Shown here: positions 1 through 62,813 of the stretch, piece by piece | How positions within the stretch are numbered: the stretch's first letter is position 1 | Layout of the letters: each line of letters starts with the position of its first letter | Source: Candidatus Saccharimonadota bacterium | GTDB taxonomy: Bacteria > Patescibacteriota > Saccharimonadia > Saccharimonadales > Saccharimonadaceae | NCBI GenBank assembly: GCA_009787015.1 | Contig: WRGU01000051.1 | Span: 1 to 62,813 of the forward strand | Direction: 5' to 3' | DNA: 62,813 bases | The notes under the pieces: generated by a model | Database searches by the model: none | What the model was told of the DNA's origin: nothing | Seen by the model: the letters and a program-made list of their open reading frames with translations, nothing else | Position numbers and translations under genes: made by a program

Positions 1-1412
1 GCACCACAACCTCCCATAGCCCGGGAATAGTAGACGTCAGGATCAGTGACGGCACTAATACCCAAACCCTAACATCCGCCTATGAATACGTGGACAATAA
101 CAATTCTTCATCAACTTCTCACTTGCTAAAAATAAATGTCTATGATTCAACTAATCTTAATACTATCATAAGCACATGTGAAAGTATTAAGGAAGATCAG
201 TTGCAGAATCATACATACACAGAAGAAAGTTACAACGCCCTCATGGAAGCCTGCGAATCCGGGCAGAATACGTTAGATTGTTTAGCAAGAGCTGAGCAGA
301 GCCACACGGACGCGTCCGAGTGCAACGATCCGGATGAGGACAAGGACGATATCGAGGACGCCATCGAGAAATTGGAAGTAGATCCCGATCCAGATCCCGA
401 TCCAGATCCCGATCCCGATCCGGATTGCACTGCAAACCCCAATGCTGATGGCTGTGTTGCTCCCGAAACACCATGCCTCCTTAATCCCAATGCCCAAGGC
501 TGTCCCATCACTCCCACTCCCACCATCATCGGTAAACCCACTCCACCCAACACCGGTACGTGGTCCATTAAGTTGTTTAATACAACTTACCAGTTGCCGA
601 TCCTCCCATTTCTAACTCTTTCCTTCGCTACGACGCTCGCCATTGCTCTAACTATCTACCTCACACGCAAACGCATTATGGAAAAGGGTATAGGTGGAGT
701 AAGAATAAAGAACCCATGGACAAAGGATAGTTATGAACGGGTCTATGAAGGTAAGTTGGTAAAGAAGCATGAAAGTGATCCATTAACCGAAATCATCGAC
801 GTAAGCCAGATAGTCAGAAAGTACCGCATCAAGTTCGTATTATGGCACAGTGTACCCGTAATCGCGATTGTAATCGCATTCTTCACACTACTACTCACCA
901 CCGCCCCAACCATGGCGAATAGTGAGTACGCGAGCATTGGTTTAACCACCACCAACGATACAACTGTCACTATTGTAAATATCGACAAAGCCACGGCGGG
1001 AAATACTGTTAATAAACTTTCCAATATCGAGTCCATCGAAACCAGCATCCACAGCGGCGGAACACTCGATCCGAGAGGGGGAATATTTGCGCGATATGTT
1101 CCGCAGCCAATGGGAGAGCAAGTATTGGGAGATTTCACACCATTACTCAACAACCTAACTCTTACTGCCGCACAAACACCGCAACCTAGTGTGCAACTCA
1201 CTTCCACTAACCAACTCCTGATCCCGTCCACGTTTAGCGGAGGAAATTTGAATGGCAATAACACATTTAGTCACAGCGTAAACATTGACCTAAACAACGT
1301 CCAGACTATCGCCAAGGGGGTGTATAACATCAATTTGGTTTATGTGGTGACGGTGAGGGATGTGGTGGGATCGCTCAGAGCGGATTATACAGATATAGAT
1401 ATAATTGTGTAA
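1..1412 (+). CDS. Cell-surface/envelope protein, 5'-partial (frame open to window edge)
   Basis: Frame of the 90..1412 ORF stays open back to nt 3 (..GIVDVRISDGTNTQTLTSAYEYV, Ig/IPT-like ending). It has a (DP)n and Pro-rich linker, then PPNTG (543..557) + hydrophobic stretch + TRKR, then a second TM and a beta-rich C-terminal domain. Confidence 0.6.
   Translation, partial: TTTSHSPGIVDVRISDGTNTQTLTSAYEYVDNNNSSSTSHLLKINVYDSTNLNTIISTCESIKEDQLQNHTYTEESYNALMEACESGQNTLDCLARAEQSHTDASECNDPDEDKDDIEDAIEKLEVDPDPDPDPDPDPDPDCTANPNADGCVAPETPCLLNPNAQGCPITPTPTIIGKPTPPNTGTWSIKLFNTTYQLPILPFLTLSFATTLAIALTIYLTRKRIMEKGIGGVRIKNPWTKDSYERVYEGKLVKKHESDPLTEIIDVSQIVRKYRIKFVLWHSVPVIAIVIAFFTLLLTTAPTMANSEYASIGLTTTNDTTVTIVNIDKATAGNTVNKLSNIESIETSIHSGGTLDPRGGIFARYVPQPMGEQVLGDFTPLLNNLTLTAAQTPQPSVQLTSTNQLLIPSTFSGGNLNGNNTFSHSVNIDLNNVQTIAKGVYNINLVYVVTVRDVVGSLRADYTDIDIIV
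381..425 (+). repeat. Hexanucleotide tandem repeat (GAYCCN)x7.5 encoding (Asp-Pro)n
   Basis: gatcccgatccagatcccgatccagatcccgatcccgatccggat read directly; in frame within the surface-protein CDS. Confidence 0.9.
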
Positions 1413-1447
1413 TACCCCCCATAAGACTGTCTTGTGGGGTGGTTGGT

Positions 1448-2257
1448 TTATTGCAACAGTGAATCAAAGTGATCGAATTGGCGTTGGTCGTTGCCGCCAG
1501 CAAATTCAATTTCTCTTTGCACGGCGTTATTGCCGATTTTGCGGGCGAAACGGGAGTAGACGTAGCCCTCGGGTTCGTTGTCCACGATAAACTGTTTAAC
1601 CGCCCAACCGCTGTCGCGTAACATCTCGTCGGCTGTACGGGGTTGGCATAGGGAACCACCGGAACCGCCGATAGCCTCGCTTCGCAAAATCGCACCTCTT
1701 TTGGCGACACGGTTGATTTCGTCGATCATGCGGCGCAAGGTTTTTTCCTCGCAATGATAAAAAATCGAATAACAGGCAAAAATTAAATCGACGCTCTCGT
1801 CCGGTACGCTGGCGATAGTTTTTGTGAGTTGTAATATATTGTGTTGGGGTAGGACGATGTCGTTATCTTGATCATACGCAATGTCGACCCCAATAAACGA
1901 GGTTTTATTGTTCCGTTGTATGGATTCCCAAACAGCCCGATGAATTGCGCATCCAGCGCCTGATCCAAAATCCAAAACCACGTCCGCCGCCGAAATTTCG
2001 TCTAAAATGCCGTGGTTGCCGGCTTCTTGATACATGTACATGGCGTTGTTATACGACCAGTGTGATTCGTTGATTCTCTCTCTGGCGGCGTTATCAAACA
2101 GGGGTCTTCTACAATTCCAACCCCGTTCCTCGGTATAATTCATGGTTTGAGCGTTATCTTTGCCATACGGTACTTCAATAATAAATTTACCGCCGCCTTG
2201 CGGTATTTTAGCGAATGGGTAAATTTGCTTACCACTGGAACTGAAAATCTCTCGCAT
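1448..2257 (-). CDS. Class I SAM-dependent methyltransferase, paralog 1 (unknown substrate)
   Basis: Motif I VLDFGSGAG. Start moved to MREIF because the upstream MCYNNE codons are the promoter TGTGCTATAAT (-10 at 2264..2269, 6 nt from ATG). Clearly paralogous to the next gene along its whole length. Confidence 0.7.
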   Translation of the reverse strand: MREIFSSSGKQIYPFAKIPQGGGKFIIEVPYGKDNAQTMNYTEERGWNCRRPLFDNAARERINESHWSYNNAMYMYQEAGNHGILDEISAADVVLDFGSGAGCAIHRAVWESIQRNNKTSFIGVDIAYDQDNDIVLPQHNILQLTKTIASVPDESVDLIFACYSIFYHCEEKTLRRMIDEINRVAKRGAILRSEAIGGSGGSLCQPRTADEMLRDSGWAVKQFIVDNEPEGYVYSRFARKIGNNAVQREIEFAGGNDQRQFDHFDSLLQ

Positions 2258-2293
2258 CTCATTATTATAGCACAAGTTTGTTATTTATGCAAC

Positions 2294-3082
2294 TTATTTT
2301 GCTAATGAATCGAAATAATCGAAATCGGTGCGGTCATCCCAATCGTCGCGTTCGGCGTGAGGTATTATCGCCGCGCCGCCAATTTTGCGGGCGAAACGGG
2401 CGGTTTTTTCTTTGGGAGAGTTTCTAACCCGCAGGCGTTTAACCGCCCAGCCGTTGTCGATTAGTATCTGATCAGGCACATTATGTGCGCATCGTGGTAT
2501 TTCGCCGATCTCGCTCCTTAAAATCGCACCTTTTTTGGCGATGCGACTGATTTCCCGGATTTCTCTTTCTAAATCTTCTTTTCGACAGTGGTAAAAAATC
2601 GAATAACAGGCGAAAATCAGATCAACGCTCTCGTCGGGAATTCGTGCGACATTGTTCGTTAATTGCAGGATATTGGGTTGCGGGAGGATAATTTCGTTAT
2701 CTTTGTCATACGCAATGTCGACACCAATGAACGAGGTTTGATGATTTGCCATTATCGATCGCCAAAGGGCGCGGTGTATGGCGCGGCCGCTGCCCGAACC
2801 GTAATCGAGCAACACATTCGCCGTCGCCAATTCGTTTTCGACCGTATGGAGACCGCGACCATTATGCATGTACATGTTGGCGGTGTAACCGACAGGGGGA
2901 TTTCCGTCATCATCACCCAAATCCCGCGTGCAATTCCAGTTTTGTTCAGTGGTGTAGCGCATCATATCATCGTTGCCGACGCCATAAGGGACTTCCTTGA
3001 CCACGTCCATGCTATCACCATCAGAGTCAAACCAGTAGAAATTGTAAGCCGTGCTGCCATCTGCGTTAAAAATCTGTCTCAT
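2294..3082 (-). CDS. Class I SAM-dependent methyltransferase, paralog 2
   Basis: Motif I LLDYGSGSG. Shares EVPYG, NWNC, SFIGVDIAYD, DLIFACYSIFYHC, GWAVK, FARKIG and the FD(H/Y)FDSL tail with paralog 1. Start at MRQIF. Confidence 0.7.
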   Translation of the reverse strand: MRQIFNADGSTAYNFYWFDSDGDSMDVVKEVPYGVGNDDMMRYTTEQNWNCTRDLGDDDGNPPVGYTANMYMHNGRGLHTVENELATANVLLDYGSGSGRAIHRALWRSIMANHQTSFIGVDIAYDKDNEIILPQPNILQLTNNVARIPDESVDLIFACYSIFYHCRKEDLEREIREISRIAKKGAILRSEIGEIPRCAHNVPDQILIDNGWAVKRLRVRNSPKEKTARFARKIGGAAIIPHAERDDWDDRTDFDYFDSLAK

Positions 3083-3088
3083 CTTACC

Positions 3089-3117
3089 ATTGTAGCACAT
3101 ATTGTTAAAAAAGTCAA
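3089..3117 (-). promoter_or_regulatory. Sigma-70-type promoter of methyltransferase paralog 2 (leaderless)
   Basis: Minus strand reads TTGACT (3117..3112), 17-nt spacer, TGTGC-TACAAT (3094..3089), 6 nt, then ATG at 3082. Confidence 0.7.
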
Positions 3118-3121
3118 GATA

Positions 3122-3212
3122 TTGTCAAAAATATCCTGATCTGTTACAATGTCTGGGTTAATTATAATTTCACGCGGGCGTTGGCGATAGATTCGTCGCG
3201 CGAAAACGCGTG
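3122..3212 (+). promoter_or_regulatory. rplU promoter plus structured 5' leader
   Basis: TTGTCA (3122..3127), 17 nt, TACAAT (3145..3150). Leader contains a CACGCG (3171..3176) / CGCGTG (3207..3212) stem, then AAAGGA before the ATG. Confidence 0.4.
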
Positions 3213-3227
3213 TGAAAGGAATCACAA

Positions 3228-3533
3228 ATGAAAGCAGTTATTTTAAGCGGCAACAAACAATACACCGTAGCGGAAGGCGATCAAGTTTTGATTGATCGTA
3301 TCGATGGTGATAAAAAGGAATTGACCTTTGATCCGTTGATGATCATCGATGGTGCGAAGACGAAAGTCGGAACTCCGACCGTCAAAGACGTAAAAGTCAC
3401 CGCCAAAATCGTCGAAGAATTGGTCAAGGGCGAAAAAGTCCGCGCAATCCGTTTCGAGGCAAAAAAACGCGTCAACAAAGTCAGCGGTCAGCGCCATCAA
3501 TATACGAAGATCGAAATCACATCGATTAAATAA
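3228..3533 (+). CDS. rplU: 50S ribosomal protein L21
   Basis: MKAVILSGNKQYTVAEGD.. and size (101 aa) are typical of bL21. Confidence 0.9.
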   Translation: MKAVILSGNKQYTVAEGDQVLIDRIDGDKKELTFDPLMIIDGAKTKVGTPTVKDVKVTAKIVEELVKGEKVRAIRFEAKKRVNKVSGQRHQYTKIEITSIK

Positions 3534-3555
3534 TCGTGGTCGTTTATACTCGTCT

Positions 3556-3628
3556 GTCATCCCGAGCGGAGTCGAGGAATCTTGTTGCGATGTGATGCCA
3601 CCGGCATTTCTCACGCTCGAAATGATAG
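3556..3628. repeat. GTCAT-hairpin repeat pair (family B), inverted units
   Basis: GTCATCCCGAGCGGAGTCGAGGAATCT (3556..3582) and the inverted unit ATTTCTCACGCTCGAAATGATAG (3606..3628), 22 nt after the rplU stop. Confidence 0.7.
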
Positions 3629-3677
3629 TCATGGGGTACTTAACCAAAAACAAATTGTGTGTTAAAATAGTTTTATC

Positions 3678-4502
3678 ATGAGTGAGGGAAAATCCGCGAC
3701 TATCATCGCAATTACAAATCAGAAAGGCGGCGTCGGCAAAACGACCACCGCGGTAAATTTAGCATTTTATTTGGCGAAAGCCGGTGCAAACGTGTTGATC
3801 GTCGATTTCGATCCACAGGGCAACGCCACGAGCGGTTTGGGGATTGACAAGGGCGACCTTAAATCGAGCGAAAACGCCAAAGGCAAGCCGACGATTTTGG
3901 CGGCGGTTTCCGGTGAAACTCCGATTAAAAAAATTATTCAACCGACCAAGTTTAAGAATCTATCCATCGCACCGACCAATCCGCAATTAGCGGATGCCGA
4001 ATCGGGTTTGGCGGGGCAAAAACGTCGCTTTCAACGTTTATCTGATGCGCTTGATCCGGTAAAGTCCAGTTATGATTTCATTTTGATCGATTCGCCGCCG
4101 TCGCTGTCGATTTTGACGGTCAATGCGCTGGTGGCGGCGCAACACGTTTTGTTGCCTGTCCAGGCGGAATTTTTCGCGCTGGAGGGACTCGGGCAGTTGC
4201 TCGAAACTATGAAATTGGTGCGAAAAGGTCTAAATCCGACATTGTCGCTCATGGGGGTTTTGGTGACGATGATGGATTCGCGCACCGCGTTGGCGCAACA
4301 GGTCTATATTGAAATCAAAAAACATTTCCCGGGCAAAGTTTTTGAAACCACGATCCCGCGCAACGTGCGTTTGGCGGAAGCGCCGTCGCACGGTTTGCCG
4401 ATTGGCGCATATGATCGCTTTAGCAAGGGTGCGCGCGCCTATAAAGCCGTTGCCGCCGAAACCGTTGAACGCGTCGGTTGGACGTCGGGTGAAGAATCAT
4501 AG
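3678..4502 (+). CDS. parA: Chromosome partitioning ATPase ParA/Soj
   Basis: Deviant Walker A NQKGGVGKTTT; size and position directly upstream of parB. Confidence 0.9.
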   Translation: MSEGKSATIIAITNQKGGVGKTTTAVNLAFYLAKAGANVLIVDFDPQGNATSGLGIDKGDLKSSENAKGKPTILAAVSGETPIKKIIQPTKFKNLSIAPTNPQLADAESGLAGQKRRFQRLSDALDPVKSSYDFILIDSPPSLSILTVNALVAAQHVLLPVQAEFFALEGLGQLLETMKLVRKGLNPTLSLMGVLVTMMDSRTALAQQVYIEIKKHFPGKVFETTIPRNVRLAEAPSHGLPIGAYDRFSKGARAYKAVAAETVERVGWTSGEES

Positions 4503-4553
4503 CTCATAACGTAAACTATTGCAAGCACGAGCGAAATACCGTATAATGTTCTC

Positions 4554-5462
4554 ATGGTTAAGAGAGGTTTAGGAAAAAGTTTTGATGCGTTGATCCCGAC
4601 GGATCTGGTTGATGAGAGTTTCGACCCGACGGCTGCCGTCGATGAAAAAGTTTCCGATTTAAGAGTGATTCGGGTTTCGGATATTTCGCCGAATCCTGAT
4701 CAACCGCGGCGTCATTTCGACGAGGAAGAAATGGCGACGCTGGCGGATTCGATTCGTGAACACGGTATTTTGCAACCAATCGTGGTTGTGCCAAAGAGCG
4801 AGGGTAAATTCGAAATCGTGGCGGGCGAACGACGTTGGCGTGCTGCAAAAATGGCGGACTTAACGAAAATTCCGGCGATTGTTCGCACATTATCGGCGCA
4901 ACATAAATTGGAACTGTCAATCATCGAGAACGTGCAACGCACTGATCTTAATCCGCTCGAAACCGCGACCGGGTATGTCAAATTAAAAACCCAATTTAAT
5001 TTATCAGATGCGGAAATTTCGGCACGCGTTGGACGCGCCGTCAGCACCATCACTAACCAGATGCGCTTGCTGTCCTTGCCGGATTTTGTGAAAACGGCAT
5101 TGGTTGAGGGAAAAATTACCGAAGGTCACGCACGGCAGTTTTTGACGCTGGCATCGTTGGGCGGTGGTAAACAATTGCAACAGGAAATGCTCGATTTGAT
5201 CATCAAGGAACATTGGACGGTGCGCAACGCCGAACAATTCGTGATTGGATTCCGAAATAACGGGGGGGTGTTCGGCGACGACAAAGCGAAATCCGCACGT
5301 TCTGCGACCAAATCCGAAAATGATTTTACCCGCAGTTTGGCGAAAAAATTACAATTCAAACCGAATCAAATTATCCAAGAAACCACAGCACACGGTGGAA
5401 AAATCATCATCAAATTCACGAGTGACGAAGAATTAGAAAAAATCCGCGCAATGATTCTCTAA
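4554..5462 (+). CDS. parB: Chromosome partitioning protein ParB/Spo0J
   Basis: ParB box GILQPIVV.. and IVAGERRWRAAK. Leaderless promoter: TTGCAA (4519..4524), 17 nt, TATAAT (4542..4547), 6 nt, ATG. Confidence 0.9.
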   Translation: MVKRGLGKSFDALIPTDLVDESFDPTAAVDEKVSDLRVIRVSDISPNPDQPRRHFDEEEMATLADSIREHGILQPIVVVPKSEGKFEIVAGERRWRAAKMADLTKIPAIVRTLSAQHKLELSIIENVQRTDLNPLETATGYVKLKTQFNLSDAEISARVGRAVSTITNQMRLLSLPDFVKTALVEGKITEGHARQFLTLASLGGGKQLQQEMLDLIIKEHWTVRNAEQFVIGFRNNGGVFGDDKAKSARSATKSENDFTRSLAKKLQFKPNQIIQETTAHGGKIIIKFTSDEELEKIRAMIL

Positions 5463-5511
5463 TTATTTAAAAACAGTAGACTTTTTTGCGTAAAAAAGGT
5501 AAAATGTTTAT

Positions 5512-6294
5512 GTGAATCCTAGTCAAGACCCAAATCGAAAACCGGTTGCGTCGCCAACGCCGCCAATACCGTCATTACCGCCGGTTAATAATTTTCCAAT
5601 GCAACCGCTGACGAAATCGGCGGTCGAAAAACCGAATCCGAAACCAAAGGCTAGCCGCTCGCCGTGGCTGCGCGACATCGTCGGTTTGGCAATTTTCGTC
5701 GTTGTTGTGGCGGTTGGTGCGTTTGTGATCAACACCTTTATCTTTCGTAGTTTCAACGTCGTCGGTCCGAGTATGGAACCAACTCTCGACGGTGGTTATG
5801 GCGATTTGCCAAATGACCGTCTGATCATCAATTTGCTACCGGAAACCTGGGCGCATCTCCAGGGTAAGGATTGGGTGCCAAATCGCGGCGATATTATCGT
5901 CTTTCGCAATCCGCGTTGGAGCGCAAACTCTGGTCAGGACGATGAGTATGTCGTCAAACGCGTGGTCGCTTTCCCGGGCGAACGCGTTGTAGTATCGGAT
6001 TGCAAGTTAAAAATCTATAACAAAGAACATCCCGAAGGATTCGATCCTTACACAAAATTCGCGAATCTGGCGGAGAATGACAAAGAAGTCAACAAATGCG
6101 TCGACGGCGAGGGCACGGACGGTACAGTGACGGACGGGAACATCTTTGTGGTTGGTGATCATCGCGACGGTAATCATTCGATGGATTCGCGCAATGGCAA
6201 CGGGCGATCGACGTTGGGGCTTGTACCGCTCAAAAACATCGTTGGTAAAGTGACTTTGCGAATTTGGCCATTGGATCGGTTAAAGGCTTTCTAA
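5512..6294 (+). CDS. lepB: Signal peptidase I with long Pro-rich N-terminal tail
   Basis: GPSMEPTL (Ser box) and VKRVVAFPGERV (Lys box). GTG start lies 6 nt after TAAAAT (5500..5505). Confidence 0.85.
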   Translation: MNPSQDPNRKPVASPTPPIPSLPPVNNFPMQPLTKSAVEKPNPKPKASRSPWLRDIVGLAIFVVVVAVGAFVINTFIFRSFNVVGPSMEPTLDGGYGDLPNDRLIINLLPETWAHLQGKDWVPNRGDIIVFRNPRWSANSGQDDEYVVKRVVAFPGERVVVSDCKLKIYNKEHPEGFDPYTKFANLAENDKEVNKCVDGEGTDGTVTDGNIFVVGDHRDGNHSMDSRNGNGRSTLGLVPLKNIVGKVTLRIWPLDRLKAF

Positions 6295-6313
6295 CCTGAA
6301 ATTTTATAACTAA

Positions 6314-6338
6314 AAAACGCCCCGCATGAGGGCGTTTT
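6314..6338. terminator. Bidirectional intrinsic terminator between lepB (+) and rpmE2 (-)
   Basis: AAAACGCCC (6314..6322) / GGGCGTTTT (6330..6338) with a 7-nt loop; A-run on one side and T-run on the other. Confidence 0.75.
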
Positions 6339-6353
6339 CAAATTCTAATCGAA

Positions 6354-6650
6354 TTATTTAGTTTTCACAGTAGTCTTTTTTGCCAATTTTTCCTTGTGCT
6401 CTTTCGCAGCCTTCATCTTGGCGGCGAAGCGATCGACGCGACCCTCGGTGTCGATAATCTTTTCCTCACCAGTGAAGAACGGGTGCGACGCACTCGAAAT
6501 GTGGATTTTAACAACTGGATATTTGTTACCGTCTTCCCAAACGATGGTTTCGTTGCTGGCGACGGTCGATTTCGTCAAGAAAGAGAATTTGGCAGCTTCG
6601 TCCAAAAACACAACTAAACGATAATCTGTGGGATGTAAACTTTTATTCAT
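6354..6650 (-). CDS. rpmE2: 50S ribosomal protein L31, type B (no CxxC)
   Basis: MNKSLHPTDYRLVVF..HPFFTG typical of bL31 type B. Start moved to MNKS (6650). Confidence 0.85.
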   Translation of the reverse strand: MNKSLHPTDYRLVVFLDEAAKFSFLTKSTVASNETIVWEDGNKYPVVKIHISSASHPFFTGEEKIIDTEGRVDRFAAKMKAAKEHKEKLAKKTTVKTK

Positions 6651-6691
6651 ATCCGAACTAGTGTACACGAATAAGTGGTAAAAGTCAAACG

Positions 6692-7435
6692 TTATTCAAT
6701 ACTGATCGAACAAACTTTTGCTGGACCGCTGGTGACGACCTTGCAATTCTTTAATACATTTTCGAGTTTGTCGGTCAGTTTACTGATGTCCTCGGCTTTT
6801 TTCTGTAATTCGACTTTTTCGGTGGTCAGAGTTTCGTTTTTCTTAGTTAATTCCTCAATCTGCTTCTTCTGATCCTCGATAGTTTTCGTATTCTCATCAT
6901 CTTTTTTGGTCAGGGTAGCGATTTTACTCTGCAACGTATCGTATTGGCTGCTGTCCTTGTCAACAGAATAGTCGTTATCTTTCTGTTTGCCCTCTAATTC
7001 CCTGATTTTTGCCTCGGCTTTTCCGAGTTTGTCCAGGGTATCGTTATTCTGTTGGAAAAAATACACCGTTCCGCCACCGCCCGCCAGTGTCAGGATAAAG
7101 AACAATAATGTCAAAATCGATATCGAAAAATGACGCGTTTTAACAGGTTGCGGAGCGGGTGCGGGTGCGCTGCTCGCCTGGTTCATCAAGTTATCAAATT
7201 GACTAACGCTGGGCGGGGGTGGAGAAGTTTCAATGTTCGGCATGCCGGCATCGACGGGTATAGTATCGACGGGATTTTCCGGAATATCCTGAATCGGCGC
7301 AACGGTCATTGGTGCGCCCGTTGGTGCAAAATTCTCAAACGTCACCGGTTGCGCGGTGAAATTATCGGCATTAGCATCGCCTTGGCTCATGACCGGCGGT
7401 AACGGATTTGTTGGTTGAAACGGATTATTATTCAT
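6692..7435 (-). CDS. Membrane-anchored coiled-coil protein with Pro-rich N-terminus (unknown function)
   Basis: Pro-rich N-terminus, one TM (ILTLLFFILTLAGGGG), Lys/Glu-rich heptad-like C-terminal half. SD AAGGTGG upstream. Confidence 0.55.
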   Translation of the reverse strand: MNNNPFQPTNPLPPVMSQGDANADNFTAQPVTFENFAPTGAPMTVAPIQDIPENPVDTIPVDAGMPNIETSPPPPSVSQFDNLMNQASSAPAPAPQPVKTRHFSISILTLLFFILTLAGGGGTVYFFQQNNDTLDKLGKAEAKIRELEGKQKDNDYSVDKDSSQYDTLQSKIATLTKKDDENTKTIEDQKKQIEELTKKNETLTTEKVELQKKAEDISKLTDKLENVLKNCKVVTSGPAKVCSISIE

Positions 7436-7501
7436 TTATACCCACCTTTTTAATATTTATGCTTATAATTTTAACAGAAAGTTTCGAGTGGCGCAAGCCT
7501 A

Positions 7502-7594
7502 TTGACCTAAATCAAATTTTGCGGTAAAATGGTGGGGTAATAAACTTAATGATACAACTTTTCGCGGACTCCTGAACAATTAATCGGCGAAAAG
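7502..7594 (+). promoter_or_regulatory. rpsB promoter and leader hairpin
   Basis: TTGACC (7502..7507), 17 nt, TAAAAT (7525..7530). 8-bp stem CTTTTCGC (7558..7565) / GCGAAAAG (7587..7594), then AAGGAG (7603..7608). Confidence 0.5.
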
Positions 7595-7613
7595 TGAGGC
7601 GAAAGGAGTAAAA

Positions 7614-8375
7614 ATGCCTGAATTAGATATCAAAAAATTGTTCGAGGTTGGCGCGCATTTTGGTCACAAAACGTCGCGTTGGAATCCGAAAATGGCGGGG
7701 TTCATTCACAGTAAGCGTGATGACAGCCACATTATTAACCTGGAAAAAACTGTGGAGCAGTTGGACAGGGTGCTGCCGTTCGTTACAGACGTTGTTGCTA
7801 GAGGTCGCCAGTTCCTGTTCGTCGGCACGAAAAAACAAGCCCGTGAAATCGTCAAAAACGCCGCCGAATCGGTGTCGCAACCATATGTTGCGGAACGTTG
7901 GTTGGGCGGAATGCTGACCAATGTCACGACGATAACTTCGCAAATCAAGAAGTTGAAGTTGCTCGAAAAGCGCATGGCGAGCGGCGAACTCGCAAACCGC
8001 TATAACAAATTAGAGGTTCAGCGCTATCAGGAAGAAATCGATGCTCTGAACGTCAAATATGGCGGCGTAAAAGATTTGAAAGGTCGCCCAGGCGCGTTGT
8101 TTGTGTTGGATGCGGTTGCGGATCAGAACGCGGTTAAAGAAGCTGTTAAATTAGGTATCCCAGTAGTCGCGATTTGCGATACTAACGCCGATCCGACCGG
8201 TATCGAATATGTGATTCCGGCAAATGATGACGCTATCGCGTCGCTGCAATTAATCACGGATTACATCGTCGACGCGGTAAAAGCCGGCGAAAATGTGTCC
8301 GCGAAAAAAGAGCAGGACAAGCCAGAAGCCAAACCCACCGACATGGCGGGCGACAAAACCGAATCGGATAAATAA
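7614..8375 (+). CDS. rpsB: 30S ribosomal protein S2
   Basis: LFEVGAHFGHKTSRWNPKM.. and ERWLGGMLTN motifs. Confidence 0.95.
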   Translation: MPELDIKKLFEVGAHFGHKTSRWNPKMAGFIHSKRDDSHIINLEKTVEQLDRVLPFVTDVVARGRQFLFVGTKKQAREIVKNAAESVSQPYVAERWLGGMLTNVTTITSQIKKLKLLEKRMASGELANRYNKLEVQRYQEEIDALNVKYGGVKDLKGRPGALFVLDAVADQNAVKEAVKLGIPVVAICDTNADPTGIEYVIPANDDAIASLQLITDYIVDAVKAGENVSAKKEQDKPEAKPTDMAGDKTESDK

Positions 8376-8392
8376 TAAATAGGAGGGGGAAG

Positions 8393-8887
8393 ATGGACGA
8401 AATCTACATACGCCGCAGTTACCACGACGGATTTAGTAGTCTGGCGGTTGAGGACGACAAAATCAAAGCGATTTTGAAAGCCGGTATGAACGCGCCGAGC
8501 GCACGCAATACGCAACCTTGGGAATTTGTGGTCGTGAAAGATCGCGCAATGTTGGAAAAGTTAGCAAATTCGAAAAGTTCCGGCGGGGCGGGCGCATGCA
8601 AAACTGCCGCGTTTGCGGTGATAATTTGCGCCGACGATCGTATGTTGAACAGCATCAACACCGGTTTGGCGGCGGAAAACATGATGCTCGCGGCGGAAAA
8701 CCTGGATGTCCAGAGTTTAACTATCGATATTTGGGAAACCACCGAGGCGCAGATCAATATCAAGCAGTGGTTGAATATTCCCGAAAACTTAACGGCGTAC
8801 GTGATGATCGCGTTCGGTTATGCGGACGAAAAAATCGCGCCGAACGATCGCTTTATTGAGGAAAAAATCCATTGGGAGAAATTCTAA
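8393..8887 (+). CDS. Nitroreductase-family protein
   Basis: RRSYH.., APSARNTQPWEFVVV motif; 164 aa. Confidence 0.7.
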   Translation: MDEIYIRRSYHDGFSSLAVEDDKIKAILKAGMNAPSARNTQPWEFVVVKDRAMLEKLANSKSSGGAGACKTAAFAVIICADDRMLNSINTGLAAENMMLAAENLDVQSLTIDIWETTEAQINIKQWLNIPENLTAYVMIAFGYADEKIAPNDRFIEEKIHWEKF

Positions 8888-9291
8888 TGAGTATCAAACA
8901 ATCAATCGTTCCGGATAATTATAATGCCGCACCTGGTTTCTATTCGCCAGCAATCAAAGTCGACCTCGGCAACGCCGAAATGATTTTCGTCACTGGTCAG
9001 CAGATCAACACGAACGAAAACGGCGAAGTCGCCACCACCGACATCGCGGAACAAACCGAGTATGTGTTCGAACAGTTACAGAAAACCCTACACGCCGCCG
9101 GTTCGAGTCTGGACGACGTCGTGAAAGCGCAAATTTTCTTGACCGACATTAATGATTTTCCGGTTGTATCCGAAATCCGCAAAAAATATTTTGCGAAAAG
9201 CAAACCCGCGAGCACGTTAGTCGAAGTCAATGCGATGGTGCATAAAGGTGCGAAAATCGAAATCGAAGTCATCGCAGTGAGGGAGAAATAA
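8887..9291 (+). CDS. ridA: RidA/YjgF-family enamine/imine deaminase
   Basis: APGFYSPAIKV.., IFVTGQ.., ARSTVEV-like STLVEVNAM. ATG overlaps the preceding TAA by 1 nt. Confidence 0.7.
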   Translation: MSIKQSIVPDNYNAAPGFYSPAIKVDLGNAEMIFVTGQQINTNENGEVATTDIAEQTEYVFEQLQKTLHAAGSSLDDVVKAQIFLTDINDFPVVSEIRKKYFAKSKPASTLVEVNAMVHKGAKIEIEVIAVREK

Positions 9292-9320
9292 GACCATTTA
9301 TAATAAGAAAGGAGCAAAAA

Positions 9321-9929
9321 ATGGCAGTATCACTAGAAGAAGTTAAAAAATTAAAGGAGTTGACCGGTGTGGGGTTGACCGACGCGAAAAAGGCGCTCGA
9401 AGAAGCGAACGGCGATTTCGATAAAGCGCTCGATGCGATGCGCAAGAAAGGCATGACGAAGGCCGAAAAACGTGGCGAACGCGAAGCCCGCGAGGGTGTG
9501 ATCGAATCGTACGTTCACAGCGGCCGGATTGGCGTGTTGGTCGAACTAAATTGCGAAACCGATTTCGTGGCGCGCACCGACGATTTCAAAGCGTTGGCGC
9601 ACGATTTGGCGCTGCAAGTCGCCGCGATGTCGCCAAAATGGATTGCGGACGCGGACATTCCGGAATCCGAAATCGCGCGCAAGAAAGAAGAATTATTGGC
9701 GGCGGCAAAAACCGACGCGAAAAACGCCAGTAAACCCGCCGACGTGTTGGAAAAAATCATCGATGGACAGATGAAAAAATACTTCGACGAATTAGTTTTG
9801 ATGAACCAGGTTTTTTGGAAAGACGGCGAAACTAAAGTCGGCGACCTCGTCAAAACCGTTGCCTCAAAACTCGGCGAAAACGTCGTCGTGCGCCAATTCA
9901 AGCGCATCGAACTCGGTGTGAGCGAATAG
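9321..9929 (+). CDS. tsf: Elongation factor Ts (short form)
   Basis: VKKLKELTGVGLTDAKKALEEANGDFDKA (UBA-like N-terminus), LNCETDFVAR motif. Confidence 0.9.
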   Translation: MAVSLEEVKKLKELTGVGLTDAKKALEEANGDFDKALDAMRKKGMTKAEKRGEREAREGVIESYVHSGRIGVLVELNCETDFVARTDDFKALAHDLALQVAAMSPKWIADADIPESEIARKKEELLAAAKTDAKNASKPADVLEKIIDGQMKKYFDELVLMNQVFWKDGETKVGDLVKTVASKLGENVVVRQFKRIELGVSE

Positions 9930-9930
9930 T

Positions 9931-10016
9931 TAGCGATGCGAACCGCTCTGGAACGACGAACCCTTTAAATCCCTCTACGTCTGGGGTGAGGCGGACAGAG
10001 CGGTGAGAAGGAGCGA
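9931..10016 (+). repeat. Family A imperfect-palindromic element (long subtype)
   Basis: TAGCGATGCGAACCGCTCTGG...CAGAGCGGTGAGAAGGAGCGA; begins 2 nt after the tsf stop. Other copies listed below. Confidence 0.85.
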
Positions 10017-10066
10017 TTTTTGGTGCAAAGTATGCTATAATTTCTATATAAACTAAGGAGGAATTC

Positions 10067-10618
10067 ATGGATACAGCGGTTTACGAACAAAAATTTGCGG
10101 CGGCGATCGCGCATTTTGAGCAGGAAGTCAAAAAAATCCGCACTGGGCGGGCGCATCCGGACATGTTGGATGGCGTTATGGTCGAGGTTTATGGCACAAA
10201 GATGCCCTTGAACCAGGTCGCCAGCGTCAGTGCCCCCGAACCACAACAGATTTTAGTAACACCGTTCGATGTGCATAACGTGGCGGCGATTGCCGCGGCG
10301 ATTCGCAACGATATCACGTTAGGTTTTAATCCATCCGACGACGGTCGCAACGTGCGCGTGCCTATTCCGGCGCTGACCGAGGAACGCCGCCGCGACATCG
10401 TACGTAATTTATCGGCGAAAGTCGAAGACGCCAAAGTCGCCTTGCGCAACATCCGCGAGGACGCTCGCAAAGTCGCTAAAGTCGCCAAAGAAGCCAAAAC
10501 CATCAGCGAAGACGATCAAAAACGCATCGAAAAAGGCATCGACGACGACGTCGCCAAAAACAACGCTAAAATCGACGATCTCGCGAAAGCCAAAGAAGCT
10601 GAAATCATGAAAGTTTAA
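10067..10618 (+). CDS. frr: Ribosome recycling factor
   Basis: RTGRAHPDMLDGV.., LTEERRRDIV.. motifs; SD AAGGAGG. Confidence 0.9.
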   Translation: MDTAVYEQKFAAAIAHFEQEVKKIRTGRAHPDMLDGVMVEVYGTKMPLNQVASVSAPEPQQILVTPFDVHNVAAIAAAIRNDITLGFNPSDDGRNVRVPIPALTEERRRDIVRNLSAKVEDAKVALRNIREDARKVAKVAKEAKTISEDDQKRIEKGIDDDVAKNNAKIDDLAKAKEAEIMKV

Positions 10619-10632
10619 GAAAGGAGAAAAAA

Positions 10633-10881
10633 ATGGGAATAGAAGGAATGAACAACAATCCACCCCAGCCCGCGGAACCCGAGGCAAATGTGGGGCATGA
10701 ACCGACAGTCGAAGAATTACAAGCTGTTGTTGCGAAAGTCGGAGAACTAATAAGCAAGTTAGAATCATGTTCACGCCTCGGTTATTTTCCAGATAGGGCT
10801 AGAAAGCCTATGGAGAAGTTTTTGAAAATACAGGAAATACTGTCGTCGGATGATGACGATTCCTCTCTAAACCTTAGTTAG
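10633..10881 (+). CDS. Hypothetical acidic small protein (82 aa)
   Basis: SD AAGGAGA 8 nt upstream, tightly follows frr; no recognisable motif. Confidence 0.45.
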   Translation: MGIEGMNNNPPQPAEPEANVGHEPTVEELQAVVAKVGELISKLESCSRLGYFPDRARKPMEKFLKIQEILSSDDDDSSLNLS

Positions 10882-10924
10882 AATACATATTGACAAGTCG
10901 TCCAATCTGTGATACACTGTTCTC

Positions 10925-10965
10925 GTGATCGTATAAGGTCATGGGATTGTTAGGTGTTGGGTTTT
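10925..10965 (+). ncRNA. Candidate small RNA (module S, subtype 2, copy 1)
   Basis: TTGACA (10890..10895), 17 nt, TG-A-TACACT (10913..10918). Hairpin CTCGTGATC/GGTCATGGG (10922..10945), tail ATTGTTAGGTGTTGGG. About 88% identical to 55820..55891. Confidence 0.45.
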
Positions 10966-11061
10966 GTCATTCTCGGGCTTGTCCCGGGAATCCATGGCAC
11001 TTGTCATCCTGAACTTGTTTCAGGATCTGTAAAATAGATTCCGCAACAAGTGCGGAATGAC
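10966..11061. repeat. Cluster of three family B GTCAT-hairpin units
   Basis: 10966..10993 (ATTCTCGGG/CCCGGGAAT), 11003..11029 (ATCCTGAA/TTCAGGAT) and inverted 11036..11061 (ATTCCGC/GCGGAAT). Stems differ in sequence but stay paired. Confidence 0.8.
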
Positions 11062-11110
11062 ATTTAAACAATTTGCACTCCTATCCCGAACGTGATAAAA
11101 TAGAAAGATA

Positions 11111-11179
11111 ATGAGTTTCGATTTTACTAAAACAGCGTTGTTGTTGGGGCTATTGTTGCCGCGGCTGTGTTTAGAATAG
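11111..11179 (+). CDS. Possible 22-aa hydrophobic sORF (MSFDFTKTALLLGLLLPRLCLE)
   Basis: TAAAAT (11096..11101) lies 9 nt upstream of the ATG. A 10-bp-stem hairpin (11180..11230) follows immediately. Confidence 0.25.
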   Translation: MSFDFTKTALLLGLLLPRLCLE

Positions 11180-11268
11180 ATCGAAGCCTGAGTGTAAAAC
11201 TCCCCACACAGCCGAAAATGAGGCTTCGATCCGTCGGAGCCAATTTTAATTTAATAAGGAGTTACAAA

Positions 11269-11514
11269 ATGAGTTTTAGTTCGGAAATGATAATGTGCGG
11301 GGAGCGGGTCACGATAACAGGAGAAAATGAAGCGGAATTTAACAGAGAAAAGAGACGGAAATGCGGCGAATGCGCAGCGCGAAATTCCTGTAAACGTTGT
11401 GTGATCATGGATGGCGCGGTGAGTTGTTCTAAACCGAACAGGGGTCAGGTAAAATCAGACGAAGAAGAATGGCGTCGGTGGCGCGGGATCGAAGATGACG
11501 AAATGTCCGCCTAA
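11269..11514 (+). CDS. Small Cys-rich (zinc-ribbon-like) protein, 81 aa
   Basis: AAGGAG (11256..11261) 7 nt before the ATG; CGECAARNSCKRC..C pattern. The track start at 11167 has no SD. Confidence 0.5.
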   Translation: MSFSSEMIMCGERVTITGENEAEFNREKRRKCGECAARNSCKRCVIMDGAVSCSKPNRGQVKSDEEEWRRWRGIEDDEMSA

Positions 11515-11583
11515 AACTGGATTGCGCTAATGATCGAATCTATGCTAAAATATTTCCATCATTAGTAAAAAGAGAGGAAACAT

Positions 11584-12804
11584 ATGAATTTAGAATGGTG
11601 GCAGATTGTCCTGGGCGTGATTGTTGGGTTGATTGCGTTGATGGTTTTGGTGATAATTCACGAATTGGGGCACGCGTGGTTTGCGCGTCGGAACGGGGTT
11701 GAGGTCGAGGAATTCGCTATCGGTTTTCCGCCGCGGGCGAAGATTCTCGGCAAGTATAAGGGGACGTTGATTACGTTGAATTGGCTGTTGCCGCTCGGCG
11801 GATTTTGCAAGATGAAAGGCGAAACCGACGACGCTACCGAAAAAGGTTCGTACGGTGCGGCGAGTTTTTGGGCAAAAACCAAAATTTTGTTCGGCGGCGT
11901 GTTCATGAACCTGATCGCCGCGGCGGTGATTTTCACAATTTTGGCGTGGGTCGGCATGCCGAAAATCCTCGAGAACCAATTCACTATACAAAGCGACACG
12001 GCGACGGAATTGTCACCGGTGTTGGTCGCGACTGTGATCAAGGGAAGCCCGGCGGAAAAGGTATATAAGTCAGACATCCCGTGCCCAGAAGACTTACCAT
12101 GCGGCGTCAGGTTGGACCCAAAATCAGCAACGAGCATAAAAGTTGATGATGAAATCCTTTCGATTAATGGCGAGAAAGTCGAAAGATCGAGCGACGTGCC
12201 GCGACTGACCAAAAAATATGCGGGGCATTGGGCGTTTATCGTTATAAAAACCAACGGCAAGAAAGAAAGCGTTGTCACAGAGTTGAACGCCAAAAATGAA
12301 GGCAAGGGTTACCTCGGCATCTCGACCAGCCAGAGCGAAAAATTCCGCGCCACGTGGTCGGCGCCGATTGTCGGTGTTGTTACGACCTTTCAATTCATTT
12401 GGGAAACGATTGCGGGAATCGGCGGCATGATCGGGAATTTGTTCGGCGGTTTGTGGGGACTAATCACCGGCGGTGGCGCGGACGCGCAACAGCAGATTTC
12501 CAGCGTCGGCGAACAGGTCGCGGGACCGGTCGGCATTCTCGGCGTGATTTTCCCGGCGATGGTGGCGGCGGGATTGACCGAACTTTTATTCTTGATTGGA
12601 CTGATCTCGTTGACTTTGACGGTAATGAACATCTTGCCGATCCCAGGTTTGGACGGCGGACGATGGTATTTGACCGCAGGATTTAAGTTGTTTGGGAAAA
12701 AACTGACCAAGAAAAAAGAAGAAACCATCGTCGGTACAGGCATGTTGATTCTGTTTGGGTTGGTAATTCTGATAACGATCTCTGATATTTGGAAGTTATT
12801 CTGA
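11584..12804 (+). CDS. rseP: Site-2 (M50) zinc metalloprotease RseP-like
   Basis: HELGH, a PDZ-like middle region, NILPIPGLDGG. Confidence 0.85.
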   Translation: MNLEWWQIVLGVIVGLIALMVLVIIHELGHAWFARRNGVEVEEFAIGFPPRAKILGKYKGTLITLNWLLPLGGFCKMKGETDDATEKGSYGAASFWAKTKILFGGVFMNLIAAAVIFTILAWVGMPKILENQFTIQSDTATELSPVLVATVIKGSPAEKVYKSDIPCPEDLPCGVRLDPKSATSIKVDDEILSINGEKVERSSDVPRLTKKYAGHWAFIVIKTNGKKESVVTELNAKNEGKGYLGISTSQSEKFRATWSAPIVGVVTTFQFIWETIAGIGGMIGNLFGGLWGLITGGGADAQQQISSVGEQVAGPVGILGVIFPAMVAAGLTELLFLIGLISLTLTVMNILPIPGLDGGRWYLTAGFKLFGKKLTKKKEETIVGTGMLILFGLVILITISDIWKLF

Positions 12805-13688
12805 TGAAGAAAGTAGTTTCAACGAAAACAGGAAAGACGTCAGTCAAAAAGAAAGTCGTTTTAGCGGAGGTGATTGCTCCGATGGAAAAAGCGCCCATTG
12901 GGAAGAGGATTGCATCGATTGTCGGTTGGTTGCTGTGGATTGCGGCGGCGTTTCTGCTTTCCAATATTATAGTGGCGATAATGTTGTTAATATTGCAACA
13001 CTATCAATTGCTTGATATTAAAAAACTCGACACTACCACGTCGTTTGCTGTTACCGCGGTGATGTATGTATTGATGTTAGTGATAGTATTGTGGTTGCCG
13101 TTGTGGTGGCTGGGACGGAAGAAAGTCATTGCGAGCGAAGCAGAACAACCCGAGAAAAAACCAATTGAACCCCAAAAAACCCGACGTGAAAAAATAAGAT
13201 ATATCCTGGACGCGGTGGGTTTGTCGCGTCGCCCGAAACTAACCGATATTAGTTATTTTTTCGCGGATCTGCCGGTATATTATCTCGTGAATATTGTGGC
13301 GTCGTCTGTCGCCACCTATATTTTGGGTTCGGAAATTATGAATCAGGAACAATCGCTCGGTTTTAGCAAAACCGGCAACGCGTGGTGGCAGTTGGTGATA
13401 ATTTTCATCGCATTAGTTGTCATTGCGCCGCTGTTTGAGGAAATGATTATGCGTGGATTTTTGTTCAAAAAAATCCGAAAAAACGTACCGTTCATCGTCA
13501 CGGCAGTTGTTGTTTCACTATTGTTCGCGCTGGCGCATGGTCAGGTTAATGCTGGCATCATGACTTTCACGCTGTCAATGTTTTGTTGTTGGATCCGCGA
13601 AAAAACCGGCGCGATTTGGGGCGGAATTTTCCTGCACGCAGTGAATAATTTTGTGGCGTTCGCGATATTGTTTTTGTCGAATCATTAG
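12804..13688 (+). CDS. CPBP-family intramembrane glutamic protease
   Basis: EEMIMRGF, FALAHG, FLHAVNNF motifs. ATG overlaps the rseP TGA by 1 nt. Contains a family B unit at 13125..13150. Confidence 0.75.
   Translation: MKKVVSTKTGKTSVKKKVVLAEVIAPMEKAPIGKRIASIVGWLLWIAAAFLLSNIIVAIMLLILQHYQLLDIKKLDTTTSFAVTAVMYVLMLVIVLWLPLWWLGRKKVIASEAEQPEKKPIEPQKTRREKIRYILDAVGLSRRPKLTDISYFFADLPVYYLVNIVASSVATYILGSEIMNQEQSLGFSKTGNAWWQLVIIFIALVVIAPLFEEMIMRGFLFKKIRKNVPFIVTAVVVSLLFALAHGQVNAGIMTFTLSMFCCWIREKTGAIWGGIFLHAVNNFVAFAILFLSNH
13125..13150. repeat. Family B unit embedded in frame in the CPBP protease CDS
   Basis: GTCATTGCGAGCGAAGCAGAACAACC, translated as ..VIASEAEQP.. in a predicted loop. Confidence 0.6.
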
Positions 13689-13707
13689 TATCTGGTAAAA
13701 TAGTAGC

Positions 13708-14940
13708 ATGAAAATTGCAATTGTTGGATTCGCGCGTGAGGGAAAGAGTAATCTGGAATATTTTGGGTGCAAGTTCCCAGAGGCGGATTTCACGATTTTT
13801 GACGAACGTTCCGAAATCGGCGATGTTCCGGTGGGCGTTGATACGGTATTGGGTGCGGACGCATTCGATAAAATTCAGGATTTTGATTTAGTTCTGCGTT
13901 CGGCGGGGGTTGCGCCGTATAAAATCGCGCAAAAAACCGGAATTTGGTCGTCCACGCGCGAATTTTTCGCCGAATGTCCGGCGCTGATCATCGGTGTGAC
14001 CGGTACAAAGGGCAAGGGTACGACCTGCACGATGATTCGCGACATTTTGCGCGCCGACGGCAAAAACGCCTTTTTGGTCGGTAATATCGGCGTGCCGGCG
14101 CTCGATCAATTACCGAATATTAAAAAAGATGACATCGTGGTTTTTGAATTATCATCATTTCAATTATGGGATCTCGAACAGAGTCCGTCGGTTGCGGCGG
14201 TTTTACGAATTGAGGCGGATCATTTGGATGTACACGGTGATTTTGCGAATTATGTTGATGCGAAAGCCAACATCGCAAAGCATCAAAGCGCAAATGACAA
14301 AGTCGTTTATTATGAAAATAATGCCGAGAGCCGTCAGATTGCCGAACTGTCACCAGGTCGAAAAATCGCCTATCCGGGCAACATCGAATTTGACACGTCA
14401 GTGCTGCAGGTTCCGGGTATGCATTATGTCGAGGACGCCGAGGCCGCCATCGCGGCGGTTAGCGACATTATCGACGACACGGATTCGATCGCCAAGGGCT
14501 TGGGCGCATTTCGCGCGATGCCGCATCGGTTGGAATTAGTGCGCGAATTAAATGGTGTGAAATATTATGACGATAATTTTAGTGCCAGTTTTCCGTCGCT
14601 CGACGTTGCGGTGCGCGCGTTTCCGAATAACGATATAATTTTGATCGCGGGCGGCAAGGATCGGGGTCTAAATAATTATCGCGACATTGCGAATGCGATC
14701 AATAATTCGACCGTGAAGCAAATCTTTTTGATTGGGGAAACTGCGCCCAAAATCGCCGAAGATTTGTACATCGAACACAAAATTTGTTCAGAATTAGCAG
14801 AGGCGGTTATAAACGCGCATGCTATATCGCGATCAGGGGACATTGTTTTAATGAGCCCGGGTGCGCCGAGTTTTGATATGTTCGAATCATTCGAGGATCG
14901 CGGTAAAAAATTTCAAGAATTAGTTAGGAGTTTGAAATGA
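13708..14940 (+). CDS. murD: UDP-N-acetylmuramoyl-L-alanine--glutamate ligase (MurD family)
   Basis: Mur ligase P-loop GVTGTKGKGTT, MPHRLE, IAGGKDRG. Leaderless: TGG-TAAAAT (13696..13701) + 6 nt + ATG. Confidence 0.85.
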   Translation: MKIAIVGFAREGKSNLEYFGCKFPEADFTIFDERSEIGDVPVGVDTVLGADAFDKIQDFDLVLRSAGVAPYKIAQKTGIWSSTREFFAECPALIIGVTGTKGKGTTCTMIRDILRADGKNAFLVGNIGVPALDQLPNIKKDDIVVFELSSFQLWDLEQSPSVAAVLRIEADHLDVHGDFANYVDAKANIAKHQSANDKVVYYENNAESRQIAELSPGRKIAYPGNIEFDTSVLQVPGMHYVEDAEAAIAAVSDIIDDTDSIAKGLGAFRAMPHRLELVRELNGVKYYDDNFSASFPSLDVAVRAFPNNDIILIAGGKDRGLNNYRDIANAINNSTVKQIFLIGETAPKIAEDLYIEHKICSELAEAVINAHAISRSGDIVLMSPGAPSFDMFESFEDRGKKFQELVRSLK

Positions 14941-16208
14941 AATTCATTTTTCAAAATTATAATTTTGATTCCGAAATTGGACGCGCAGCATTTAATTACA
15001 GGTTCGAAAACGGACAAGATTTTACGGAAACCATTGATTTCAGAATTCCTGATGTGAAAAATTACGATGAAAAAGTGCTGGCGCGGGTGCTGCAACTCGC
15101 ATTTGTTCTGATCGGTGTGTCATATTGGAAAACGTTCGGCGGTTCGGAGGTGAAATTGCCGTTTGCGCTCGATACTATGCAGGCATCATTTTTTAACGCC
15201 ACGTATCAGGAGGGAATGGGACAGTATGCCTTTGAAAATAATTTAACGCGTGACGACCTAGCACACTTTGTCGCCACGGCGGACGATAATCGTGCCGCAA
15301 TGAAATATGATGGTGCGGGAATTTTGGCGCTGCAATCCGGTGGAAAAGATTCTTTATTGGTGGCGTCGCTGCTGAAACGACAAAACGCGACCTTTACGCC
15401 ATTTTTTGTGGCGAACAGCGATCACCACCCGGCAGTGCTCGATGAATTGGGTGAATTGGTGATTGCGAAACGCCACATTGATCGGGAAAAATTACAACAA
15501 GCATTAGACAACGGTGCGAAAAATGGTCACATTCCGGTGACATATATAACCGAATCTCTGGCGCTGATCCAAGCGATTTTGTTGAATAAAAAACGGATTT
15601 TGGTGTCGATCGGTCACGAGGGCGTTGAACCGCACACGTATGTCGGTGATCTGGCGATAAATCATCAGTGGTCGAAAACTTGGGAAGCGGAACAGTTGTT
15701 TTCGCGTTACGTTCACGATTACGTGTCGCCCGATATCGAAATTGGATCGCCGATTCGCGAATACAGCGAGCTCAAAATCGCGGAATTGTTCGCGAACTAT
15801 GCTTGGGCGGAATTCGGTCATAAATTCAGTTCCTGTAACATCGAAAATTATCGTCAAAATACCGACAATTCCATTTTGAAATGGTGCGGGAATTGTCCAA
15901 AATGCGCCAATGCGTATCTCATATTCGCGCCATTTGTCGAACCGGTGGAATTAAAAAATCTGTTTGATGGTCAGGATTTGCTGATAGAAGAAAGCTTGCA
16001 CGATTCGTTCAAGGGACTTCTCGGCGTCGACGATGTTATGAAACCGTTCGAATGTGTGGGCGAGGTCGACGAACTGCGTGCAGCATACCAGATGACCGAA
16101 CAAAAAGGCGGTTACGGAAAATTGCCATTTGACGTACCGCAATCGAATTTCGATTACAATCAAACGTACGAACATAACGATATTTTAGCGGTAACAAAAC
16201 ATGAATAA
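14937..16208 (+). CDS. PP-loop (SGGKDS) ATP-pyrophosphatase-fold protein, translationally coupled to murD; possible MurL-type epimerase
   Basis: LQSGGKDSLLVASLL PP-loop, C-terminal WCGNCPKC. ATGA overlap with murD. Confidence 0.45.
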   Translation: MKFIFQNYNFDSEIGRAAFNYRFENGQDFTETIDFRIPDVKNYDEKVLARVLQLAFVLIGVSYWKTFGGSEVKLPFALDTMQASFFNATYQEGMGQYAFENNLTRDDLAHFVATADDNRAAMKYDGAGILALQSGGKDSLLVASLLKRQNATFTPFFVANSDHHPAVLDELGELVIAKRHIDREKLQQALDNGAKNGHIPVTYITESLALIQAILLNKKRILVSIGHEGVEPHTYVGDLAINHQWSKTWEAEQLFSRYVHDYVSPDIEIGSPIREYSELKIAELFANYAWAEFGHKFSSCNIENYRQNTDNSILKWCGNCPKCANAYLIFAPFVEPVELKNLFDGQDLLIEESLHDSFKGLLGVDDVMKPFECVGEVDELRAAYQMTEQKGGYGKLPFDVPQSNFDYNQTYEHNDILAVTKHE

Positions 16209-17319
16209 TGTGCCGGTTTTCGAAGTCTCCGACGCGGTGGCGATTTTTAATCAGATTTTGGAAACTGCCACGCCGGCGGTCGCGGTTGTGGGCGAAGTAG
16301 CGAATTTCAAAATCAACCAAAACAAGTGGGTATTTTTCGATATCAAAGATGCTGAATCGACACTAAATTGTTTCATGTCAGTATTTAATTTGCACGGCGT
16401 GATCGAGGACGGCATGCGCGTGGAAGTTTTGGCGCGTCCGCAAATCACGAAGTGGGGCAAGTTTTCCTTGACCATCCAAAACGTTAGGCCAGTTGGCGCA
16501 GGTTCGATCAAACGCGCGTTCGAATTATTGCGCGCAAAGTTGGACGCAGAAGGATTGTTCGCGATTGAGCGAAAACGCACATTGCCGGAACTGCCGGATC
16601 GTATCGGCGTGATTTCGTCAACTGACGCGGCAGGATATGCGGATTTTATCAAAATTTTGAACGAACGCATGTCGGGAATTTCGATCGAAGTAGCGCATGT
16701 TCAGGTCCAGGGCGATGCTGCGCCGGAACAAATTATCGCGGCATTAAAATATTTTAATGAACAAAAAAATCCGCCCGAGGTCATTGCGATTTTACGCGGC
16801 GGCGGATCGCGCGATGACCTAATGGCATTCGATGACGAACGTTTGGTCCGCGAAATCGCGGCGTCGCGCGTACCGATTATCACCGGCATCGGGCATGAGA
16901 TCGACACGACTTTAACGGATTTGGCGGCGGATGTGCGGGCGGCAACACCAAGCAACGCAGTGCAAATTCTTGTGCCGGATCGCCGCGAAATTATTTCGAC
17001 GCTTGATTTTCAATTATCGAATTTGATTAATGAATCGGAAACTAGGTTAAATGAAATCGAAACGCGAGTTGTGGATAATTGCTCGCGCATGCCGGAGCGC
17101 ATCGATCATGCGCTTTCGGAAATTGAATATAAATTGAAATTCCTTAATGCGGCGTTACAACAATTAAACCCGCGAACGATTTTGCGGCGCGGTTATGCGA
17201 TCGTGCGCGGTCAAAATGGAAAAGTTTTGCGCACCGCGGCGGTGGGTGAAACTTTGATAATCGAAAATTACGATTCCGAAATTACCGCGACTGTCGAAAA
17301 AATATCGCGGAAAACGTAA
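16201..17319 (+). CDS. xseA: Exodeoxyribonuclease VII large subunit
   Basis: N-terminal OB-like region (VVGEVANFK..), GGGSRDDL, TGIGHEID motifs. Confidence 0.85.
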   Translation: MNNVPVFEVSDAVAIFNQILETATPAVAVVGEVANFKINQNKWVFFDIKDAESTLNCFMSVFNLHGVIEDGMRVEVLARPQITKWGKFSLTIQNVRPVGAGSIKRAFELLRAKLDAEGLFAIERKRTLPELPDRIGVISSTDAAGYADFIKILNERMSGISIEVAHVQVQGDAAPEQIIAALKYFNEQKNPPEVIAILRGGGSRDDLMAFDDERLVREIAASRVPIITGIGHEIDTTLTDLAADVRAATPSNAVQILVPDRREIISTLDFQLSNLINESETRLNEIETRVVDNCSRMPERIDHALSEIEYKLKFLNAALQQLNPRTILRRGYAIVRGQNGKVLRTAAVGETLIIENYDSEITATVEKISRKT

Positions 17320-17359
17320 GGTTGTAATGTTCGCCCTAACAGTGTAAAATGTTTATATT

Positions 17360-17599
17360 ATGATTAAGGAAAAAAGTTTGAAGGAATTACTGGCAGAATT
17401 TGACGAGATTGTGGCGTGGTTTGACGGCGATGATTTGGATATCGACGCCGCAATCGCGAAGTTCGAAGCCGGCAGTAAATTAGCGGATGAAATCAAGAAA
17501 AAACTCGCAGAATCGAAAAATAAAATCGAAATCGTCAAGAAAAAATTCAATGTTTCGGCGATGGATCGCGGTGAAGGTGACGAAAAGGTCGACGAATGA
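17360..17599 (+). CDS. xseB: Exodeoxyribonuclease VII small subunit
   Basis: 79 aa, LEEL-type helix and FEAGSKL.. pattern, follows xseA. Confidence 0.8.
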   Translation: MIKEKSLKELLAEFDEIVAWFDGDDLDIDAAIAKFEAGSKLADEIKKKLAESKNKIEIVKKKFNVSAMDRGEGDEKVDE

Positions 17600-18114
17600 C
17601 AATATTCGTTTGGGTGTTTTGCGTGATCGCCGGTCTAATTATCGTGGTCATGGGCATTGGAGTATTATGCGGCGGTGCGCCGTTTGTGCCGACGCGGCGC
17701 GAATGGATTGACGAGGCGCTGAAATTGGCGCAAGTCGGCAAAAATGACGTACTGGTCGATTTGGGATCAGGCAACGGCGAAGTTTTGCGCATGGCAATCA
17801 AACACGGCGCGAAACGGGCGGTCGGTTATGAAATCAACCCGCTTTTGGCGTGTTGGTCGCGCGTGCGTCTAAAAAAACTTGGCGAGAAAATCGAAATTAG
17901 GAGCAAGGATTTTTTTCGCACAAATCTGCCGAATGATACGACGGTGATTTACTTATTCCAAGTCGACAAAGTTCTCAAAAAAATTCCAGAGTTTTTATTG
18001 CAACAAAAAGCACATTTAAAGGCGGCAAAATTGCGCGTCATCGTGTTCGGTTTTAAGATCCCAGACAGGGAAGTAATTCGCGAATCAAACGGCATGCGAC
18101 TGTACGAATTTTAA
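17596..18114 (+). CDS. Membrane-anchored class I SAM methyltransferase
   Basis: N-terminal TM, VLVDLGSGNGEVL motif I; ATGA overlap with xseB. Confidence 0.6.
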   Translation: MTIFVWVFCVIAGLIIVVMGIGVLCGGAPFVPTRREWIDEALKLAQVGKNDVLVDLGSGNGEVLRMAIKHGAKRAVGYEINPLLACWSRVRLKKLGEKIEIRSKDFFRTNLPNDTTVIYLFQVDKVLKKIPEFLLQQKAHLKAAKLRVIVFGFKIPDREVIRESNGMRLYEF

Positions 18115-18232
18115 CCAACACTAAATACGCGCGACTTGGTGATCGCTAAAACAGTATATCACACTTATGCTTTTCTGTCAAGTATTTCAGACATAACCAG
18201 CATAAATCAGTGAAATTTGCTATACTAGATGT

Positions 18233-18961
18233 ATGAACGAAGCGAGGGGCGAGTTGTTGGGGGGTGAAACGGACTTTTTCGGTGTGGATTTTGCGCCTTC
18301 GTTGATTGCGGCGGCGCATGAATTGAAATCGCCGCTGGTACTACTAAGGCAGCTGACTTTCCAGATCGAGGACGACAAGGATTCTAAAACTGTGCGGCGC
18401 ATGCGGTTGACGACTGAACGCGCCCTGCGTTTGGCGGATAATTTGACGAAGGCAGCGCGTTTGGATGACGCGATGTTTTCGTGCGAACCGATTCAATTAT
18501 CCAACTTATGTGCGGCGGCAATCGAAGAAATGCAACCGCTCGCGGATGCTCTGGCGGTGAAAATTCGTTTTCGTCCGACGCGGATTTCACGTATCGCGAT
18601 TGGTAATCGAGAGTTATTGCATGCACTGTTGGTGGGTTTGATTGATAACGCATTGCACTATGCGAACGGCAAATCGATCGAAGTCGCGACGCGTTTTTTC
18701 GACAACAAAATGGTCGTGTCAGTTTCGGACGCGGGGAATAATATTAGTTTGGATGAATTTCGTAAACTAAAAAATGCGATCGGTCGCACGAATTTACCGC
18801 TGTCATCGCGACCGTTATCGAGCGGTTTGGGACTAATGATCGCGACAAAATTCGCGGCGGCGATGAATGGGCAACTTTCCGTCAAACGCCGTGCAGCGGG
18901 CGGAATGACGTTTATGGCGTGTCTGCCGACGAGCCAACAATTAAGTCTATTGGAGCTATAG
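18233..18961 (+). CDS. Soluble histidine kinase (no sensor domain)
   Basis: H-box AAAHELKSPL, N-box DNALHYA, G2 GLGLMIA. Leaderless: TGC-TATACT (18221..18226) + 6 nt + ATG. Confidence 0.75.
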   Translation: MNEARGELLGGETDFFGVDFAPSLIAAAHELKSPLVLLRQLTFQIEDDKDSKTVRRMRLTTERALRLADNLTKAARLDDAMFSCEPIQLSNLCAAAIEEMQPLADALAVKIRFRPTRISRIAIGNRELLHALLVGLIDNALHYANGKSIEVATRFFDNKMVVSVSDAGNNISLDEFRKLKNAIGRTNLPLSSRPLSSGLGLMIATKFAAAMNGQLSVKRRAAGGMTFMACLPTSQQLSLLEL

Positions 18962-19381
18962 ATGATCAAAATTTTGCTCGTAGAAGACGATAAATGGTTC
19001 GCGGAAAGTTTGGTTTTGATGTTAAAGAAAGATTTTGAGCTGCGGTTTTGTTCTGATCCGGAAGCGGTTTTCGGGGTTGTAGAAAGTTGGCAGCCGGATT
19101 TATTGTTGGCGGACATGATTTTGGGCGAGAAAAATTTGTTTGTGTTGTTAAACGAAATGCAAAGTTATGCCGACACGCGAAATATTAACGTGGTGATTTT
19201 GACATCGTCCGCCGATTCGATTAAATTGCGCGATGTGGCGCGATTTAATGTTAAAAAAATTTTGGATAAGTCGACGATTACGCCGGAAATTTTAAAAACA
19301 GTTTTGCATGATTGTGCTGCGTCATCGCGAGGCTTTAGCCGAAGCAATCTAAACTATGACGATAGGGAATATCAAAAATGA
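18962..19381 (+). CDS. Stand-alone receiver-domain response regulator
   Basis: LLVEDD.., DLLLADMIL, VVILTSS, KKILDKS. The C-terminal 20 aa derive from a family B unit. Confidence 0.75.
   Translation: MIKILLVEDDKWFAESLVLMLKKDFELRFCSDPEAVFGVVESWQPDLLLADMILGEKNLFVLLNEMQSYADTRNINVVILTSSADSIKLRDVARFNVKKILDKSTITPEILKTVLHDCAASSRGFSRSNLNYDDREYQK
19321..19350. repeat. Family B unit forming the 3' end of the response-regulator CDS
   Basis: GTCATCGCGAGGCTTTAGCCGAAGCAATCT, translated ..SSRGFSRSNL.. Confidence 0.6.
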
Positions 19382-20067
19382 GTCAAAATTTACGCACGAA
19401 ATGTGTTATTTTGCGCCGCACGAATTATGGCGAGGCAGATCGCATCCTGACGATTTTAACGTCCGATAGCGGGCAATTGTCCGTGATGGCGCGCGGCGTG
19501 CGGAAGGAAAAATCGCGCCTTGCGGGCGGGATTGAATTGTTTGCGATTTGCGATGTGTCGCTCGTTAGAAGCACGAACAATACGGGGGATATGTGGACAT
19601 TAACAGGGGCGAAGCTGAATAAGTTTTTTGCTCAAATTATGCAAAATTATGATAAGTTACAGTTCGGTTACGAAGCAATCAAGCAAATCACGAAGGCTAG
19701 TCAGACGCTCAACGAACCGGAATTTTATGAATTATTGGTCGATGTTTTGACGGCGCTCGATGATCAAAAAATCGCGTTGAAAGTTATTGAAACGTGGTTT
19801 TATTTACAACTCGCGAAACTTTTGGGCAACGAACTAAATGTCCTAACTGACAATAACGGCATGAAGTTGGTCGAGGATGCGCGGTATAATTTTGACACAA
19901 CCGAACAAGTTTTTATGTTTGATGCGAACGGTCGTTTCGATGCGCGCGCGATAAAATTGTTGCGCGTGATGCTGACGAATCCGCTCGGGGTGGTCGGAAA
20001 AATTGCGAATACGGATGATATTATCGACGATTGCTTACACCTCGCCAAGATTGCGGCGAAAATCTAG
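19378..20067 (+). CDS. recO: DNA repair protein RecO
   Basis: VILRRTNYGEADRILTILT.., SVMARGVRK pattern; ATGA overlap with the upstream gene. Confidence 0.8.
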   Translation: MSQNLRTKCVILRRTNYGEADRILTILTSDSGQLSVMARGVRKEKSRLAGGIELFAICDVSLVRSTNNTGDMWTLTGAKLNKFFAQIMQNYDKLQFGYEAIKQITKASQTLNEPEFYELLVDVLTALDDQKIALKVIETWFYLQLAKLLGNELNVLTDNNGMKLVEDARYNFDTTEQVFMFDANGRFDARAIKLLRVMLTNPLGVVGKIANTDDIIDDCLHLAKIAAKI

Positions 20068-20074
20068 CGCCCTC

Positions 20075-20106
20075 GTCATTGCGAAAGTTTTAGCTCGAAG
20101 CAATCT
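20075..20106. repeat. Family B unit
   Basis: GTCATTGCGAAAGTTTTAGCTCGAAGCAATCT, 8 nt after the recO stop. Confidence 0.7.
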
Positions 20107-20129
20107 AATATGTGTGGTAAAATATCCAT

Positions 20130-20948
20130 ATGAAGATTTTTTCGTGGAATGTGAATGGGTTGCGTGCGGTTATTAAAAAAGGCGAGTTTCAGAAATTCAT
20201 TGATAATTATCAGCCGGATGTTTTATGTATTCAGGAAACTAAAATGCAGCCTGGGCAGGTCGCAGTGGATTTGCCGGAATATCGAGAATTTTGGAATTCT
20301 GCTGAACGTGCGGGATATGCAGGCACAGCAATCTTTGTGCGAAATGGTTTTTCGGATTTAGTTCCGCTTAACGCATTTTATAATTTTTCTGAAAAAATTG
20401 CCGAAACATATGAAGTGGAGGCGGATCAATTCGGTGATCCAAATGCTGAGGGGCGGATTTTAACGTTGGAATTTGATAAGTTTTTCCTGGTTAATGTTTA
20501 TACACCGAACAGCAAGGACGATTTGGCGCGCCTCGAACTGCGATCCGAGCGTTGGGACGTAGCGTTTGCGGCGTATGTTTCCGGATTGCGCAACCAAAAA
20601 CCAGTGATTTTTTGCGGCGATTTGAATGTGGCGCATACCGAAATCGACCTCGCGAATCCAAAACAAAAGGTCGGGCAGCATGGTTTCACGATCGAAGAAC
20701 GCGCTGGTTTTCAAAACTTTCTCAACGCTGGTTTTATTGATACTTTTCGTGCGATTCACGGCGATATTCCGAACCAATACACTTGGTGGTCGTATTTGGC
20801 GAATGCCCGCGCACGGAATGTTGGTTGGCGGATCGATTATTTTTTGATTGATGAAAAGTTGCGCGGGAAATTAAAAGACGCCGCGATTTACCCTGATCAG
20901 ATGGGGTCGGATCATTGTCCAATCTCGATTGAAATGGAGGATTTATAA
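20130..20948 (+). CDS. xth: Exodeoxyribonuclease III (AP endonuclease)
   Basis: MKIFSWNVNGLRA.., LCIQETK, GDLNVAH, SDHCPI motifs. Leaderless: TAAAAT (20118..20123) + 6 nt. Confidence 0.9.
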   Translation: MKIFSWNVNGLRAVIKKGEFQKFIDNYQPDVLCIQETKMQPGQVAVDLPEYREFWNSAERAGYAGTAIFVRNGFSDLVPLNAFYNFSEKIAETYEVEADQFGDPNAEGRILTLEFDKFFLVNVYTPNSKDDLARLELRSERWDVAFAAYVSGLRNQKPVIFCGDLNVAHTEIDLANPKQKVGQHGFTIEERAGFQNFLNAGFIDTFRAIHGDIPNQYTWWSYLANARARNVGWRIDYFLIDEKLRGKLKDAAIYPDQMGSDHCPISIEMEDL

Positions 20949-20985
20949 TTACTCGTTTTGAATTAACTGAAGTTGACGGATTCTA

Positions 20986-21849
20986 ATGGATGCGATAGAT
21001 TATTGGCGCAAGCAGGAATCGGACAAAGCATTATTCCCCGATATTTTATGGAGCAAGCCCGAGCGGCGCGATGCGGCGGGGCAGCTGGCGATTGTTGGCG
21101 GCAATGTTCACAGTTTCGCGGGCGTGGCGGCGGCATACAAAACGGCGCTCGCGGTCGGTGCGGGATCGGTGCGCGTGATTTTGCCGGATGTGTTAAAAAA
21201 GAAGATGAATACTGTCATTCTGAGCGAGCAACGCGAGTCGAAGAATCTATTCGGCAGTAAGGATTCCTCGACTATGCTCGGAATGACAGACGTGATTTTC
21301 GCACCATCGAACCCCAGCGGCGGGTTGGCGCGCGACGCTCTGGCAGAATTAAATGCGGCGGCGGAATGGGCGGACGCGGTGTTGTTCATCGGCGATTCGG
21401 GTCAGAATTCCGAAACGGCGGCGCTGCTCGAAATCTTCCTGAATCAAAATAAAGGAAGACCGATTATTGTCACGCGCGATGCGATCGACCTTATTAAAAA
21501 TGTCGGCGAAAGTTTATTTAATCGCGCGCCAACGCATTTGATTGTGAGTCTCGGGCAGCTCCAAAAACTTTTCCAAAGCGTGTATTATCCGCGCGTCATC
21601 ACGTTCAGTCAGGGCGTCAGGCAGATTGTCGAAACTTTGCATAAATTCACGATCACATATCCGGTTACGATAACATTATTTCATAACGAAAATTTATTTG
21701 CGGCGTACGACGGGCAAGTCATCACACAACCATTTCACCAACCCTTGCGCGTCTGGAGCGGGGAAATTGCCACTCGCGCCGCGGTTTGGCAGATGTGGAA
21801 TCCCGCTAAACCAACCGAATCTATTGCCACGAGTTGGACCGAACTCTAA
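20986..21849 (+). CDS. YjeF-C/NAD(P)HX-dehydratase-like (ribokinase-fold) protein, possibly degenerate
   Basis: GQLAIVGGNVHSFAGVAAAYKTALAVGAGSVRVILP resembles the dehydratase N-terminal motif. The C-terminal GD-type motif is not evident. Carries an in-frame repeat insertion. Confidence 0.35.
   Translation: MDAIDYWRKQESDKALFPDILWSKPERRDAAGQLAIVGGNVHSFAGVAAAYKTALAVGAGSVRVILPDVLKKKMNTVILSEQRESKNLFGSKDSSTMLGMTDVIFAPSNPSGGLARDALAELNAAAEWADAVLFIGDSGQNSETAALLEIFLNQNKGRPIIVTRDAIDLIKNVGESLFNRAPTHLIVSLGQLQKLFQSVYYPRVITFSQGVRQIVETLHKFTITYPVTITLFHNENLFAAYDGQVITQPFHQPLRVWSGEIATRAAVWQMWNPAKPTESIATSWTEL
21214..21287. repeat. Family B inverted pair embedded in frame in a CDS
   Basis: GTCATTCTGAGCGAGCAACGCGAGTCGAAGAATCT ... 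GGATTCCTCGACTATGCTCGGAATGAC, translated VILSEQRESKNLFGSKDSSTMLGMT. Confidence 0.75.
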
Positions 21850-21915
21850 CTCTGCTACAAAGACAGTCTTTGTAGCGGGCGGAGAAACTAGTTGGTTTTG
21901 TGGTAGAATGTTTGT

Positions 21916-22467
21916 ATGAAAAAGATTGTTATTACAGGTGGACCGTGTACGGGGAAGACGACGCTGATTAACGCGCTAAAAGAAAAATTTCCGGATGCGT
22001 ATTTTGTGGAGGAGCCGGCGGCGGCGGTGATTGCGCGCGAACTCGACCGCGCGAAAATCGACGCCAACTATGCGCCGATTGTGCCGTGGGCGGAGTACGA
22101 AAAATTCGTGCCGTTGGTGGTGGATGAATCGATCAAGATCGAATCAGAAATCCCGCGCGATGCGGAAGTCGCTTTTCTCGATCGCAGTTTGATCGATAAT
22201 TTCGTTTATTTCGACATCAATAATTTTCATGAATTTGACGACATGGTTCGTGCCAAAATCGCGGACGCGCATTATGATTTCGCGCTGATTTGTGAACCGG
22301 TCGGCATGTTTGAGGCAACCGACATTCGCCGCGAAGATGCCGATCAAGCCGCAAAACTGCACCAACTCACGCGCGAAGTTTACGAAAAATCCGGACTCGA
22401 AATCATCACGATCCCATTCGTCACCGTCCCCGAACGGGTTGAGATAGTTGCGGAATTGTTGCGATAG
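21916..22467 (+). CDS. P-loop ATPase/kinase (AAA_28/NadR-like)
   Basis: Walker A GGPCTGKTT. Leaderless: TGG-TAGAAT (21904..21909) + 6 nt. Confidence 0.5.
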   Translation: MKKIVITGGPCTGKTTLINALKEKFPDAYFVEEPAAAVIARELDRAKIDANYAPIVPWAEYEKFVPLVVDESIKIESEIPRDAEVAFLDRSLIDNFVYFDINNFHEFDDMVRAKIADAHYDFALICEPVGMFEATDIRREDADQAAKLHQLTREVYEKSGLEIITIPFVTVPERVEIVAELLR

Positions 22468-22491
22468 TTGCAGTTGTGCTACAATATCTGC

Positions 22492-23250
22492 ATGGATGAA
22501 ATTTGGAGGGAGCAACTAGCAGGCAAGGATATGACGCTCGATGATGTGGAGCGGTCGATACGATATGCGAAAGATTTAACGCATGGGTTAAAGATGATTC
22601 GAAAATATCCGCCGGGAGTGACGGTTTTCGGTTCGGCGCGTTTGGCGCGGGATACAAAATATTACAAAATGGCGTATGATTTAGGCAAGAAGATGGCGGA
22701 GAACGAGCATCCGATCATCACTGGCGGCGGTCCGGGGATTATGGAGGCTGCCAACCGCGGCGCGTTTGAAAATGGCGGGAAATCAATCGGGTTAAATATT
22801 CATTTAGAAACGGAACAGGATTTGAATTTATACACCACCGATTCGATGGAATTTCATTATTTTTTCGCGCGAAAAGTTATGTTGACCTGTTCGTCGAAAG
22901 TTTACGTATTTTTCCCGGGAGGGTTCGGTACAATTGATGAATTCGCCGAAATTTTGGAGTTGGTTCATACTGGTAAAGTGCCGCGTTCGCCACTGTTTTT
23001 GGTCGGGTCGGATTTTTGGAAAGGTTTGGACGATTGGTTTTCCGGATCGATGAGCCGATTGCATTTGATCGAAACTGGTACGCCGGGCGAATTATCTGAA
23101 ATCAGCGCCGCCGACGCCGGCATTGTCAAAAAAGCTCGCGATTTATATACAATCACCGACGACATCGACGAAATCGTGGCGATCACCAACCAACTCGAAC
23201 CGAAAACCACCGACGACATCATTTCTGGTTCGGTCGAGCAAATGCTGTAA
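22492..23250 (+). CDS. LOG-family (TIGR00730-type) nucleotide phosphoribohydrolase
   Basis: VTVFGSARL, ITGGGPGIMEAANRGA, PGGFGTIDEF. Start at MDEIW; the track prefix MQLCYNIC is the promoter TGTGCTACAAT. Confidence 0.8.
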   Translation: MDEIWREQLAGKDMTLDDVERSIRYAKDLTHGLKMIRKYPPGVTVFGSARLARDTKYYKMAYDLGKKMAENEHPIITGGGPGIMEAANRGAFENGGKSIGLNIHLETEQDLNLYTTDSMEFHYFFARKVMLTCSSKVYVFFPGGFGTIDEFAEILELVHTGKVPRSPLFLVGSDFWKGLDDWFSGSMSRLHLIETGTPGELSEISAADAGIVKKARDLYTITDDIDEIVAITNQLEPKTTDDIISGSVEQML

Positions 23251-23268
23251 ATGTGTTAAAATAGTAAC

Positions 23269-24348
23269 GTGAAATCCGATTTAGAGAAGAGGCTAAAGGT
23301 GTTGGGAGAAGAAGTTGCGGTGGCGCGCGGCAAATTAGATTTGGACGCGAAAAAACGCGAAATCGCGGCGTTGGAATCGGAAATTGCGCGATCGGAAATT
23401 TGGAATAATCCGGATTACGCACAAAGTGTGGCGCGCAAATTGTCGGAATTAAAAAACCAAGTTGATCCGTGGACGGTTTTAACGGCGCAAGTTGCGGATC
23501 TGATTGAACTGCTGGGCATTTCGGACGACGATTTATTGAACGAATTCGATGGGCAAGTTTCAGCGTTAGAATCGGAATTCGCCAAATTACACCAACAATT
23601 ATTATTCACGGGCGCATATGATGCCGGCAACGCGATTTTGCGATTATCGGCGGGTGTGGGCGGCGACGATGCGCAGGATTTCACCGAAATGTTAGAGCGC
23701 ATGTATCTGCGCTGGGCGGAAAAATCGGGTTATAAAGCAACGATTATCGAGCGTTCCGCGGGCGAAACTGCGGGTGTAAAAACTTCGGTCATCGAAATTT
23801 CCGGCGCGTTCGCGTGCGGTAAATTACAATCCGAAAACGGCGTGCATCGATTGGTGCGTTTATCGCCATTTAACGCCGAGAGCCGCGAAACTTCATTCGC
23901 ATTGGTCGAAGTTTTGCCAAAAATCGACGCACCCGACGCAGTAAAAATCGACCCGAAAGACCTGCGCATCGATATTTATCGTTCGGGCGGACACGGCGGA
24001 CAATCTGTTAATACCACTGATTCAGCGGTGCGAATTACGCATTTGCCGACCGGTGTGGTGGTGGCAATTCAAAATGAACGTTCACAACTGCAAAATCGCG
24101 AAAAAGCCATGGAAATCTTGCGCGGCAAATTGGCGGCGTTACAGATGGAACAGCACGTCGAATCCGTCGGTGAACTGCGCGCCGGCGAATCAGCGGCATG
24201 GGGTGCGCAAATTCGCAATTACGTCCTGCACCCCTATAAATTGGTCAAAGATACACGCACAAAATACGAAGAAAAAGATGTCGACGCGGTGTTAAACGGG
24301 GCAATCGACGGTTTTTCGGGCGCATATTTAGAGTGGCGAGCAGAGTAA
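23269..24348 (+). CDS. prfB: Peptide chain release factor 2 (uninterrupted, no +1 frameshift site)
   Basis: SPF tripeptide (RLSPFNA) and GGQ ([12 protein letters not shown]). GTG start 6 nt after TGT-TAAAAT (23257..23262). Confidence 0.9.
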   Translation: MKSDLEKRLKVLGEEVAVARGKLDLDAKKREIAALESEIARSEIWNNPDYAQSVARKLSELKNQVDPWTVLTAQVADLIELLGISDDDLLNEFDGQVSALESEFAKLHQQLLFTGAYDAGNAILRLSAGVGGDDAQDFTEMLERMYLRWAEKSGYKATIIERSAGETAGVKTSVIEISGAFACGKLQSENGVHRLVRLSPFNAESRETSFALVEVLPKIDAPDAVKIDPKDLRIDIYRSGGHGGQSVNTTDSAVRITHLPTGVVVAIQNERSQLQNREKAMEILRGKLAALQMEQHVESVGELRAGESAAWGAQIRNYVLHPYKLVKDTRTKYEEKDVDAVLNGAIDGFSGAYLEWRAE

Positions 24349-24351
24349 GGC

Positions 24352-24434
24352 TAGTGCGCGAACCGTTCTGGAACGACGAACCCTAAACCCCTTTACGTCC
24401 GGGGTGAGGCGGACAGAACGATGAGTATGAGCGG
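24352..24434 (+). repeat. Family A element (long subtype)
   Basis: TAGTGCGCGAACCGTTCTGG...CAGAACGATGAGTATGAGCGG; starts 4 nt after the prfB stop. Confidence 0.85.
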
Positions 24435-24463
24435 GATAAAACAGGGGTGATGACACAAAACGC

Positions 24464-24544
24464 TTGACTTTTTTATCAAAGTGTGCTACAATGGTAGGGT
24501 AGACCATGATACGGAGGGCTTCGGTTCGCCGTATTTTTGTTTTA
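24464..24544 (+). promoter_or_regulatory. Promoter followed at about +10 by a terminator-like UUCG hairpin (attenuator or short RNA) upstream of a sortase gene
   Basis: TTGACT (24464..24469), 17 nt, TGTGC-TACAAT (24487..24492). Hairpin ATACGGAGGGC-TTCG-GTTCGCCGTAT (24509..24534), then TTTTGTTTTA. Confidence 0.55.
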
Positions 24545-24566
24545 TAGAGGTTTAACAGAGGTGAGA

Positions 24567-25343
24567 ATGCAAAAGTTTTTTAGAACTACGCGCCATTTGA
24601 GGTGGCAAATGTGGGTGGCGATGATAACGGCGTCAATTACAGCCGCTCTGGTCGCTTTATTAACCCTTAATGTTGTGCAAAGTACATCAGTGTTGGCGCA
24701 ACCTATGACTAGCGATATCAAACTCGCCGAACCGGTCCAAATTTTCGGTGATCGCGAGATTTTCGATCCGAATTTAATTACTGAATTCATGCTTCCCAAA
24801 CAAAAACAACAGAGTGAAGTTGCGGAACAAAACGCCTATGCCGCCACCACGACAAATATTGCGAAAAACACAACATTAAGCCCTGCGCCCAACATCGTCC
24901 AACCGCAACCGCAGTATGATCGATTAATTATTCCGAAAATCGGACTCAATGCGCAGTTAGTGTCGGTCGGATTAATGTCGAACGGCGCGATTGATGTCCA
25001 CCCGACATTGCCGGCATGGTTTAATCAATCATCGCGCGCCGGATCAAATACCGGTCGGTTTCCGGCGACATTTATCGACGGACATCGGCAGGGAATTTTT
25101 AGCGCCTTGGGGCAACTGGCGGTCGGCGACACTATCACGGTGAGTTTTGCGGGTGGCGAAGAATATACTTATACTGTCGTGAAAACGGAAACTCGTTCGC
25201 TCGACGATCCGAATTTGATGCCCGATGCGCTTTCGATTTTTGGCAGTGCAACGCAAGGACTTAATTTGATGACCTGTGCTGGCAATTATCTTCCGGCGCG
25301 CAGTACGTATGATTTGCGGTTGGTTATTTACGCGGTGAGGTAG
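24567..25343 (+). CDS. Sortase (membrane-anchored transpeptidase)
   Basis: N-terminal TM, FIDGHRQ (His), LNLMTCAG (TLxTC-type Cys), RLVIYA (Arg). Start at MQKFF with a GAGGTGAG SD. Confidence 0.8.
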   Translation: MQKFFRTTRHLRWQMWVAMITASITAALVALLTLNVVQSTSVLAQPMTSDIKLAEPVQIFGDREIFDPNLITEFMLPKQKQQSEVAEQNAYAATTTNIAKNTTLSPAPNIVQPQPQYDRLIIPKIGLNAQLVSVGLMSNGAIDVHPTLPAWFNQSSRAGSNTGRFPATFIDGHRQGIFSALGQLAVGDTITVSFAGGEEYTYTVVKTETRSLDDPNLMPDALSIFGSATQGLNLMTCAGNYLPARSTYDLRLVIYAVR

Positions 25344-25358
25344 AGACTTCATCTACTT

Positions 25359-25384
25359 GTCATGCCGGACTTGATCCGGCATCC
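25359..25384. repeat. Family B unit (perfect 8-bp stem)
   Basis: GTC ATGCCGGA CTTGA TCCGGCAT CC. Confidence 0.75.
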
Positions 25385-25520
25385 ATTCGATATTCCCAAG
25401 ATTTTCAAAAAAAAGCTTGCGTTTATTTTTTCTTTTTGTTAAAATGTTCGTATTGCGAGAAAATAAAAGTTAAAAGTGGTGCGATTTTGCATTATTAATA
25501 GAGGAAGGCTAAGAAAACAA

Positions 25521-27341
25521 ATGGTTGGGGATCGACATAATCCACAGTATCATCGGGTGCTAAGTTCGGCGCCGCGAGTTGCTCATGTGGCCGTTCCGGC
25601 GAAACATGTTGTGCATCATGTTGCACCAGTTCAACAAACCGTTGTCAATAATACAACGATAAGCAAGGTCCAGGCTCAACCCGCGGTACAGCAAGTTGCA
25701 GTTCAAAGTCAACCGCAACAAGTACAACAAGTACAACAAGCACAACCGATGCAACCGCAAAATCCACCGGTCGCGCCGAAGTTTCATCCAGTTATCGAAG
25801 AAAGATCGCCGATCATACATATGGAGGATTTATTTAATATTCCGTCCAAACCGGCGCAAAAAGTCGCCGCACCGGTGCAAAACGCCGGACAAACGAAAGT
25901 TGTACAAGAAGCGATACATGCTGTACAAGTTGCGCAACCTGTACAACCTGTACAGGTCGCACAGTCTGTCGCTCAACCCGTCCAACCCATTCAATACACT
26001 CAACCCGTTCAACGTGTTCAGTATACCCAAGGGACCCAACCGCAACAACAAATAGTCCAGCAGCAAGCAGTTCAGCAGCAACAACAACCGCAACCGACCA
26101 CCGCCATCGTGCAAGCTCAACCGCAGCTGCCACAGGTTCAAGAGCCGCAGCCGTCGACTATCTTGCCATACATTGATGCGCAAACCTATTCGCCATTTAC
26201 CCCGATCAGCAAGGCGGTCGGCGGTGAAGTTAAAAAAGAAAGCGGTCATATTACAAAGTTTGCAAAGCACATCGCGGGCGGCGCCACGAAAACCGCCAAG
26301 CACGTGCATAAGTTAGCAAAACATCTGACGGGTAAGAAAAAATCCGCAGCGCAAACAGCGGTCCAGGCGGCGACGTCGCTCGCGTCGCAATTTACACCCG
26401 GCGTGTCGCCGAGCGCGTTTTTGTCGCCAGCATCGGGCGATGATTCGATTTTTCAATCCGTTGCGCCCGCACCGCGTGTCAATGTGACCGAACAAGTTTT
26501 GGCATCCGCGACATCGCAACAACCGACGGTTCGCGAAACCCCCAACATGCCGACCACGGTGGATAGTTATGGGGCGGTTGCTATTGCTGACGATGGTTTT
26601 CTCGGCAAACTAAGTCGTTTGAGCAACACAAAGATCACTTTTTCGATTAATATTAAGAAGAAGCAGGTTTTCGCGATCCTGCGAACGATTTTAATTCTGA
26701 CGATTTTGGCGATCAGTGGTTATTTGGCGTGGGATACGTGGATGACCAATCGCGAGGCGCACGAAATGTTTTCGAGCCCGACATCGACACTTTCGATCAA
26801 TTCGATCGCGGCGGTTGATGCGGACAATCCGGATGCGCTCGACACCACGTCGGTCAGCAACCAAGCAATCACGACACACAGCGTACCAGCAGATCAGCCG
26901 CGTTACATTTCGATTCCGGCGATTGGCGTTAAAAACGCCCGCGTGTTCAGTGTCGGCGTCAACAGCGACGGTAATATTGACGTACCGAAAAACGTCAATG
27001 ATGCAGCATGGTATGACGGTAGCGCCAAACCTGGACAAAATGGCGCGGTGTTTATCGACGGACATACTTCGTTTAGCCGTTCGTACAAGGGCATATTTGA
27101 TGACTTAGGCAAACTGAACGTTGATGACAAAATCACGATCGAGCGTGGCGACGGCAAAAGTTTCACTTACAAGATCGTCAACAAAGAAACCAAACCTCGC
27201 TCTGAGGTCGATATGAACAAAGCGTTAAACGTCCAAGGCGGCGCGGCGCAAGGGCTGACCTTGATGACTTGCGCCGGTCGATATGATTACCGCAGTGGCA
27301 GCGCATCGGATCGCCTGATCATCTATGCAGTGTTGGAATAG
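25521..27341 (+). CDS. Sortase with about 400-aa Gln/Val/Pro-rich low-complexity N-terminal region
   Basis: C-terminal FIDGHTS, LTLMTCAG, RLIIYA; one TM (ILRTILILTILAISGYLAW). Start at MVGDRH with a GAGGAAGG SD. Confidence 0.75.
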   Translation: MVGDRHNPQYHRVLSSAPRVAHVAVPAKHVVHHVAPVQQTVVNNTTISKVQAQPAVQQVAVQSQPQQVQQVQQAQPMQPQNPPVAPKFHPVIEERSPIIHMEDLFNIPSKPAQKVAAPVQNAGQTKVVQEAIHAVQVAQPVQPVQVAQSVAQPVQPIQYTQPVQRVQYTQGTQPQQQIVQQQAVQQQQQPQPTTAIVQAQPQLPQVQEPQPSTILPYIDAQTYSPFTPISKAVGGEVKKESGHITKFAKHIAGGATKTAKHVHKLAKHLTGKKKSAAQTAVQAATSLASQFTPGVSPSAFLSPASGDDSIFQSVAPAPRVNVTEQVLASATSQQPTVRETPNMPTTVDSYGAVAIADDGFLGKLSRLSNTKITFSINIKKKQVFAILRTILILTILAISGYLAWDTWMTNREAHEMFSSPTSTLSINSIAAVDADNPDALDTTSVSNQAITTHSVPADQPRYISIPAIGVKNARVFSVGVNSDGNIDVPKNVNDAAWYDGSAKPGQNGAVFIDGHTSFSRSYKGIFDDLGKLNVDDKITIERGDGKSFTYKIVNKETKPRSEVDMNKALNVQGGAAQGLTLMTCAGRYDYRSGSASDRLIIYAVLE

Positions 27342-27404
27342 GGAAGCAGAGCGCCTCTTTTGGGCGCACTTGACAAATTAAAGTGCTTGTGCTATACTGT
27401 CTAC

Positions 27405-27440
27405 ACGCGACCACCATATCGCGTGTGTTTAGTGTTGGCA
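27405..27440 (+). ncRNA. Candidate small/antisense RNA (module S, subtype 1, copy 1)
   Basis: TTGACA (27370..27375), 17 nt, TGTGC-TATACT (27393..27398). Perfect 8-bp hairpin ACACGCGA/TCGCGTGT (27403..27426), tail GTTTAGTGTTGG. No same-strand gene downstream; it runs into the ftsX 3' end. Confidence 0.45.
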
Positions 27441-27444
27441 AAAA

Positions 27445-28467
27445 TTATTTCAAATATTTCCGTACCGCGAGTCGGGCAGAAACGTAACCGATTGTCATGC
27501 CGATGAACATCATCGCGCCGAAAATTGCATACCACCAAGTTGTCATGAGCGATCCGATACCACTAACCGCGATGCCGTGGCGTTCAATTTCCGGTAGAAC
27601 GTTGATGATGCCGAAATAGCCAATGACGGTGGAGATAATTGCGGCGAAAAATCCGTACATTTGGGCTTCGATGAGGAACGGTCCGCGGATAAAATGTTTA
27701 TCTGCGCCGATGGTGCGCATCATATCGATTTCTTCGCGGCGGCTGAAAATCGCCATGCGGATAGTATTAAAGATGATTAGAATCGAGATCAGCAGCAGTA
27801 TCGAACCCGCGCCGATACCGATTTTTTGCGCCAGATTCGACCAGCCAATAATTTTTTCAACGGTGTTTTTTGTACTGCTTTTGTCGTAACTGGGTTTGTA
27901 TACGGCTTCTTCGCTCAACCACTCCTTGAAATCAGTGTCATTTTCGACAACTTTTTTGATTGGTGCGATGTTGTTGGGGTTTTTAATCTTGAATGCTAAT
28001 CTGGACGGAAAAATATCACTCAGATCAACGCCGCTCTCAACGATCAAATTTATTTGTCCCATGGCGACCTGGTCGTACTTGTTTTCTTCTATATATTTAT
28101 TAAAAACAGCACTGGAATTTTCGTATTCGACGGAATCGGGTATGACATTTTCGGTCATTTTCATTTTGCCCGCCAAAACGCGCAAAGTATCGTCGCTAGT
28201 TTCCGATTTGAAGAAAATGGTGACGTCGTTGATTTTTTCATTCATGATGACAACGGTGTTGGACAACATTTGACTAATGATGACGGCGACAAAGAGAAAT
28301 AATAATGTGATCGTCATAACGGCGGTTGCGGCGACCGATAACCAAGTATTGCGCACGAAATTGCGGAAACCGTAACTGGTACTGCGGGTTCTGATGATCA
28401 TGTGGCGCCGATGGTGGTGGCTGTGGCGCAATTGTTTGTGAATATTTTTACTGTCTTCACTTGCCAT
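27445..28467 (-). CDS. ftsX: Cell-division ABC transporter permease FtsX
   Basis: Four TM with a large first extracellular loop; overlaps ftsE by 11 nt. Confidence 0.8.
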   Translation of the reverse strand: MASEDSKNIHKQLRHSHHHRRHMIIRTRSTSYGFRNFVRNTWLSVAATAVMTITLLFLFVAVIISQMLSNTVVIMNEKINDVTIFFKSETSDDTLRVLAGKMKMTENVIPDSVEYENSSAVFNKYIEENKYDQVAMGQINLIVESGVDLSDIFPSRLAFKIKNPNNIAPIKKVVENDTDFKEWLSEEAVYKPSYDKSSTKNTVEKIIGWSNLAQKIGIGAGSILLLISILIIFNTIRMAIFSRREEIDMMRTIGADKHFIRGPFLIEAQMYGFFAAIISTVIGYFGIINVLPEIERHGIAVSGIGSLMTTWWYAIFGAMMFIGMTIGYVSARLAVRKYLK

Positions 28468-29146
28468 CTTTTACTCCTCCGTGTTTTATGTCATGAGTAA
28501 TGCGCCCGTCTTCGATCGTGATGGTGCGCGTATTTAATCGATTAACAATATCCATCGAATGCGTAATTAAAACAACCGTTGTGCCGAACTTGTTAATTTT
28601 GGTCAGCAGTTTAACGATTTCCATACTATTGCGCACATCGAGGTTGCCGGTTGGTTCGTCGGCGATCAGGATTTTTGGTTGCCGCACCATGGCGCGGGCG
28701 ATTGCGACGCGCTGGCGTTCGCCGCCGGACAACTCGTCGGGAAAGTTTTTTTCTTTGCCATGCAACCCGACCAATTCCAAAATCACCGGCACGTTTTTCT
28801 TGATTTCCTTATTGGTATGTCCCGAGATTTCGAGCGATAATGCGACGTTTTCGAAAACCGTGCGGTTGGGGAGGAGTTTGAAATCCTGAAACACCACGCC
28901 GATTTTTTGGCGCAGGAGGGGAATATCGCGTTCGTCCAATAAATCATAATCGATCCCGCCAACGATGATTTTTCCAGAATCCGGTTTTTCTTCGCGAATC
29001 AATAGTTTTAATAATGTCGATTTGCCCGCGCCGCTCGGTCCGACCAAAATCGCAAATTCGCGCGACGCGATGTGCAGCGACACATTGTCCAGCGCCGGTC
29101 GGAAAGCGCGCTTATAAGTTTTACTGACACGATCTAAAATTATCAT
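28457..29146 (-). CDS. ftsE: Cell-division ABC transporter ATPase FtsE
   Basis: Walker A GPSGAGKST, signature LSGGERQR, Walker B ILIADEP. Start at MIILDRV with an AGTGAGGT SD. Confidence 0.85.
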   Translation of the reverse strand: MIILDRVSKTYKRAFRPALDNVSLHIASREFAILVGPSGAGKSTLLKLLIREEKPDSGKIIVGGIDYDLLDERDIPLLRQKIGVVFQDFKLLPNRTVFENVALSLEISGHTNKEIKKNVPVILELVGLHGKEKNFPDELSGGERQRVAIARAMVRQPKILIADEPTGNLDVRNSMEIVKLLTKINKFGTTVVLITHSMDIVNRLNTRTITIEDGRITHDIKHGGVKDGK

Positions 29147-29377
29147 GAATACCTCACTTTGAATAACATGCTCCCGCTCGTACAAATTAACATAACAACA
29201 TTGTAACACAAAATTTTTAATTACCAAAACGTAAGGTCTTCAATTCCAACCCAAACCACTCCACCCGCGAAAACTAGAGGGGTGTAAGGCGGGTCGACGG
29301 GAGATCCGGGGACGCGAAGCGGAGCCGGTGGAAATCCCTGTCGACCACAAAAGACATTAACCTGCTCGGAATATTTC

Positions 29378-30310
29378 TGTAGAATAGTGTTTGCAAAATA
29401 ACAATTAACTCTACAGAAAGGAGACAGGTATAATGTCTTACTCACATCTTACCACAGAAAATCGTGTGGTCATAGAAACTTTAATTCGCGAGGGTTTGTC
29501 TCATCGCCGAATAGCAAGACGATTAGGGTGCAGTCACAGTACTATCTCGGCGGAAGTACGGAGGAATTCGAATAGTCATGGGAACTATCGCTGGTATTAT
29601 GCCAGCAAAGAAACTGCTAGCAGAAGGCGAATTGCCAATCAGCGGTTTAGGGTGCTGTCTACCAACAAGGATATGTCCAACAATAACTCTCGGCTAACAC
29701 GCATAGTAATAGAAGGACTAAGAAAGAACTGGAGTCCAGAGCAGATTTCTGGGAGGTTTAAGAGGACCACTGGCGTAGTAATTGCTGTTCAAACCATATA
29801 TGACTGGATCTATCAATCGACATTAGACCGTCACACGTTGAGCATCGCTCCAGGATAGGTCATTTTGAGGGAGATACTAGGAATCTGTCCATGGACGAAC
29901 AAAAATCACTGCGCAAGACCCTAGCCCTCAAATTTGCAGATGCTGCCAGTCGGCTATTTAACGAGCAGATACGAAAGAAATACCAGAAAACCCTAACCCT
30001 CGACAACGGCAGCGAAATGAGCGGTTTTGAATGGATTGAAAGACAAACGAGACTCAGCGTGTTCTTTGCACACGCCTACCATTCATGGGAGAGAGGAACG
30101 AATGAAAACACTAACGGGCTGCTGCGATTCTACTTTCCCAAGAAGATGACGTTTACATACTTAACAGACGAGATAGTTGACAAAGCGGTCGAAGAGATCA
30201 ATAATAGACCACGTAAACGCCTAGGCTACAGAACACCAGCAGAAGTCATGAAGCGGAATGGTGTGCTGGTTGGGGGTGGAATGTAGGGCGTGGCGCTTGA
30301 AAACACAATC
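29378..30310 (+). mobile_element. Decayed IS30-family insertion sequence (about 0.93 kb)
   Basis: Transposase remnants flanked by imperfect inverted repeats: rc(29383..29396) is TTGCAAACACTATT versus 30297..30310 TTGAAAACACAATC, 11/14 match. Confidence 0.55.
29433..30286 (+). pseudogene. IS30-family DDE transposase, frameshifted with internal deletions
   Basis: N-terminal HTH (LSHRRIARRLGCSHSTISAEVRRN), WSPEQISG. After a frame change: RPSHVEHRSRIGHFEGDT, TLDNGSEM, ERGTNENTNGLLRFYFPK. Stop at 29856..29858; the spacings between D, D and E are shortened. Confidence 0.75.
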
Positions 30311-30334
30311 AAAATGCTGTATAATGATAGTATC

Positions 30335-31504
30335 ATGGGTAGAAATGTCTTTTCGCGGCGAAATCTGAAACATCGGGTGATGGGATTGGTTTCGGTGATT
30401 TTGATAGCGGCGTTTATGATGCAGATTTTGCCGTTGCCGCAAATTTCGTCCGCGCTCACGAACGAGGAATACGATGCGAAGATTAAGGAATTACAGGGTC
30501 AGGTTGATGGTTATCGCAACAGGGCGGCAGAACTGGCGCTACAATCCGAAACTTTGAATGGCGCAATTGCGCAGCTACAACTCCAACAGGACGAGATCCA
30601 GGCGGAAATCGACCTTAATAATGCCAAACTCGATAAATTAAATGCGGAAATTACTGAAAACGAAATCAAGATGAAGAAGCAGAGCGAAGCGCTCGCCAGA
30701 TCGATCGCCGCCGCATATATTACCGGTCAACCATCGTCATTGGAGGTTTTGGCGAATAGCAACACCTTGAACGATTACATCAATAGCAAGTCGCAAGAAG
30801 AAGCGTTGCAAGCGCAATTAAATAGTTTAACTAATCAAATTAACAGAATTAAAAAAGAGTTGCAGGTCCAGAAGTACAAAGTCGAAACGATTTTGCAGGA
30901 TCAAACATCGCGTCGCGATCAAATCGCGGCAAGCAAGCAACGGCAGCAAGAATTATTATCCCAAACCAAGGGGCAGGAAGCGGAATTTCAGAGGATGGTC
31001 AAGGATAACAACCGCGAAATTTCCCGATTGCGCGCCGAGCAGGAAGCCGCCAACCGTGCGGCGGGTATTGGCATCGGTGTGGTGGCGGGCGATCCTAATC
31101 GCGGCGGGTATCCGGATTATTTGAACAATGCGCCGCAAGATGCGTTGGTTGATCCGTGGGGAATGTATAATCGCGAGTGCGTGTCGTACACGGCGTGGAA
31201 AGTCTATCAATCCTATGGCAATATGCCGTATTGGGGCGGGCATGGCAATGCTAATCAGTGGGTGGGCAACGCTCGTGCCGTCGGTATTCCAACCGGTTCG
31301 ACGCCGAAAGTTGGTTCGGTCGGTGCGACCTCTGTCGGTGTTTACGGTCACGTGGTTTGGGTCGAGGCGGTCAGCGGCGATGGCAGCAAGGTTTACGTAT
31401 CGCAATACAACGTGCCAATCAACGGCAGATGGGGCATGTACAGCGAACAATGGATCGACGCATCAAAATACACTTATATTTATTTTGGCGAGTGGAATCG
31501 CTAA
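30335..31504 (+). CDS. Secreted coiled-coil + CHAP-domain peptidoglycan hydrolase (PcsB-like architecture)
   Basis: Signal/TM, about 230-aa heptad-rich region, C-terminal CHAP (NRECVSYTAWKV.., GHVVWVEAV). Confidence 0.75.
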   Translation: MGRNVFSRRNLKHRVMGLVSVILIAAFMMQILPLPQISSALTNEEYDAKIKELQGQVDGYRNRAAELALQSETLNGAIAQLQLQQDEIQAEIDLNNAKLDKLNAEITENEIKMKKQSEALARSIAAAYITGQPSSLEVLANSNTLNDYINSKSQEEALQAQLNSLTNQINRIKKELQVQKYKVETILQDQTSRRDQIAASKQRQQELLSQTKGQEAEFQRMVKDNNREISRLRAEQEAANRAAGIGIGVVAGDPNRGGYPDYLNNAPQDALVDPWGMYNRECVSYTAWKVYQSYGNMPYWGGHGNANQWVGNARAVGIPTGSTPKVGSVGATSVGVYGHVVWVEAVSGDGSKVYVSQYNVPINGRWGMYSEQWIDASKYTYIYFGEWNR

Positions 31505-31512
31505 GTTACTAT

Positions 31513-31590
31513 AGCCGCTCCTACTCACCGTTTCGTCCCACCTCACTCACAGAGCAAGAGGTCGGTGGTCCGAAACGGTTCGAGTCGCTA
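31513..31590 (-). repeat. Family A element (short subtype)
   Basis: AGCCGCTCCTACTCACCGTTTCGTCC..CACAGAGCAAGAGGTCGG..CGAAACGGTTCGAGTCGCTA; close reverse-complement match to 48336..48411. Confidence 0.85.
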
Positions 31591-31633
31591 GGCGTTTTTC
31601 AGTTTTATTTATGTTTATGCTAAAATAGTTGTC

Positions 31634-32908
31634 ATGAAAGTAACAATGAATCCAACGAACCTGAACGAGAACAGTAATCCTTTTAATGCCGGCGGACAGC
31701 CAAATTTTCAGAGTACGAGATCGAACAGGCCATCGATGAGCCTGAAACAGACCATCGGCGTGTCGGTGGCGACATGCGTTGTCACGGCGTTTTTGGTCGG
31801 GGTGATTGGTTTCGCGATTGGCACAAAATACCAAAGTTTTTATCGCGTCATCAATAAAAGCGGATCACTAGATTATTCGGAATTGGACGCCGTATATGCG
31901 CAGTTGCAGGAAAATTACGATGGAAAATTAGATAAAGATAGATTGATCAAGGGTGCGGCAGCGGGCATGGCGGCAGCGGTCGGCGATCCTTACACGAATT
32001 ATTTTACAGAGGATGAGGCGAATAGTTTTCTGAATGATTTGAGTGGTCAGTTTGAGGGGATCGGGGCAGAACTCGGCACAAATAAGGACGGACAATTGGA
32101 AGTGGTCGCACCGCTCGATGACAGCCCAGCCAAAAAAGCCGGTTTGCAACCGCACGACGTCATTGTGGCGATCGACAGCAGAAACTCCATAACCATGTCG
32201 CCATCCGAAGCGATCACGTTGATTCGCGGCAAAGCTGGAACTGTTGTAAAACTGACAATAATGCGCGGTTCGGAAACCAAGGAATTTTCCATTACGCGCG
32301 CGACAATCGCCAACCCCAGTGTAAAATGGGAAATCAAGGATAACAACATCGGTTACATCCGAATCTCGCAATTCGGGGACGACACCGCGACATTAACGCG
32401 CAAAGCCGCCCGAGAGTTGAAGGACAAGAAAGTCAAAGGCATAATCCTCGACCTGCGCGGCAATGGCGGCGGTTATGTTGATGCCGCGAAATCGGTTGTG
32501 AGTTTGTGGTTGTCATCGGGATCGGTGATCGTCCAGGAAAAAGCGGGCGATAAAGTCGTCGGCACAGAGAAAGCTTCGGGCAACAATATCTTGAACGGCG
32601 TTAAAACCATCGTTTTGATCGACGGCGGCACGGCAAGCGCGTCCGAAATTGTGGCTGGCGCATTGCATGACCACAAAGCGGCGACTTTGGTCGGCGTGAA
32701 AACCTACGGCAAGGGCGTTGTGCAACAGCTATTTCCGTTGGATTCTGGCGCGGAGGTAAAAATTACTATCGCCAAGTGGTACACGCCGAACGGTAATAAC
32801 ATCGACCGAACCGGCATTAGTCCCGACGTGAAAGTTGAAATTACCACCGAACAATACGCTGCTGGCGATGACGCGCAACTTGGCAAAGCGCTTGAGATGT
32901 TAAAGTAA
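31634..32908 (+). CDS. Carboxy-terminal processing (S41) peptidase with PDZ domain
   Basis: GIILDLRGNGGG, GTASASEIVAG, PDZ-like GLQPHDVIVAID. Confidence 0.85.
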   Translation: MKVTMNPTNLNENSNPFNAGGQPNFQSTRSNRPSMSLKQTIGVSVATCVVTAFLVGVIGFAIGTKYQSFYRVINKSGSLDYSELDAVYAQLQENYDGKLDKDRLIKGAAAGMAAAVGDPYTNYFTEDEANSFLNDLSGQFEGIGAELGTNKDGQLEVVAPLDDSPAKKAGLQPHDVIVAIDSRNSITMSPSEAITLIRGKAGTVVKLTIMRGSETKEFSITRATIANPSVKWEIKDNNIGYIRISQFGDDTATLTRKAARELKDKKVKGIILDLRGNGGGYVDAAKSVVSLWLSSGSVIVQEKAGDKVVGTEKASGNNILNGVKTIVLIDGGTASASEIVAGALHDHKAATLVGVKTYGKGVVQQLFPLDSGAEVKITIAKWYTPNGNNIDRTGISPDVKVEITTEQYAAGDDAQLGKALEMLK

Positions 32909-32922
32909 GCAATTTACGCTCC

Positions 32923-33025
32923 ATCGAACCATTACTCCCGCGCCGTTCCGCGCGCCCGTCGTCACGGGGCTTGTCACTGACTTTCTCGCCGTCCTTCGAT
33001 AATCGCGCGGAAGCAATGGTTCGAT
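32923..33025. repeat. 103-nt long-range inverted repeat, possibly a diverged family A relative
   Basis: ATCGAACCATTACTCCCGCGC (left) versus GCGCGGAAGCAATGGTTCGAT (right), about 19/22 complementary. The interior CTTTCTCGCCGTCCTTCG resembles the family A arm. Confidence 0.4.
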
Positions 33026-33065
33026 TCCGCTTGCATAAATTTATCAAAAGCGTTATAATGGTGGT

Positions 33066-33479
33066 ATGGAGCAAAAAAAGAAAATATTATTGGTCGAAGA
33101 TGACAACACATTGGCATCTGTTTATCAGCAACGTTTAATTTTGGAAGGTTTCGATGTCCGACACGCCGAAAACGGGGAGGACGCGCTATCGATCGCGGTC
33201 GATTACACGCCGGATTTGGTGTTACTCGATATTATGATGCCGAAATTGGACGGTTTCGACGTGTTGGATATTTTGCGAAACACCCCGTCAACGCGCAACG
33301 TGCATGTGATCATGCTAACCGCGCTGGGTCAACCCAAAGATGTCGAACGCGCCAAAAGTTTGGGTGCGGACGATTTTCTTATCAAATCACAAGTCGTTAT
33401 CGGTGATGTCGTTGAACATATCAAACAACAACTCGGCGGGGCGGCGGAAGCAGAAGAAACGGCGGCTGCCGCGGAATAG
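33066..33479 (+). CDS. Stand-alone receiver-domain response regulator
   Basis: LLVEDD, DLVLLDIMMPKLDG, IMLTALG, DDFLIKS. Leaderless: TTGCAT, 17 nt, TATAAT (33054..33059) + 6 nt. Confidence 0.8.
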   Translation: MEQKKKILLVEDDNTLASVYQQRLILEGFDVRHAENGEDALSIAVDYTPDLVLLDIMMPKLDGFDVLDILRNTPSTRNVHVIMLTALGQPKDVERAKSLGADDFLIKSQVVIGDVVEHIKQQLGGAAEAEETAAAAE

Positions 33480-33513
33480 CAACCACGAGCGAATTTGGGG
33501 GACTTTTTATCTT

Positions 33514-33585
33514 GTCATTGCGAACGGAGTGAAGCGATCTACTTGCGATCCCGAAACGAGATCGCTTCGTTTCACTCGCAATGAC
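33514..33585. repeat. Family B inverted pair, possibly a bidirectional terminator
   Basis: GTCATTGCGAACGGAGTGAAGCGATCT ... GAGATCGCTTCGTTTCACTCGCAATGAC followed by a T-run, between convergent genes. Confidence 0.75.
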
Positions 33586-33593
33586 GGAGTTTT

Positions 33594-33869
33594 TTATTCC
33601 TCTACGCAAACCTGTGTGCGCTCAACGGTTTTGCCGGTGAAGCGGCGGATTTTGACTTTTTTGAACACGACGGTGCCATCAATCGCGGCGTGAACCGTGA
33701 AATTATAACTGGTGTATGTGCCAGGACCGGAAATTTTGGTCGCGCCGACTTGACGAACAATAATCTGACCTTTTTTGACCTTCTGACCACCAAAAATTTT
33801 GACGCCGAGGCGATGACCTGCGTTATTGTGAATGTTTTTGGACGAACCGCCCGCTTTTACATGTGACAT
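33594..33869 (-). CDS. rpmA: 50S ribosomal protein L27
   Basis: MSHVKAGGSSKN..GHRLGVK..G..IVRQ motifs. Confidence 0.95.
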   Translation of the reverse strand: MSHVKAGGSSKNIHNNAGHRLGVKIFGGQKVKKGQIIVRQVGATKISGPGTYTSYNFTVHAAIDGTVVFKKVKIRRFTGKTVERTQVCVEE

Positions 33870-33929
33870 CTTTAATACTCCTTCTGAATTTTCAATCTAT
33901 TATACATTATTTGATTTTTTTCGCAAGTG

Positions 33930-35213
33930 CTATGACGATTTCATGAGTTTTACCCATTGATCAGGGTTTTGCGGCGGTTTAATTTTAATTTCTGCGGGTT
34001 CTTTCTTCCTTAATACTAATAATTCGCGTCCCACAATCTGGTTTTCACGATGATAAATCAGGGGTTTTTTATCGCTCGAATAAAAAATTTGCTCGAAACC
34101 GATTTGCGTCAAATTATCGATTAGTTTGAGATGAAGCGTCCTCTTTCCGACGAACCAACAGGGAACAGCGAGACAAATTCCGGTTTTCGGTGTGATTTGC
34201 TGTTCCAGATTTTTCAAAAACTTCGTCAAAATCAGTTCGCAATTCGCAATATTTTCGCGCAGATTTTCCTCACTCGGTGCGGTCGCGTACGGGCGACCGA
34301 GATAAGTTTCGGTGACGACTAAATCAGCGCATTTTTGCAACTTTTTCGCGTCAGATTCGGGTTCAATCAAACTTCTTCTGAACTCGAGCCAATTTTCGTT
34401 CGTAGCGTCGGCGACATACAATGGGGCGGTGTTGCCGTCATTCAAACCGAACTTTTTGATGAGCCAGTCGAGATTTGCGTCGGTGTATTCAATCATGCGC
34501 GGCTCGATATCTGTACCAAACGGGCATGGAATACCCATTACTAACGCTTCCTGTAAAATTACGCCGGTGCCGCAGAATGGATCGAGGAGATACGTTTCTG
34601 ATTCCGAAGGTGAAAAGTCTGAAAAATTAGACCCATAAAAACCTGACAAATTTATCATAATCTGTGCCAATTTCGGTGGCAGCATGCCAACGCGCGCATC
34701 GCGTTTCGGACGACCGCGATCGCGCAGGGTATAAGCGTTCAGATCCTGCACTCCGACGAGTTCGGCGATAATTAAACGATGCCCAATATAAACCATCAAC
34801 AATTCGATTTTGTTCGGCGACGTGCCGAGTTTATTGCCGAGTGTCGCCGCATCGGAAATCTCCGCCGTCATGTTCGGCAGAATCCGCACTGACCGTCCCA
34901 AATTCTTTTTAATAAACGCGCCGGTTTTTTGAGCATTGCTTGCGCTGGCGGTTTTGCCGTAATGACTTACACCCAACGTAATTTTTCCGCCGGGTAGGTC
35001 CGAAAATCGATCAATTAAAAATTTTCCTGGATTGCCGTCATTGTCATAAATTACGCGTCCGACCTTGCGCACCCCACCGAGTCGATCAATATTCGGTTTG
35101 TCATCCGCATAAACGAGCGCCACATTCGGCAAAACCAGCACCGCATTCCCGAAAACCGCGCGCAATTCCGCGATCCCGATCTCCGGTTGTCGACCCAAAA
35201 TAAATAACCACAT
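33930..35213 (-). CDS. Putative RNA (Trm11/UPF0020-like) SAM methyltransferase
   Basis: RDRGRPKRDARVGMLPPKLAQIMINL, motif I LLDPFCGTGVILQEA. Confidence 0.5.
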   Translation of the reverse strand: MWLFILGRQPEIGIAELRAVFGNAVLVLPNVALVYADDKPNIDRLGGVRKVGRVIYDNDGNPGKFLIDRFSDLPGGKITLGVSHYGKTASASNAQKTGAFIKKNLGRSVRILPNMTAEISDAATLGNKLGTSPNKIELLMVYIGHRLIIAELVGVQDLNAYTLRDRGRPKRDARVGMLPPKLAQIMINLSGFYGSNFSDFSPSESETYLLDPFCGTGVILQEALVMGIPCPFGTDIEPRMIEYTDANLDWLIKKFGLNDGNTAPLYVADATNENWLEFRRSLIEPESDAKKLQKCADLVVTETYLGRPYATAPSEENLRENIANCELILTKFLKNLEQQITPKTGICLAVPCWFVGKRTLHLKLIDNLTQIGFEQIFYSSDKKPLIYHRENQIVGRELLVLRKKEPAEIKIKPPQNPDQWVKLMKSS

Positions 35214-35290
35214 GCGGACATTATAGCATACTCAGGGATCATATTTAACAATAAGTTTGATAAAGTACGAAACTATGTTATAATACCATA

Positions 35291-35859
35291 ATGCTCGAGG
35301 TTTATTCCAAATATTTGCAACAATTTAATTATGATGATGCCACAATAAACAAGTCATACATTAAGATTCCGTATGGTGTCGACGGCAGAAAAATTATGAC
35401 ATACGAAAACCAAGGAAAAAATATTCGCACAGCCAGACATCTTTTCAGTGTTCCTTTTTCCGGAGTGGGCGGTTATGAATCAGTTATGTACAGCGCCGAA
35501 GAGATGAGAGGTCATCATCAATTAAAGCGTGATTTATTATCTTCTGGCGATTCTCGATGTTGGTTCGGGTTGCGGCGTGGCTCTCACTGAAATGATGAAT
35601 ATGGCGCGAGAAGTGGGGAATGATAAATCATCATTTATTGGTGTCGATTGGAGCGTTACTTCAGATCACTAGAGCCGCAAAAATCGACGCGGAATTGCGC
35701 AGTGAGGCAAATTTTATAGGGTCAAGAACCAATCCTGACGTAGCCGACGAATGGCTCCGAAAACTTGGCTGGGACGTCCAACGTTTCGAAGCCAACGCCG
35801 GTCCTGCCCGCCGTTGCCGCAAAATGGGTGAAACGGGCATTAAATTGTCGGATTTGTAG
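35291..35859 (+). pseudogene. Decayed third copy of the 1448/2294 methyltransferase family
   Basis: IKIPYG.., then after a frameshift ILDVGSGCGVAL..SSFIGVD, stop, then GWDVQRFE in 35620..35859. The middle about 70 aa are missing. The promoter is still intact (TGT-TATAAT 35279..35284 + 6 nt). Confidence 0.6.
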
Positions 35860-35868
35860 TTATTTTTC

Positions 35869-37674
35869 TTACTGTCCGATAATCACCACGAAGTCGGCGT
35901 CGTCGTCGATGTTGTTTGGGAGTTCGCTGCGTTTGATGACTTTGGTGGGAGTGTTGGAGAGAGCGCGGGAGATGGTTCGGGCGGTTTCGGGTTTAGTGCC
36001 GCCGGTCAAGTCATAGATTGCGTATTTTGCATTGATCGGGTCGGTGTTGCCGATGGCGCTGGCATTTAGGTCTTGGTCGGATAGTAATTTGGCGATGCGT
36101 CCAGCTTCGCCAACGGTTTCGGTGGCGTTGTATACGGAAATGGCGGCTTTTTCCTTGTGCAGCGGGCTGCTGTTCAAACTTTCCTGTAAAAATTTGTGGA
36201 TTTCCGAATAGTTGAACGTGCCGGCGGCGGGGACGATGACGCTTTGTTCGTTGACCATGTCGGATATAAATAATCCTTCGCCGAATAAATCAAACGATTG
36301 AATTTCGTTAACGTTGATTTTCGGGGCGAGTTCGATGAGAGTTTTGATTTTGGAAATATCCTTGACATCGAACGTGGTGCGCAGGTTGTTGCCGAGCGAA
36401 TCGACCAAGGGCAGGAACTGCGAAATATTGGTCAAAACGCCGGATTTTTTGGCTTGGTTTAGAATCCCGCGCAGGACTGCTTGTTGATTTAGCTCACGGT
36501 CAAAGTTGCTGCGCGACAGACCGTAGCTCAATGCGCCTTCGTGACCGCGAGCTAGCGACAGCGATAGCGCCATATCGGCGTCGATTTCGTGATCGCCGTT
36601 GGTTAGTTGCAGAAAGTGTCCGGACGGACATTTGGCGCGTCGCTCATCCGCGGTTTTGCCGCAGAAATTATCGAAACTCGAATCCAAAATCCCGCGTTCG
36701 TCGGTTGAATCGATTGTCACGGTGATTTTTCCACCGACAGCGTTAACCGCGTCGCGCAAAACCGTGTAATTGACGTTGGCGGCGTATTGGATTTCGATGC
36801 CCAAAATGTCGCTGAATAATTCGATCGATTCTTTCAGGGCTTCGCGATCTTCGGCGGGGTTGCCGCTCACGCCGCCCGCGCAACTGTAAAACACGTTGAT
36901 TCTGCCTTGGTAACCGGATGGACAGGCGCGACCATATTTCACCCACAAATCGCGCGGGATAGAGAACATGAATGCGTCGTGTTTTTTCTGATTTAGGGAA
37001 ACGATCATAATCGAGTCGGTCAAATTGCCGCCCTCGTGACCGGCATCGTCGTCCGCTGTGCCGAAAATTAGGATATTAGTGCGACCGTTTTTGTCGGCGT
37101 CGAGCGGTGTGCTGGGCGAAGTTACGCCGCCAATCACGTCCCAGATATTTGATGCATCGCATTTGATAATTTTGCAAACATTGTGAATTATCGAAGAACT
37201 AAACCACACGCCCGTACCCACGAGCGCCAAAACGATAAAGAGGATACAGATTCGCACTACGCGGCGGCGCTTGCGATGTTTCTGTTTCTTTTCGCGCTTT
37301 AGACGCTTGCGCTCGGAGCGTCGCGATATTTTTTCGTCCAAAACTGATTCAGAATCCGAATCAGCCATTTCGGGCGGATATTCAAATTGATCAATATTAA
37401 GTTCGTTCAGAGTTCCCGCTAAATCGCGATCGAGATCATTTGAAGTATCGGGATTCGGGGTCGGATCCGATTTCGGGCGTGCTGGCTTTTCGATGGAAAT
37501 ATCGACGAGCGGTTTACGCGCGGGTTTTGCGACGGGCGCGGTAGTGCTGCGTCGCATATTTTTGGTTAACATCATATCGTCCAAATGCACTGATTTTGGA
37601 TTGTTATTCGTACTAGTAACACCGCTAGGACTGCGGCGCAAGATTATACCGTCAACTGTTTTTTCTCGCTTCAT
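35869..37674 (-). CDS. LytR-CpsA-Psr (LCP) family cell-wall glycopolymer transferase
   Basis: TNILIFGTADD.., DSIMIVSL, SIPRDLWV; basic N-terminal tail + TM; LytR_C-like C-terminus. Confidence 0.8.
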   Translation of the reverse strand: MKREKTVDGIILRRSPSGVTSTNNNPKSVHLDDMMLTKNMRRSTTAPVAKPARKPLVDISIEKPARPKSDPTPNPDTSNDLDRDLAGTLNELNIDQFEYPPEMADSDSESVLDEKISRRSERKRLKREKKQKHRKRRRVVRICILFIVLALVGTGVWFSSSIIHNVCKIIKCDASNIWDVIGGVTSPSTPLDADKNGRTNILIFGTADDDAGHEGGNLTDSIMIVSLNQKKHDAFMFSIPRDLWVKYGRACPSGYQGRINVFYSCAGGVSGNPAEDREALKESIELFSDILGIEIQYAANVNYTVLRDAVNAVGGKITVTIDSTDERGILDSSFDNFCGKTADERRAKCPSGHFLQLTNGDHEIDADMALSLSLARGHEGALSYGLSRSNFDRELNQQAVLRGILNQAKKSGVLTNISQFLPLVDSLGNNLRTTFDVKDISKIKTLIELAPKINVNEIQSFDLFGEGLFISDMVNEQSVIVPAAGTFNYSEIHKFLQESLNSSPLHKEKAAISVYNATETVGEAGRIAKLLSDQDLNASAIGNTDPINAKYAIYDLTGGTKPETARTISRALSNTPTKVIKRSELPNNIDDDADFVVIIGQ

Positions 37675-37719
37675 ACGTCATCTATTTTAACATAAATGAG
37701 ATTATCCACCAAACCGCGT

Positions 37720-38505
37720 TTACAGATTATTGAAAAAAATCGTGATAATTAAAGTCGCCAAACTAGAAAATAACACTGGTGCTTTGACATCTTTCCACAT
37801 GATGTAGGCGTGTTTTTCGTAACTTTCATACATGGCGACCGTCGCAAAAGCAATTAACGAAATGATGATCGCAAATGACGGAATATGAAAACCTGGCACA
37901 ACGTTATACGCGATCGTCCAATGCCAGGCGACGAATGCTAACTGCGCCACGATTAGGCCCCAAATACTCGACAGGAAAGCTCTGTGGCGCTCTTCGAACA
38001 GACCGAGAGTGTGCCGCGCGGTTGCAAAACCGATGATGAATGTCAAAATTACAACAACATAGATTGGAATCATAAACGCGATCGAAAACAGCGCCGACAA
38101 CGCCACAAATTGCGACAGACCGGCCTGTAGCAACACGTAATGTTTGCGGTGTTGCGGTTTTAGAAAAACCAACCACCAAGCGTAAATAACCGCCATCGTG
38201 ATCTGGGTCGGCAGGGGATTTGCGGTTAAAATCGCGGCACGCCACATCAACACCACCATACCTAAACCAAGCAAAATATCCGGCAAATTCGATAGCAAAC
38301 TCACCCACCAATGTCGCGGTCGAATCGCAATCGTACGCCATTTCGACAGCAAAATCAGCCCCAGCGCCAACCAGGGCGGCGTGGTGTCGCTCGGGAACAG
38401 AATAACCGCACCGACAACGGCCGCTGCGAACACAATATTAAACACAGCGTGCAAAATCTCTAAGCCCCAATTACGACGTCTCTTTGGTTGTTTGATTAGA
38501 TCCAT
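37720..38505 (-). CDS. Polytopic membrane protein (unknown function)
   Basis: About 8 hydrophobic segments; no recognised motif. Confidence 0.5.
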   Translation of the reverse strand: MDLIKQPKRRRNWGLEILHAVFNIVFAAAVVGAVILFPSDTTPPWLALGLILLSKWRTIAIRPRHWWVSLLSNLPDILLGLGMVVLMWRAAILTANPLPTQITMAVIYAWWLVFLKPQHRKHYVLLQAGLSQFVALSALFSIAFMIPIYVVVILTFIIGFATARHTLGLFEERHRAFLSSIWGLIVAQLAFVAWHWTIAYNVVPGFHIPSFAIIISLIAFATVAMYESYEKHAYIMWKDVKAPVLFSSLATLIITIFFNNL

Positions 38506-38509
38506 ATTA

Positions 38510-39349
38510 CTATTTTACCATATTTTGTAGGCGAAGCGTTAAAATGAAGAATTTTTCATCGTAAACCTCGAAGCCGTACTCTTTGGCAAAAATTTTTACA
38601 GGTTCGATTTGGCGCGGATTCATTTCTAAAACCAAAAAACCGCCGGTGCGTAGATAATTGGGCGCTTGCCGGATCAGTTTTTTGATCAGTTTCAGACCTT
38701 CGTCGTCGGCGAACAGTGCGATTTCGGGTTCAAATGCGGTTTCGGGCGATACTTGCCAATTTCTATCAACATAGGGTAGATTCGCGGCGATAACGTCGAA
38801 ATCAGCGGTGATTTCAGGATTTTCGAATAAATCGGATTGCAAAAATTTCACATTCGCGCCGAATCGCTCGCGGTTTTTTTCCGCAACCGCCAGGGCGGAT
38901 TCCGAAATGTCTGTACCGACCACTTTAACATTCGGCATTTCCAGCGCCAGTGTAACCGCAATCGCACCCGAACCTGTGCCGATGTCGAGAATGCTGCATC
39001 TCTTCGAAAAAATCTGTTCCAAGAAGATTTCCTTAATTATCTCAACAATTTGTTCAGTTTCTGGTCGCGGGATTAGGACGTCGGGGGTGACGGTGAATTC
39101 GCGTCCGTAAAATTCCTTTTTTTTCAGTATGTAACTAATTGGCTCTCTGTTAATTCGGTGAGTTAGTAACAAATTTAACGGTTCAATTTGTTTGTCCGAC
39201 AACGGGGAATCGCCGTGTGCCGCGATCCATTCGCGTGATTTTTCTAATGCAAATGATAAGATCAGTTCCGCGTCCAAACGCGCCGAATCGATGCCGACGC
39301 CACGCAAACTATCGCCCGCGTTTTTTAACCATTCGGAAACTACAATCAT
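38510..39349 (-). CDS. prmC: Release-factor glutamine N5-methyltransferase
   Basis: [16 protein letters not shown] (NPPY-type); ATGA overlap with prfA. Confidence 0.85.
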
Positions 39350-40401
39350 GCGTTGGTTTTTAATTCGCTTTCGCGTTTTTGCAAATTCTCAATTAAATCG
39401 TCGATTTCGCCGTTCATCGCCGCCGGAATGTTGGAACGGGAATAACTGATGCGGTGGTCGGTGATGCGATCCTGTGGAAAATTGTAAGTGCGGATTTTTT
39501 CGCTGCGATCGCCCGAACCGATCAAGGATTGCCGCGTGGCGGACGCTGCCGCCTGTTCTTCCTCGATTTTCTTTTCGAGCAAGCGCGAACGCAGCACGTT
39601 CATCGCCTTTTCGCGGTTTTGGAGTTGCGAACGTTCGTCCTGCATGGCGACCACAATGCCGGTCGGAATGTGTGTGATGCGCACCGCGGAATCGGTCGTA
39701 TTTACAGATTGTCCGCCGTGCCCGCCCGAACGATAAATATCGATGCGCAGGTCTTCTGGTTTGATTTCGATGTCTTTTTCCTCCGCCTCCGGCAAAACCG
39801 CGACGGTGACGGTCGAGGTGTGAATTCGCCCCTGCGATTCGGTGACGGGAACGCGTTGGACGCGGTGGACGCCCGATTCGAATTTTAATTGACGATAGGG
39901 TTCGCTGCCTTTGACTGAAAAAATAACTTCCTTTAATCCGCCGGCATCATTGATATTTTCGTTCAGAATTTCCGTTTTCAAACGATGGTTTTCGGCGTAA
40001 CGCAAATACATACGCAGGAGTTCCGCCGCAAATAGGGAAGCCTCATCGCCGCCCGCACCGGCGCGAATTTCCATGATGATGTTTTTATCATCATTCGGAT
40101 CGCGCGGAATCAACATTTCGAGAATTTCCGCTTCAATCTGCGCGATCTTTGTTTCTAAATCGGGGATTTCAAGTGCTGCCAGTTCCGCCAACTCGTCATC
40201 GCCATTTGCCAATTCTCGCGCCTCCGACAACTGTCTTTGCGCAGTTTCGATGTCCGCGGATTTCTGTAATAATGTTTCAATTTCGCTCAAACGGCGCGTT
40301 TTGGTCGCAAATTCTGGGTCAGAATAAGCATCGGGTCGCGCCAAAAAATCCGCCAATTCCGCACGTTCGGTTCGCAAGTTTTCTAAATTCAAATTGTTCA
40401 T
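39346..40401 (-). CDS. prfA: Peptide chain release factor 1
   Basis: PVT tripeptide ([14 protein letters not shown]) and GGQ. Start at MNNLNLEN; -10 TACAAT (40414..40409) lies 7 nt upstream. Confidence 0.9.
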
Positions 40402-40428
40402 GCAATATATTGTAACATAAAAGGTCAT

Positions 40429-40503
40429 GTCATTGCGAGCGGAGCGAAGCAATCCACCGCAAGTTCAGACGAGATTGCTTTGGACTAAAGTCCTCGCAAT
40501 GAC
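40429..40503. repeat. Family B inverted pair
   Basis: GTCATTGCGAGCGGAGCGAAGCAATCC ... GAGATTGCTTTGGACTAAAGTCCTCGCAATGAC. Confidence 0.8.
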
Positions 40504-40549
40504 AATAAACTATTGCAAAAATGACAAAAGTATGCTACAATGGTAAAAT

Positions 40550-42172
40550 ATGGCTAACTATAACCATGCGACAGAGACAACAGAGGCGAGCGAATCGGAT
40601 CACAAACCGACAATCGCGATGTATTTCGGCGACGGTTTGTCGTGCGAAGAGGGCGACAGGGCGCTGATCCTGCTAAAAGAAATGCTGATCGACAAGGGTG
40701 TGAATGTGGCACGAGACAGTGATGCGCCGGTGGAAAATATTCTGTTCGCCGGTTGTGCGCGAACGGGGACGATTGTCGAAAACCGCCTCCATTGGTTGGG
40801 CGAAGCAGTGCAGAACAATCAGAAACTCGGCGGAAAACTCCTGAACGTGATTATTACGGAGTGCCTCGCGGGTTTGGATGAACGCTTTGCGGGGGGGGGT
40901 GTATCGATTCCGGATTACGTGCGCCGGGTGGCGAATCTGCCTCCAGAGGTTAAACTTCACCTCGTGGATGTCGGTCGTTTGGGCGAGGATATTTTACCGA
41001 TCATCATGCCGGACGCGGAGGTAAAAGAAGAAGACCACATTTCAAGATTTGGCATAGAACTCACGAAAGATATTATGAGAAAAGCGCGGAAAAATCCAGA
41101 AAAAAATCCATTTCAAGAATTTATGCCAGTCATCATACAGAGCGGGTGCGAAAATCAATGCGATTATTGTGTGAGAAATTACGCGCATCGTCCGTCCGAG
41201 AGTTCGCCGGATTATGATAAGTTGGTTAATCATATTAGGGATAATAAAGAACGCACGGGTTCTTTGGTTTTGCAATTGCAGGGTGAAAATATCGGTTTGT
41301 TCGGTGTCGATACCGATGGTCGGCAACGCTTGCCTGATCTGATCCGCGATACGGATCAAATGGGATTTGTGCGCGGAGATTTATACAACATCGCGCCGCA
41401 ACAATTCACGCCGGAAGTTGTCGATGCGATTCGCGAAACGAATATTTATGACGGGGCGCGCATTAATCTCGACATTCCGAGCGAACGCATGGAACAATAT
41501 ATTCACGGTCGCGCGGGTCAGCGCCAGAAAATCGCCGAGGGTTTAGCGCGAATCCGCGAAATTCACCCCAATTTCGCATGCCGCAGTACCTGCATGATCG
41601 GTTTGCCGGGCGAAACGATGGAAGACCTCGATGAAATGTTGCAATTTTGCGCGGATAACGACATTATTATGGATCGATTCTGTCCTTACCAAGGTCACGA
41701 ATCTTTGCCGACCGCCAAATTGCCGGATCAAATTCCTGATGATAAAAAAGTGCACCGCGTTCAATATGCCACCGAAAAATCCATGGCGATGATAAAGGAA
41801 AAATTCGAGCGCGACCTGAAATTCAAAGACGTCGAATACACGGTCAGTGCGGTGGTTTATGACGAAAAAATTGGGTTTACCTGTTACACGTTGGTGTCGC
41901 CATGGGGCAGTGTGTGGACGAATTTTTACGACGAAACTGCGCGCAAATTGAATGTCGGCGACAAAATCATGTGCAGTCCATGGCTGATCAGCGTACGTCA
42001 AGAGGGAACGGCGGGATATGCCGCCGGAACAGCAAGCATCATCAAAGCGTCTATCTTAGCATTCCCCAACGAATGCCACGACACCGAGGAAAAATCACAA
42101 GCATATGTTGACCGATTCGAAAAAGCGTACGGGCGCAATCAGCCAGAAGAACCGAACGAATCAGGGGCGTAA
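40550..42172 (+). CDS. Radical-SAM protein, methylthiotransferase-like (MiaB/RimO-type layout) with atypical N-terminal domain
   Basis: CENQCDYC (CX3CX2C). The N-terminal flavodoxin-like region has only partly conserved Cys positions. Beta-rich C-terminal region. Confidence 0.5.
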   Translation: MANYNHATETTEASESDHKPTIAMYFGDGLSCEEGDRALILLKEMLIDKGVNVARDSDAPVENILFAGCARTGTIVENRLHWLGEAVQNNQKLGGKLLNVIITECLAGLDERFAGGGVSIPDYVRRVANLPPEVKLHLVDVGRLGEDILPIIMPDAEVKEEDHISRFGIELTKDIMRKARKNPEKNPFQEFMPVIIQSGCENQCDYCVRNYAHRPSESSPDYDKLVNHIRDNKERTGSLVLQLQGENIGLFGVDTDGRQRLPDLIRDTDQMGFVRGDLYNIAPQQFTPEVVDAIRETNIYDGARINLDIPSERMEQYIHGRAGQRQKIAEGLARIREIHPNFACRSTCMIGLPGETMEDLDEMLQFCADNDIIMDRFCPYQGHESLPTAKLPDQIPDDKKVHRVQYATEKSMAMIKEKFERDLKFKDVEYTVSAVVYDEKIGFTCYTLVSPWGSVWTNFYDETARKLNVGDKIMCSPWLISVRQEGTAGYAAGTASIIKASILAFPNECHDTEEKSQAYVDRFEKAYGRNQPEEPNESGA

Positions 42173-42819
42173 GCTGCCTGATTTTTCTCTAAATACTCCT
42201 CCAAAACCCAATCATTTTCATAAATAATTTTCGCTGCATCTTTGCCAACGTACCGATAATGCCATGCTTCGTAATCTATGCCGGTGATACTTTCTTTTCC
42301 CGCCGGATAACGCAAAATAAAACCATATTTATAAGAATTATTTTTCAGCCAATTCCACATCTGCGTTTGGTCGTAGCTAGATAATTGATTAAATGAAAAA
42401 TCTATTGCCAAACCGGTTTCGTGTTCGGAATAACCCGGTTTTTGTGCGAGTCTTGATCCAAGTGTATCATAAAGCCATTGCTGTTGTTCCTGATTTCTAT
42501 ATGCGTCGTTAAAAACTAAATAAATTCCTTCTTCCATGGCGGCTTGACGCATTTCTTCTACGTCGTCGGACATTATTACATTATAAATGACGCCTTCTGT
42601 CGTCAAGGTTGGCGTAAAATCATCGGGGATTTTATGTGTTGCATTTACTAACATTAAAATCTCTGTGGCTGGTTTTTCGGGGGTTTCGTTTTGGGTTGGT
42701 GAATTTAAAATTTCACGATCGAGTTCGTCGCTGGTTATCATGTCGCCGCCAAAAAATACACAGCATAAGATAACGGCGGGTACAGCAACAACACCGAGAA
42801 TATAATATTTTTTACTCAT
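42139..42819 (-). CDS. D-alanyl-D-alanine carboxypeptidase (VanY/M15B)
   Basis: SEHETGLAIDF, EAWHYRYVG; signal anchor. 3' end overlaps the convergent radical-SAM gene by 34 nt. Confidence 0.8.
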   Translation of the reverse strand: MSKKYYILGVVAVPAVILCCVFFGGDMITSDELDREILNSPTQNETPEKPATEILMLVNATHKIPDDFTPTLTTEGVIYNVIMSDDVEEMRQAAMEEGIYLVFNDAYRNQEQQQWLYDTLGSRLAQKPGYSEHETGLAIDFSFNQLSSYDQTQMWNWLKNNSYKYGFILRYPAGKESITGIDYEAWHYRYVGKDAAKIIYENDWVLEEYLEKNQAAYAPDSFGSSG

Positions 42820-42869
42820 TATTTTTCACTTTCGGCTTTGATAAGTTCTTCATGAATTTTACCAGACTG

Positions 42870-42954
42870 TGGTGGGCGAGGAGGGAATCGAACCCTCAAT
42901 CCCGGAGGAACACGATTTTGAGTCGTGCGCGTATACCAGTTCCGCCACTCGCCC
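42870..42954 (-). tRNA. tRNA-Leu (anticodon CAA)
   Basis: Cloverleaf read by eye: GGGCGAG acceptor, anticodon loop CTCAAAA, long variable arm, GGTTCGATTCC T-arm, encoded CCA. Confidence 0.85.
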
Positions 42955-43046
42955 GAGTGGTTGACAACGAATGTCGCTAGCAATTTTAGCATAAAATTTC
43001 ATTGCGTGCAAAATATCTATCCTATGCTAAAATATTTAACGTAAGT

Positions 43047-44231
43047 ATGAATGATGATCAGACACGACCAAATAGAACACGCGATGCGGCGGCGGGGATC
43101 GTACGCGAGCGCATCGATCGGATTTTTGATACTCATCGTCCAATGATCGAACAAACCGCCCGCGTGCCAGAGGAAAGAAGCATTGTGCGAGGGACGGAAC
43201 GACCGTCGTCCAGATCTAGCGATGCGGAAACTCGAGCGGTGCGCGAACGTTATCATGCGTCATGGCAAAACTATTATCAGAAATATTATGAAGATTATTA
43301 TGTGAATGCCGTGAAACAGCAAAATCACGATTTTAATCAGAAATTATCCGAAATTGCGGCGGCGAATAATGTCCAACCAGCGGTTGCCGTGCAAAATGTC
43401 GGCGGGGCGGCGTTTCCGTTGGCGCAGCCCAGTGAAAAAAAATCGCAAACGAGCGAGGCGGTCAAAGGTTTACAAAACGAATTGGTCGGCAAAATCAAAA
43501 CCGCCGGCGCCAAAGCCCGAAAATCGCGTCATTTTATTCCGGCGATTTGTGCGATTGCGGTGATTTTATTGATATTATTCATTCAATACAATCAATTATT
43601 ATTCGCGCAAATTAATTCCTTTATCAGCCCGGGCGCAATGACCGACCAAACCATTATCGTTGGTACGGGAGCGGGCGATCCGGTCGGTCCTGATCCGCGC
43701 GTGGTAATCCCCAAAATCAACGTCAGTGCGCCGGTCATTTATGGATTAATGGATTTGAGCGAAGCGAATGCCCAGGAAGCGCTGAAAAGCGGCACGATCC
43801 ATTATTCAATTCTCGGTGCGAGTGCGACGCCCGGACAAAAGGGCAACACGGTGATTTTGGGTCACAGCAGTTCGGATTGGTTCTCAAATGGACAATATAA
43901 ATTCATTTTTGTACAACTCAACAAATTGGTGGTTGGCGATCTGTTTTATTTGGATTACAACAGCGTACGTTATACTTATAAAGTTTTCAAAACTGAAATT
44001 ATCAATCCAAATCAGCTCGATAAACTGAACCTTGGGACGAAAAAACCGTACGCTACGTTGGTGACATGCGATCCGCCGGGGACGGCATTGCACCGCTTGG
44101 TGGTTTACGCCGAACAAATTTCACCCGATCCCGCGAGCGTCACCACGAGCCAGGGCGTCGACGGCGTTGTCACTGGCGGCGATATTACTGGCACTCCGCC
44201 GACGTTGTTCGAACGCGCGTTGGGACGATAA
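43047..44231 (+). CDS. Sortase with extended N-terminal cytoplasmic region
   Basis: VILGHSS (His), ATLVTCDPPG (TLxTC), RLVVYA; TM AICAIAVILLILFI. Start at MNDDQ. Confidence 0.8.
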   Translation: MNDDQTRPNRTRDAAAGIVRERIDRIFDTHRPMIEQTARVPEERSIVRGTERPSSRSSDAETRAVRERYHASWQNYYQKYYEDYYVNAVKQQNHDFNQKLSEIAAANNVQPAVAVQNVGGAAFPLAQPSEKKSQTSEAVKGLQNELVGKIKTAGAKARKSRHFIPAICAIAVILLILFIQYNQLLFAQINSFISPGAMTDQTIIVGTGAGDPVGPDPRVVIPKINVSAPVIYGLMDLSEANAQEALKSGTIHYSILGASATPGQKGNTVILGHSSSDWFSNGQYKFIFVQLNKLVVGDLFYLDYNSVRYTYKVFKTEIINPNQLDKLNLGTKKPYATLVTCDPPGTALHRLVVYAEQISPDPASVTTSQGVDGVVTGGDITGTPPTLFERALGR

Positions 44232-45731
44232 TTATTCCACGACCATTTTCGACATCTGTAAAATCATACCGCTATCAAAAGAATCTAGACTGAACAAATA
44301 TTTTTGGTTTTCCGATAGAACGGCATGTCCGTGACCACTGACGATACTTTCGCGATTCGCACCATCGAATTCGATTATTTGGATTTGGTTATTGTGATTT
44401 AGAACTAAATGACTTTCATCCAACCAAATCGGCGTCGATAAACTGGCGGCTTCGAATGAATAATTTTTGTTAGTGTCCATGTCGTAACTGACAACTTTGT
44501 CATCGTGACCGGCGACAATGAATTGATGTTTGGGGGAAATACTTAACCAGGTGATGCCGCCAGGGCTGCTCAAATAAATCGGTTTGCCTACGCCTTGATT
44601 TAATGGATCGCGGTAAATCGTTACGATTTCTTCGCGCGCGATCGCCAAATAATCTCGATTTTCAAAATGCGCGAGCCGCACGATGGTTGGCGGCAGGGCA
44701 TCGGCTTTTCGCGGTTCGTAATTTTTAATGTCTCGAATTTTATTGCCGTCATAAATACTGATCATTTGGATCGATTCGCCGTCGCGCGACGTGATCGTAA
44801 CAATCGCGACGCGGTTGTCGTAAATGCTGAAACTCTGGACGTTGCTGGCGATTAATTTGTACGTCGAATCATCGGTATTCAGTTCGCGCAATTCCGATCC
44901 GATCAGGGCGATCAACAGATTATTTCGATTACTAAAATGCATTTCGGACGCTAAAATATTGAAATCACGGGTTAGATTTCGTGCTGAATTAGGATTTTCG
45001 CGATCTAATATAACATATTCATTTTTACCGTTGACGAAATGATTTATCAGGATATAGCGCGAATCCTTGCTCCATTCCACAATACTAAATTTTTCAGTGT
45101 CGGCATTTGGCACGGTTGGAACTGTAATTGCTTCGCTCGGGATTTTGATGGTCGAAAAACGCACGTTAACCGGATCGGAAATGTCCGCCAAAATCAGAGG
45201 GAAGGGTATTTTATAATATTGCGCGGTGGTTTGGTTGGGATAAACGGCGCTGTCCTCGTACCGGCTATTATCGGAATTTCTGATCAGTAACCAATGCAAG
45301 TTCGGTGATGCGGAAATTTCCTTAATGTCGATGAAGTTTTTGATGGTTTCGGTGGTGATGTTGTTGGGGATTAATCGTGCATAATTCAACCACAAAACTT
45401 CACCTGGCCGCACTTTGGCGGTTTTTTGCCAAGTGCGATAGCCTTCCTTTGTAAATCTTACAACGCTTTTGCCACTTTCGACATCAATGCGCGTGCGTGT
45501 TGGTGTGGCGGCGGGGATTTTTTCACCGTCAACCTCGACGCTTGCGCCATTCGGAAAACTGTCGAATTGGAGCAACGCGATCTGGGAAACTTTACCGCTC
45601 GCGAAATCAAAACGATAACCCATCGCCCAAAATAAACAAAATATCACCCCTCCAATTACGACTACTGTCATTATAAAATAAATCAGTACTCTTGAAATGA
45701 TCTCTTTGCGTCGGCTTTTTCGATCTCGCAT
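44232..45731 (-). CDS. Membrane-anchored PEGA-domain / beta-propeller-like protein
   Basis: N-terminal TM, FDSFPNGASVEVDG (PEGA), long beta-rich C-terminus. Confidence 0.5.
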   Translation of the reverse strand: MRDRKSRRKEIISRVLIYFIMTVVVIGGVIFCLFWAMGYRFDFASGKVSQIALLQFDSFPNGASVEVDGEKIPAATPTRTRIDVESGKSVVRFTKEGYRTWQKTAKVRPGEVLWLNYARLIPNNITTETIKNFIDIKEISASPNLHWLLIRNSDNSRYEDSAVYPNQTTAQYYKIPFPLILADISDPVNVRFSTIKIPSEAITVPTVPNADTEKFSIVEWSKDSRYILINHFVNGKNEYVILDRENPNSARNLTRDFNILASEMHFSNRNNLLIALIGSELRELNTDDSTYKLIASNVQSFSIYDNRVAIVTITSRDGESIQMISIYDGNKIRDIKNYEPRKADALPPTIVRLAHFENRDYLAIAREEIVTIYRDPLNQGVGKPIYLSSPGGITWLSISPKHQFIVAGHDDKVVSYDMDTNKNYSFEAASLSTPIWLDESHLVLNHNNQIQIIEFDGANRESIVSGHGHAVLSENQKYLFSLDSFDSGMILQMSKMVVE

Positions 45732-45825
45732 AATTACATATAATTATAAGCACAATATTTTGAAAAATCAAGCACTTGCATAATGAATTTGTTTACGCTA
45801 AAATAGAACGCAAGAGGAGGAACTT

Positions 45826-47316
45826 ATGGGAGTAGTAGTAATAAATGGTAAAGGTTATGATTCGCAGACGGGTCTGCCGATGGAACAGACGCTGAGTTTT
45901 GCGGTCGAACGTTCGGTAAAGGAAAAAGTTGCGACGGTCGCATCGAGGAAAAAAACTCGACGCACGTCGAAGCAAGAGCGCCTCGCTGCCGCCGTGGCGC
46001 GCGAATTTGAGGACGATGCCGTCGCCGTTCGCGAAATAGCCATCGAAAGGGGAGAAGTGCGCGAACCAGAAACCACCGTTGCTGCCAGTTGGGTTGAAAG
46101 ATTTTTATCGGGCGAAGAAGCCGAATTCGCACCGGTCGAACTGAAATACGCTACTCCGGAATGGACGCATGAACATGTTATTGGCAAGCAGTTTGAGACC
46201 GTTCGGAAAGTCGAAGTCGCCGCGCCGAGCTGGATTTCGAATTATCTCGATGGTAATGATCCGATTGAAATCGAACCTATTATCGAGGAATTTATCAGCG
46301 ATCCCGAACCTGCACAGCCAGAAGTTCAAGGTTGGATACAGAGTTACCTCGACGGCGAAACTCCAATCGAAGCCGTAGAGGTCGGATTGGGCGATCACAG
46401 GAAATCTGTCGAAATTATGCAAAAATATTCCCGAGATTTTGCACCGACTCGTCTCGAACCGCATTCTATTGGTCGTGCGCCCGAGCGCTCGGAGACCCTC
46501 AACCGTGATTTTGTGAAAAAACCAATTGACACCGAAAAAGTCAATGTAGTGCGCAAACATGCGCAAGTTGCCACGCACCCCGACGTTTTCCGTTTCGATC
46601 GCGCGCCAATCATTCACGAAATTACCGCACCTGATCCGGTGAAATTACCACAATCGGTTGAGGATAAATTATTGAGCGAATATCTGAACGCGCCGTTCCA
46701 GCCAATTGCCCAAAAATCGCCAGTTGTCGAGCAAGCGCCAGCCGCAGTTGAGCAACCGAGTAGCGATGCCATCAAAAACGCCTTGATCAACGAACAAATT
46801 GTCGCGCCGGTCGATTTTAAGAGCCGACGCCGCGCCGAAAAAGAGGCTGACAAGAAGTACGGCAAACGCCGCTTCTTCCGCGCACCGACCATCATTACGG
46901 CGGCGCTAGCAGTCGTGGTTTTGGGCGGATACTTTACCTATATCAACATGCCGGCAATTTCAATCCGCGTTGCCGCGAACCAAGCGGGCATTGATGCCCA
47001 CGTCCCATACACCGCCAACGGCTATTCGATCGACGGACCGGTGGCATACGCCGCGGGTCAGATCCGAATCAACTATAAATCCAACGGCGACGCGGCGGGT
47101 TATTCGGTCGTCCAACAGGAAAGCGATTGGTCGGACAGCGACATCGTCCGTGGTTTAGTGCGTGGTGAAAAATACGATATGATGAACGCCGGCGGCACGA
47201 CCGTTTATGTCTATGGCAATAACGCTTCCTGGATCAAGGGCAACATCCTGTACACCGTCAACGGCAACGAATTATTGGGCAGCGATCAGATCATGAAAAT
47301 CGCCGAAAGTGTGTAG
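45826..47316 (+). CDS. Single-pass membrane protein with triplicated W-x3-L-x-G-E motif and DUF4367-like extracellular domain
   Basis: WVERFLSGEE / WISNYLDGND / WIQSYLDGET; TM IITAALAVVVLGGYF; C-terminus ..WIKGNILYTVNGNELLGSDQIMKIAESV. SD AGGAGG. Confidence 0.5.
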   Translation: MGVVVINGKGYDSQTGLPMEQTLSFAVERSVKEKVATVASRKKTRRTSKQERLAAAVAREFEDDAVAVREIAIERGEVREPETTVAASWVERFLSGEEAEFAPVELKYATPEWTHEHVIGKQFETVRKVEVAAPSWISNYLDGNDPIEIEPIIEEFISDPEPAQPEVQGWIQSYLDGETPIEAVEVGLGDHRKSVEIMQKYSRDFAPTRLEPHSIGRAPERSETLNRDFVKKPIDTEKVNVVRKHAQVATHPDVFRFDRAPIIHEITAPDPVKLPQSVEDKLLSEYLNAPFQPIAQKSPVVEQAPAAVEQPSSDAIKNALINEQIVAPVDFKSRRRAEKEADKKYGKRRFFRAPTIITAALAVVVLGGYFTYINMPAISIRVAANQAGIDAHVPYTANGYSIDGPVAYAAGQIRINYKSNGDAAGYSVVQQESDWSDSDIVRGLVRGEKYDMMNAGGTTVYVYGNNASWIKGNILYTVNGNELLGSDQIMKIAESV

Positions 47317-47334
47317 TTGTGTTATTATATTCCT

Positions 47335-48846
47335 ATGACAAAAGTTAGAACACGTTTTGCGCCGAGTCCGACAGGATTCGCACATATTGGAAATTTGCGA
47401 ACAGCATTGTTTGCGTATTTGACTGCTAAACATTTCGGCGGAGATTTTATTTTACGCCTCGAGGATACGGATAAAAATCGCGAAGTCGACGGGGCGGACG
47501 AATATATTTTAAGTGCAGTTAAAACTCTAGGTTTTATTTACGACGAGGGTCCAGACATCGGCGGAAAATTTGCGCCGTACCGCCAGAGCGAACGTCTCGA
47601 CCACTATAAAAAATGGGCGTTGGTGTTGGTAGACAAGGGTCGCGCATTTGCCGATCCGTACACGCCCGAACAAATCCAAAAATTCCGCGACGAAGCGGCG
47701 GCGAACAAAAAAGCCTTTCGCTATCGCGATTTCCGCCCAACGAATCCGCCGGCCTGGGACGGAACTATGCCGCTGCGTTTCAAATCCGAACCGCGCGATT
47801 ACGCGTGGCGCGACGAAGTTATGGGCGATTTGTCGGCGGGCGCGGACGCGATTGATGATTTTGTTTTGATTAAATCGGACGGTTTTCCAACCTATAATTT
47901 TGCGCACATTATCGATGATTTAGAAATGGAAATCACACATATTATTCGCGGTCAGGAATTTATTTCGTCGACGCCGAATTATTTGAATCTGTACGAAGCG
48001 TTGGAAATCGAACACCCGATTTTTGCCACCATGCCACATATTTTGAACGAAACTGGTAATAAAAAACTCGGCAAACGCGACGGCGCGAAAGATGCCATGG
48101 AATATCTGCGCGACGGTATTTTGGTCGAGGCGCTCGATAATTTCATCGCGTCCTGTGGTTGGAACGACGGCACAGAACAGGAGATTTTTTCGATGGACGA
48201 GTTGATCGAAAAATTCACGCTTGACCGCGTTGGTCGATCAGGTGCGCGTTTCGATCCGAATCGGTTGGTTTGGATGAATGGTCAGTGGATTAAGAGACTG
48301 TCGGTTGGCGAATTGTTTGAACGAACGAATTGCGTTAGCGACGCGAACCGTTCTGGATTGCCGACCTCTTGCTCTGTGAGCGAGGCAAGACAGAACGGTG
48401 AGGAAGAGCGGTCTTTTTGGGGCGAGAATGGTGCGAACACAACTGACAACAAGAAAAAACAAGTTTTGGCAGTAGTGCAAGATCGGCTAAAAACTCTGGC
48501 GGATTTGCCGGCGTTAACCGAATACTTTTTTGCGCGACCTGAGCCGAATTGGGCGATGGTGGATGATAACAAACAATTAAAAAAACTGACGCGCGGAGAA
48601 CAGGTCGAGTTATTGTGCGCTGCGGTGGAAAAATTGGAACATACTGAATGGGATTTTGATAAATTACAGATGAGTTTGAACGAATTATTGGAAATAACTG
48701 AATCAAAACCGCCGATTTTATTCGGGATAATTCGCTTTGCGTTGACCTGGGCGCCGTTTAGCCCAGGGCTGCCGGAAACGATGGTGACGCTCGGGAAAGA
48801 TGAAACCCTGGCGCGGATTAGTACGGCGGTTGAGAGCGCAAAATGA
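47335..48846 (+). CDS. gltX: Glutamyl-tRNA synthetase carrying an in-frame repeat-element insertion
   Basis: RFAPSPTGFAHIGNLRTA (HIGH), KLGKRDG (KMSKS-type). Leaderless: TGT-TATTAT (47323..47328) + 6 nt. Confidence 0.9.
   Translation: MTKVRTRFAPSPTGFAHIGNLRTALFAYLTAKHFGGDFILRLEDTDKNREVDGADEYILSAVKTLGFIYDEGPDIGGKFAPYRQSERLDHYKKWALVLVDKGRAFADPYTPEQIQKFRDEAAANKKAFRYRDFRPTNPPAWDGTMPLRFKSEPRDYAWRDEVMGDLSAGADAIDDFVLIKSDGFPTYNFAHIIDDLEMEITHIIRGQEFISSTPNYLNLYEALEIEHPIFATMPHILNETGNKKLGKRDGAKDAMEYLRDGILVEALDNFIASCGWNDGTEQEIFSMDELIEKFTLDRVGRSGARFDPNRLVWMNGQWIKRLSVGELFERTNCVSDANRSGLPTSCSVSEARQNGEEERSFWGENGANTTDNKKKQVLAVVQDRLKTLADLPALTEYFFARPEPNWAMVDDNKQLKKLTRGEQVELLCAAVEKLEHTEWDFDKLQMSLNELLEITESKPPILFGIIRFALTWAPFSPGLPETMVTLGKDETLARISTAVESAK
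48336..48411 (+). repeat. Family A element (short subtype) inside the gltX CDS
   Basis: TAGCGACGCGAACCGTTCTGGATTGCCGACCTCTTGCTCTGTGAGCGAGGCAAGACAGAACGGTGAGGAAGAGCGG, translated ..SDANRSGLPTSCSVSEARQNGEEERS.. Confidence 0.85.
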
Positions 48847-48886
48847 TAGGTTTTATCTCCCGCTTCATCTATGTTACAATATTCGT

Positions 48887-49963
48887 ATGAAGAAAGTAAC
48901 TTGGTCGGGGAAAGATAAGCAAAAGCGGGGCAGAAGGGTAAAGACCGCAAGCGTTGTGATGGTGGTCACGATATTGATCGGGATTGCGTCGCTATCCGCG
49001 TGGATTTTTTTGCGGCGTGATCCGGCGAAAAATGATAAATCCGGCGATAAAAATACGACGGTTGAACAAAAATTTTATTCACCGCTAACAGGGCGGAGAG
49101 TGGCGAACGAGGAAATTACCCGGCGTCCGGTGGTCGCGGTGATGATCGAAAATTCGTTTGATGCGCGACCACAGTCGGGTTTGGTCGATGCGGGCGTCGT
49201 GTTCGAGGCAATCGCCGAGGGCGGCATTACGCGTTTTGTGGCGCTGTATCAGGAATCCGAACCGGAGTTTATCGGTCCAATCCGTTCGGCGCGTCCTTAT
49301 TATTTGGATTGGGTGGCGGCATTCGATCCGGCAATCATTCATGTCGGCGGCAGCGAGGAGGCTTTGGATATGTTGCGCGGCAACTGGTATGGTTTGAATA
49401 TCGACGAAATCGACGACAGCGTGATTTTTCGCGTCAATGATCGTTATGCGCCGCACGATGCCTATACGAATTTCAAGAAATATTCCGCATATTTGAATAA
49501 GAAAAACAAAACTTCATCAGATTTCGTTGGCTGGGCGCGACAGGACGGAAAGGCTCGGAACGATGTCGACGAATTGTCCGCAAAAAGCATCGACGTCGGT
49601 ATTTCCGTCGGTGGATTTGTGGTGCATTACGATTACGATGTGGCGACCAATAGCTATAAACGCAGTGTCGGCGGCGAACCGCACAACGATCGCGAAAAGG
49701 GTCGAATTTCGCCCGACGTGGTTATTGCATTACGATCAACTTACGGTTTATTGGAGGACGGTTTGCATTCCAAATACCAAACTATCGGTGAAAATGAAGT
49801 TTATATTTTTCAAAATGGCAATGTGATCAAGGGAACTTGGCAAAAAGATGGCGTAAAATCACAAATCAAGTTTTTCGATGAAAGCGGTACAGAAATCAAA
49901 CTAAATCGCGGTCAAGTTTGGATCACGGCGATAGGTCAAAACGAAAGCATTTCATGGAAATAG
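48887..49963 (+). CDS. DUF3048 (YerB-like) secreted/lipoprotein
   Basis: RPVVAVMIENSFDARPQSGL, EGGITRFVALY. Leaderless: TGT-TACAAT (48875..48880) + 6 nt. Confidence 0.7.
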   Translation: MKKVTWSGKDKQKRGRRVKTASVVMVVTILIGIASLSAWIFLRRDPAKNDKSGDKNTTVEQKFYSPLTGRRVANEEITRRPVVAVMIENSFDARPQSGLVDAGVVFEAIAEGGITRFVALYQESEPEFIGPIRSARPYYLDWVAAFDPAIIHVGGSEEALDMLRGNWYGLNIDEIDDSVIFRVNDRYAPHDAYTNFKKYSAYLNKKNKTSSDFVGWARQDGKARNDVDELSAKSIDVGISVGGFVVHYDYDVATNSYKRSVGGEPHNDREKGRISPDVVIALRSTYGLLEDGLHSKYQTIGENEVYIFQNGNVIKGTWQKDGVKSQIKFFDESGTEIKLNRGQVWITAIGQNESISWK

Positions 49964-49986
49964 GGAGCGATTAAACGGGAGGGAAT

Positions 49987-51465
49987 ATGAATCATAAAAT
50001 GATAATCGGCAGTGATTTTTTTCGGAAATGGTTGCATCGTAATTGGCTGATTTTTGCAGCGGTGCAGTTCCTAGTTTTAATTTTGGCGATGGGCATTGCT
50101 TATCTATTGTACTATCTCGTAATTGATGTTGCAATAATTATTGGTGTTAGTGCGGGATTGATAATTTTGTCGGAATTAATCATTGGTTTCATGATCATCG
50201 GTAAATCAATTGGATCAATCATGGCTGTTGCGAGTAAGTTTGATTCGGAGATTGAGTTGTCCGGGATAAAGAATCGCGGCGTTGGCGTTCAATATCTGCT
50301 CGATGCAATTGATGATGCGAAATCGTCTAAACCGGTTGCCATCGATAGCACAGAAGACCACACGGCAGAGAATTTATTGGCGGCATTGCCGGTTGGCGTG
50401 ATTGTGATGAACGAAAATCAGGAAATTATCACGAGCAGCAGTTCAGCACCTGTGTTTATCGAGAATGGTCAGTGTAAAATTCAGTTGAACTTTGATTCGG
50501 TGACTGAATCATTGGATGATTGGCTAAAAAACGCTGTAACCAATGAAATTTCTTCGAAAAAGATTTGGACGCAGATCCCAAATGTGGCGTTCAATACGAC
50601 GATTGAACGACGCATATTTGATGTAATCGCGCATTACAATAAAAAATCGTTGGACGGGTTCGAAACAGTGATTGTTACCGTAGACCGCACGGAAGATTAC
50701 AAAGATTTGGAAAACGACATGGACTTTGTGGCGCTGGCGGCGCATGAATTACGCACACCGATCACGGTAATTCGCGGTTATTTGGATGTGCTTGAACGGC
50801 AGAAGGTCGACACGATGACTGGGCAGGAGCGAAAATCCATCGAACGCATTGCTAATGCCGCTAATAATTTGTCGGGCTATATTACTAACATCTTGAATAT
50901 CAGTCGATACGAACACCAAGATTTGAAGTTAAATGTGGCGGAGGTGTCGGTCGGCGATATTATTACTGGGATTCGCGACAGTGTAGAACTAAATGCGCGC
51001 GCTTTGCGCCGGAATCTGCGTTTTGAAATTACGGAAAATCTGCCAAGTGTAGCGGCGGACGTGTCCTTGATAGGCGAGGTGTTGGCAAATTTGATAGGCA
51101 ACGCCGTTAAATATAGTCCTGTGAACAGCGATATCATTGTACACGTACAACAATCCGATCAAAATTTTGTGGAATTTTCAATTATTGATCATGGTATAGG
51201 AATCGCGGAAAATGCCATGCCAAGTTTATTTAACAAATTTTCACGTCACTATAGGAGTAAAGGTGCAACCCCGGGAACTGGTTTAGGTTTATATATTTCG
51301 CGCGCCATCATAAAAAACCACGGCGGCAATATCAGTGTCGGTTCGGTTGAAGGCGAGGGTTCAACGTTTACGTTTACGATTCCGACTTTTGTGGCATTTA
51401 ATTCTAAAAAATTAGGTCAAAATCATGATTTTGCCATTCAGAGTCATTCGAAAATATACCGGTAA
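49987..51465 (+). CDS. Membrane histidine kinase
   Basis: Two or three N-terminal TM, H-box AAHELRTPITVIRGY, N-box NAVKYS, DHGIGI, GTGLGLYISR. Confidence 0.85.
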   Translation: MNHKMIIGSDFFRKWLHRNWLIFAAVQFLVLILAMGIAYLLYYLVIDVAIIIGVSAGLIILSELIIGFMIIGKSIGSIMAVASKFDSEIELSGIKNRGVGVQYLLDAIDDAKSSKPVAIDSTEDHTAENLLAALPVGVIVMNENQEIITSSSSAPVFIENGQCKIQLNFDSVTESLDDWLKNAVTNEISSKKIWTQIPNVAFNTTIERRIFDVIAHYNKKSLDGFETVIVTVDRTEDYKDLENDMDFVALAAHELRTPITVIRGYLDVLERQKVDTMTGQERKSIERIANAANNLSGYITNILNISRYEHQDLKLNVAEVSVGDIITGIRDSVELNARALRRNLRFEITENLPSVAADVSLIGEVLANLIGNAVKYSPVNSDIIVHVQQSDQNFVEFSIIDHGIGIAENAMPSLFNKFSRHYRSKGATPGTGLGLYISRAIIKNHGGNISVGSVEGEGSTFTFTIPTFVAFNSKKLGQNHDFAIQSHSKIYR

Positions 51466-51564
51466 TTTTTAAATATGTTATAATTATAGCAACGAGAGAA
51501 CAAAAGAAACTTGTTCATTTTGTTCCGAGTGCGACTAATTACAACGTGTGTTATAATTGAATGT

Positions 51565-51966
51565 ATGGAAGATAATTTTTCAGCAGCAAACGGCAAGGTT
51601 TTGGTGATTGAGGACGATATAATCGTCGGTGAATTATACGTAAATAGTCTATCGGATTTAGGGTACGAGGTGACATGGGCGCAGGACGGTGAGGCTGGCT
51701 TAAAGGCGGCGCTCCAACAACAGTATGATGTAATACTGCTGGACATTATAATGCCAGAAAAGGACGGTCGCGCCATATTGAGGGAACTACGTGCTCATGG
51801 CGACAAAGTGCCAAATTCTAAAATCATCGTCTTCACCAATCTGGCCCAAGACGACGGTTCGCGCAGCGAGGTCGAGAAATACGCTGATGATTATTTGATC
51901 AAGGCTGACATTAAACCCAGTCAGTTAATTGCAAAAATCGAACAGCTCTTGTCGAAATCCGCATAA
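51565..51966 (+). CDS. Stand-alone receiver-domain response regulator
   Basis: VLVIEDD, DVILLDIIMPEKDG, IVFTNL, DDYLIKA. -10 TATAAT (51552..51557) lies 7 nt upstream. Confidence 0.8.
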   Translation: MEDNFSAANGKVLVIEDDIIVGELYVNSLSDLGYEVTWAQDGEAGLKAALQQQYDVILLDIIMPEKDGRAILRELRAHGDKVPNSKIIVFTNLAQDDGSRSEVEKYADDYLIKADIKPSQLIAKIEQLLSKSA

Positions 51967-52060
51967 TTTGTTATCATTTTTATATGGTCTTATCTCTACG
52001 AGATCAGACCACTCGGCTCGGAAGTAAAAATGCAAGCATTTTTGTTTCGCTCACCATCAT

Positions 52061-52135
52061 GGTCTCATCGTCTAACGGTTAGGACATCAGGTTCTCATCC
52101 TGACAATTCGGGTTCGATTCCCGGTGAGATCACCA
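52061..52135 (+). tRNA. tRNA-Glu (anticodon CTC)
   Basis: GGTCTCA acceptor, TCGTCTAACGGTTAGGACA D-arm, anticodon loop TTCTCAT, GGTTCGATTCC T-arm, encoded CCA. Confidence 0.85.
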
Positions 52136-52153
52136 GGTTATTTTAAGATAAGG

Positions 52154-53395
52154 GTGGGACAAATTATCGGCAAACTTTTTTCAAAAAAACCAGCAGCGGA
52201 TACCGCAACACAGACTAAAGCGCCTGACGTTCATGCTATGCAGTGCACCGCTGTTCTTGACGGTGTTTCTGACGGTGTCGCGGTTATCAACGAAACTGGC
52301 ATCATCCAAATATTCAACCCGGCGGCGTCGACCACGACCGGTTGGGCGCAAAACGATGCCAAAAATCTCGATTTTCGCAGCATTTTCAAATTTTTTGATA
52401 CCGATGAACATCCAATTACGGACGAACAGAATCCGATCATCATCGCCACGAAAACCGGTTTTCCGGTGGAACGCGACGATTTATTGATCGAAACTGGTTC
52501 GAAAAAACATGTGCAGATTTCGATCAAAGTCACACCGATTTTGGACAAGGGACAAGATCCGCCCGCCAGCCTGGGTGCAACCATTATTTTTCGTAATATC
52601 ACGCTGGAGCAGAAAGAGCGCAACGAACAGGCGGATTTTATCTCGACCGCGTCGCACGAAATGCGCACCCCCGTGGCGATTATCGAGGGTTATCTTGGTA
52701 TGTTGTTGAATCCGGCGACGGCGACCGTTGATGCGCGTGGTTTGGAATACGCAACCAAAGCTCACGAAGCGGCGCAACATCTGGGTCATTTGTTCCAGGA
52801 CCTACTAGATATCACGCGGGTCGACGATCATCGCATTCACACGGAATTCGAATTGGTCGACGCCAGCGTGGTCGCCGAACAGGTGGTCGCGCAATTCGGA
52901 CAGCGCGCGGCGGATAATAACCTGCAACTAACTTATACGAATGCGATTCATGATTCCGATAAAAATACCATTCAACCGGTACATATCATCTATGTCGATC
53001 TGAGCCAACTCAATGAAATCCTGAGTAACATTCTCGATAATGCCATCAAATACACCAAACAGGGCGGCGTGACAGTTTCGGTCGATTCAATTGATGGGCG
53101 TGTGCGTTTTTCAATCCGCGACACGGGCATCGGTATTCCTGCTGAGGACGTGCCACACCTGTTCCAGAAATTTTACCGCGTCGACAATACCGACACACGC
53201 GAAATCGGCGGTACGGGTTTGGGTTTATATCTGATCAAGAAATTAACCGACAATCTCGGCGGGACGGTCGGCGTCGAATCGGATTATGGCAAAGGTTCGC
53301 TATTCTGGGTCGAATTTAACGAACTGACCCGCGACCAAGCCATTCAAAAAGCCCAAGAAATCCAAAATCGCCAAAACCAGCAACCTGGCGCTTGA
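52154..53395 (+). CDS. Cytoplasmic PAS-domain histidine kinase (start uncertain: GTG 52154 or ATG 52238)
   Basis: PAS-like LDGVSDGVAVINETG.., H-box ASHEMRTPVAIIEGY, NAIKYT, DTGIGI, GTGLGLYLIK. The track start at 52124 overlaps tRNA-Glu. Confidence 0.8.
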   Translation: MGQIIGKLFSKKPAADTATQTKAPDVHAMQCTAVLDGVSDGVAVINETGIIQIFNPAASTTTGWAQNDAKNLDFRSIFKFFDTDEHPITDEQNPIIIATKTGFPVERDDLLIETGSKKHVQISIKVTPILDKGQDPPASLGATIIFRNITLEQKERNEQADFISTASHEMRTPVAIIEGYLGMLLNPATATVDARGLEYATKAHEAAQHLGHLFQDLLDITRVDDHRIHTEFELVDASVVAEQVVAQFGQRAADNNLQLTYTNAIHDSDKNTIQPVHIIYVDLSQLNEILSNILDNAIKYTKQGGVTVSVDSIDGRVRFSIRDTGIGIPAEDVPHLFQKFYRVDNTDTREIGGTGLGLYLIKKLTDNLGGTVGVESDYGKGSLFWVEFNELTRDQAIQKAQEIQNRQNQQPGA

Positions 53396-53420
53396 CACGG
53401 TTCCTGGGGGTGGGTATAAT
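53392..53420 (+). promoter_or_regulatory. Perfect-consensus sigma-70 promoter
   Basis: TTGACA (53392..53397, overlapping the kinase stop), exactly 17 nt, TATAAT (53415..53420). Confidence 0.7.
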
Positions 53421-53449
53421 GTTATCTTAAGTAAAATAAGGAGGTCAAA

Positions 53450-53539
53450 ATGATCCAAAAACAAGTTGTATGGCAAGAAGATGAGGAAGCGCAACCCGCG
53501 CCAGCCGAACCCAAAAAAGATTATCCAGTAGGTTGGTAG
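53450..53539 (+). CDS. 29-aa sORF MIQKQVVWQEDEEAQPAPAEPKKDYPVGW
   Basis: AAGGAGGT (53438..53445) 4 nt before the ATG; a perfect promoter upstream. Too short for the ORF track. Confidence 0.5.
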   Translation: MIQKQVVWQEDEEAQPAPAEPKKDYPVGW

Positions 53540-53601
53540 AAACTTACACTTGAATTTTCGGACTAGATCCGTTATAATTTCCTATTGAAAGGATAAGTTT
53601 A

Positions 53602-54309
53602 ATGACGAAAATTTTATTAGTTGAAGATGATAGAAGTTTACGCGAAATATACGGCGTACGCTTGCTCGCGGAGGGTTACGACATCGTGTCGGCGAGCGAC
53701 GGTGAAACGGCGTTGGCGACAGCAATTCGCGAGAAACCAGATTTGATTATCAGCGACGTAATGATGCCGAAGATGTCGGGATTTGAAATGTTGGATTTGT
53801 TGCATGGCAATGAATCGACGAAAGATATCAAAGTTATTATGATGACGGCATTAAGTTCCGATCAGCAACGCGAACGTGGCGAAAGTTTAGGTGCGGATCG
53901 TTACTTAGTCAAATCGCAGGTCGGGATCGAGGATTTGGTCACCGCCACCCACGAAGTTTTAGGCGACAAGGAAGAAGCCAGCGCTGCACCGACGATGTTG
54001 GTGCAATTCCAATCGCCAATCAACCCGCCCGCCGCGGTCACACCGAGCAGCGTGGCAAACGTTGAAGCTCCCGCCATGCCCGCCGAACCGATGCAGGTAC
54101 AAACCGTAACCAATCCGAACATTGTTGCGCCAGTCCCGACCGCTCAACCAATCCAACCAGATTCCATGACGGTAGCGGTACAGGTCAACCCGCCGTCCGC
54201 ACCCGCACCACAATCCGCACCCGCACCCGACCCGAGACTCAACGTTGAAAGTTTGGCGGGTCAAGCCCCAGCCGTTAATCCGATTTTCCCGCAACAACCG
54301 ATGCAGTAG
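53602..54309 (+). CDS. Response regulator: receiver domain + about 110-aa Pro/Ala/Gln-rich disordered tail, no output domain
   Basis: LLVEDD, DLIISDVMMPKMSG, IMMTALS, DRYLVKS; tail ..PPAAVTPSSV..APAPQSAPAPDP.. Promoter: TTGAAT, 17 nt, TATAAT (53573..53578). Confidence 0.8.
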   Translation: MTKILLVEDDRSLREIYGVRLLAEGYDIVSASDGETALATAIREKPDLIISDVMMPKMSGFEMLDLLHGNESTKDIKVIMMTALSSDQQRERGESLGADRYLVKSQVGIEDLVTATHEVLGDKEEASAAPTMLVQFQSPINPPAAVTPSSVANVEAPAMPAEPMQVQTVTNPNIVAPVPTAQPIQPDSMTVAVQVNPPSAPAPQSAPAPDPRLNVESLAGQAPAVNPIFPQQPMQ

Positions 54310-54319
54310 CAACTAAATC

Positions 54320-54406
54320 TCGCTCCTTCTCACCGTTTCGTCCCGTCTCACTCCGGACGTAGAGGGGTTTAAAGAGGTCGGCGGAACGAAAACGGTTCGC
54401 GTCGCT
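54320..54406 (-). repeat. Family A element (long subtype)
   Basis: TCGCTCCTTCTCACCGTTTCGTCCCGTCTCACTCCGGACGTAGAGGGGTTTAAAGAGGTCGGCGGAACGAAAACGGTTCGCGTCGCT; 11 nt after the stop. Confidence 0.85.
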
Positions 54407-54450
54407 CCCGTACAGTATGTAAAACACATCAAATGTGCTAATATATTTTC

Positions 54451-55836
54451 ATGAAAACAATGGATGAAATAATTGCATTTTGCAAACGGCGCGGATTTAT
54501 TTATCAGGGTTCGGAAATTTACGGCGGGGAAGCCGGTCTGTATGATTTCGGACCGTATGGCGTGGAGCTGTTGAATAATATCAAGAAAGCTTGGTGGCGA
54601 TCGAATGTTCAACTAAAATCGAACTATGTTGGTTTAGATTCGGCGATGTTCAAGAATCCAAAAACTTGGGTGGCGAGCGGGCATGTCGGCGGGTTCGCCG
54701 ATCCACTGTCGGAATGCAAGAACTGCCATACGCGTATTCGCGTCGACAAGGAACTCGCGAAAATCAATGTCGCGGCGGACGAAAAAATGTCGGAAAAAGA
54801 ATTACAAGAAATTTTTGACGCCCATAAATCACAGATCAAGTGTCCGAGTTGCGGCGAGAAAACTTGGACCGAACCCAAAATGTTCAATTTGTTGGTTAAA
54901 TCGAACCTGGGCGATTTCACCGAACAAAACGACGCGCCGGTTTATTTGCCGGGCGAGGCGTGCCAGGGGATTTACCTGAATTACAAAAATATCGTTGATA
55001 CATGTCGGGTCAAAGTCCCATTCGGTGTGGCGCAAATCGGCAAAGCCTTTCGCAACGAAATCAGCCCGCGCAACTTTCTCTTTCGTTGTCGCGAATTTGA
55101 ACAGGCCGATACGCAATATTTCGTTCGTCCGCACGAAAACGAAGAGCCGTACCAGAAAATCAAGCAAGAACGCATGGATTGGTATGTGGGTCTCGGCGTC
55201 AATCCGGAAAATCTACGGTTCAAACAACACGAACATTTGGTTTTTTACGCCAACGACGCGTGGGATATCGAATATAATTTCCCATCGTATGGTTTCGACG
55301 AATTAGAAGGCATTCACGATCGCACTGATTACGATTTGACTCAACATATGAAATATTCCGGCACAGATTTGAATTACACCGATCCCGGCAGCGGCGAAAA
55401 ATACATTCCGTGGATTTTGGAAACTTCGGTTGGGCTGGGACGCATGTTTTTGACCTTTTTGTGCGATGCGTATACGGTCGAAAGAGCTGGCGACGGCGAA
55501 CGCGTGGTTTTAAAACTCGACCCGGAACTAGCGCCGATTAAAGCGGCAGTTTTTCCACTCCTCAAAAACAAACCGGAGTTGGTCGCAAAAGCCCGCGAAA
55601 TTTACGACATGCTGTCACAGAAAATGATGTGCGAATTCGACGACAACGGCAACATCGGCAAACGCTATCGCCGCCAGGACGAAATCGGCACGCCGTCGTG
55701 CGTCGTCGTGGATTTCGACACCCTCGACGAAACCTCGCCGAATTTCGGCACCGTCGCGGTGCGTAATCGCGACACGATGGAGCAGGTGAGGGTGAAAATC
55801 GACGAACTATCGGAAATACTTGACAGATTAGCATAA
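54451..55836 (+). CDS. glyQS: Glycyl-tRNA synthetase (alpha2 dimeric type)
   Basis: Class II motif 2 FRNEISPRNFLFRCREFEQ, motif 3 region, anticodon-binding C-terminus. Leaderless: TGC-TAATAT (54439..54444) + 6 nt. Confidence 0.9.
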   Translation: MKTMDEIIAFCKRRGFIYQGSEIYGGEAGLYDFGPYGVELLNNIKKAWWRSNVQLKSNYVGLDSAMFKNPKTWVASGHVGGFADPLSECKNCHTRIRVDKELAKINVAADEKMSEKELQEIFDAHKSQIKCPSCGEKTWTEPKMFNLLVKSNLGDFTEQNDAPVYLPGEACQGIYLNYKNIVDTCRVKVPFGVAQIGKAFRNEISPRNFLFRCREFEQADTQYFVRPHENEEPYQKIKQERMDWYVGLGVNPENLRFKQHEHLVFYANDAWDIEYNFPSYGFDELEGIHDRTDYDLTQHMKYSGTDLNYTDPGSGEKYIPWILETSVGLGRMFLTFLCDAYTVERAGDGERVVLKLDPELAPIKAAVFPLLKNKPELVAKAREIYDMLSQKMMCEFDDNGNIGKRYRRQDEIGTPSCVVVDFDTLDETSPNFGTVAVRNRDTMEQVRVKIDELSEILDRLA

Positions 55837-55854
55837 GTGTGATACACTGTTCTC

Positions 55855-55938
55855 GTGATCGGGTAAGGTCATGGGATTGTTTGCTGTTGGGAAAAATAGG
55901 CGCACACGAAACGCCAGCCTAAACGGCTTGCGTTTTTT
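55855..55938 (+). ncRNA. Candidate about 84-nt small RNA (module S, subtype 2, copy 2) with its own promoter and terminator
   Basis: TTGACA (55820..55825), 17 nt, TG-A-TACACT (55843..55848). Hairpin 55852..55875, tail ATTGTTTGCTGTTGGG, terminator stem 55910..55934 + T6. Confidence 0.55.
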
Positions 55939-55962
55939 CGCGAAATGTGCTATAATGTATGG

Positions 55963-56838
55963 ATGATAGAGCGAACACCCGTGAAAGAGGTTTATATCAG
56001 CAATGCGCCGTATGATTTTGGTACGATGCATGAGGGCGGTCGGTATGCGCCCGACGCGTTGCGCGAGGCGGGGTTGATTGAATCTTTATCTGAAAAGGGT
56101 GTTGAGGTTGTTGATGGCAAGGATCGGCGAATCAATTTTCAATCATCGGATTTCGGGGCGCATAGAAGCGCGCTTGTGGTTACGAATCAACTATATGCTC
56201 GCACTCTGGAAATCCATGAGAGCGGGAGGTTTCCGTTGACGATTGGCGGTGATCATTCGATTACTGTCGGTCCGGCGCTCGCGACGCAGCAATATTTTGG
56301 AAAAATCGGTCTCATTAGTATTGATCGTCACACTGATATGCAGAAAAACTACTTTTTTGCTAATTATTTGAATTGCGCCAACGTTATGAGAGTCTTAACA
56401 GACAAGAGCGAGCGTCCGGCAGGAATTATGAACCCAGATCTTGATCCGATTGATCCGAAAAACACCGCTGTTATTGGTGTTAATGAGATGACGGAGTACG
56501 TGCATTATGATGACGAACACATGGTTGTCACTACGTGGTGTGGAGGAATCGAAAAGGCGGTAGAAGAGGTAATCGCGTGCGCGAGTGACGGTACGAATGG
56601 GATTTACCTGACCGTTGATATTGACGCGTTGAGACCAGATCTCGCGCCGGGTGTGAATTATCCGGGTGGTCAGTTAGATATGGCGCAGATGAAATTTCTG
56701 ATTTCCGCGATTGCAAAAACCGGTCGTTTGTTGGGCGCGGATTTAGTGGAAGTTAATCCGGAAAAAGATGAGGATGGAATTACCGTCAAATCGGCAATCG
56801 AAATAATTGGCACTATATTAGAGAGCAGGGAATCATGA
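55963..56838 (+). CDS. Ureohydrolase-family enzyme (arginase/agmatinase-like)
   Basis: IGGDHSIT, IDRHTDM, TVDIDALRPDLAPG, ADLVEVNP metal-ligand motifs. Leaderless: TGTGC-TATAAT (55951..55956) + 6 nt. Confidence 0.75.
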   Translation: MIERTPVKEVYISNAPYDFGTMHEGGRYAPDALREAGLIESLSEKGVEVVDGKDRRINFQSSDFGAHRSALVVTNQLYARTLEIHESGRFPLTIGGDHSITVGPALATQQYFGKIGLISIDRHTDMQKNYFFANYLNCANVMRVLTDKSERPAGIMNPDLDPIDPKNTAVIGVNEMTEYVHYDDEHMVVTTWCGGIEKAVEEVIACASDGTNGIYLTVDIDALRPDLAPGVNYPGGQLDMAQMKFLISAIAKTGRLLGADLVEVNPEKDEDGITVKSAIEIIGTILESRES

Positions 56839-57770
56839 AAAAATATAATGAGTCAAGGTTGCCGCTCGCATTCGATAGTTTCGGCGTGTTGCCGACGCGC
56901 CGATGTCCGCGACGGTGCGGGCATTGCTATCGCGGGGATGCGGAACCGGTTGATTTACAGACCGCGGCGATCGACGCGCTGTTTGCAAAAAATAACATTC
57001 GTTGCATACGGTATTTATATTTTAGCGGTGGCGAACCGGCGTTAAACGGGGAGGGTGCATTGGCGTTTGCCCGAGCTTTGGGCGACAACAATGTTGAGGT
57101 TGACAGCGCGCGGATTTTTACCGCCTGCACGGTTTTTAGCGAACCGCTAGTGGAGGCTATGCAGACCCTGAAGCAATTAGATAGTAAACCAGAGGTCCAG
57201 TTGATGGTCAGCGACGATTTTCCGCGAGAAACTTATGAATCGTTAAACCAGGCGCATGATTATGGTGATCCGAGATTAATACCGCTGTTTTATGCGGATC
57301 GGAAATTGGGAAAAGTATACGATAGATACAGAGAAGCGTGTGCGCGGATAGGCACGAAACTGGAAATGTGGCGGGAGTTTGATAATATTTCTCGCGCACC
57401 GACTGTGATGGGACGGTATATTCAGCACACGCTCAATAATCCACCACCGTATTATCGCGATAAACCCGAATTACATGCTAAATTAGTGATGCAGATGGCG
57501 GAGAGTGAACACATATCGATTTTGGAGGCGCGCGATCGCAGATTAGAGGAAATAGATACGAGAATTACGAGGACAGGGGAAGGGATTTTTTCAAGGGTTG
57601 AGATGGTGTCGTCGACGCTCGATGCCACGGGGAATTGCCTCGGTCCGATCGGGGATTTCGGCGAGTGGGAATGGTATGACCAAATCGCCCTCGGTCACGT
57701 TGCGAAATCAAGTTTGGTTGAGATGGTGCGTCGGTATATGAAGCATCGGGGCGCGGAGAATGCGGAATAA
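56835..57770 (+). CDS. Small radical-SAM protein (unknown function), translationally coupled to the ureohydrolase
   Basis: CPRRCGHCY (CX3CX2C) at residues about 24-31, FSGGEPALNG; ATGA overlap with the upstream gene. Confidence 0.55.
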   Translation: MKKYNESRLPLAFDSFGVLPTRRCPRRCGHCYRGDAEPVDLQTAAIDALFAKNNIRCIRYLYFSGGEPALNGEGALAFARALGDNNVEVDSARIFTACTVFSEPLVEAMQTLKQLDSKPEVQLMVSDDFPRETYESLNQAHDYGDPRLIPLFYADRKLGKVYDRYREACARIGTKLEMWREFDNISRAPTVMGRYIQHTLNNPPPYYRDKPELHAKLVMQMAESEHISILEARDRRLEEIDTRITRTGEGIFSRVEMVSSTLDATGNCLGPIGDFGEWEWYDQIALGHVAKSSLVEMVRRYMKHRGAENAE

Positions 57771-57816
57771 ATCGCTTGCGCAAAATCGAAGTATCTGATA
57801 TAATTTTCTAGTCTTT

Positions 57817-57892
57817 CGGGGCGTGGCGCAGTTGGTAGCGCGCGCGGTTTGGGACCGCGAGGTCGTCCGTTCAAGTCGGATCGCCCCGACCA
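57817..57892 (+). tRNA. tRNA-Pro (anticodon TGG)
   Basis: CGGGGCG acceptor, anticodon stem CGCGG/CCGCG, loop TTTGGGA, encoded CCA. Confidence 0.85.
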
Positions 57893-57911
57893 AGATAACC
57901 CGAAAATACAC

Positions 57912-57988
57912 GCACTCGTAGCTCAGCTGGATAGAGCGTCGGCTTGCGGAGCCGAAGGTCGTACGTTCGAATCGTATCGAGTGTACCA
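57912..57988 (+). tRNA. tRNA-Arg (anticodon GCG)
   Basis: GCACTCG acceptor (G1-U72), TAGCTCAGCTGGATAGAGC D-arm, anticodon stem TCGGC/GCCGA with loop TTGCGGA, TTCGAAT T-loop, encoded CCA. Confidence 0.8.
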
Positions 57989-58000
57989 AAATAAGAAATT

Positions 58001-58022
58001 CACCCCTTTGGGTGGATTTTTT
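58001..58022 (+). terminator. Intrinsic terminator after the tRNA pair
   Basis: CACCC-CTTT-GGGTG followed by GA + TTTTTT. Confidence 0.6.
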
Positions 58023-58146
58023 ATTCTGATTGCATGCGACAAGATTCGAGTACGACAGGGATTTTGCGAAAGCAAGTTTGCTGGCTTTTTTGTTTGATTT
58101 CGGACTATTGCGCAAATGGTTAAATTGGGATATACTTGTTAGTAAT

Positions 58147-58431
58147 ATGGCATGGGGAAGAGGTAAGAATAAAAAACCAAAAACGATGGTTGAGGGAGAA
58201 CCGCAACCGATTATTCCAGAGAACGCAGTCGAGATGGGCGGGACAGCTGTCGGCATGTCAGCGGAGGATTTAGAATTTTTGTCGGGGAATAATCCCGGTG
58301 CGTTGCACAGAGAGATCAACGAAGCAAAGAATTTTACTGCATTAGAAAGTATTCGACAACGTGTTCTCAAGGGTGATGGTGACGGATCGCTACAACCGCT
58401 CCAATTGCCAGATTGGGCGCAAGTGAGTTAG
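58147..58431 (+). CDS. Hypothetical 94-aa protein
   Basis: TTGCGC, 17 nt, TATACT (58131..58136) upstream; starts MAWGRGKNKKPK. The track start at 58030 lies in the tRNA trailer. Confidence 0.4.
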   Translation: MAWGRGKNKKPKTMVEGEPQPIIPENAVEMGGTAVGMSAEDLEFLSGNNPGALHREINEAKNFTALESIRQRVLKGDGDGSLQPLQLPDWAQVS

Positions 58432-58468
58432 TAAAGCGTTAAACTTGTTCTTGTGTTAAAATATTCTC

Positions 58469-58936
58469 ATGATTATTTACTTTACTGACGGTTCGGCATC
58501 GCCGAATCCGGGTCCGGGGGGGTTTGCGGTGATTCGTGATGGGAAACCGCGCGTGATTGGTGGGGAGCCGGAGGGTTCGATGATGCCGCAAAACGCGACG
58601 ACGAATATTCGCATGGAGGGTCTCGCGATCATGGCGGCGTTAAATGATGCGGACGGGACGGTGTGTGAAATTCGTTCTGACTCAGAATTTTGGATCAACG
58701 TGCTCACAAAATGGGCGCCGGGTTGGGCGGCGAATGGTTGGAAAAAGAAATCAAAGGGTGAAATCCAAAATCTCGACATCGTGCGACCGTTGTTTGAATT
58801 ATATCAAAAATCGAACGCCAAATTGGTGTGGGTGCGTGGTCATGTTGGCACGGAGCTCAACGAACTCGCCGATGAATGGGCGAATAAGGCGCGAAAACTG
58901 AAATTGACTAATCCGAAGTTTGTGAAAAGTTCATGA
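58469..58936 (+). CDS. rnhA: Ribonuclease HI
   Basis: YFTDGSASPNPGPGGFAV, SDSEFWINVLTKW.., ELNELADEWA. Leaderless: TGT-TAAAAT (58457..58462) + 6 nt. Confidence 0.85.
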   Translation: MIIYFTDGSASPNPGPGGFAVIRDGKPRVIGGEPEGSMMPQNATTNIRMEGLAIMAALNDADGTVCEIRSDSEFWINVLTKWAPGWAANGWKKKSKGEIQNLDIVRPLFELYQKSNAKLVWVRGHVGTELNELADEWANKARKLKLTNPKFVKSS

Positions 58937-58955
58937 AAGTGCTAAAATATCCACT

Positions 58956-59006
58956 ATGAAACATGAAATTCTGCAATTTCATACACGCCCGCCGCTCGCG
59001 CGGTAG
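58956..59006 (+). CDS. Possible 16-aa leader peptide MKHEILQFHTRPPLAR upstream of proS
   Basis: TGC-TAAAAT (58943..58948) 7 nt before the ATG. CCG CCG Pro-Pro codons; short GC stem (58992..59003) overlapping the end of the sORF, then a T-rich run (59008..59020). Confidence 0.3.
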   Translation: MKHEILQFHTRPPLAR

Positions 59007-59054
59007 ATTTATTTTTTTATTTGGAATTCAGCAAAATTTAATCAGGAGGAAGTT

Positions 59055-60773
59055 ATGAGAAGAACGAAAATTTTTACAAAAACATCGAAAACCACGCCCA
59101 CTGACGAAGTGGCGAAAAATGCGCAGCTATTGATCCGCGCCGGATTCATACATAAGGAAATGGCGGGAGTTTACGCCTATTTGCCACTCGGGTTGCGGGT
59201 TTTGGAAAATATCAAGCGCATCGTGCGCGAGGAAATGAACGCGGTCGGCGGTCACGAAGTTATGATGACGGCGCTGCAACCGCGCGAATTATTTGAAAAA
59301 ACTAATCGTTGGGACGATGCGGTGGTGGACAATTGGTTCAAAACGAAACTCAAAAACGGCACGGAACTAGGTTTAGGATTGACGCACGAAGAACCGATCA
59401 CTAATGTGTTATTCGACAGCGTCGGTTCGTACCGCGATCTGCCGGTGATGATTTACCAGATTCAGAACAAATTCCGCAACGAAAAACGCGCCAAATCGGG
59501 TCTGTTGCGCGGGCGCGAATTTGTCATGAAAGACATGTATAGTTTTGCGCGTAGTCAAGCCGAACACGAAGAGGTTTACGAAAAAGTCGCAGCCGCCTAT
59601 ACGCGCGTTTACGAACGATTAGGTATCGGCGATATCACTTTCCGCACTAAGGCTGACGGCGGTTATTTCACCGAGCGTTACAGCGACGAATACCAAACAC
59701 TGTGCGATGTCGGCGAGGATACGCTGTATCATGTTCCCGATACGGATTTATGGTACAACGAAGAAATCGCACCCGCGCACGCGTTTCGAGTCGAGCAGCC
59801 GACCGAACAAAAACCGCTGGAAAATGTGAAAGGTGAGGGTGTGGTCGGTGTGGCGGAATTGGTGAAGTTCCTAAATGTGCCGATCGAATCGACCACCAAA
59901 ACCATGATTTACGAGGGCGAAAACGGCGAAATCATCGCCGCGGCGGTGCGGGGCGACCACGATGTCAACGAAACTAAATTACGCAAAGTTGTCGGTGCGA
60001 AAAAAATCAAATTAGCGGACGAAAACACGATTCGCCGTGCGACTGGCGCAGAAGTCGGTTATGCGGGATTACTCAATTTGCCGGACAGCGTGCGTGTGGT
60101 GGTCGATGAATCCTGTTCCGATTTGGTCAATTTCGAAACAGGGAACAATCGCACCGGCGAACACGCGGTCAACGTGAATTGGGAGCGCGATTTGCCGACT
60201 CCTGATCAATTTTACGATATCAAAACCGCACGCGCGGGCGATTTGCACACCGCGTCCGGCAAAGTTTACGAAGTGCATAAAGGCGTCGAAGTGGGGAATA
60301 TTTTCCCGCTCGAGAGCAAATATACGGACGGTTTGGGGCTGTATTATCTGGATCAGAACGGCGAACAGCAACACATCGTCATGGGTTGTTACGGCATTGG
60401 GATTTCGCGCCTCGTGGGGGCGCTCACGGAGGTTTTCGCCGACGATCGCGGTTTGGTTTGGCATGATAATGTCGCGCCGTTTCGAGTTTACTTGGCGCAA
60501 ATTGGCGACGACGAAAATGTGTGCCGCGAATGTGAAAAACTATATCAGGATTTGCAAAACCGTGGTGTTGAAGTATTGTGGGACGACCGTCCATCGGAAA
60601 TCGCGCGTCCGGGCGAGAAATTTGCCGACGCGGATTTGATGGGTATTCCACATCGCGTTGTAATTTCGACAAAGACCATAGAACAGGGGAAAATCGAGTA
60701 CAAACAGCGTACGAATAGTGCGGTGGAAATGTTGACGCCGGACGACCTTTTTGGTAAACTTGACGGGCGTTAA
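59055..60773 (+). CDS. proS: Prolyl-tRNA synthetase (bacterial type with editing insertion)
   Basis: Class II motifs (FRNEKRAKSGLLRGREFVMKD; GCYGIGISRL); 572 aa. SD AGGAGGA. Confidence 0.9.
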   Translation: MRRTKIFTKTSKTTPTDEVAKNAQLLIRAGFIHKEMAGVYAYLPLGLRVLENIKRIVREEMNAVGGHEVMMTALQPRELFEKTNRWDDAVVDNWFKTKLKNGTELGLGLTHEEPITNVLFDSVGSYRDLPVMIYQIQNKFRNEKRAKSGLLRGREFVMKDMYSFARSQAEHEEVYEKVAAAYTRVYERLGIGDITFRTKADGGYFTERYSDEYQTLCDVGEDTLYHVPDTDLWYNEEIAPAHAFRVEQPTEQKPLENVKGEGVVGVAELVKFLNVPIESTTKTMIYEGENGEIIAAAVRGDHDVNETKLRKVVGAKKIKLADENTIRRATGAEVGYAGLLNLPDSVRVVVDESCSDLVNFETGNNRTGEHAVNVNWERDLPTPDQFYDIKTARAGDLHTASGKVYEVHKGVEVGNIFPLESKYTDGLGLYYLDQNGEQQHIVMGCYGIGISRLVGALTEVFADDRGLVWHDNVAPFRVYLAQIGDDENVCRECEKLYQDLQNRGVEVLWDDRPSEIARPGEKFADADLMGIPHRVVISTKTIEQGKIEYKQRTNSAVEMLTPDDLFGKLDGR

Positions 60774-60798
60774 AAACTAATAAATCTAGGAGATCTAT

Positions 60799-61266
60799 AT
60801 GGCGAAAGGAAAAATTCATTTGACGCGCCATGGCAAGCGCGAGTTAGAAGAGGAGTTGGAGCAGTTGATTGCGACGCGTCCCGAAATGGCGCAACGCATT
60901 GCGACGGCGCGCGAATTTGGCGACCTCTCCGAAAATGCCGAATATTCGGCGGCGCGCGAACTCCAAAATCGCACCGAATCACGCATTCGTGAAATTCAAA
61001 CTATTTTAGAAAATTGCAGCATCATCAAAAGCACCAGCGACGGCAAAGTCGGGTTAGGCGATACCGTCATTGTCACCGATGGTGCCAAAAAACGCGAATT
61101 CAAAGTTGTCAGCGCCGTCGAAGCCGACCCGGGCAACGGCAAAATCAGCGATAAATCCCCCCTCGGCGAGCAATTAATCGGCAAAAAAGTCGGCGACCAA
61201 GTTTCCATCGCCGCCCCGCGTTCCAAAAAAGTCTATGAAATCGTCGAAATAAATCACGATTTGTAG
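60799..61266 (+). CDS. greA: Transcription elongation factor GreA
   Basis: RELEEELEQL.., AREFGDLSENAEYSAARE, C-terminal KISDKSPLGEQLIGKKVGD. Confidence 0.9.
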   Translation: MAKGKIHLTRHGKRELEEELEQLIATRPEMAQRIATAREFGDLSENAEYSAARELQNRTESRIREIQTILENCSIIKSTSDGKVGLGDTVIVTDGAKKREFKVVSAVEADPGNGKISDKSPLGEQLIGKKVGDQVSIAAPRSKKVYEIVEINHDL

Positions 61267-61277
61267 ATACAACAGCC

Positions 61278-61304
61278 GTCACTGCGAACGTAGTAAAGCA
61301 ATCT
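61278..61304. repeat. Family B unit
   Basis: GTCACTGCGAACGTAGTAAAGCAATCT, 12 nt after the greA stop. Confidence 0.65.
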
Positions 61305-61312
61305 CATACCTC

Positions 61313-61399
61313 CCGCTCCTTCTCACCGTTTCGTCCCGCCTCACTCCGGACGTAGAGGGATTAAAGAGGTCGGCGGAACGAAAACGGTTCGCGTCGCTA
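61313..61399 (-). repeat. Family A element (long subtype)
   Basis: CCGCTCCTTCTCACCGTTTCGTCCCGCCTCACTCCGGACGTAGAGGGATTAAAGAGGTCGGCGGAACGAAAACGGTTCGCGTCGCTA. Confidence 0.85.
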
Positions 61400-61423
61400 A
61401 CGTGGCAAGGGCAGGAGTGAGAC

Positions 61424-61465
61424 AAAAAAAGACAACACCAAACACATACGATATGGTGGTCGATT
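61424..61465 (-). ncRNA. Candidate about 42-nt small RNA (module S, subtype 1, copy 2)
   Basis: Minus strand: TTGACA (61500..61495), 17 nt, TGTGC-TATACT (61477..61472), then GTCTGCAATCGACCACCATATCGTATGTGTTTGGTGTTGTC + T7. About 85% identical to 27370..27440. No same-strand gene downstream. Confidence 0.45.
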
Positions 61466-61523
61466 GCAGACAGTATAGCACAAGCGTTTTAGTTTGTCAA
61501 TATGTAAATCTTATGCTATACTT

Positions 61524-61542
61524 ATTGCAAATAATTTGCAAT
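61524..61542. promoter_or_regulatory. Perfect 9-1-9 palindromic operator (probable Fur box) overlapping the fur transcription start region
   Basis: ATTGCAAAT-A-ATTTGCAAT immediately after the -10 TATACT (61517..61522); -35 TTGTCA (61494..61499). Confidence 0.6.
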
Positions 61543-61555
61543 AAGGAGCAGAAAG

Positions 61556-61987
61556 ATGCAAGATTTAGATGAGATTTTCCTGAAAAATATGCGAAAAGCA
61601 GGTTTAAGGGTGACCGAGAATCGGCGGGCGATTTTTCGGGTTTTGAATCAGGTCAATGAACCGCTGTCGATTCAAAAAATCGCGAGTTTAATCGCCGACG
61701 AAGCGCATTTTACGAGTATTTATCGTTCGGTCGACGCGATGACGCGTGCGGGGATTTTGCGGGTGGTGTCGCGCGGGTTCAAAAATCTGTATGAACTAGG
61801 TGAGATTTTTCGTCCGCATCATCACCATGCGACCTGCAAAAAATGCGGTGCGACGGTGCAGATTAACGACGAACGACTGGAAAAGATCATGAGCCTCTTG
61901 GCGCGCCAAGCCGGATTTCAAGCGATCGAGCACCATTTTGAAATCATCGGGATTTGTCAAAAATGCCAGGGAGATGTGGTAAAATAG
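61556..61987 (+). CDS. fur: Fur-family metalloregulator
   Basis: Winged-helix N-terminus (GLRVTENRRAIFRVL), HHHHATCKKCG .. CQKC metal sites. Confidence 0.8.
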   Translation: MQDLDEIFLKNMRKAGLRVTENRRAIFRVLNQVNEPLSIQKIASLIADEAHFTSIYRSVDAMTRAGILRVVSRGFKNLYELGEIFRPHHHHATCKKCGATVQINDERLEKIMSLLARQAGFQAIEHHFEIIGICQKCQGDVVK

Positions 61988-61993
61988 AATAAT

Positions 61994-62813
61994 ATGGTAC
62001 AGCAAAGTCAAAATATCCACTGGGCGGATCAGGTCGCGGAGAAGATTATTGCGCGCAATCCAGATAAGGAAGAATACGTGTGCGCGGCGGGGATTACTCC
62101 GTCGGGTTCGGTTCATTTTGGTAATTTTCGCGAAATTGCCACGAGTTATTTTGTGTGTCAGGCATTGCGCCACCGCGGCAAAAAGGCGCGTTTGTTGTTT
62201 TCGTGGGACGAATACGATCGTTTTCGCAAAATTCCGAAAAATCTGCCCGAGGATAAGATGGAGGAGATGGCGAAATATATCGGATTTCCGCTAACGGAAG
62301 TGCCGGATCCGTTTGAAACGCATGAATCTTACGCTCGGCATTTCGAAGCCGAACTCGAGGAATCGACGAAACTATTTCAAATCGAGGTTGATTGGAAATA
62401 TCAGGCGGCGCAGTATAAATCTGGAAAATATACGGATGGAATTATTAAAGCGCTCCAAAATCGTCACAAAATTTTCGATATTATCGAGGATTTTCGGTCG
62501 CAGGATTCCGAGGAAGGCGCGCGCGAAAATTATTTTCCGGTGTCGATTTATTGCGTCGATTGTCATCGCGATAATACGACCATCGTGGATTTTGATGAAG
62601 AAAAAATGATCGCGCGTTATGAATGCAAATGTGGATACGCGGGTGATTTCGATTTTCATAAAGATCATCATTGCAAATTAGCGTGGAAAATCGATTGGCC
62701 GATGCGTTGGCAGTATGAAGGTGTCGATTACGAACCCGCCGGCAAGGATCACGGTTCGGACGGCGGCAGCCGCAGTGTCGGCGAGCGCATTTCGCGCGAG
62801 ATTTTTGGATTCG
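61994..62813 (+). CDS. lysK: Class I lysyl-tRNA synthetase, 3'-partial (missing from the ORF track because it runs off the window)
   Basis: Hand translation from the ATG at 61994 gives no stop to nt 62813. ITPSGSVHFGNFREI (HIGH-like), FSWDEYDRFRKIP, CVDCHRD..CKCG zinc knuckle, PAGKDH. Confidence 0.8.
   Translation, partial: MVQQSQNIHWADQVAEKIIARNPDKEEYVCAAGITPSGSVHFGNFREIATSYFVCQALRHRGKKARLLFSWDEYDRFRKIPKNLPEDKMEEMAKYIGFPLTEVPDPFETHESYARHFEAELEESTKLFQIEVDWKYQAAQYKSGKYTDGIIKALQNRHKIFDIIEDFRSQDSEEGARENYFPVSIYCVDCHRDNTTIVDFDEEKMIARYECKCGYAGDFDFHKDHHCKLAWKIDWPMRWQYEGVDYEPAGKDHGSDGGSRSVGERISREIFGF

Follow-up and report, generated by a model that had tools for sequence, protein, structure and literature searches.

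Dispersed palindromic elements between and within the genes of a Saccharibacteria genome: a probable selfish DNA family that behaves like the Rickettsia palindromic elements

The window analysed here, a stretch of 62,813 nt which represents one contig (C51) of an 858-kb genome assembled in 51 contigs, contains six copies of a hairpin-forming repeat referred to as family A. Homologues of one protein encoded in the window carry the label Candidatus Saccharibacteria. The features of the window that concern family A are as follows.

9931 to 10016, plus strand: copy of the long subfamily L2, sense to tsf, starting 2 nt past the tsf stop codon TAG (9927 to 9929)
9935 to 9938: tag of this copy, the GATG variant of GACG
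9942 to 9950 (ACCGCTCTG) and 9996 to 10004 (CAGAGCGGT): arms of its outer helix P1
10002 to 10016: its 3' terminus, GGTGAGAAGGAGCGA
24352 to 24434, plus strand: copy of subfamily L2 with a degraded 5' terminus (CTAGTGCGCGAACCG)
31515 to 31590, minus strand, as bounded by covariance model R1 (start at 31513 in an earlier reading): copy of the short subfamily S-a, antisense to a plus-strand CHAP-domain gene, the stop codon 11 nt off
47317 to 48846, plus strand: gltX (glutamyl-tRNA synthetase, 509 aa), open reading frame intact across the element
48336 to 48411, plus strand: copy of subfamily S-a within gltX, in sense frame 0
54320 to 54407, minus strand, as bounded by R1: copy of the long subfamily L1, antisense to the upstream response-regulator gene, the stop codon 11 nt off
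61313 to 61399, minus strand: copy of subfamily L1, antisense to greA, the stop codon 47 nt off

These six copies had been named in an earlier sequence-only reading, and their coordinates and orientations were reproduced. Their alignment spans the full length of the element and shows a variable centre between conserved ends; all six share the termini described at that time, and they divide as claimed into a long subtype (9931, 24352, 54320, 61313) and a short one (31513, 48336). A scan of the window with R1, run with filters off at E ≤ 10, returned six matches, exactly the named copies. The genes upstream of the five copies outside gltX were identified by Pfam as encoding EF-Ts, a class-I release factor, a CHAP-domain protein, a response regulator and GreA, in agreement with the proposed identities, and the gaps between their stop codons and the elements measured 2 to 47 nt, within the 2 to 50 nt given before. 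The copy at 24352 starts 3 to 8 nt past the release-factor (prfB) stop codon, depending on the boundary call chosen. The statement that no transposase is associated held as well, since none adjoins any copy of family A.

The earlier reading had proposed a repeat family and a genome-wide search for it. Iterated nhmmer searches confirmed a family far above chance, with 26 copies at unrelated loci of the genome, every one of them single and none forming a dimer. Four subfamilies can be distinguished among them, of which two are short (about 75 nt) and two long (85 to 87 nt).

S-a: ten copies, about 75 nt, mean pairwise identity 88%
S-c: four copies, about 75 nt, with a different apex, mean pairwise identity 75%
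L1: six copies, 86 to 87 nt, mean pairwise identity 93%
L2: five copies, about 85 nt, mean pairwise identity 83%

Many copies are 95 to 99% identical to their subfamily consensus, and R1 recovered 25 of the 26 in this genome. The same copies were present in the same contexts in contigs of two independent metagenome assemblies, which makes an assembly artefact unlikely.

All copies share fixed ends. The 5' end reads (T/G)AGCGACGCGAAC, contains the tetranucleotide GACG (CGTC on the opposite strand) and has the conserved sequence GCGACGCGAAC; the 3' end, a conserved 15-nt terminus, reads GGTGAG(A/T)AGGAGCGG. Between the termini lies a hairpin of three helices, P1, P2 and P3, with at least 17 base pairs. 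In the 14 short copies, 93.1% of the cells in the three helices were paired compared to 37 to 47% in slid controls, double changes occurred at nine of the 17 pairs, and none of 500 shuffles matched the paired percentage, the double-change counts or the covariation score. The outer helix P1 was evaluated across all 25 full copies and gave 95% paired cells (36 to 59% in slid controls) with double changes at six of its eight pairs. Individual copies have compensated pairs of their own, such as TT/AA in P2 of the copy at 48336. A shared-column analysis of covariation in the long subtype was dropped because the helix registers of L1 and L2 differ. The earlier suggestion that the inner arms change in a compensated manner, and that the structure rather than the sequence alone is maintained, is thus borne out by the pairing, double-change and shuffle tests.

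In 24 of 25 copies, folding is more favourable for the aligned strand than for its complement (mean −29.4 versus −22.3 kcal/mol). Within the three helices, G·U and A·C combinations occurred in a ratio of 15:8 (p = 0.21), and the asymmetry in folding is only suggestive of a selected feature of RNA or single-stranded DNA. The GACG tag lies 7 nt 5' of P1 and is present in 23 of 25 copies. Weak T preference was observed in the 5' flank.

Several hallmarks of other structured repeats were absent. Terminal inverted repeats are lacking, as the termini AGCGACGCGAA and GGTGAGAAGGAGCGG are not complementary, and the lengths of direct repeats in the flanks were distributed as expected at random, which indicates the absence of a target-site duplication. 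Host flanks contribute to no stem in family A. An autonomous parent element of greater length, bearing these termini, was not found; matches to orphan termini were two-mismatch chance hits only. Searches against Rfam returned only tRNAs at the gathering threshold and nothing meaningful on the element itself at E ≤ 1, including no match to a ribozyme or intron.

Seventeen copies are intergenic, and 11 of these lie within 20 nt of a stop codon. Among the 12 copies between co-directional genes, eight lie in that quarter of the free spacer which is nearest to the stop codon (binomial p = 0.003; as the copies share descent, this and the other p-values overstate their independence). Genes outside the window were called with a simple open reading frame finder. 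The proximity to stop codons noted in the window holds for most intergenic copies, and on contigs C28 and C25 the stop codon of the upstream open reading frame is the element's own 5' TAG. In a compact genome, the natural reading is that the stretch between a stop codon and the next promoter is the only neutral intergenic space. With respect to the upstream gene, the copies in tandem gene pairs are antisense in eight cases and sense in four. None of the family-A copies has a U-tract directly past the stem, where the conserved GTGAGAAGGAGCGG follows instead; in some flanks, for example at 9931, a T-run begins about 12 nt beyond the stem. A terminator scan made no call on the element, the copies at 9931 and 24352 included. 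An intrinsic terminator was rejected on these grounds and on the occurrence of both orientations.

Roughly a quarter to a third of the copies (6 to 9 of 26) are located within genes. Five are solid cases in sense orientation, in gltX, leuS, recG, pyrG and a tlyA-like rRNA methyltransferase gene, and Pfam identified the hosts as genuine housekeeping genes. A TylF-like methyltransferase gene contains a diverged, partial copy in antisense orientation, and three further cases, two in short open reading frames and one in the 5' region of a secreted-protein gene, are ambiguous. In the last of these, a gene for a predicted secreted protein of 696 aa (C36:9471-11561), the copy is antisense in the 5' part; if an upstream ATG were used, it would encode a charged n-region (..PKRFASL) ahead of the hydrophobic core of the signal peptide.

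The copy in gltX encodes SDANRSGLPTSCSVSEARQNGEEER, residues 341 to 365 of the glutamyl-tRNA synthetase, between the catalytic and the anticodon-binding domains. Residues 338 to 365 are missing in all 30 relatives compared, the one congeneric genome (G001) among them; the matches break at query residues 337 and 365, and the flanking pieces are contiguous in the relatives' DNA, which marks the segment as an insertion found in this genome alone. By comparison with E. coli LeuRS, the copy in leuS falls into a variable loop where the anticodon-binding domain begins, and that in recG lies just ahead of helicase motif I by comparison with T. maritima RecG. LeuRS (C45:3934-6927) also contains a NUDIX domain (Pfam, E = 9e-10) inserted just ahead of the editing (CP1) domain. 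The TlyA-like protein has 266 aa, compared to 241 to 243 aa in typical Saccharibacteria homologues. AlphaFold2 predicted its structure with a mean pLDDT of 85.8, and the insert was the sole long stretch of low confidence, modelled as a coil that connects two strands. Unrelated inserts occupy the same loop in about one third of the TlyA-like homologues aligned. According to these predictions, the insert positions would fit the folds of the TlyA-like protein, GluRS and LeuRS.

All solid sense copies within genes, five in this genome and three in the congener, use a single codon phase, GAC GCG AAC CGT, which reads D-A-N-R (8 of 8). The resulting peptide of about 25 residues is rich in Gly, Pro and Ser, hydrophilic and of net charge 0. 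Frame 0 is the only frame both free of stop codons and neutral in charge: the remaining two sense frames run into TAG or TGA at the 5' edge of the element or within it, and antisense peptides have charges of +2 to +7. With a GRAVY value of −1.34, frame 0 is also more hydrophilic than all but one other frame of the short type. The common variant GAGTAGG, present for instance in the copy at 31513, places a TAG in frame 0 and is confined to non-coding copies plus the one in recG, where a 1-nt deletion moves the TAG out of frame. Coding copies carry GAGAAGG or GAGGAAG in its place, and only 75-nt copies, a multiple of three, occur within genes.

The orientation of intragenic copies (eight sense, one antisense) differs from that of intergenic ones (Fisher p = 0.024), although antisense frames are open more often: among 25 copies, the three antisense frames were open in 19, 14 and 20, and the three sense frames in 14, 7 and 5. 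Judged from the sequences, a plausible explanation for the sense bias is the tolerance of a neutral, hydrophilic peptide, and selection of this kind would account for the exclusive use of frame 0. The elements would then be translated as part of their host proteins.

Outside this genome, in which it made 25 matches, R1 recognised family A only in the congener, with three solid copies. Nothing was found in the other 59 genera sampled as relatives, and family A was absent from 401 genomes of 95 genera of the family. A pattern consisting of the termini only matched 11 times in this genome and produced single matches at chance level in 400 genomes (256 genera) of the order, and a scan for the exact termini in GTDB species genomes yielded 0 matches in other species. 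The same scan of metagenomes detected six contigs, which have identical model scores and thus belong to the same organism. By these sequence comparisons, family A is specific to one Saccharibacteria genus among the genomes searched.

The three copies of the congener are mutually divergent and all intragenic, in pyrG (at a second site), cysS and tsaD; two have the GACG tag and one has GATG. The orthologues of these sites in the genome under study are uninterrupted. Conversely, the congener is without family A in gltX and after the stop codons of tsf and prfB. None of the seven sites compared was common to both congeners, in a comparison that drew on a 70% complete genome and, for BLAST, on a 20-kb piece of the window. 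Since no site is shared, the copies represent recent insertions. Host genes of the two congeners are 67 to 78% identical and copies reach 97 to 99% identity to the subfamily consensus; together with the unshared sites, the 95 to 99% range of many copies against that of the host genes indicates that family A expanded after the two species had split.

Family A is one of at least four palindromic families in the genome, the others being referred to as B, C and D. The inverted repeat at 32923 to 33025 had been suspected to be a diverged relative of family A; this was not the case, as it produced no R1 match even at E ≤ 10 and belongs to the separate family C. A 117-nt segment of recG (C36:6743-6859), directly adjoining the family-A copy in that gene, matches it with 92% identity. 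Family C elements are about 95 to 117 nt long, fold at about −56 kcal/mol and occupy 15 loci, ten of them in open reading frames of at least 294 aa. Family D, a nearly perfect hairpin of 168 nt (−72 kcal/mol), was found at C36:7331-7498 (recG), C36:11756-11908 and C47:11480-11626 and as a partial copy at 34563 to 34625 of the window; three of its four loci are inside open reading frames. The family-D copy is the third insert in recG and, by its sequence, would be read in frame between helicase motifs II and III.

Several family-A copies are immediately followed at their 3' end by units of family B (GTCAT hairpins), with which they form composites. Family-B units were located as follows.

10999 to 11063 of the window: family-B unit
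about 61278 to 61312 of the window: family-B unit
contig C9, about 850 to 886: family-B unit
contig C36, flanks of the family-A copies at 5766 and 9569: family-B units

The 3' end of the family-A copy at 61313 abuts a hairpin unit of another family (ATTGC...GCAAT-GAC), and the same composite occurs on contig C9. The family-B unit at 10999 to 11063 has at least eight matches in the congener, which holds a pair of family-B units after tsf, at the position of the family-A copy in the present genome. Other in-frame inserts, with a peptide of the type CHS..SES...QDDKI, were seen in the congener (tsaD on contig C86 and pyrG site 1 on contig C24) and in a TlyA-like homologue (P0003). As they affect different proteins and genera, they may constitute a further element family across Saccharibacteria.

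Family A was compared with known systems. Like the classical MITEs Correia, ERIC and RUP, its members are small, non-autonomous and structured, often located beside genes and occasionally in frame within them. The terminal inverted repeats and target-site duplications that characterise MITEs were tested for; family A has neither, and the MITE model was rejected. With IS200/IS605 and REP/RAYT systems, family A shares the lack of these two features, asymmetric ends, a hairpin and one strand that folds better than the other. The genome also encodes a single RAYT-like Y1/HUH transposase of 205 aa (contig C46, about 8830 to 9447, minus strand; L036 1309-1926) with the HUH and catalytic-tyrosine motifs NHFHLLI and RYIHLNP. 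This gene is bracketed by a perfect 27-nt palindrome, TCCTGCATCAAAGAC-N-GTCTTTGATGCAGGA, which is rare elsewhere in the genome, in a layout resembling a REPtron. The flanking palindrome shares nothing with family A, and the gene was rejected as an element-flanked cognate. A Y1 gene was not detected in the 70% complete genome of the congener despite its family-A copies; a reverse transcriptase was found in the congener only. Transposition via HUH enzymes and single-stranded DNA typically results in a copy orientation that follows GC skew. Here, orientation agreed with the sign of the skew in 12 of 25 copies, that is without bias, though with a power limited by short contigs, and with the gene strand in 13 of 25. 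Family A thus differs from IS200/IS605 and REP/RAYT systems in the unrelated palindrome around the RAYT gene, the lack of a conserved 4- to 5-nt target and the missing link to GC skew.

Intragenic units and the lack of a dedicated transposase are also known from the CGTC-tagged REP superfamily (Di Nocera et al. 2013, PMC3733652). Common traits are the unpaired CGTC/GACG tag at one end only, a preference for co-directional or convergent spacers near or overlapping stop codons, some intragenic units, and G·T pairs in the stems (PMC3733652). These REPs measure 20 to 40 bp, with a stem of 8 to 9 bp, a loop of 4 to 5 nt and a 3-nt CCA tail, and are mostly arranged as head-to-head dimers (PMC3733652). 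Family A is instead a single composite hairpin of three helices, 75 to 87 nt long, with a long conserved 3' terminus and without dimers; membership in the group of short CGTC REPs was rejected on size, architecture and the missing dimers.

The closest resemblance in behaviour is to the Rickettsia palindromic elements RPE-1 to RPE-10 (Ogata et al. 2000, 2002, summarised in PMC10969869). As far as that summary goes, these are likewise dispersed hairpin repeats of a small, reduced genome in which several families coexist, with intergenic copies as well as in-frame copies in unrelated housekeeping genes, read in one frame to a conserved peptide and inserted at positions compatible with the fold, and no transposase is known for them (PMC10969869). 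A CGTC at one end, the tag reported by Di Nocera et al., is shared as well (PMC3733652). Unlike RPEs, family A resides in Saccharibacteria of the CPR and not in Alphaproteobacteria, is shorter (75 to 87 nt compared to roughly 100 to 150 bp) and has a smaller intragenic share. The dispersed hairpin, the consistent in-frame insertion, the absence of the insert from orthologues and the predicted compatibility with the host fold would place family A, by analogy of behaviour, in an RPE-like functional class, which implies no claim to the RPE sequence families. In full-text literature searches, no paper was found that describes such elements for Saccharibacteria or the CPR. To our knowledge, in-frame "protein-coding palindromes" have so far been regarded as a peculiarity almost unique to Rickettsia.

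The predicted read-through of the copy at 48336 and others, in frame within essential genes, shifts the interpretation from an RNA element of 3' untranslated regions to an RPE-like selfish element. We consider family A to be a non-autonomous, selfish palindromic mobile DNA element of the REP/RPE type, confined to one Saccharibacteria genus, with a probability of about 0.8. Its stems covary but its termini are constant across subfamilies because, as we infer, some copying machinery would recognise the hairpin together with the two termini. The element would insert without duplication of its target, and selection would then filter the insertions so that two kinds of site persist. One would be the short dead zone from a stop codon to the next promoter, where either orientation is tolerated and the element's 5' TAG sometimes serves as the stop codon. 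The other would comprise permissive surface loops and domain linkers, where only 75-nt copies in the stop-free sense frame survive and a peptide of about 25 residues may be read through as an additional floppy loop.

The function implied by the earlier reading is that of a host-serving RNA hairpin in 3' untranslated regions, a terminator, a barrier to 3' exonucleases or a processing site kept for the tuning of upstream genes. The position of most intergenic copies within 20 nt of a stop codon and the strong (mean −29 kcal/mol), structurally conserved hairpin would suit such a role, REPs elsewhere do stabilise upstream mRNA (PMC3733652), and single copies may have been exapted. Nevertheless, eight of the 12 copies in tandem pairs would be transcribed as the antisense RNA, which folds far less well, and neither a U-tract directly past the stem nor a terminator call was obtained. 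The tsf and prfB sites of the congener are without family A, none of the other genera searched has it, and 6 to 9 of 26 copies lie within open reading frames. A terminating, stabilising or processing role is thus not favoured, and we regard this explanation as improbable. Spread through errors of hairpin-templated replication or repair, by fold-back copying or gene conversion between hairpins and without a transposase, is somewhat less remote, albeit still unlikely. It agrees with the lack of target-site duplications, terminal inverted repeats and an associated transposase, and with the composites formed beside other hairpin families. The termini of family A, however, are sharp, fixed and asymmetric, and none of its stems derives from flanking DNA; both properties are more typical of ends recognised by an enzyme and count against products of slippage.

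Two further explanations concern the intragenic copies only. Domestication, with the frame-0 peptide (SDANRF...NGEKER) or the mRNA hairpin acting as a shared tag or translational pause, would be in line with the strict 8:1 preference for the sense frame in spite of the more frequently open antisense frames, and with peptide ends conserved across divergent copies of two species. These peptide ends, however, correspond to the termini of the DNA element and are kept in non-coding copies too, and only 75-nt copies can preserve the reading frame in any case. The congeners share no insertion site, the insert is predicted to be a disordered loop, and unrelated inserts in the same loops of other Saccharibacteria point to permissive sites, all of which renders domestication very improbable. 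Hardly credible is the idea that the host proteins lack the insert because the copies within genes act as intervening sequences, which would be lost from the mRNA or skipped by the ribosome. The stable hairpin with defined and conserved boundaries would be appropriate for such a process, yet removal would not need an open frame, and all eight solid copies are free of stop codons, a multiple of three in length and in one frame; the TAG variant is either excluded from coding copies or out of frame, and no match to a ribozyme or intron was present in Rfam.

Beyond the reading of family A as a selfish element, a more far-reaching proposal is rather doubtful at present. Family A and the at least three other families could be mobile DNA shaped by selection to be coding-competent, with a length divisible by three, a single neutral, disordered and stop-free frame, and a TAG or TGA at the 5' edge acting as a "fuse" in the other sense frames. 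They would still be active in the genus and move via a strand-specific hairpin intermediate, perhaps mobilised in trans by the RAYT-like HUH enzyme. If so, a coding-competent element could colonise the essential genes of a minimal genome without killing its host, the genus would be the first in which the mobilisation of RPE and CGTC-type elements is amenable to study, and new protein loops would arise from such elements in CPR bacteria generally.

With family A, the full RPE-type syndrome is encountered in an unrelated, equally reduced and host-dependent lineage, in which the hosts include aminoacyl-tRNA synthetases, CTP synthase, RecG and an rRNA methyltransferase. The occurrence in both lineages suggests that tolerance of such elements is generally linked to the tiny genomes of symbionts. 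Annotation and phylogenomics of CPR bacteria are affected, since spurious insertions will show in alignments, and as a young and sharply bounded family, family A could serve to find the mechanism of mobilisation.

Follow-up and report, generated by a model that had tools for sequence, protein, structure and literature searches.

An in-frame palindromic repeat in the glutamyl-tRNA synthetase gene of a Saccharibacteria genome, at a site of recurrent insertion

A copy of a multi-copy palindromic repeat, here called family A, lies in frame inside gltX, the gene for glutamyl-tRNA synthetase (GluRS), in the 62,813-nt stretch of Saccharibacteria DNA analysed here (the window), and the same position of GluRS carries many different inserts in related species. 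The most likely reading, to which we give a probability of about 85%, is that the copy is read through and adds 27 extra residues as a flexible loop at a turn tolerant of length. We propose that a selfish hairpin repeat of 78-95 nt, whose usual seat in this termite-gut-type Saccharibacteria genome is immediately 3' of genes, landed in the anticodon-binding domain, about 10 residues from its start, and added exactly 81 nt; since the gltX frame stays open across this stretch, the ribosome most likely reads through it. The 27 residues would make up a flexible loop on the surface, joining the first two helices of the domain, and would disturb neither the fold nor the catalytic motifs; gltX would survive because the turn between the helices tolerates extra length. 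In related species the same turn has been struck repeatedly by other palindromic elements.

The host gene and the inserted copy

The gltX reading frame spans positions 47,317-48,846 of the forward strand (509 codons from a TTG at 47,317), and gene callers start it at the ATG at 47,335, giving a protein of 503 aa that is 100% identical to P0083. Pfam assigns tRNA-synt_1c (PF00749) to residues 9-319 (3.6e-79) and Anticodon_2 (PF19269) to residues 375-504 (8.3e-24), a sequence search matched GluRS entries of the PDB (E 6e-83), and HIGN and KLGKR, as motifs of the HIGH and KMSKS types, are kept at invariant alignment columns. The AlphaFold2 model of the protein (pLDDT 90.6, pTM 0.87) retrieved bacterial GluRS with Foldseek at a TM of about 0.8. 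In both sequence and fold, the product is thus a bacterial GluRS with a class I catalytic domain and a helical anticodon-binding domain. HMMER aligned ORF residues 10-338 to residues 2-332 of Thermus thermophilus GluRS, whose anticodon-binding domain comprises residues 323-468 (PMC3927822). The insert is therefore positioned about 10 residues past the boundary between the two domains, in the anticodon-binding half where the original prediction had placed it.

The palindromic element itself, a family A copy of the short subtype, occupies 48,334-48,411 on the forward strand (profile match 48,332-48,415, nhmmer E 2.8e-20), that is, 78 nt covering codons V340-R365 of the otherwise intact frame. 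Compared with the nearest orthologs, the extra DNA amounts to 81 nt (27 codons) within 48,328-48,414 (residues N338-S366); it is in frame and free of stop codons, and it encodes NCVSDANRSGLPTSCSVSEARQNGEEERS, as had been read from the sequence before. Judging from its frame and stop-codon status, we consider that the insert is probably translated. The hairpin core of the copy (48,347-48,399, forward strand) has arms of 16 nt each at 48,347-48,362 and 48,384-48,399, which are 88% complementary, and the hairpin is still intact with an MFE of -36.5 kcal/mol (z = -3.5). Rfam gave nothing at the element, either for the whole window at the gathering threshold or for 48,250-48,500 at E<=1; the whole-window search gave four tRNAs, all away from the element. 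A terminator and promoter scan of 47,000-49,200 found no terminator-like site, and the reading of the element as an intragenic terminator was rejected.

The two short copies of the window had been described as nearly exact reverse complements of each other, which overstates their likeness: 48,336-48,411 (+) and 31,515-31,590 (-) show 82% complementarity over 76 nt. This similarity is clearly non-random and survives both alignment and a profile search, and a match like that of the 42-nt core arose by chance in none of 100 shuffles. The similar peptides noted on the opposite strand do exist, as a trivial consequence of the DNA similarity. The statement that the short subtype lacks a stop codon in the gltX frame applies to the gltX copy only, since TAG stands in place of the gltX GAA in the intergenic copy near 31.5 kb, and likewise in two short copies from metagenomes.

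The orthologs show where the extra residues lie. The nearest relatives, P0084 and P0085 (77-78% BLASTP identity, 82-83% over core columns), have two residues at the site where the window protein has 29. An empty site, as in L084, reads DRC-KN-FWG, compared with ERT-[29 aa]-FWG in the window. About 95 of 120 GluRS homologs, L001, L003 and L005 among the loci, and all 46 of the more distant CPR loci likewise have no insert, and no ortholog carries the segment seen in the window. The lineage-specific segment of about 25 aa that had been anticipated thus proved to be 27 residues long. In the AlphaFold2 model, ORF residues 341-363 alone fall below a pLDDT of 50 and appear as coil, whereas the remainder of the protein lies above 90; this loop is flanked by helices 330-338 and 370-373 (324-332 and 364-367 in the P0083 model). 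The expectation of a loop on a confident GluRS fold was thereby borne out, the loop being disordered and without a conserved peptide, and it is probably harmless to the enzyme.

Palindrome families in the window

Six copies of family A are present in the window (nhmmer E 1e-19 to 1e-26). The short subtype, with two copies, lacks about 11 central nt; apart from the gltX copy it is represented by an intergenic one at 31,511-31,593 (-), 7-9 nt past the stop of a CHAP-domain gene (30,290-31,504). The long copies are located at 9,926-10,021 (+), abutting or overlapping the stop codon of tsf (9,321-9,929); at 24,350-24,437 (+), 2-5 nt past the stop of a release-factor gene (23,269-24,348); at 54,315-54,411 (-), 3-6 nt past the stop of a response-regulator gene (53,602-54,309); and at 61,310-61,405 (-), downstream of greA (60,799-61,266) and directly after a family B arm (61,278-61,306). 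Five of the six copies, two in forward and three in reverse orientation, therefore begin 0-10 nt after a gene stop codon or a neighbouring repeat arm. Different repeat families adjoin one another in intergenic DNA, both here (61,278-61,405) and in L082 (3,422-3,748).

The elements are 78-95 nt long and form two nested stems. When the six copies of the window were combined with five from another metagenome genome, pairing in the hairpin was kept in 92% of the cells over the 11 copies, compared with about 40% in slid controls, and compensatory changes were seen at 8 of 14 hairpin pairs. The gltX copy is the only intragenic one among the 11. A copy in L082 (13,028-13,115) falls in a 702-codon open frame and was rejected as a coding insertion, because the probable start and signal peptide (MLVFSLFLATPAHA) lie downstream of it. 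Most copies have the tetranucleotide GACG (the complement of CGTC) 3 nt ahead of stem 1, and only some have GTAG.

Family A has a narrow distribution, because its profile found no copies in 80 gltX neighbourhoods of other species. The pattern was absent from viral contigs, and among metagenome contigs only three carried it, all in one metagenome (Ga0268262) and from another genome, which has nothing but the repeats in common with the window. No terminal inverted repeats can be defined, the ends being asymmetric outside the stems, nor can a target-site duplication at gltX, where sites with and without the insert differ too much (78% aa identity); no transposase was found among the genes called in 37-59 kb. 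The mobility of family A is therefore deduced from copy number and distribution, and the element may be mobilised in trans by a putative transposase.

A second gene of the window is also interrupted in frame. A family B palindrome (GTCATTCTGAGCG...GCTCGGAATGAC) at 21,214-21,287 (+) lies within an Nnr-like ORF (20,986-21,849) and encodes VILSEQRESKNLFGSKDSSTMLGMT; this 22-aa segment is absent from most of 120 orthologs (261-268 aa). Other inserts occupy the same site in P0204, P0207, P0208, P0210, P0214 and P0264, so that this protein has a single, recurrently hit insert site. Family B palindromes (GTCATTGCGAGCG...CGCTCGCAATGAC) share the intergenic niche of family A, yet they form a distinct sequence family common to several species. 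They are found in frame in the Nnr-like gene of the window and in the GluRS of L004, L090 and L091, where they occupy the same site as family A does, and they are read in at least two frames (VIAS..AKQS and SLRAQRSNP).

Recurrent insertion at the GluRS turn and its explanation

At least four extra residues are present at the insert site in 23 of the 120 GluRS homologs. At least 10 different inserts occupy this one position in related Saccharibacteria, and mapping by UPGMA ordering and our own neighbour-joining code gave at least 13 gain or loss steps on the neighbour-joining tree. The only other internal insert of six or more residues in the 120 proteins is that of P0126, at about residue 439. 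Most of the inserts checked are DNA palindromes, and at least two families are recognisable, in different frames and species; some inserts belong to family B, read in two frames, and one arm of the L004 insert is 97% identical to the family B copy of the window at 40,427-40,456. Hairpins with z from -2.7 to -8.0 were seen in the inserts of L002, L004, L006, L085, L090, L091 (two) and L092, and in the L007 insert the hairpin potential is lost (z = +0.2). Many insert-bearing GluRS have a common 'TLG/TLS' prefix, so some of the events may lie within a small loop expansion of earlier date and not be fully independent. That a single turn of a protein of 480 aa has taken up at least 10 distinct inserts is more than simple tolerance obviously predicts.

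This recurrence raises the question of whether the site is a specific landing pad, targeted through DNA or RNA structure or a pre-existing hairpin, or whether the inserts are selected, for instance for a translational pause at the domain boundary, for mRNA processing or stability, or for a new interaction surface. The steps concentrated on one position with a single other internal insert, the different families and reading frames involved, the location just after the domain boundary, the intact hairpin of the gltX copy, the side-by-side clustering of repeat families in intergenic DNA and the single recurrent site of the Nnr-like protein would all accord with it. We nevertheless regard it as quite unlikely: the insert sequences are mutually unrelated and some, as in L007, have no hairpin potential; the closest relatives do well without an insert; the gltX and Nnr-like sites have no DNA motif in common; no terminator is predicted; and the loop is disordered, with a peptide that is not conserved. 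The hot spot thus probably reflects selective tolerance rather than targeting. The broader form of the idea, that in insect-gut Saccharibacteria certain inter-helix turns (GluRS at about 338 and the one Nnr-like site) are landing pads for unrelated palindrome families, is rather doubtful; if true, it would imply that structure directs the targeting or that the inserted hairpin or loop is selected, and palindromic repeats would be a systematic, convergent source of new CPR protein segments.

The remaining alternatives deny either that the segment reaches the mature enzyme or that it was inserted at all. Mobile hairpin elements that are bypassed by the ribosome are known elsewhere, bypassing being seen in T4 gene 60 and with the byp elements of yeast mitochondria, and a stable hairpin in the middle of an essential ORF could recall them. 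Removal from the mRNA or the protein, which the original prediction had raised, or translational bypassing is nonetheless highly improbable for gltX. The segment is exactly 27 codons long and stop-free, even though sister copies have TAG in the gltX frame, a pattern to be expected only of an insert that is translated. It shows the features of neither an intein, an intron nor a bypass element: nothing matched in Rfam even at E<=1, no stop follows any candidate take-off codon, take-off and landing codons do not match, and 27 aa without intein blocks is far below the size of at least about 130 aa that intein splicing blocks need. In relatives, moreover, the inserts (18-340 nt, of unrelated sequence) are all in frame, a result that is partly due to ascertainment because frameshifted genes would not score full length, and P0136, P0139 and P0188 carry homologous inserts whose protein sequences have diverged, with indels that keep the frame. 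As for an ancestral hypervariable loop that resembles the repeat by chance, or a chimera made by assembly across repeats, the loop length does vary in the clade and metagenome assemblers can be misled by repeats. This is scarcely credible here, however, because the gltX copy is 82-86% identical in DNA, over 76-78 nt, to intergenic copies of the window genome and of another and has the same compensated hairpin, because the segment is absent from sister sequences while the gltX flanks are colinear with those of orthologs, and because the DNA of the region, insert included, is 100% identical in four independent assemblies (ENA, JGI, Logan) of different samples. An in-frame palindrome that is read through as a loop thus remains the preferred explanation.

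Comparison with known palindromic elements

Rickettsia offers the best-documented examples of in-frame palindromic selfish DNA in housekeeping genes, with isolated cases known elsewhere, and Saccharibacteria would add a second lineage, unrelated to the first, of host-dependent bacteria with small genomes in which genes are colonised in this way. This is consistent with the view that, where purifying selection is weak as in such genomes, selfish hairpins can persist in genes. The recurrence in GluRS amounts to a natural experiment in where a protein accepts insertions and in how repeats give rise to new protein segments. Such inserts would also inflate protein lengths and make spurious repeat-peptide similarity between unrelated CPR proteins, and they should be masked before phylogenomic or structure-prediction work. 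A search of the literature on CPR, Patescibacteria or Saccharibacteria together with MITE, REP or palindromic elements gave nothing relevant.

REPs, which belong with BIMEs to GTAG/CGTC-tagged superfamilies (PMC3733652), are 20-40 nt long and extragenic by definition. Like them, family A consists of imperfect palindromes just 3' of genes in either orientation (five of the six window copies, with gltX as the exception), with a hairpin kept by compensatory changes and a high copy density (6 per 63 kb). At 78-95 nt, however, family A is outside the REP length range; its hairpin is compound (about 80-95 nt), one copy is coding, and a terminal GTAG/CGTC tag is not clear. Intragenic bacterial MITEs, such as QMITE1 of Coxiella (PMC5896051), the enterobacterial ERIC and RU elements (PMC2759123) and, as far as a citation in PMC10969869 goes, those of Anabaena, are likewise small non-autonomous repeats with occasional in-frame fusion to host ORFs. 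Family A differs from these in that no terminal inverted repeats, target-site duplication or parent insertion sequence were identified and in that its host gene encodes an essential aminoacyl-tRNA synthetase.

The closest analogy is with the Rickettsia palindromic elements (RPEs; Ogata et al. 2000 Science 290:347), as they are outlined in the review PMC10969869. Both are multi-copy palindromes of host-dependent bacteria with small genomes, and both occur between genes as well as in frame in unrelated housekeeping genes; family A has six copies in the 62.8 kb of the window, and of the 11 copies from the two genomes one is a stop-free, in-frame gene copy. Both are stop-free in the host frame, where they would add a peptide segment. 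RPEs occupy sites predicted to be compatible with the fold, and the AlphaFold2 loop suggests that the gltX copy may do so too. The RPE analogy drawn by the original prediction is apt because the similarity between copies survives, orthologs lack the segment, the insert is in frame and the AlphaFold2 loop lies between helices. Family A differs in phylum (Saccharibacteria/CPR) and in length (78-95 nt versus about 100-150 nt); it works like an RPE and is not counted as a member of the RPE family, the likeness being one of behaviour. What distinguishes the GluRS site is that several unrelated palindrome families have arrived independently at the same codon position in different species, which to our knowledge has not been described for RPEs. 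These recurrent inserts in related Saccharibacteria, together with a second in-frame gene of the window, the Nnr-like one, are what is new here.

A family A repeat within the gltX gene

The ORF at 47317-48846 encodes a glutamyl-tRNA synthetase (GluRS): Pfam assigned tRNA-synt_1c to residues 9-319 (E 3.6e-79) and Anticodon_2 to residues 375-504, bacterial GluRS were the top solved-structure matches, and the HIGN and KLGKR motifs stand at invariant alignment columns. Gene callers start the protein at ATG 47335 (503 aa, P0083). Every record title among the best-matching gltX loci names Candidatus Saccharibacteria (TM7) or another CPR MAG, and the isolate labels Nt197P3, Co191P4 and Emb289P3 of matching loci resemble what we take to be termite hindgut samples.

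The palindromic element originally predicted within this gene at 48336-48411 was confirmed by the profile of family A, a hairpin-forming repeat, and by a compensated hairpin. The family, defined by alignment and an nhmmer profile, has six copies in the window (E 3e-19 to 1e-26). One lies inside gltX (48332-48415, +), and five are non-coding and 3' of a gene (9926-10021 and 24350-24437, both +; 31511-31593, 54315-54411 and 61310-61405, all -). The 31.5-kb and 48.3-kb copies form a short subtype lacking ~11 central nucleotides. The gltX element had been described as nearly the exact reverse complement of the copy at 31513-31590; the match is real and was kept under profile alignment, but it amounts to 82% across 76 nt (48336-48411, + against 31515-31590, -) and is not nearly exact. 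The 42-nt core of the gltX element had no chance match in 100 dinucleotide shuffles.

The gltX copy folds as a two-step hairpin (MFE -36.5 kcal/mol, z = -3.5) with arms at 48347-48362 and 48384-48399 that are 88% complementary. Across 11 copies, the six of the window and five from one metagenome genome, standard pairs filled 92% of cells, compared with 36-44% when the 3' partner was slid, and 8 of 14 pairs showed changes on both sides, a level reached by 0 of 500 shuffles. These results establish both the repeat and its structure as real.

The five intergenic copies, found in both orientations relative to the gene, start 0-10 nt past either the stop of a bona fide gene or a neighbouring repeat arm, the upstream genes being tsf, a release factor, a CHAP-domain protein, a response regulator and greA. 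Such placement suggests that the copies either act at the 3' ends of mRNAs or avoid promoters that lie downstream. Five further copies, all non-coding, lie on three contigs of metagenome Ga0268262, a genome that has only repeats in common with the window; one of them in a long open frame was rejected as a coding insertion because it precedes the likely start and signal peptide. Searches of 80 other gltX neighbourhoods and of viral contigs gave no family A copy, and no Rfam family matched the element.

Insertion, translation and place in the GluRS fold

When the window GluRS was aligned with 80 orthologous loci, 29 residues (N338-S366) stood between the conserved ...LFER-T and FWG, a position with 2-3 residues in L001, L003 and L005 and in each of the 46 more distant CPR loci. 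Searching a large protein collection yielded two closer relatives, P0084 and P0085 (476 and 479 aa; BLASTP identity 77-78%, 82-83% over core columns), which are sisters of the window GluRS on a neighbour-joining tree and both lack the segment. The empty site in L084, the locus encoding P0085, reads GAT CGC TGT / AAA AAC / TTC TGG GGT. The extra DNA of the window is 81 nt, or 27 codons, comprising a 78-nt element (48334-48411, codons V340-R365) and 3 nt, in filled and empty sites too diverged to resolve a target-site duplication. These alignments show an insertion, and the expected lineage-specific stretch of about 25 aa came to 27 extra codons relative to the nearest relatives. A protein identical to the window GluRS is present on at least six contigs; the four that were read, from different samples (ENA ERZ27257309, ENA ERZ27257311, JGI 3300002119 and Logan SRR5247074), carry gltX DNA 100% identical to the window with flanks 99.99-100% identical. 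The insert is not an artefact.

The insert has a length divisible by three and, as predicted, the ORF stays open through its 27 codons. The further claim that the short subtype has no stop in this frame holds for the gltX copy but not for three sister short copies (window 31.5 kb, L082c and L082b), which have TAG where gltX has GAA (...NGE*ER versus ...NGEEER), the pattern expected from selection for ribosomal read-through. We infer that the ribosome reads through the insert. Relatives' inserts at the same site, of 6 to ~114 residues, are all in frame, a tally subject to ascertainment because full-length database matches favour intact frames; those of P0136, P0139 and P0188 have diverged as protein, with in-frame indels.

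AlphaFold2 modelled the window GluRS from an 81-sequence alignment with mean pLDDT 90.6 and pTM 0.87, and Foldseek with this model returned bacterial GluRS structures (TM ~0.75-0.83). The sole segment with pLDDT <50, model residues 335-357 (ORF residues 341-363), consists entirely of coil and is flanked by helices 324-332 and 364-367/371-384 (model numbering), so that the insert is predicted to be a disordered coil between helices. HMMER aligned ORF residues 10-338 to residues 2-332 of T. thermophilus GluRS, whose anticodon-binding domain comprises residues 323-468 (PMC3927822); this places the insert in the turn that follows the first helix of that domain, ~10 residues from the domain's start, in agreement with the predicted location.

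Inserts in GluRS homologs and in other proteins

At least four extra residues at exactly this site were found in 23 of the 120 best GluRS homologs, among which the only other internal insert of at least six residues was in P0126, near residue 439. Proteins with and without an insert are interleaved, at least 13 changes being required by Fitch parsimony on a neighbour-joining tree, and the inserts are mostly unrelated to each other. Several are translations of family B (GTCATTGCGAGCG...CGCTCGCAATGAC), a second palindrome family also present in intergenic DNA of the window: one frame reads VIAS.AKQS...APRDD in P0087, P0108 (encoded by L004) and P0126, and another SLRAQRSNP...SARDDK in P0086. P0126 has two family B palindromes, at this site and deeper in the anticodon-binding domain (L091 2433-2537, residue ~439), and an arm of the L004 insert matches window 40427-40456 at 97% identity. 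The inserts of L002, L004, L006, L085, L090, L091 (two) and L092 fold as hairpins (z -2.7 to -8.0); that of L007 gave no hairpin signal (z = +0.2), consistent with an old and decayed insert. A TLG or TLS prefix is common to many insert-bearing GluRS, and so some events may be nested in an older small loop expansion. On these sequence comparisons, the site is a recurrent insertion hot spot for several element families. P0086, encoded by L090 (GCA_025998715.1, BNWI01000001.1) and 72% identical to the window GluRS, carries its family B insert under the NCBI label 'Alphaproteobacteria bacterium'; the neighbours sortase, PEGA and DUF3048 follow the gene order of Saccharibacteria, which makes a taxonomic misassignment probable.

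A second in-frame case lies in ORF 20986-21849, which had no Pfam match and is homologous to proteins labelled NAD(P)H-hydrate repair Nnr-like by JGI. Its family B palindrome (21214-21287) reads VILSEQRESKNLFGSKDSSTMLGMT in frame. Most of the 120 best homologs (261-268 aa) lack the segment, and six others have different inserts at the same site, e.g. ...PELVSGS...NKFGMT in P0207. Intergenic family B copies of the GTCATTGCGAGCG type lie at 3556-3626, 20075-20106, 33514-33585, 40429-40503 and 61278-61306, and members of the family are also present in loci of other species (L004, L085, L090 and L091).

Other repeats were seen in the window. A single family B arm (GTCATTGCGAGCGAAGCAGAACAACCC) at 13125-13151 in the Rce1/CPBP-like ORF 12789-13688 translates in frame to KKVIASEAEQ, lies between predicted membrane segments and may be the decayed half of an old insertion. 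Overlapping TGTACA-centred palindromes at 25899-25964, within the 621-codon ORF 25476-27341, could be another intragenic palindromic segment. One further short family is found at 10908-10961, 55838-55891 and 18141-18191 and in metagenome loci L081 and L082, and another at 27370-27437 and 61433-61500. In ORF 90-1412, a (GATCCN)n tract (369-440) encodes a (DP)n linker of a putative surface protein, with a shorter PDPDPD tract in the L082 homolog. A 178-nt inverted repeat (23945-24122 and 39590-39767, 81% identity) was rejected as a mobile repeat; it corresponds to two opposite-strand release-factor paralogues (PCRF and RF-1 domains).

Origin of the insert and comparison with known systems

We consider it probable, at roughly 85%, that a non-autonomous palindromic element mobilised in trans by some enzyme inserts widely, that selection purges nearly all intragenic insertions and spares those that are in frame, stop-free and in length-tolerant turns, and that translation of the gltX survivor would give a disordered loop. 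The main rival, favoured by the concentration of inserts at a single site in each of two proteins, is targeting of the site or selection for the hairpin or the loop. It is unlikely; against it, the cases have no insert sequence in common, the GluRS and Nnr-like sites lack a common DNA motif, insert-free relatives are healthy and no terminator was found.

Removal of the insert at the RNA or protein level, raised in the original prediction, is poorly supported and very improbable: neither sequence inspection nor Rfam revealed the signature of an intron or of a known RNA, inteins are far larger than this insert, and the stop codon and matched codons of bypass elements are lacking. Poorly supported too, and the least credible reading, is that the segment is no insertion or is an artefact.

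Family A resembles REP elements in its position 3' of genes, the classic niche of such elements, but it fails the REP size and extragenic definitions, and it is not assignable to MITEs via terminal inverted repeats, target-site duplication or a parent insertion sequence. In-frame MITE fusions have been reported in Coxiella, enterobacteria and Anabaena. A full-text literature search returned no relevant report of MITE, REP or palindromic elements in CPR, Patescibacteria or Saccharibacteria, which is no proof of novelty. The closest behaviour is that of Rickettsia palindromic elements, of which R. conorii has 44 integrations, frequently in-frame fusions seemingly compatible with the fold (reviewed in PMC10969869); family A is no member of that family, being set apart by host phylum and not by sequence comparison. 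The lack of the segment in P0084, P0085 and distant CPR loci supports the proposed likeness, and in-frame palindromic insertion of this kind is now seen in Saccharibacteria, with the added twist of a recurrent hot spot used by several element families.

Follow-up and report, generated by a model that had tools for sequence, protein, structure and literature searches.

The stretch of DNA analysed here (62,813 nucleotides, hereafter the window) belongs to a Saccharibacteria genome of 857,924 bases, which is distributed over 51 contigs and is 95% complete. A glyQS-like ORF of the window, coding for a GlyRS whose best relatives occur in Saccharibacteria MAGs (74% identity), ends at 55836, and its stop codon (55834-55836) falls inside the promoter spacer of a short unit made of a predicted promoter, a hairpin and a G/U-rich tail (copy B). 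The unit is followed by a terminator-like hairpin, which probably also ends the glyQS-like mRNA, and then, close behind as a sequence-only reading of this DNA had pointed out, by the promoter of the next gene, which overlaps the 3' arm of the 55910-55934 stem. A second unit of the same make (copy A) and three further members (C, D and E) lie elsewhere in the window (Table 1).

Table 1. Coordinates of the promoter-hairpin-tail units of the window and of the features that follow copy B.
Feature	Type	Position	Strand	Promoter elements	Hairpin	Tail or 3' run
Copy A	1	10890..10965	+	-35 10890-10895; -10 TACACT 10913-10918; predicted +1 ~10925	~10921-10946	TGTTAGGTGTTG 10948-10959, then GGTTTT
Copy B	1	55820..55891	+	-35 TTGACA 55820-55825; extended -10 TGA-TACACT, ends 55848; predicted +1 ~55855	55851-55876	TGTTTGCTGTTG 55878-55889
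Member C	2	18112..18181	-	-35 TTGACA 18181-18176; -10 TATACT 18158-18153	GCGAU-CACCAA-GUCGC	TATTTAGTGTTG 18127-18116
Member D	3	27370..27441	+	-35 27370-27375; -10 TATACT 27393-27398	27402-27427	TGTTTAGTGTTG 27426-27437
Member E	3	61429..61500	-	-35 61500-61495; -10 TATACT 61477-61472		TGTTTGGTGTTG 61444-61433, then TC + T7
Terminator-like hairpin after copy B		55910..55938	+		stem 55910-55919 with 55925-55934	T run (T6)
Promoter of the next gene				TTGCGT 55928-55933; 17 nt; TATAAT 55951-55956		

Copies A and B share one layout, which can be read in both sequences as it had been described: TTGACA, a 17-nt spacer, TG-A-TACACT, GTTCT, a hairpin (CTCGTGATC/GGTCATGGG, with GTATAA or GGGTAA as the loop), and finally ATTGTT(A/T)G(G/C)TGTTGGG. 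The earlier estimate of about 88% identity over about 72 nt is correct as regards the likeness but not the figure, as 55820-55891 and 10890-10961 agree at 59 of 72 positions (82%), with 50/54 (93%) from the extended -10 onward. The match far exceeds chance: the combined -10/tail pattern has 20 matches in the genome, versus none for a backwards control. In copy B, the promoter agrees with the consensus at 10/12 positions and carries the TG, and the stem has 10 pairs.

These two loci had been presented as a duplicated pair, but the genome holds at least 25 members, five of them in the window. BLAST with the 72-mer against the own genome returned 23 matches. A scan for the tail on both strands, with at most two mismatches, returned 179 hits, and the members are the 25 with a -10 located 36-41 nt upstream. 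Three further tail matches (C20+4432, C21-7470, C26-7995), whose -10 is distant or weak, were discarded as chance occurrences, while C8:1-50 is truncated by a contig end and one extra member was found on an unbinned contig of the same organism (L178). A match at C39:16774 was rejected, being the coding sequence of a hydrophobic stretch. Within the window, member C lies antisense between two plus-strand ORFs and has a promoter match of 11/12 with the TG. Member D (promoter 11/12) is convergent with a minus-strand ORF that ends 7 nt past its tail, and is the top terminator-like site of a consensus scan; member E stands back to back with a plus-strand promoter at 61494-61522. The three members within 10000-28500 are the three best promoter-like sites of that interval. 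The earlier interpretation holds in part, and its proposal of a self-contained promoter-hairpin-tail module, candidate for a small-RNA family, is supported.

TTGAC(A/T), a spacer of exactly 17 nt and TGn-TAYAMT are present in 25/25 members (consensus match), and the tail ends 30-35 nt from the predicted +1. The cassette AGTGTG(A/C)TA(C/T)A(A/C)TG occurs 55 times in the own genome, mostly before ordinary genes; it is found 40 times in the relative G011 and 17 times in G005, with no match in the same-genus genome G001 (70% complete). The TAYACT-GT variant is used by 20 of the 25 members. Judged by these matches, the unit promoter is a variant of a genome-wide promoter cassette and is not specific to the unit.

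The stretch between the -10 and the tail falls into several hairpin types. Type 1, to which copies A and B belong, comprises 13 copies with GTGATC/GGTCAT; type 2 reads GCGAT-CACCAA-GTCGC and type 3 (C)GCGA-CCACCATA-TCGC(G), and the singletons carry GTGGC/GCCAC, ACGTGG/CCACGT, GTCGA/TCGAC (twice) and CCCGA/TCGGG. For the 22 distinct pre-tail sequences, the mean minimum free energy (MFE) is -8.9 kcal/mol on the sense strand versus -4.0 on the antisense strand, with the sense strand more stable in 17/22 and G-U accounting for 42 of 169 pairs. An MFE of -5 kcal/mol or lower is reached by 20/22 pre-tail sequences, versus 3/43 control promoters of the same cassette. Pairing is also preserved across sequences. 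In A6, a structure-fitted alignment of related sequences fitted to the covariance model R2 (types 2/3), which includes three spurious antisense rows and four rows with the hairpin placed in an insertion, 86.6% of 172 cells pair, versus 74.9 +/- 2.0 in shuffled versions, and both sides have changed in 28 cells, versus 10.8; neither value is reached by any of the 500 shuffles, and controls with slid partners give at most 55% paired. When types 2/3 are taken alone, covariation does not rise above shuffles (76.3% paired, reached by 28/500; covariation score reached by 168/500). RNAalifold predicted no structure on a plain MAFFT alignment of all 25 members, because MAFFT had set two stem groups out of register. 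Taken together, folding energies and paired changes indicate that the hairpin is selected on the transcribed strand.

The position of the stem relative to the promoter differs between types. As read from the sequences, the stem core of most non-type-1 members has its start around position 7 past the -10, which is the site of the ATG in the leaderless genes of the own genome; MFE folds put the first paired position anywhere between 1 and 10. The type-1 MFE stem starts at position 3, with its outer 3-4 pairs upstream of the predicted +1, so that only transcripts reading through from the upstream gene would form the full hairpin. The 5' hairpin, taken on its own, is almost absent in two type-3 members (-0.1 and -0.8 kcal/mol). 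Once the tail is added, these two form a long hairpin ending at the U run, as do the two type-2 members with a UUGGUG tail. Types 2/3 can thus fold a long hairpin that ends exactly at U7, the canonical terminator shape, and the tail can also be paired in these types.

The tail, with the consensus T(G/A)TT(T/A/G)(G/A)GTGTTG, is nearly invariant, while the stems vary yet keep their pairing. Directly after it, 16/25 members have at least five T in eight positions and 6/25 have an A-rich stretch; in type 1, no hairpin directly precedes the T run, which lies 14 nt from the stem. Hairpin plus tail was flagged as terminator-like by the consensus scan in 2/5 window members (55851-55876 and 27402-27427). 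The intrinsic terminator with which the sequence-only reading had closed the unit at 55820 can be read in the sequence (stem 55910-55934 and T6), but a canonical terminator-like hairpin of this kind is found only after copy B and is not a family trait. The transcript of about 84 nt deduced from it is not general either, because the good terminator at 55910-55938 is restricted to copy B and a T-rich run follows the tail in 16/25 members; the length predicted for the family is 30-45 nt.

A conserved tail might be recognized as DNA instead of RNA. The units would then be regulated by, or titrate, a transcription factor for which T(G/A)TTTRGTGTTG is the operator, the site being placed 25-40 bp downstream of the unit start. 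This is very unlikely, although one locus suggests it: on C15, a 21-bp tandem duplication that overlaps the -35 of a gene contains two exact copies of the 12-mer TGTTTAGTGTTG. The product of this gene is a winged-helix plus phosphoribosyltransferase-like protein, and the layout is reminiscent of a repressor gene under autoregulation. GTGTTGAC is also found ahead of the spacer of the rRNA promoter, but it occurs 30 times in the genome, mostly inside genes. The C15 gene is the only extra locus, and a 12-mer match by chance is not rare, with an estimate of roughly 0.1 per variant across both strands (1.7 Mb). The motif lacks palindromic symmetry, and a strand-specific, covarying hairpin at a fixed distance would be left unexplained. 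If the tail acts as RNA, its potential targets are not enriched in the genome: an ungapped scan found 163 near-complementary sites, some of which are the opposite strands of members themselves, versus 89-228 for 20 shuffled tails.

A coding function is extremely unlikely. The units would encode tiny hydrophobic peptides resembling type I toxins (MGLFGVG... in type 1, M(C/Y)LVL(S/A)FF... in some type 2/3 copies), and short hydrophobic ORFs can indeed be read across the tail in several members. Nevertheless, at least eight members have no start codon (e.g., those on C12, C22, C25, C28 and C46, and the window member at 18127), the tail frame differs between types, in copies A and B a leaderless GTG frame runs into a stop after 3-4 codons, and similarity ends at the tail. 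The peptide reading was rejected on start codons and reading frames, in agreement with the earlier argument against a conserved peptide.

The units are found in every orientation relative to their neighbours, according to the ORF calls made for this analysis. In 12/25 cases, the unit comes directly after a co-directional gene, and in six of the 12 the end of the ORF overlaps the unit by 4-24 nt, within its promoter. In another 8/25 cases, the two neighbouring genes share one direction and the unit lies antisense between them, converging with the upstream gene; the stop of that gene is found 1-10 nt past the tail in four of these units and 36-187 nt past it in the other four. At least some antisense units stand back to back with the promoter of the next gene, as member E does. 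About six members have a co-directional ORF 33-128 nt downstream. Such independence from the neighbours fits independent genes rather than leaders.

It is accordingly highly improbable that the units act in cis, as 5' leaders or attenuators of downstream genes, although the six or so members with a co-directional ORF downstream could be read in this way. One version of this explanation is boxB-boxA-like antitermination: the rrn boxB-boxA layout consists of a hairpin, then a conserved single-stranded box, and the units have the same order of elements. The leader of the organism's own 16S rRNA gene, on C14, is devoid of a tail-like motif, and a boxA-type antitermination signal was rejected on this ground. 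Another version is a minimal T-box-like switch, in which the UGGUG of the tail would pair with the CACCA of the loop or with a tRNA 3' end. Here, the 5' hairpin of types 2/3 and the longer, U7-ending tail hairpin are mutually exclusive, but the loop-tail complementarity is missing in the 13 type-1 copies. Moreover, at least eight members face a convergent gene, without a downstream gene to control, and behind copy B come a strong terminator and then the next gene's own promoter.

The extent of the copies bears on whether the units are part of something larger. Similarity among the 13 type-1 copies is about 85-93%, and many of these are located near contig ends. For the 76 of 78 pairs that could be aligned, likeness spans from at most -42 to a median of +43 and a maximum of +89, counted from the -10 end. 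Since the likeness stops at about 72-130 nt, the copies are not a longer mobile repeat, a point on which the earlier reading had made its small-RNA proposal depend: type-1 similarity ends at the unit bounds. Neither terminal inverted repeats, nor target duplications, nor a longer repeat body were seen among the copies, and OrfB_IS605 and RVT_1 had no match in the own genome.

Searches beyond this genome delimit the family sharply. Further copies, looked for as the earlier reading had proposed, turned up throughout the own genome and in none of the relatives: the combined promoter-tail pattern was absent from 30 relatives and from 400 other genomes of the order (256 genera), which leaves the family in a single species-level genome of 401. 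Eight loci were retrieved from JGI metagenome contigs, all from the same organism and 100% identical to contigs of the own genome. Of two covariance models, R1, restricted to type 1, proved too specific, while R2 recovered all own members. In the 30 relatives, R2 gave noise-level matches only (E ≥ 0.0126), and the promoter was absent at all 12 matches inspected, the eight best included. Downstream of the GlyRS gene, 11 relatives have no such unit and no conserved neighbour. Six 'ACTG' promoters in G003, G005, G011 and G015, as well as 31 inspected out of 112 promoter matches in G011, precede ordinary leaders, tRNAs or ORFs and no hairpin-tail unit. With Rfam 15, gathering scores were reached in the window by four tRNAs only, so the unit itself gains no known family; for 20/25 members, searched at E ≤ 10, there was one meaningless match (11.2 bits versus a threshold of 40). 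A full-text literature search found no paper on small or non-coding RNA families in Saccharibacteria or Patescibacteria among the texts open to such searching. As no relative carries the family, conservation by descent cannot be used as an argument, and the units might be a young selfish expansion.

The most substantial alternative builds on this last point. The units may be promoter-plus-terminator modules, or a selfish repeat, without any working RNA product: the hairpin and U-rich tail would end the upstream mRNA and abort the unit's own transcripts, and the modules, spread by duplication or gene conversion, would be kept as gene punctuation or as neutral passengers. The 12 units placed directly after a co-directional stop and the two terminator-like calls of the scan accord with it, as do the type-1 stem, whose full 10 bp require an RNA begun upstream of the unit, the close similarity of the type-1 copies, the location of many of them near contig ends, and the confinement of the family to one genome. 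The tail and T run also resemble the -35 and T6 of the general promoter cassette. We consider this possible but rather unlikely. A terminator needs no invariant GGTGTTG 8-14 nt past its stem, and the clear terminators of this genome have plain T6 runs; a perfect promoter of fixed spacing in 25/25 members is unexplained if no transcript matters; eight members are wrongly oriented to terminate either neighbour; the copies show no inverted termini or repeat body; and the hairpin types have diverged with their pairing kept.

Four features together favour autonomous small-RNA genes: the constant and almost perfect promoter, the hairpin selected on the transcribed strand, the invariant tail and the independence from the neighbours. 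The explanation that we prefer, although tentatively, is therefore a dispersed, lineage-specific family of sibling small-RNA genes, in which the free G/U tail would be the working part. The near-consensus sigma-70-type promoter with its extended -10 would initiate an RNA near the seventh base past the -10. This RNA would consist of a 5' stem-loop and the invariant single-stranded tail U(G/A)UU(U/A)(G/A)GUGUUG, with a length of 30-45 nt. Its 3' end would fall inside the U-rich tail, immediately behind it, or at the U run that comes next; copy B may instead use the canonical terminator, which would give about 84 nt. The 5' hairpin would provide structure and stability, while its sequence could drift freely. 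The tail that all members share would be the working module, binding one common partner, either a C/A-rich RNA site or a protein. Transcription, both ends of the RNA and any function in trans are predictions from the sequence in this model.

A stronger form of the small-RNA explanation can be proposed, which we regard as improbable. In this form, at least 25 of the organism's strongest promoters would drive RNAs of 30-45 nt, constituting a new and abundant class of mini-RNAs that act via the tail. Such RNAs might serve globally as a sponge, or as a guide, for one RNA-binding partner, they might be sensors pairing with the ...CACCA 3' ends of tRNAs, which the type 2/3 loops mimic, or they might be delivered to the host bacterium of this ultra-small epibiont.

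Other bacteria are known to have sibling small RNAs in several copies that share an unpaired motif, for example Qrr1-5 of Vibrio, Yfr2 of marine cyanobacteria and the NsiR1 repeats of Nostoc. These RNAs are about 60-110 nt long, and the Yfr2 family occurs in streamlined genomes. The units resemble them as paralogous short RNA genes (predicted in the present case), each with its own promoter, variable stems and a conserved single-stranded motif that presumably does the work. They differ from them by a shorter predicted length (30-45 nt), by a far higher density (at least 25 in 0.86 Mb) and by their restriction to one species-level genome, in which no Hfq gene was found; in addition, neither sequence nor Rfam links them to a known family. 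GcvB-type RNAs use G/U-rich seed regions that pair with C/A-rich mRNA sites, and the single-stranded G/U-rich stretch of the units could likewise serve as an interaction surface. There is no homology to GcvB, however; the RNA of the units would be far smaller, and sites complementary to the tail are no more numerous than for shuffled tails. The units share with intrinsic (Rho-independent) terminators a stem-loop followed by a U-rich stretch, as the two flagged window members illustrate. In contrast to terminators, the stem is placed at the very start of the transcription unit, an invariant G/U motif replaces the plain U run, and the type-1 T run is 14 nt off the stem.

Saccharibacteria and Patescibacteria possess few regulators. 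If the units are expressed, they would constitute the densest sibling-RNA family known to us, with about one per 34 kb, and would offer a handle on post-transcriptional control or host interaction in a minimal-genome epibiont. Should they be no more than promoter-terminator punctuation or a selfish repeat, they still illustrate the reuse of one promoter cassette by a 0.86-Mb genome, and would also explain several assembly breaks. In either case, annotation should not record copies A and B as a pair of unconnected intergenic curiosities.

Promoter-carrying miniature repeats, such as the Correia elements of Neisseria, REP/BIME and BOX, are a last point of comparison. Like them, the units are short, dispersed, intergenic hairpin repeats that may carry promoter activity. 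Unlike them, they are bounded by a promoter and a tail, with no terminal inverted repeats or target duplications seen, and their hairpins have diverged into types while promoter and tail remained fixed. REP-like GTCAT hairpins do occur in this genome: they often follow type-1 copies, for instance copy A (at about 10965-11060), and some type-1 pairs also share such a hairpin beyond the unit.

A near-invariant promoter cassette of approximately 40 nt, TTGAC(T)6A-N3-AAGTGTG(A/C)TA(C/T)AATGGTA(A/G)GATG, is found genome-wide. The start codon often falls at positions 7-9 past the -10 element, implying that genes behind the cassette would be expressed from leaderless mRNAs. Exact matches to the cassette core number 55 in the window's own genome, and 40 and 17 in those of the relatives G011 and G005, respectively; the same-genus genome G001 has none. 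The promoter of the 16S rRNA gene has its upstream and -35 sequence, AAAAAAGTGTTGAC, in common with one further promoter, and this sequence differs from the general cassette. The 16S gene itself extends past its contig start, and rRNA fragments are spread over four contigs. Elsewhere, two promoters stand back to back at 61472-61522 of the window, with overlapping -35 hexamers (TTGACA on the minus strand, TTGTCA on the plus strand); one is predicted to drive a member of the small RNA candidate family and the other the ORF at 61556-61987.

Features located in the window and on other contigs (C14, C15, C49) of the same genome
Feature	Location	Strand	Remark
Promoter cassette	window 24464-24492 and 55928-55956		examples
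16S rRNA promoter	C14:700-760	-	
Promoter resembling 16S rRNA promoter	C49:31091	-	
Loop-tail complementarity, types 2 and 3	window 18112-18152 and 61429-61471		examples
tRNA gene	window 42873-42954	-	
tRNA gene	window 52061-52132	+	
tRNA gene	window 57817-57889	+	
tRNA gene	window 57912-57985	+	
REP-like hairpin repeats	window 10965-11060		also on many other contigs
Duplicated tail 12-mer	C15:3336-3423	-	
G/C homopolymer tract	window 40891-40899		57 others elsewhere in the genome

In hairpin types 2 and 3 of the family, the hairpin loop and the conserved tail are complementary through (C)CACCA(A/U) and UGGUG, respectively, so that an alternative long hairpin, ending at the U run, could form. 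tRNAs having a G1-C72 pair and discriminator A likewise usually carry CACCA at the 3' end. Outside the window, the member at C46:29229-29306 precedes an apparent tRNA 5' end by about 60 nt.

REP-like hairpin repeats, laid out as GTCAT(T/C)-stem-(C/T)TTGT-stem'-(A/G)ATC(C), trail 8 of the 13 type 1 members and also occur as solitary copies; their stems vary in sequence while pairing is kept. A second kind of recurrent repeat reads GTCATTGCGAG...GAAGCAATC.

G or C homopolymer tracts of at least 8 nt, most of them exactly 9, occur 58 times genome-wide, whereas only a handful would be expected from composition, by our estimate. Many fall in the opening 20-350 nt of ORFs, several sit at contig ends, and one is part of a promoter spacer (C15:2293-2301). 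Phase variation at these loci would be one explanation, an artefact of sequencing or assembly another.

On contig C15, the tail 12-mer TGTTTAGTGTTG occurs twice within a 21-bp tandem duplication, which overlaps the -35 element of a 329-aa gene. Judged by eye, its product appears to have a winged-helix-like segment at the N terminus and a phosphoribosyltransferase-like motif (PurR/ComF-like) at the C terminus.
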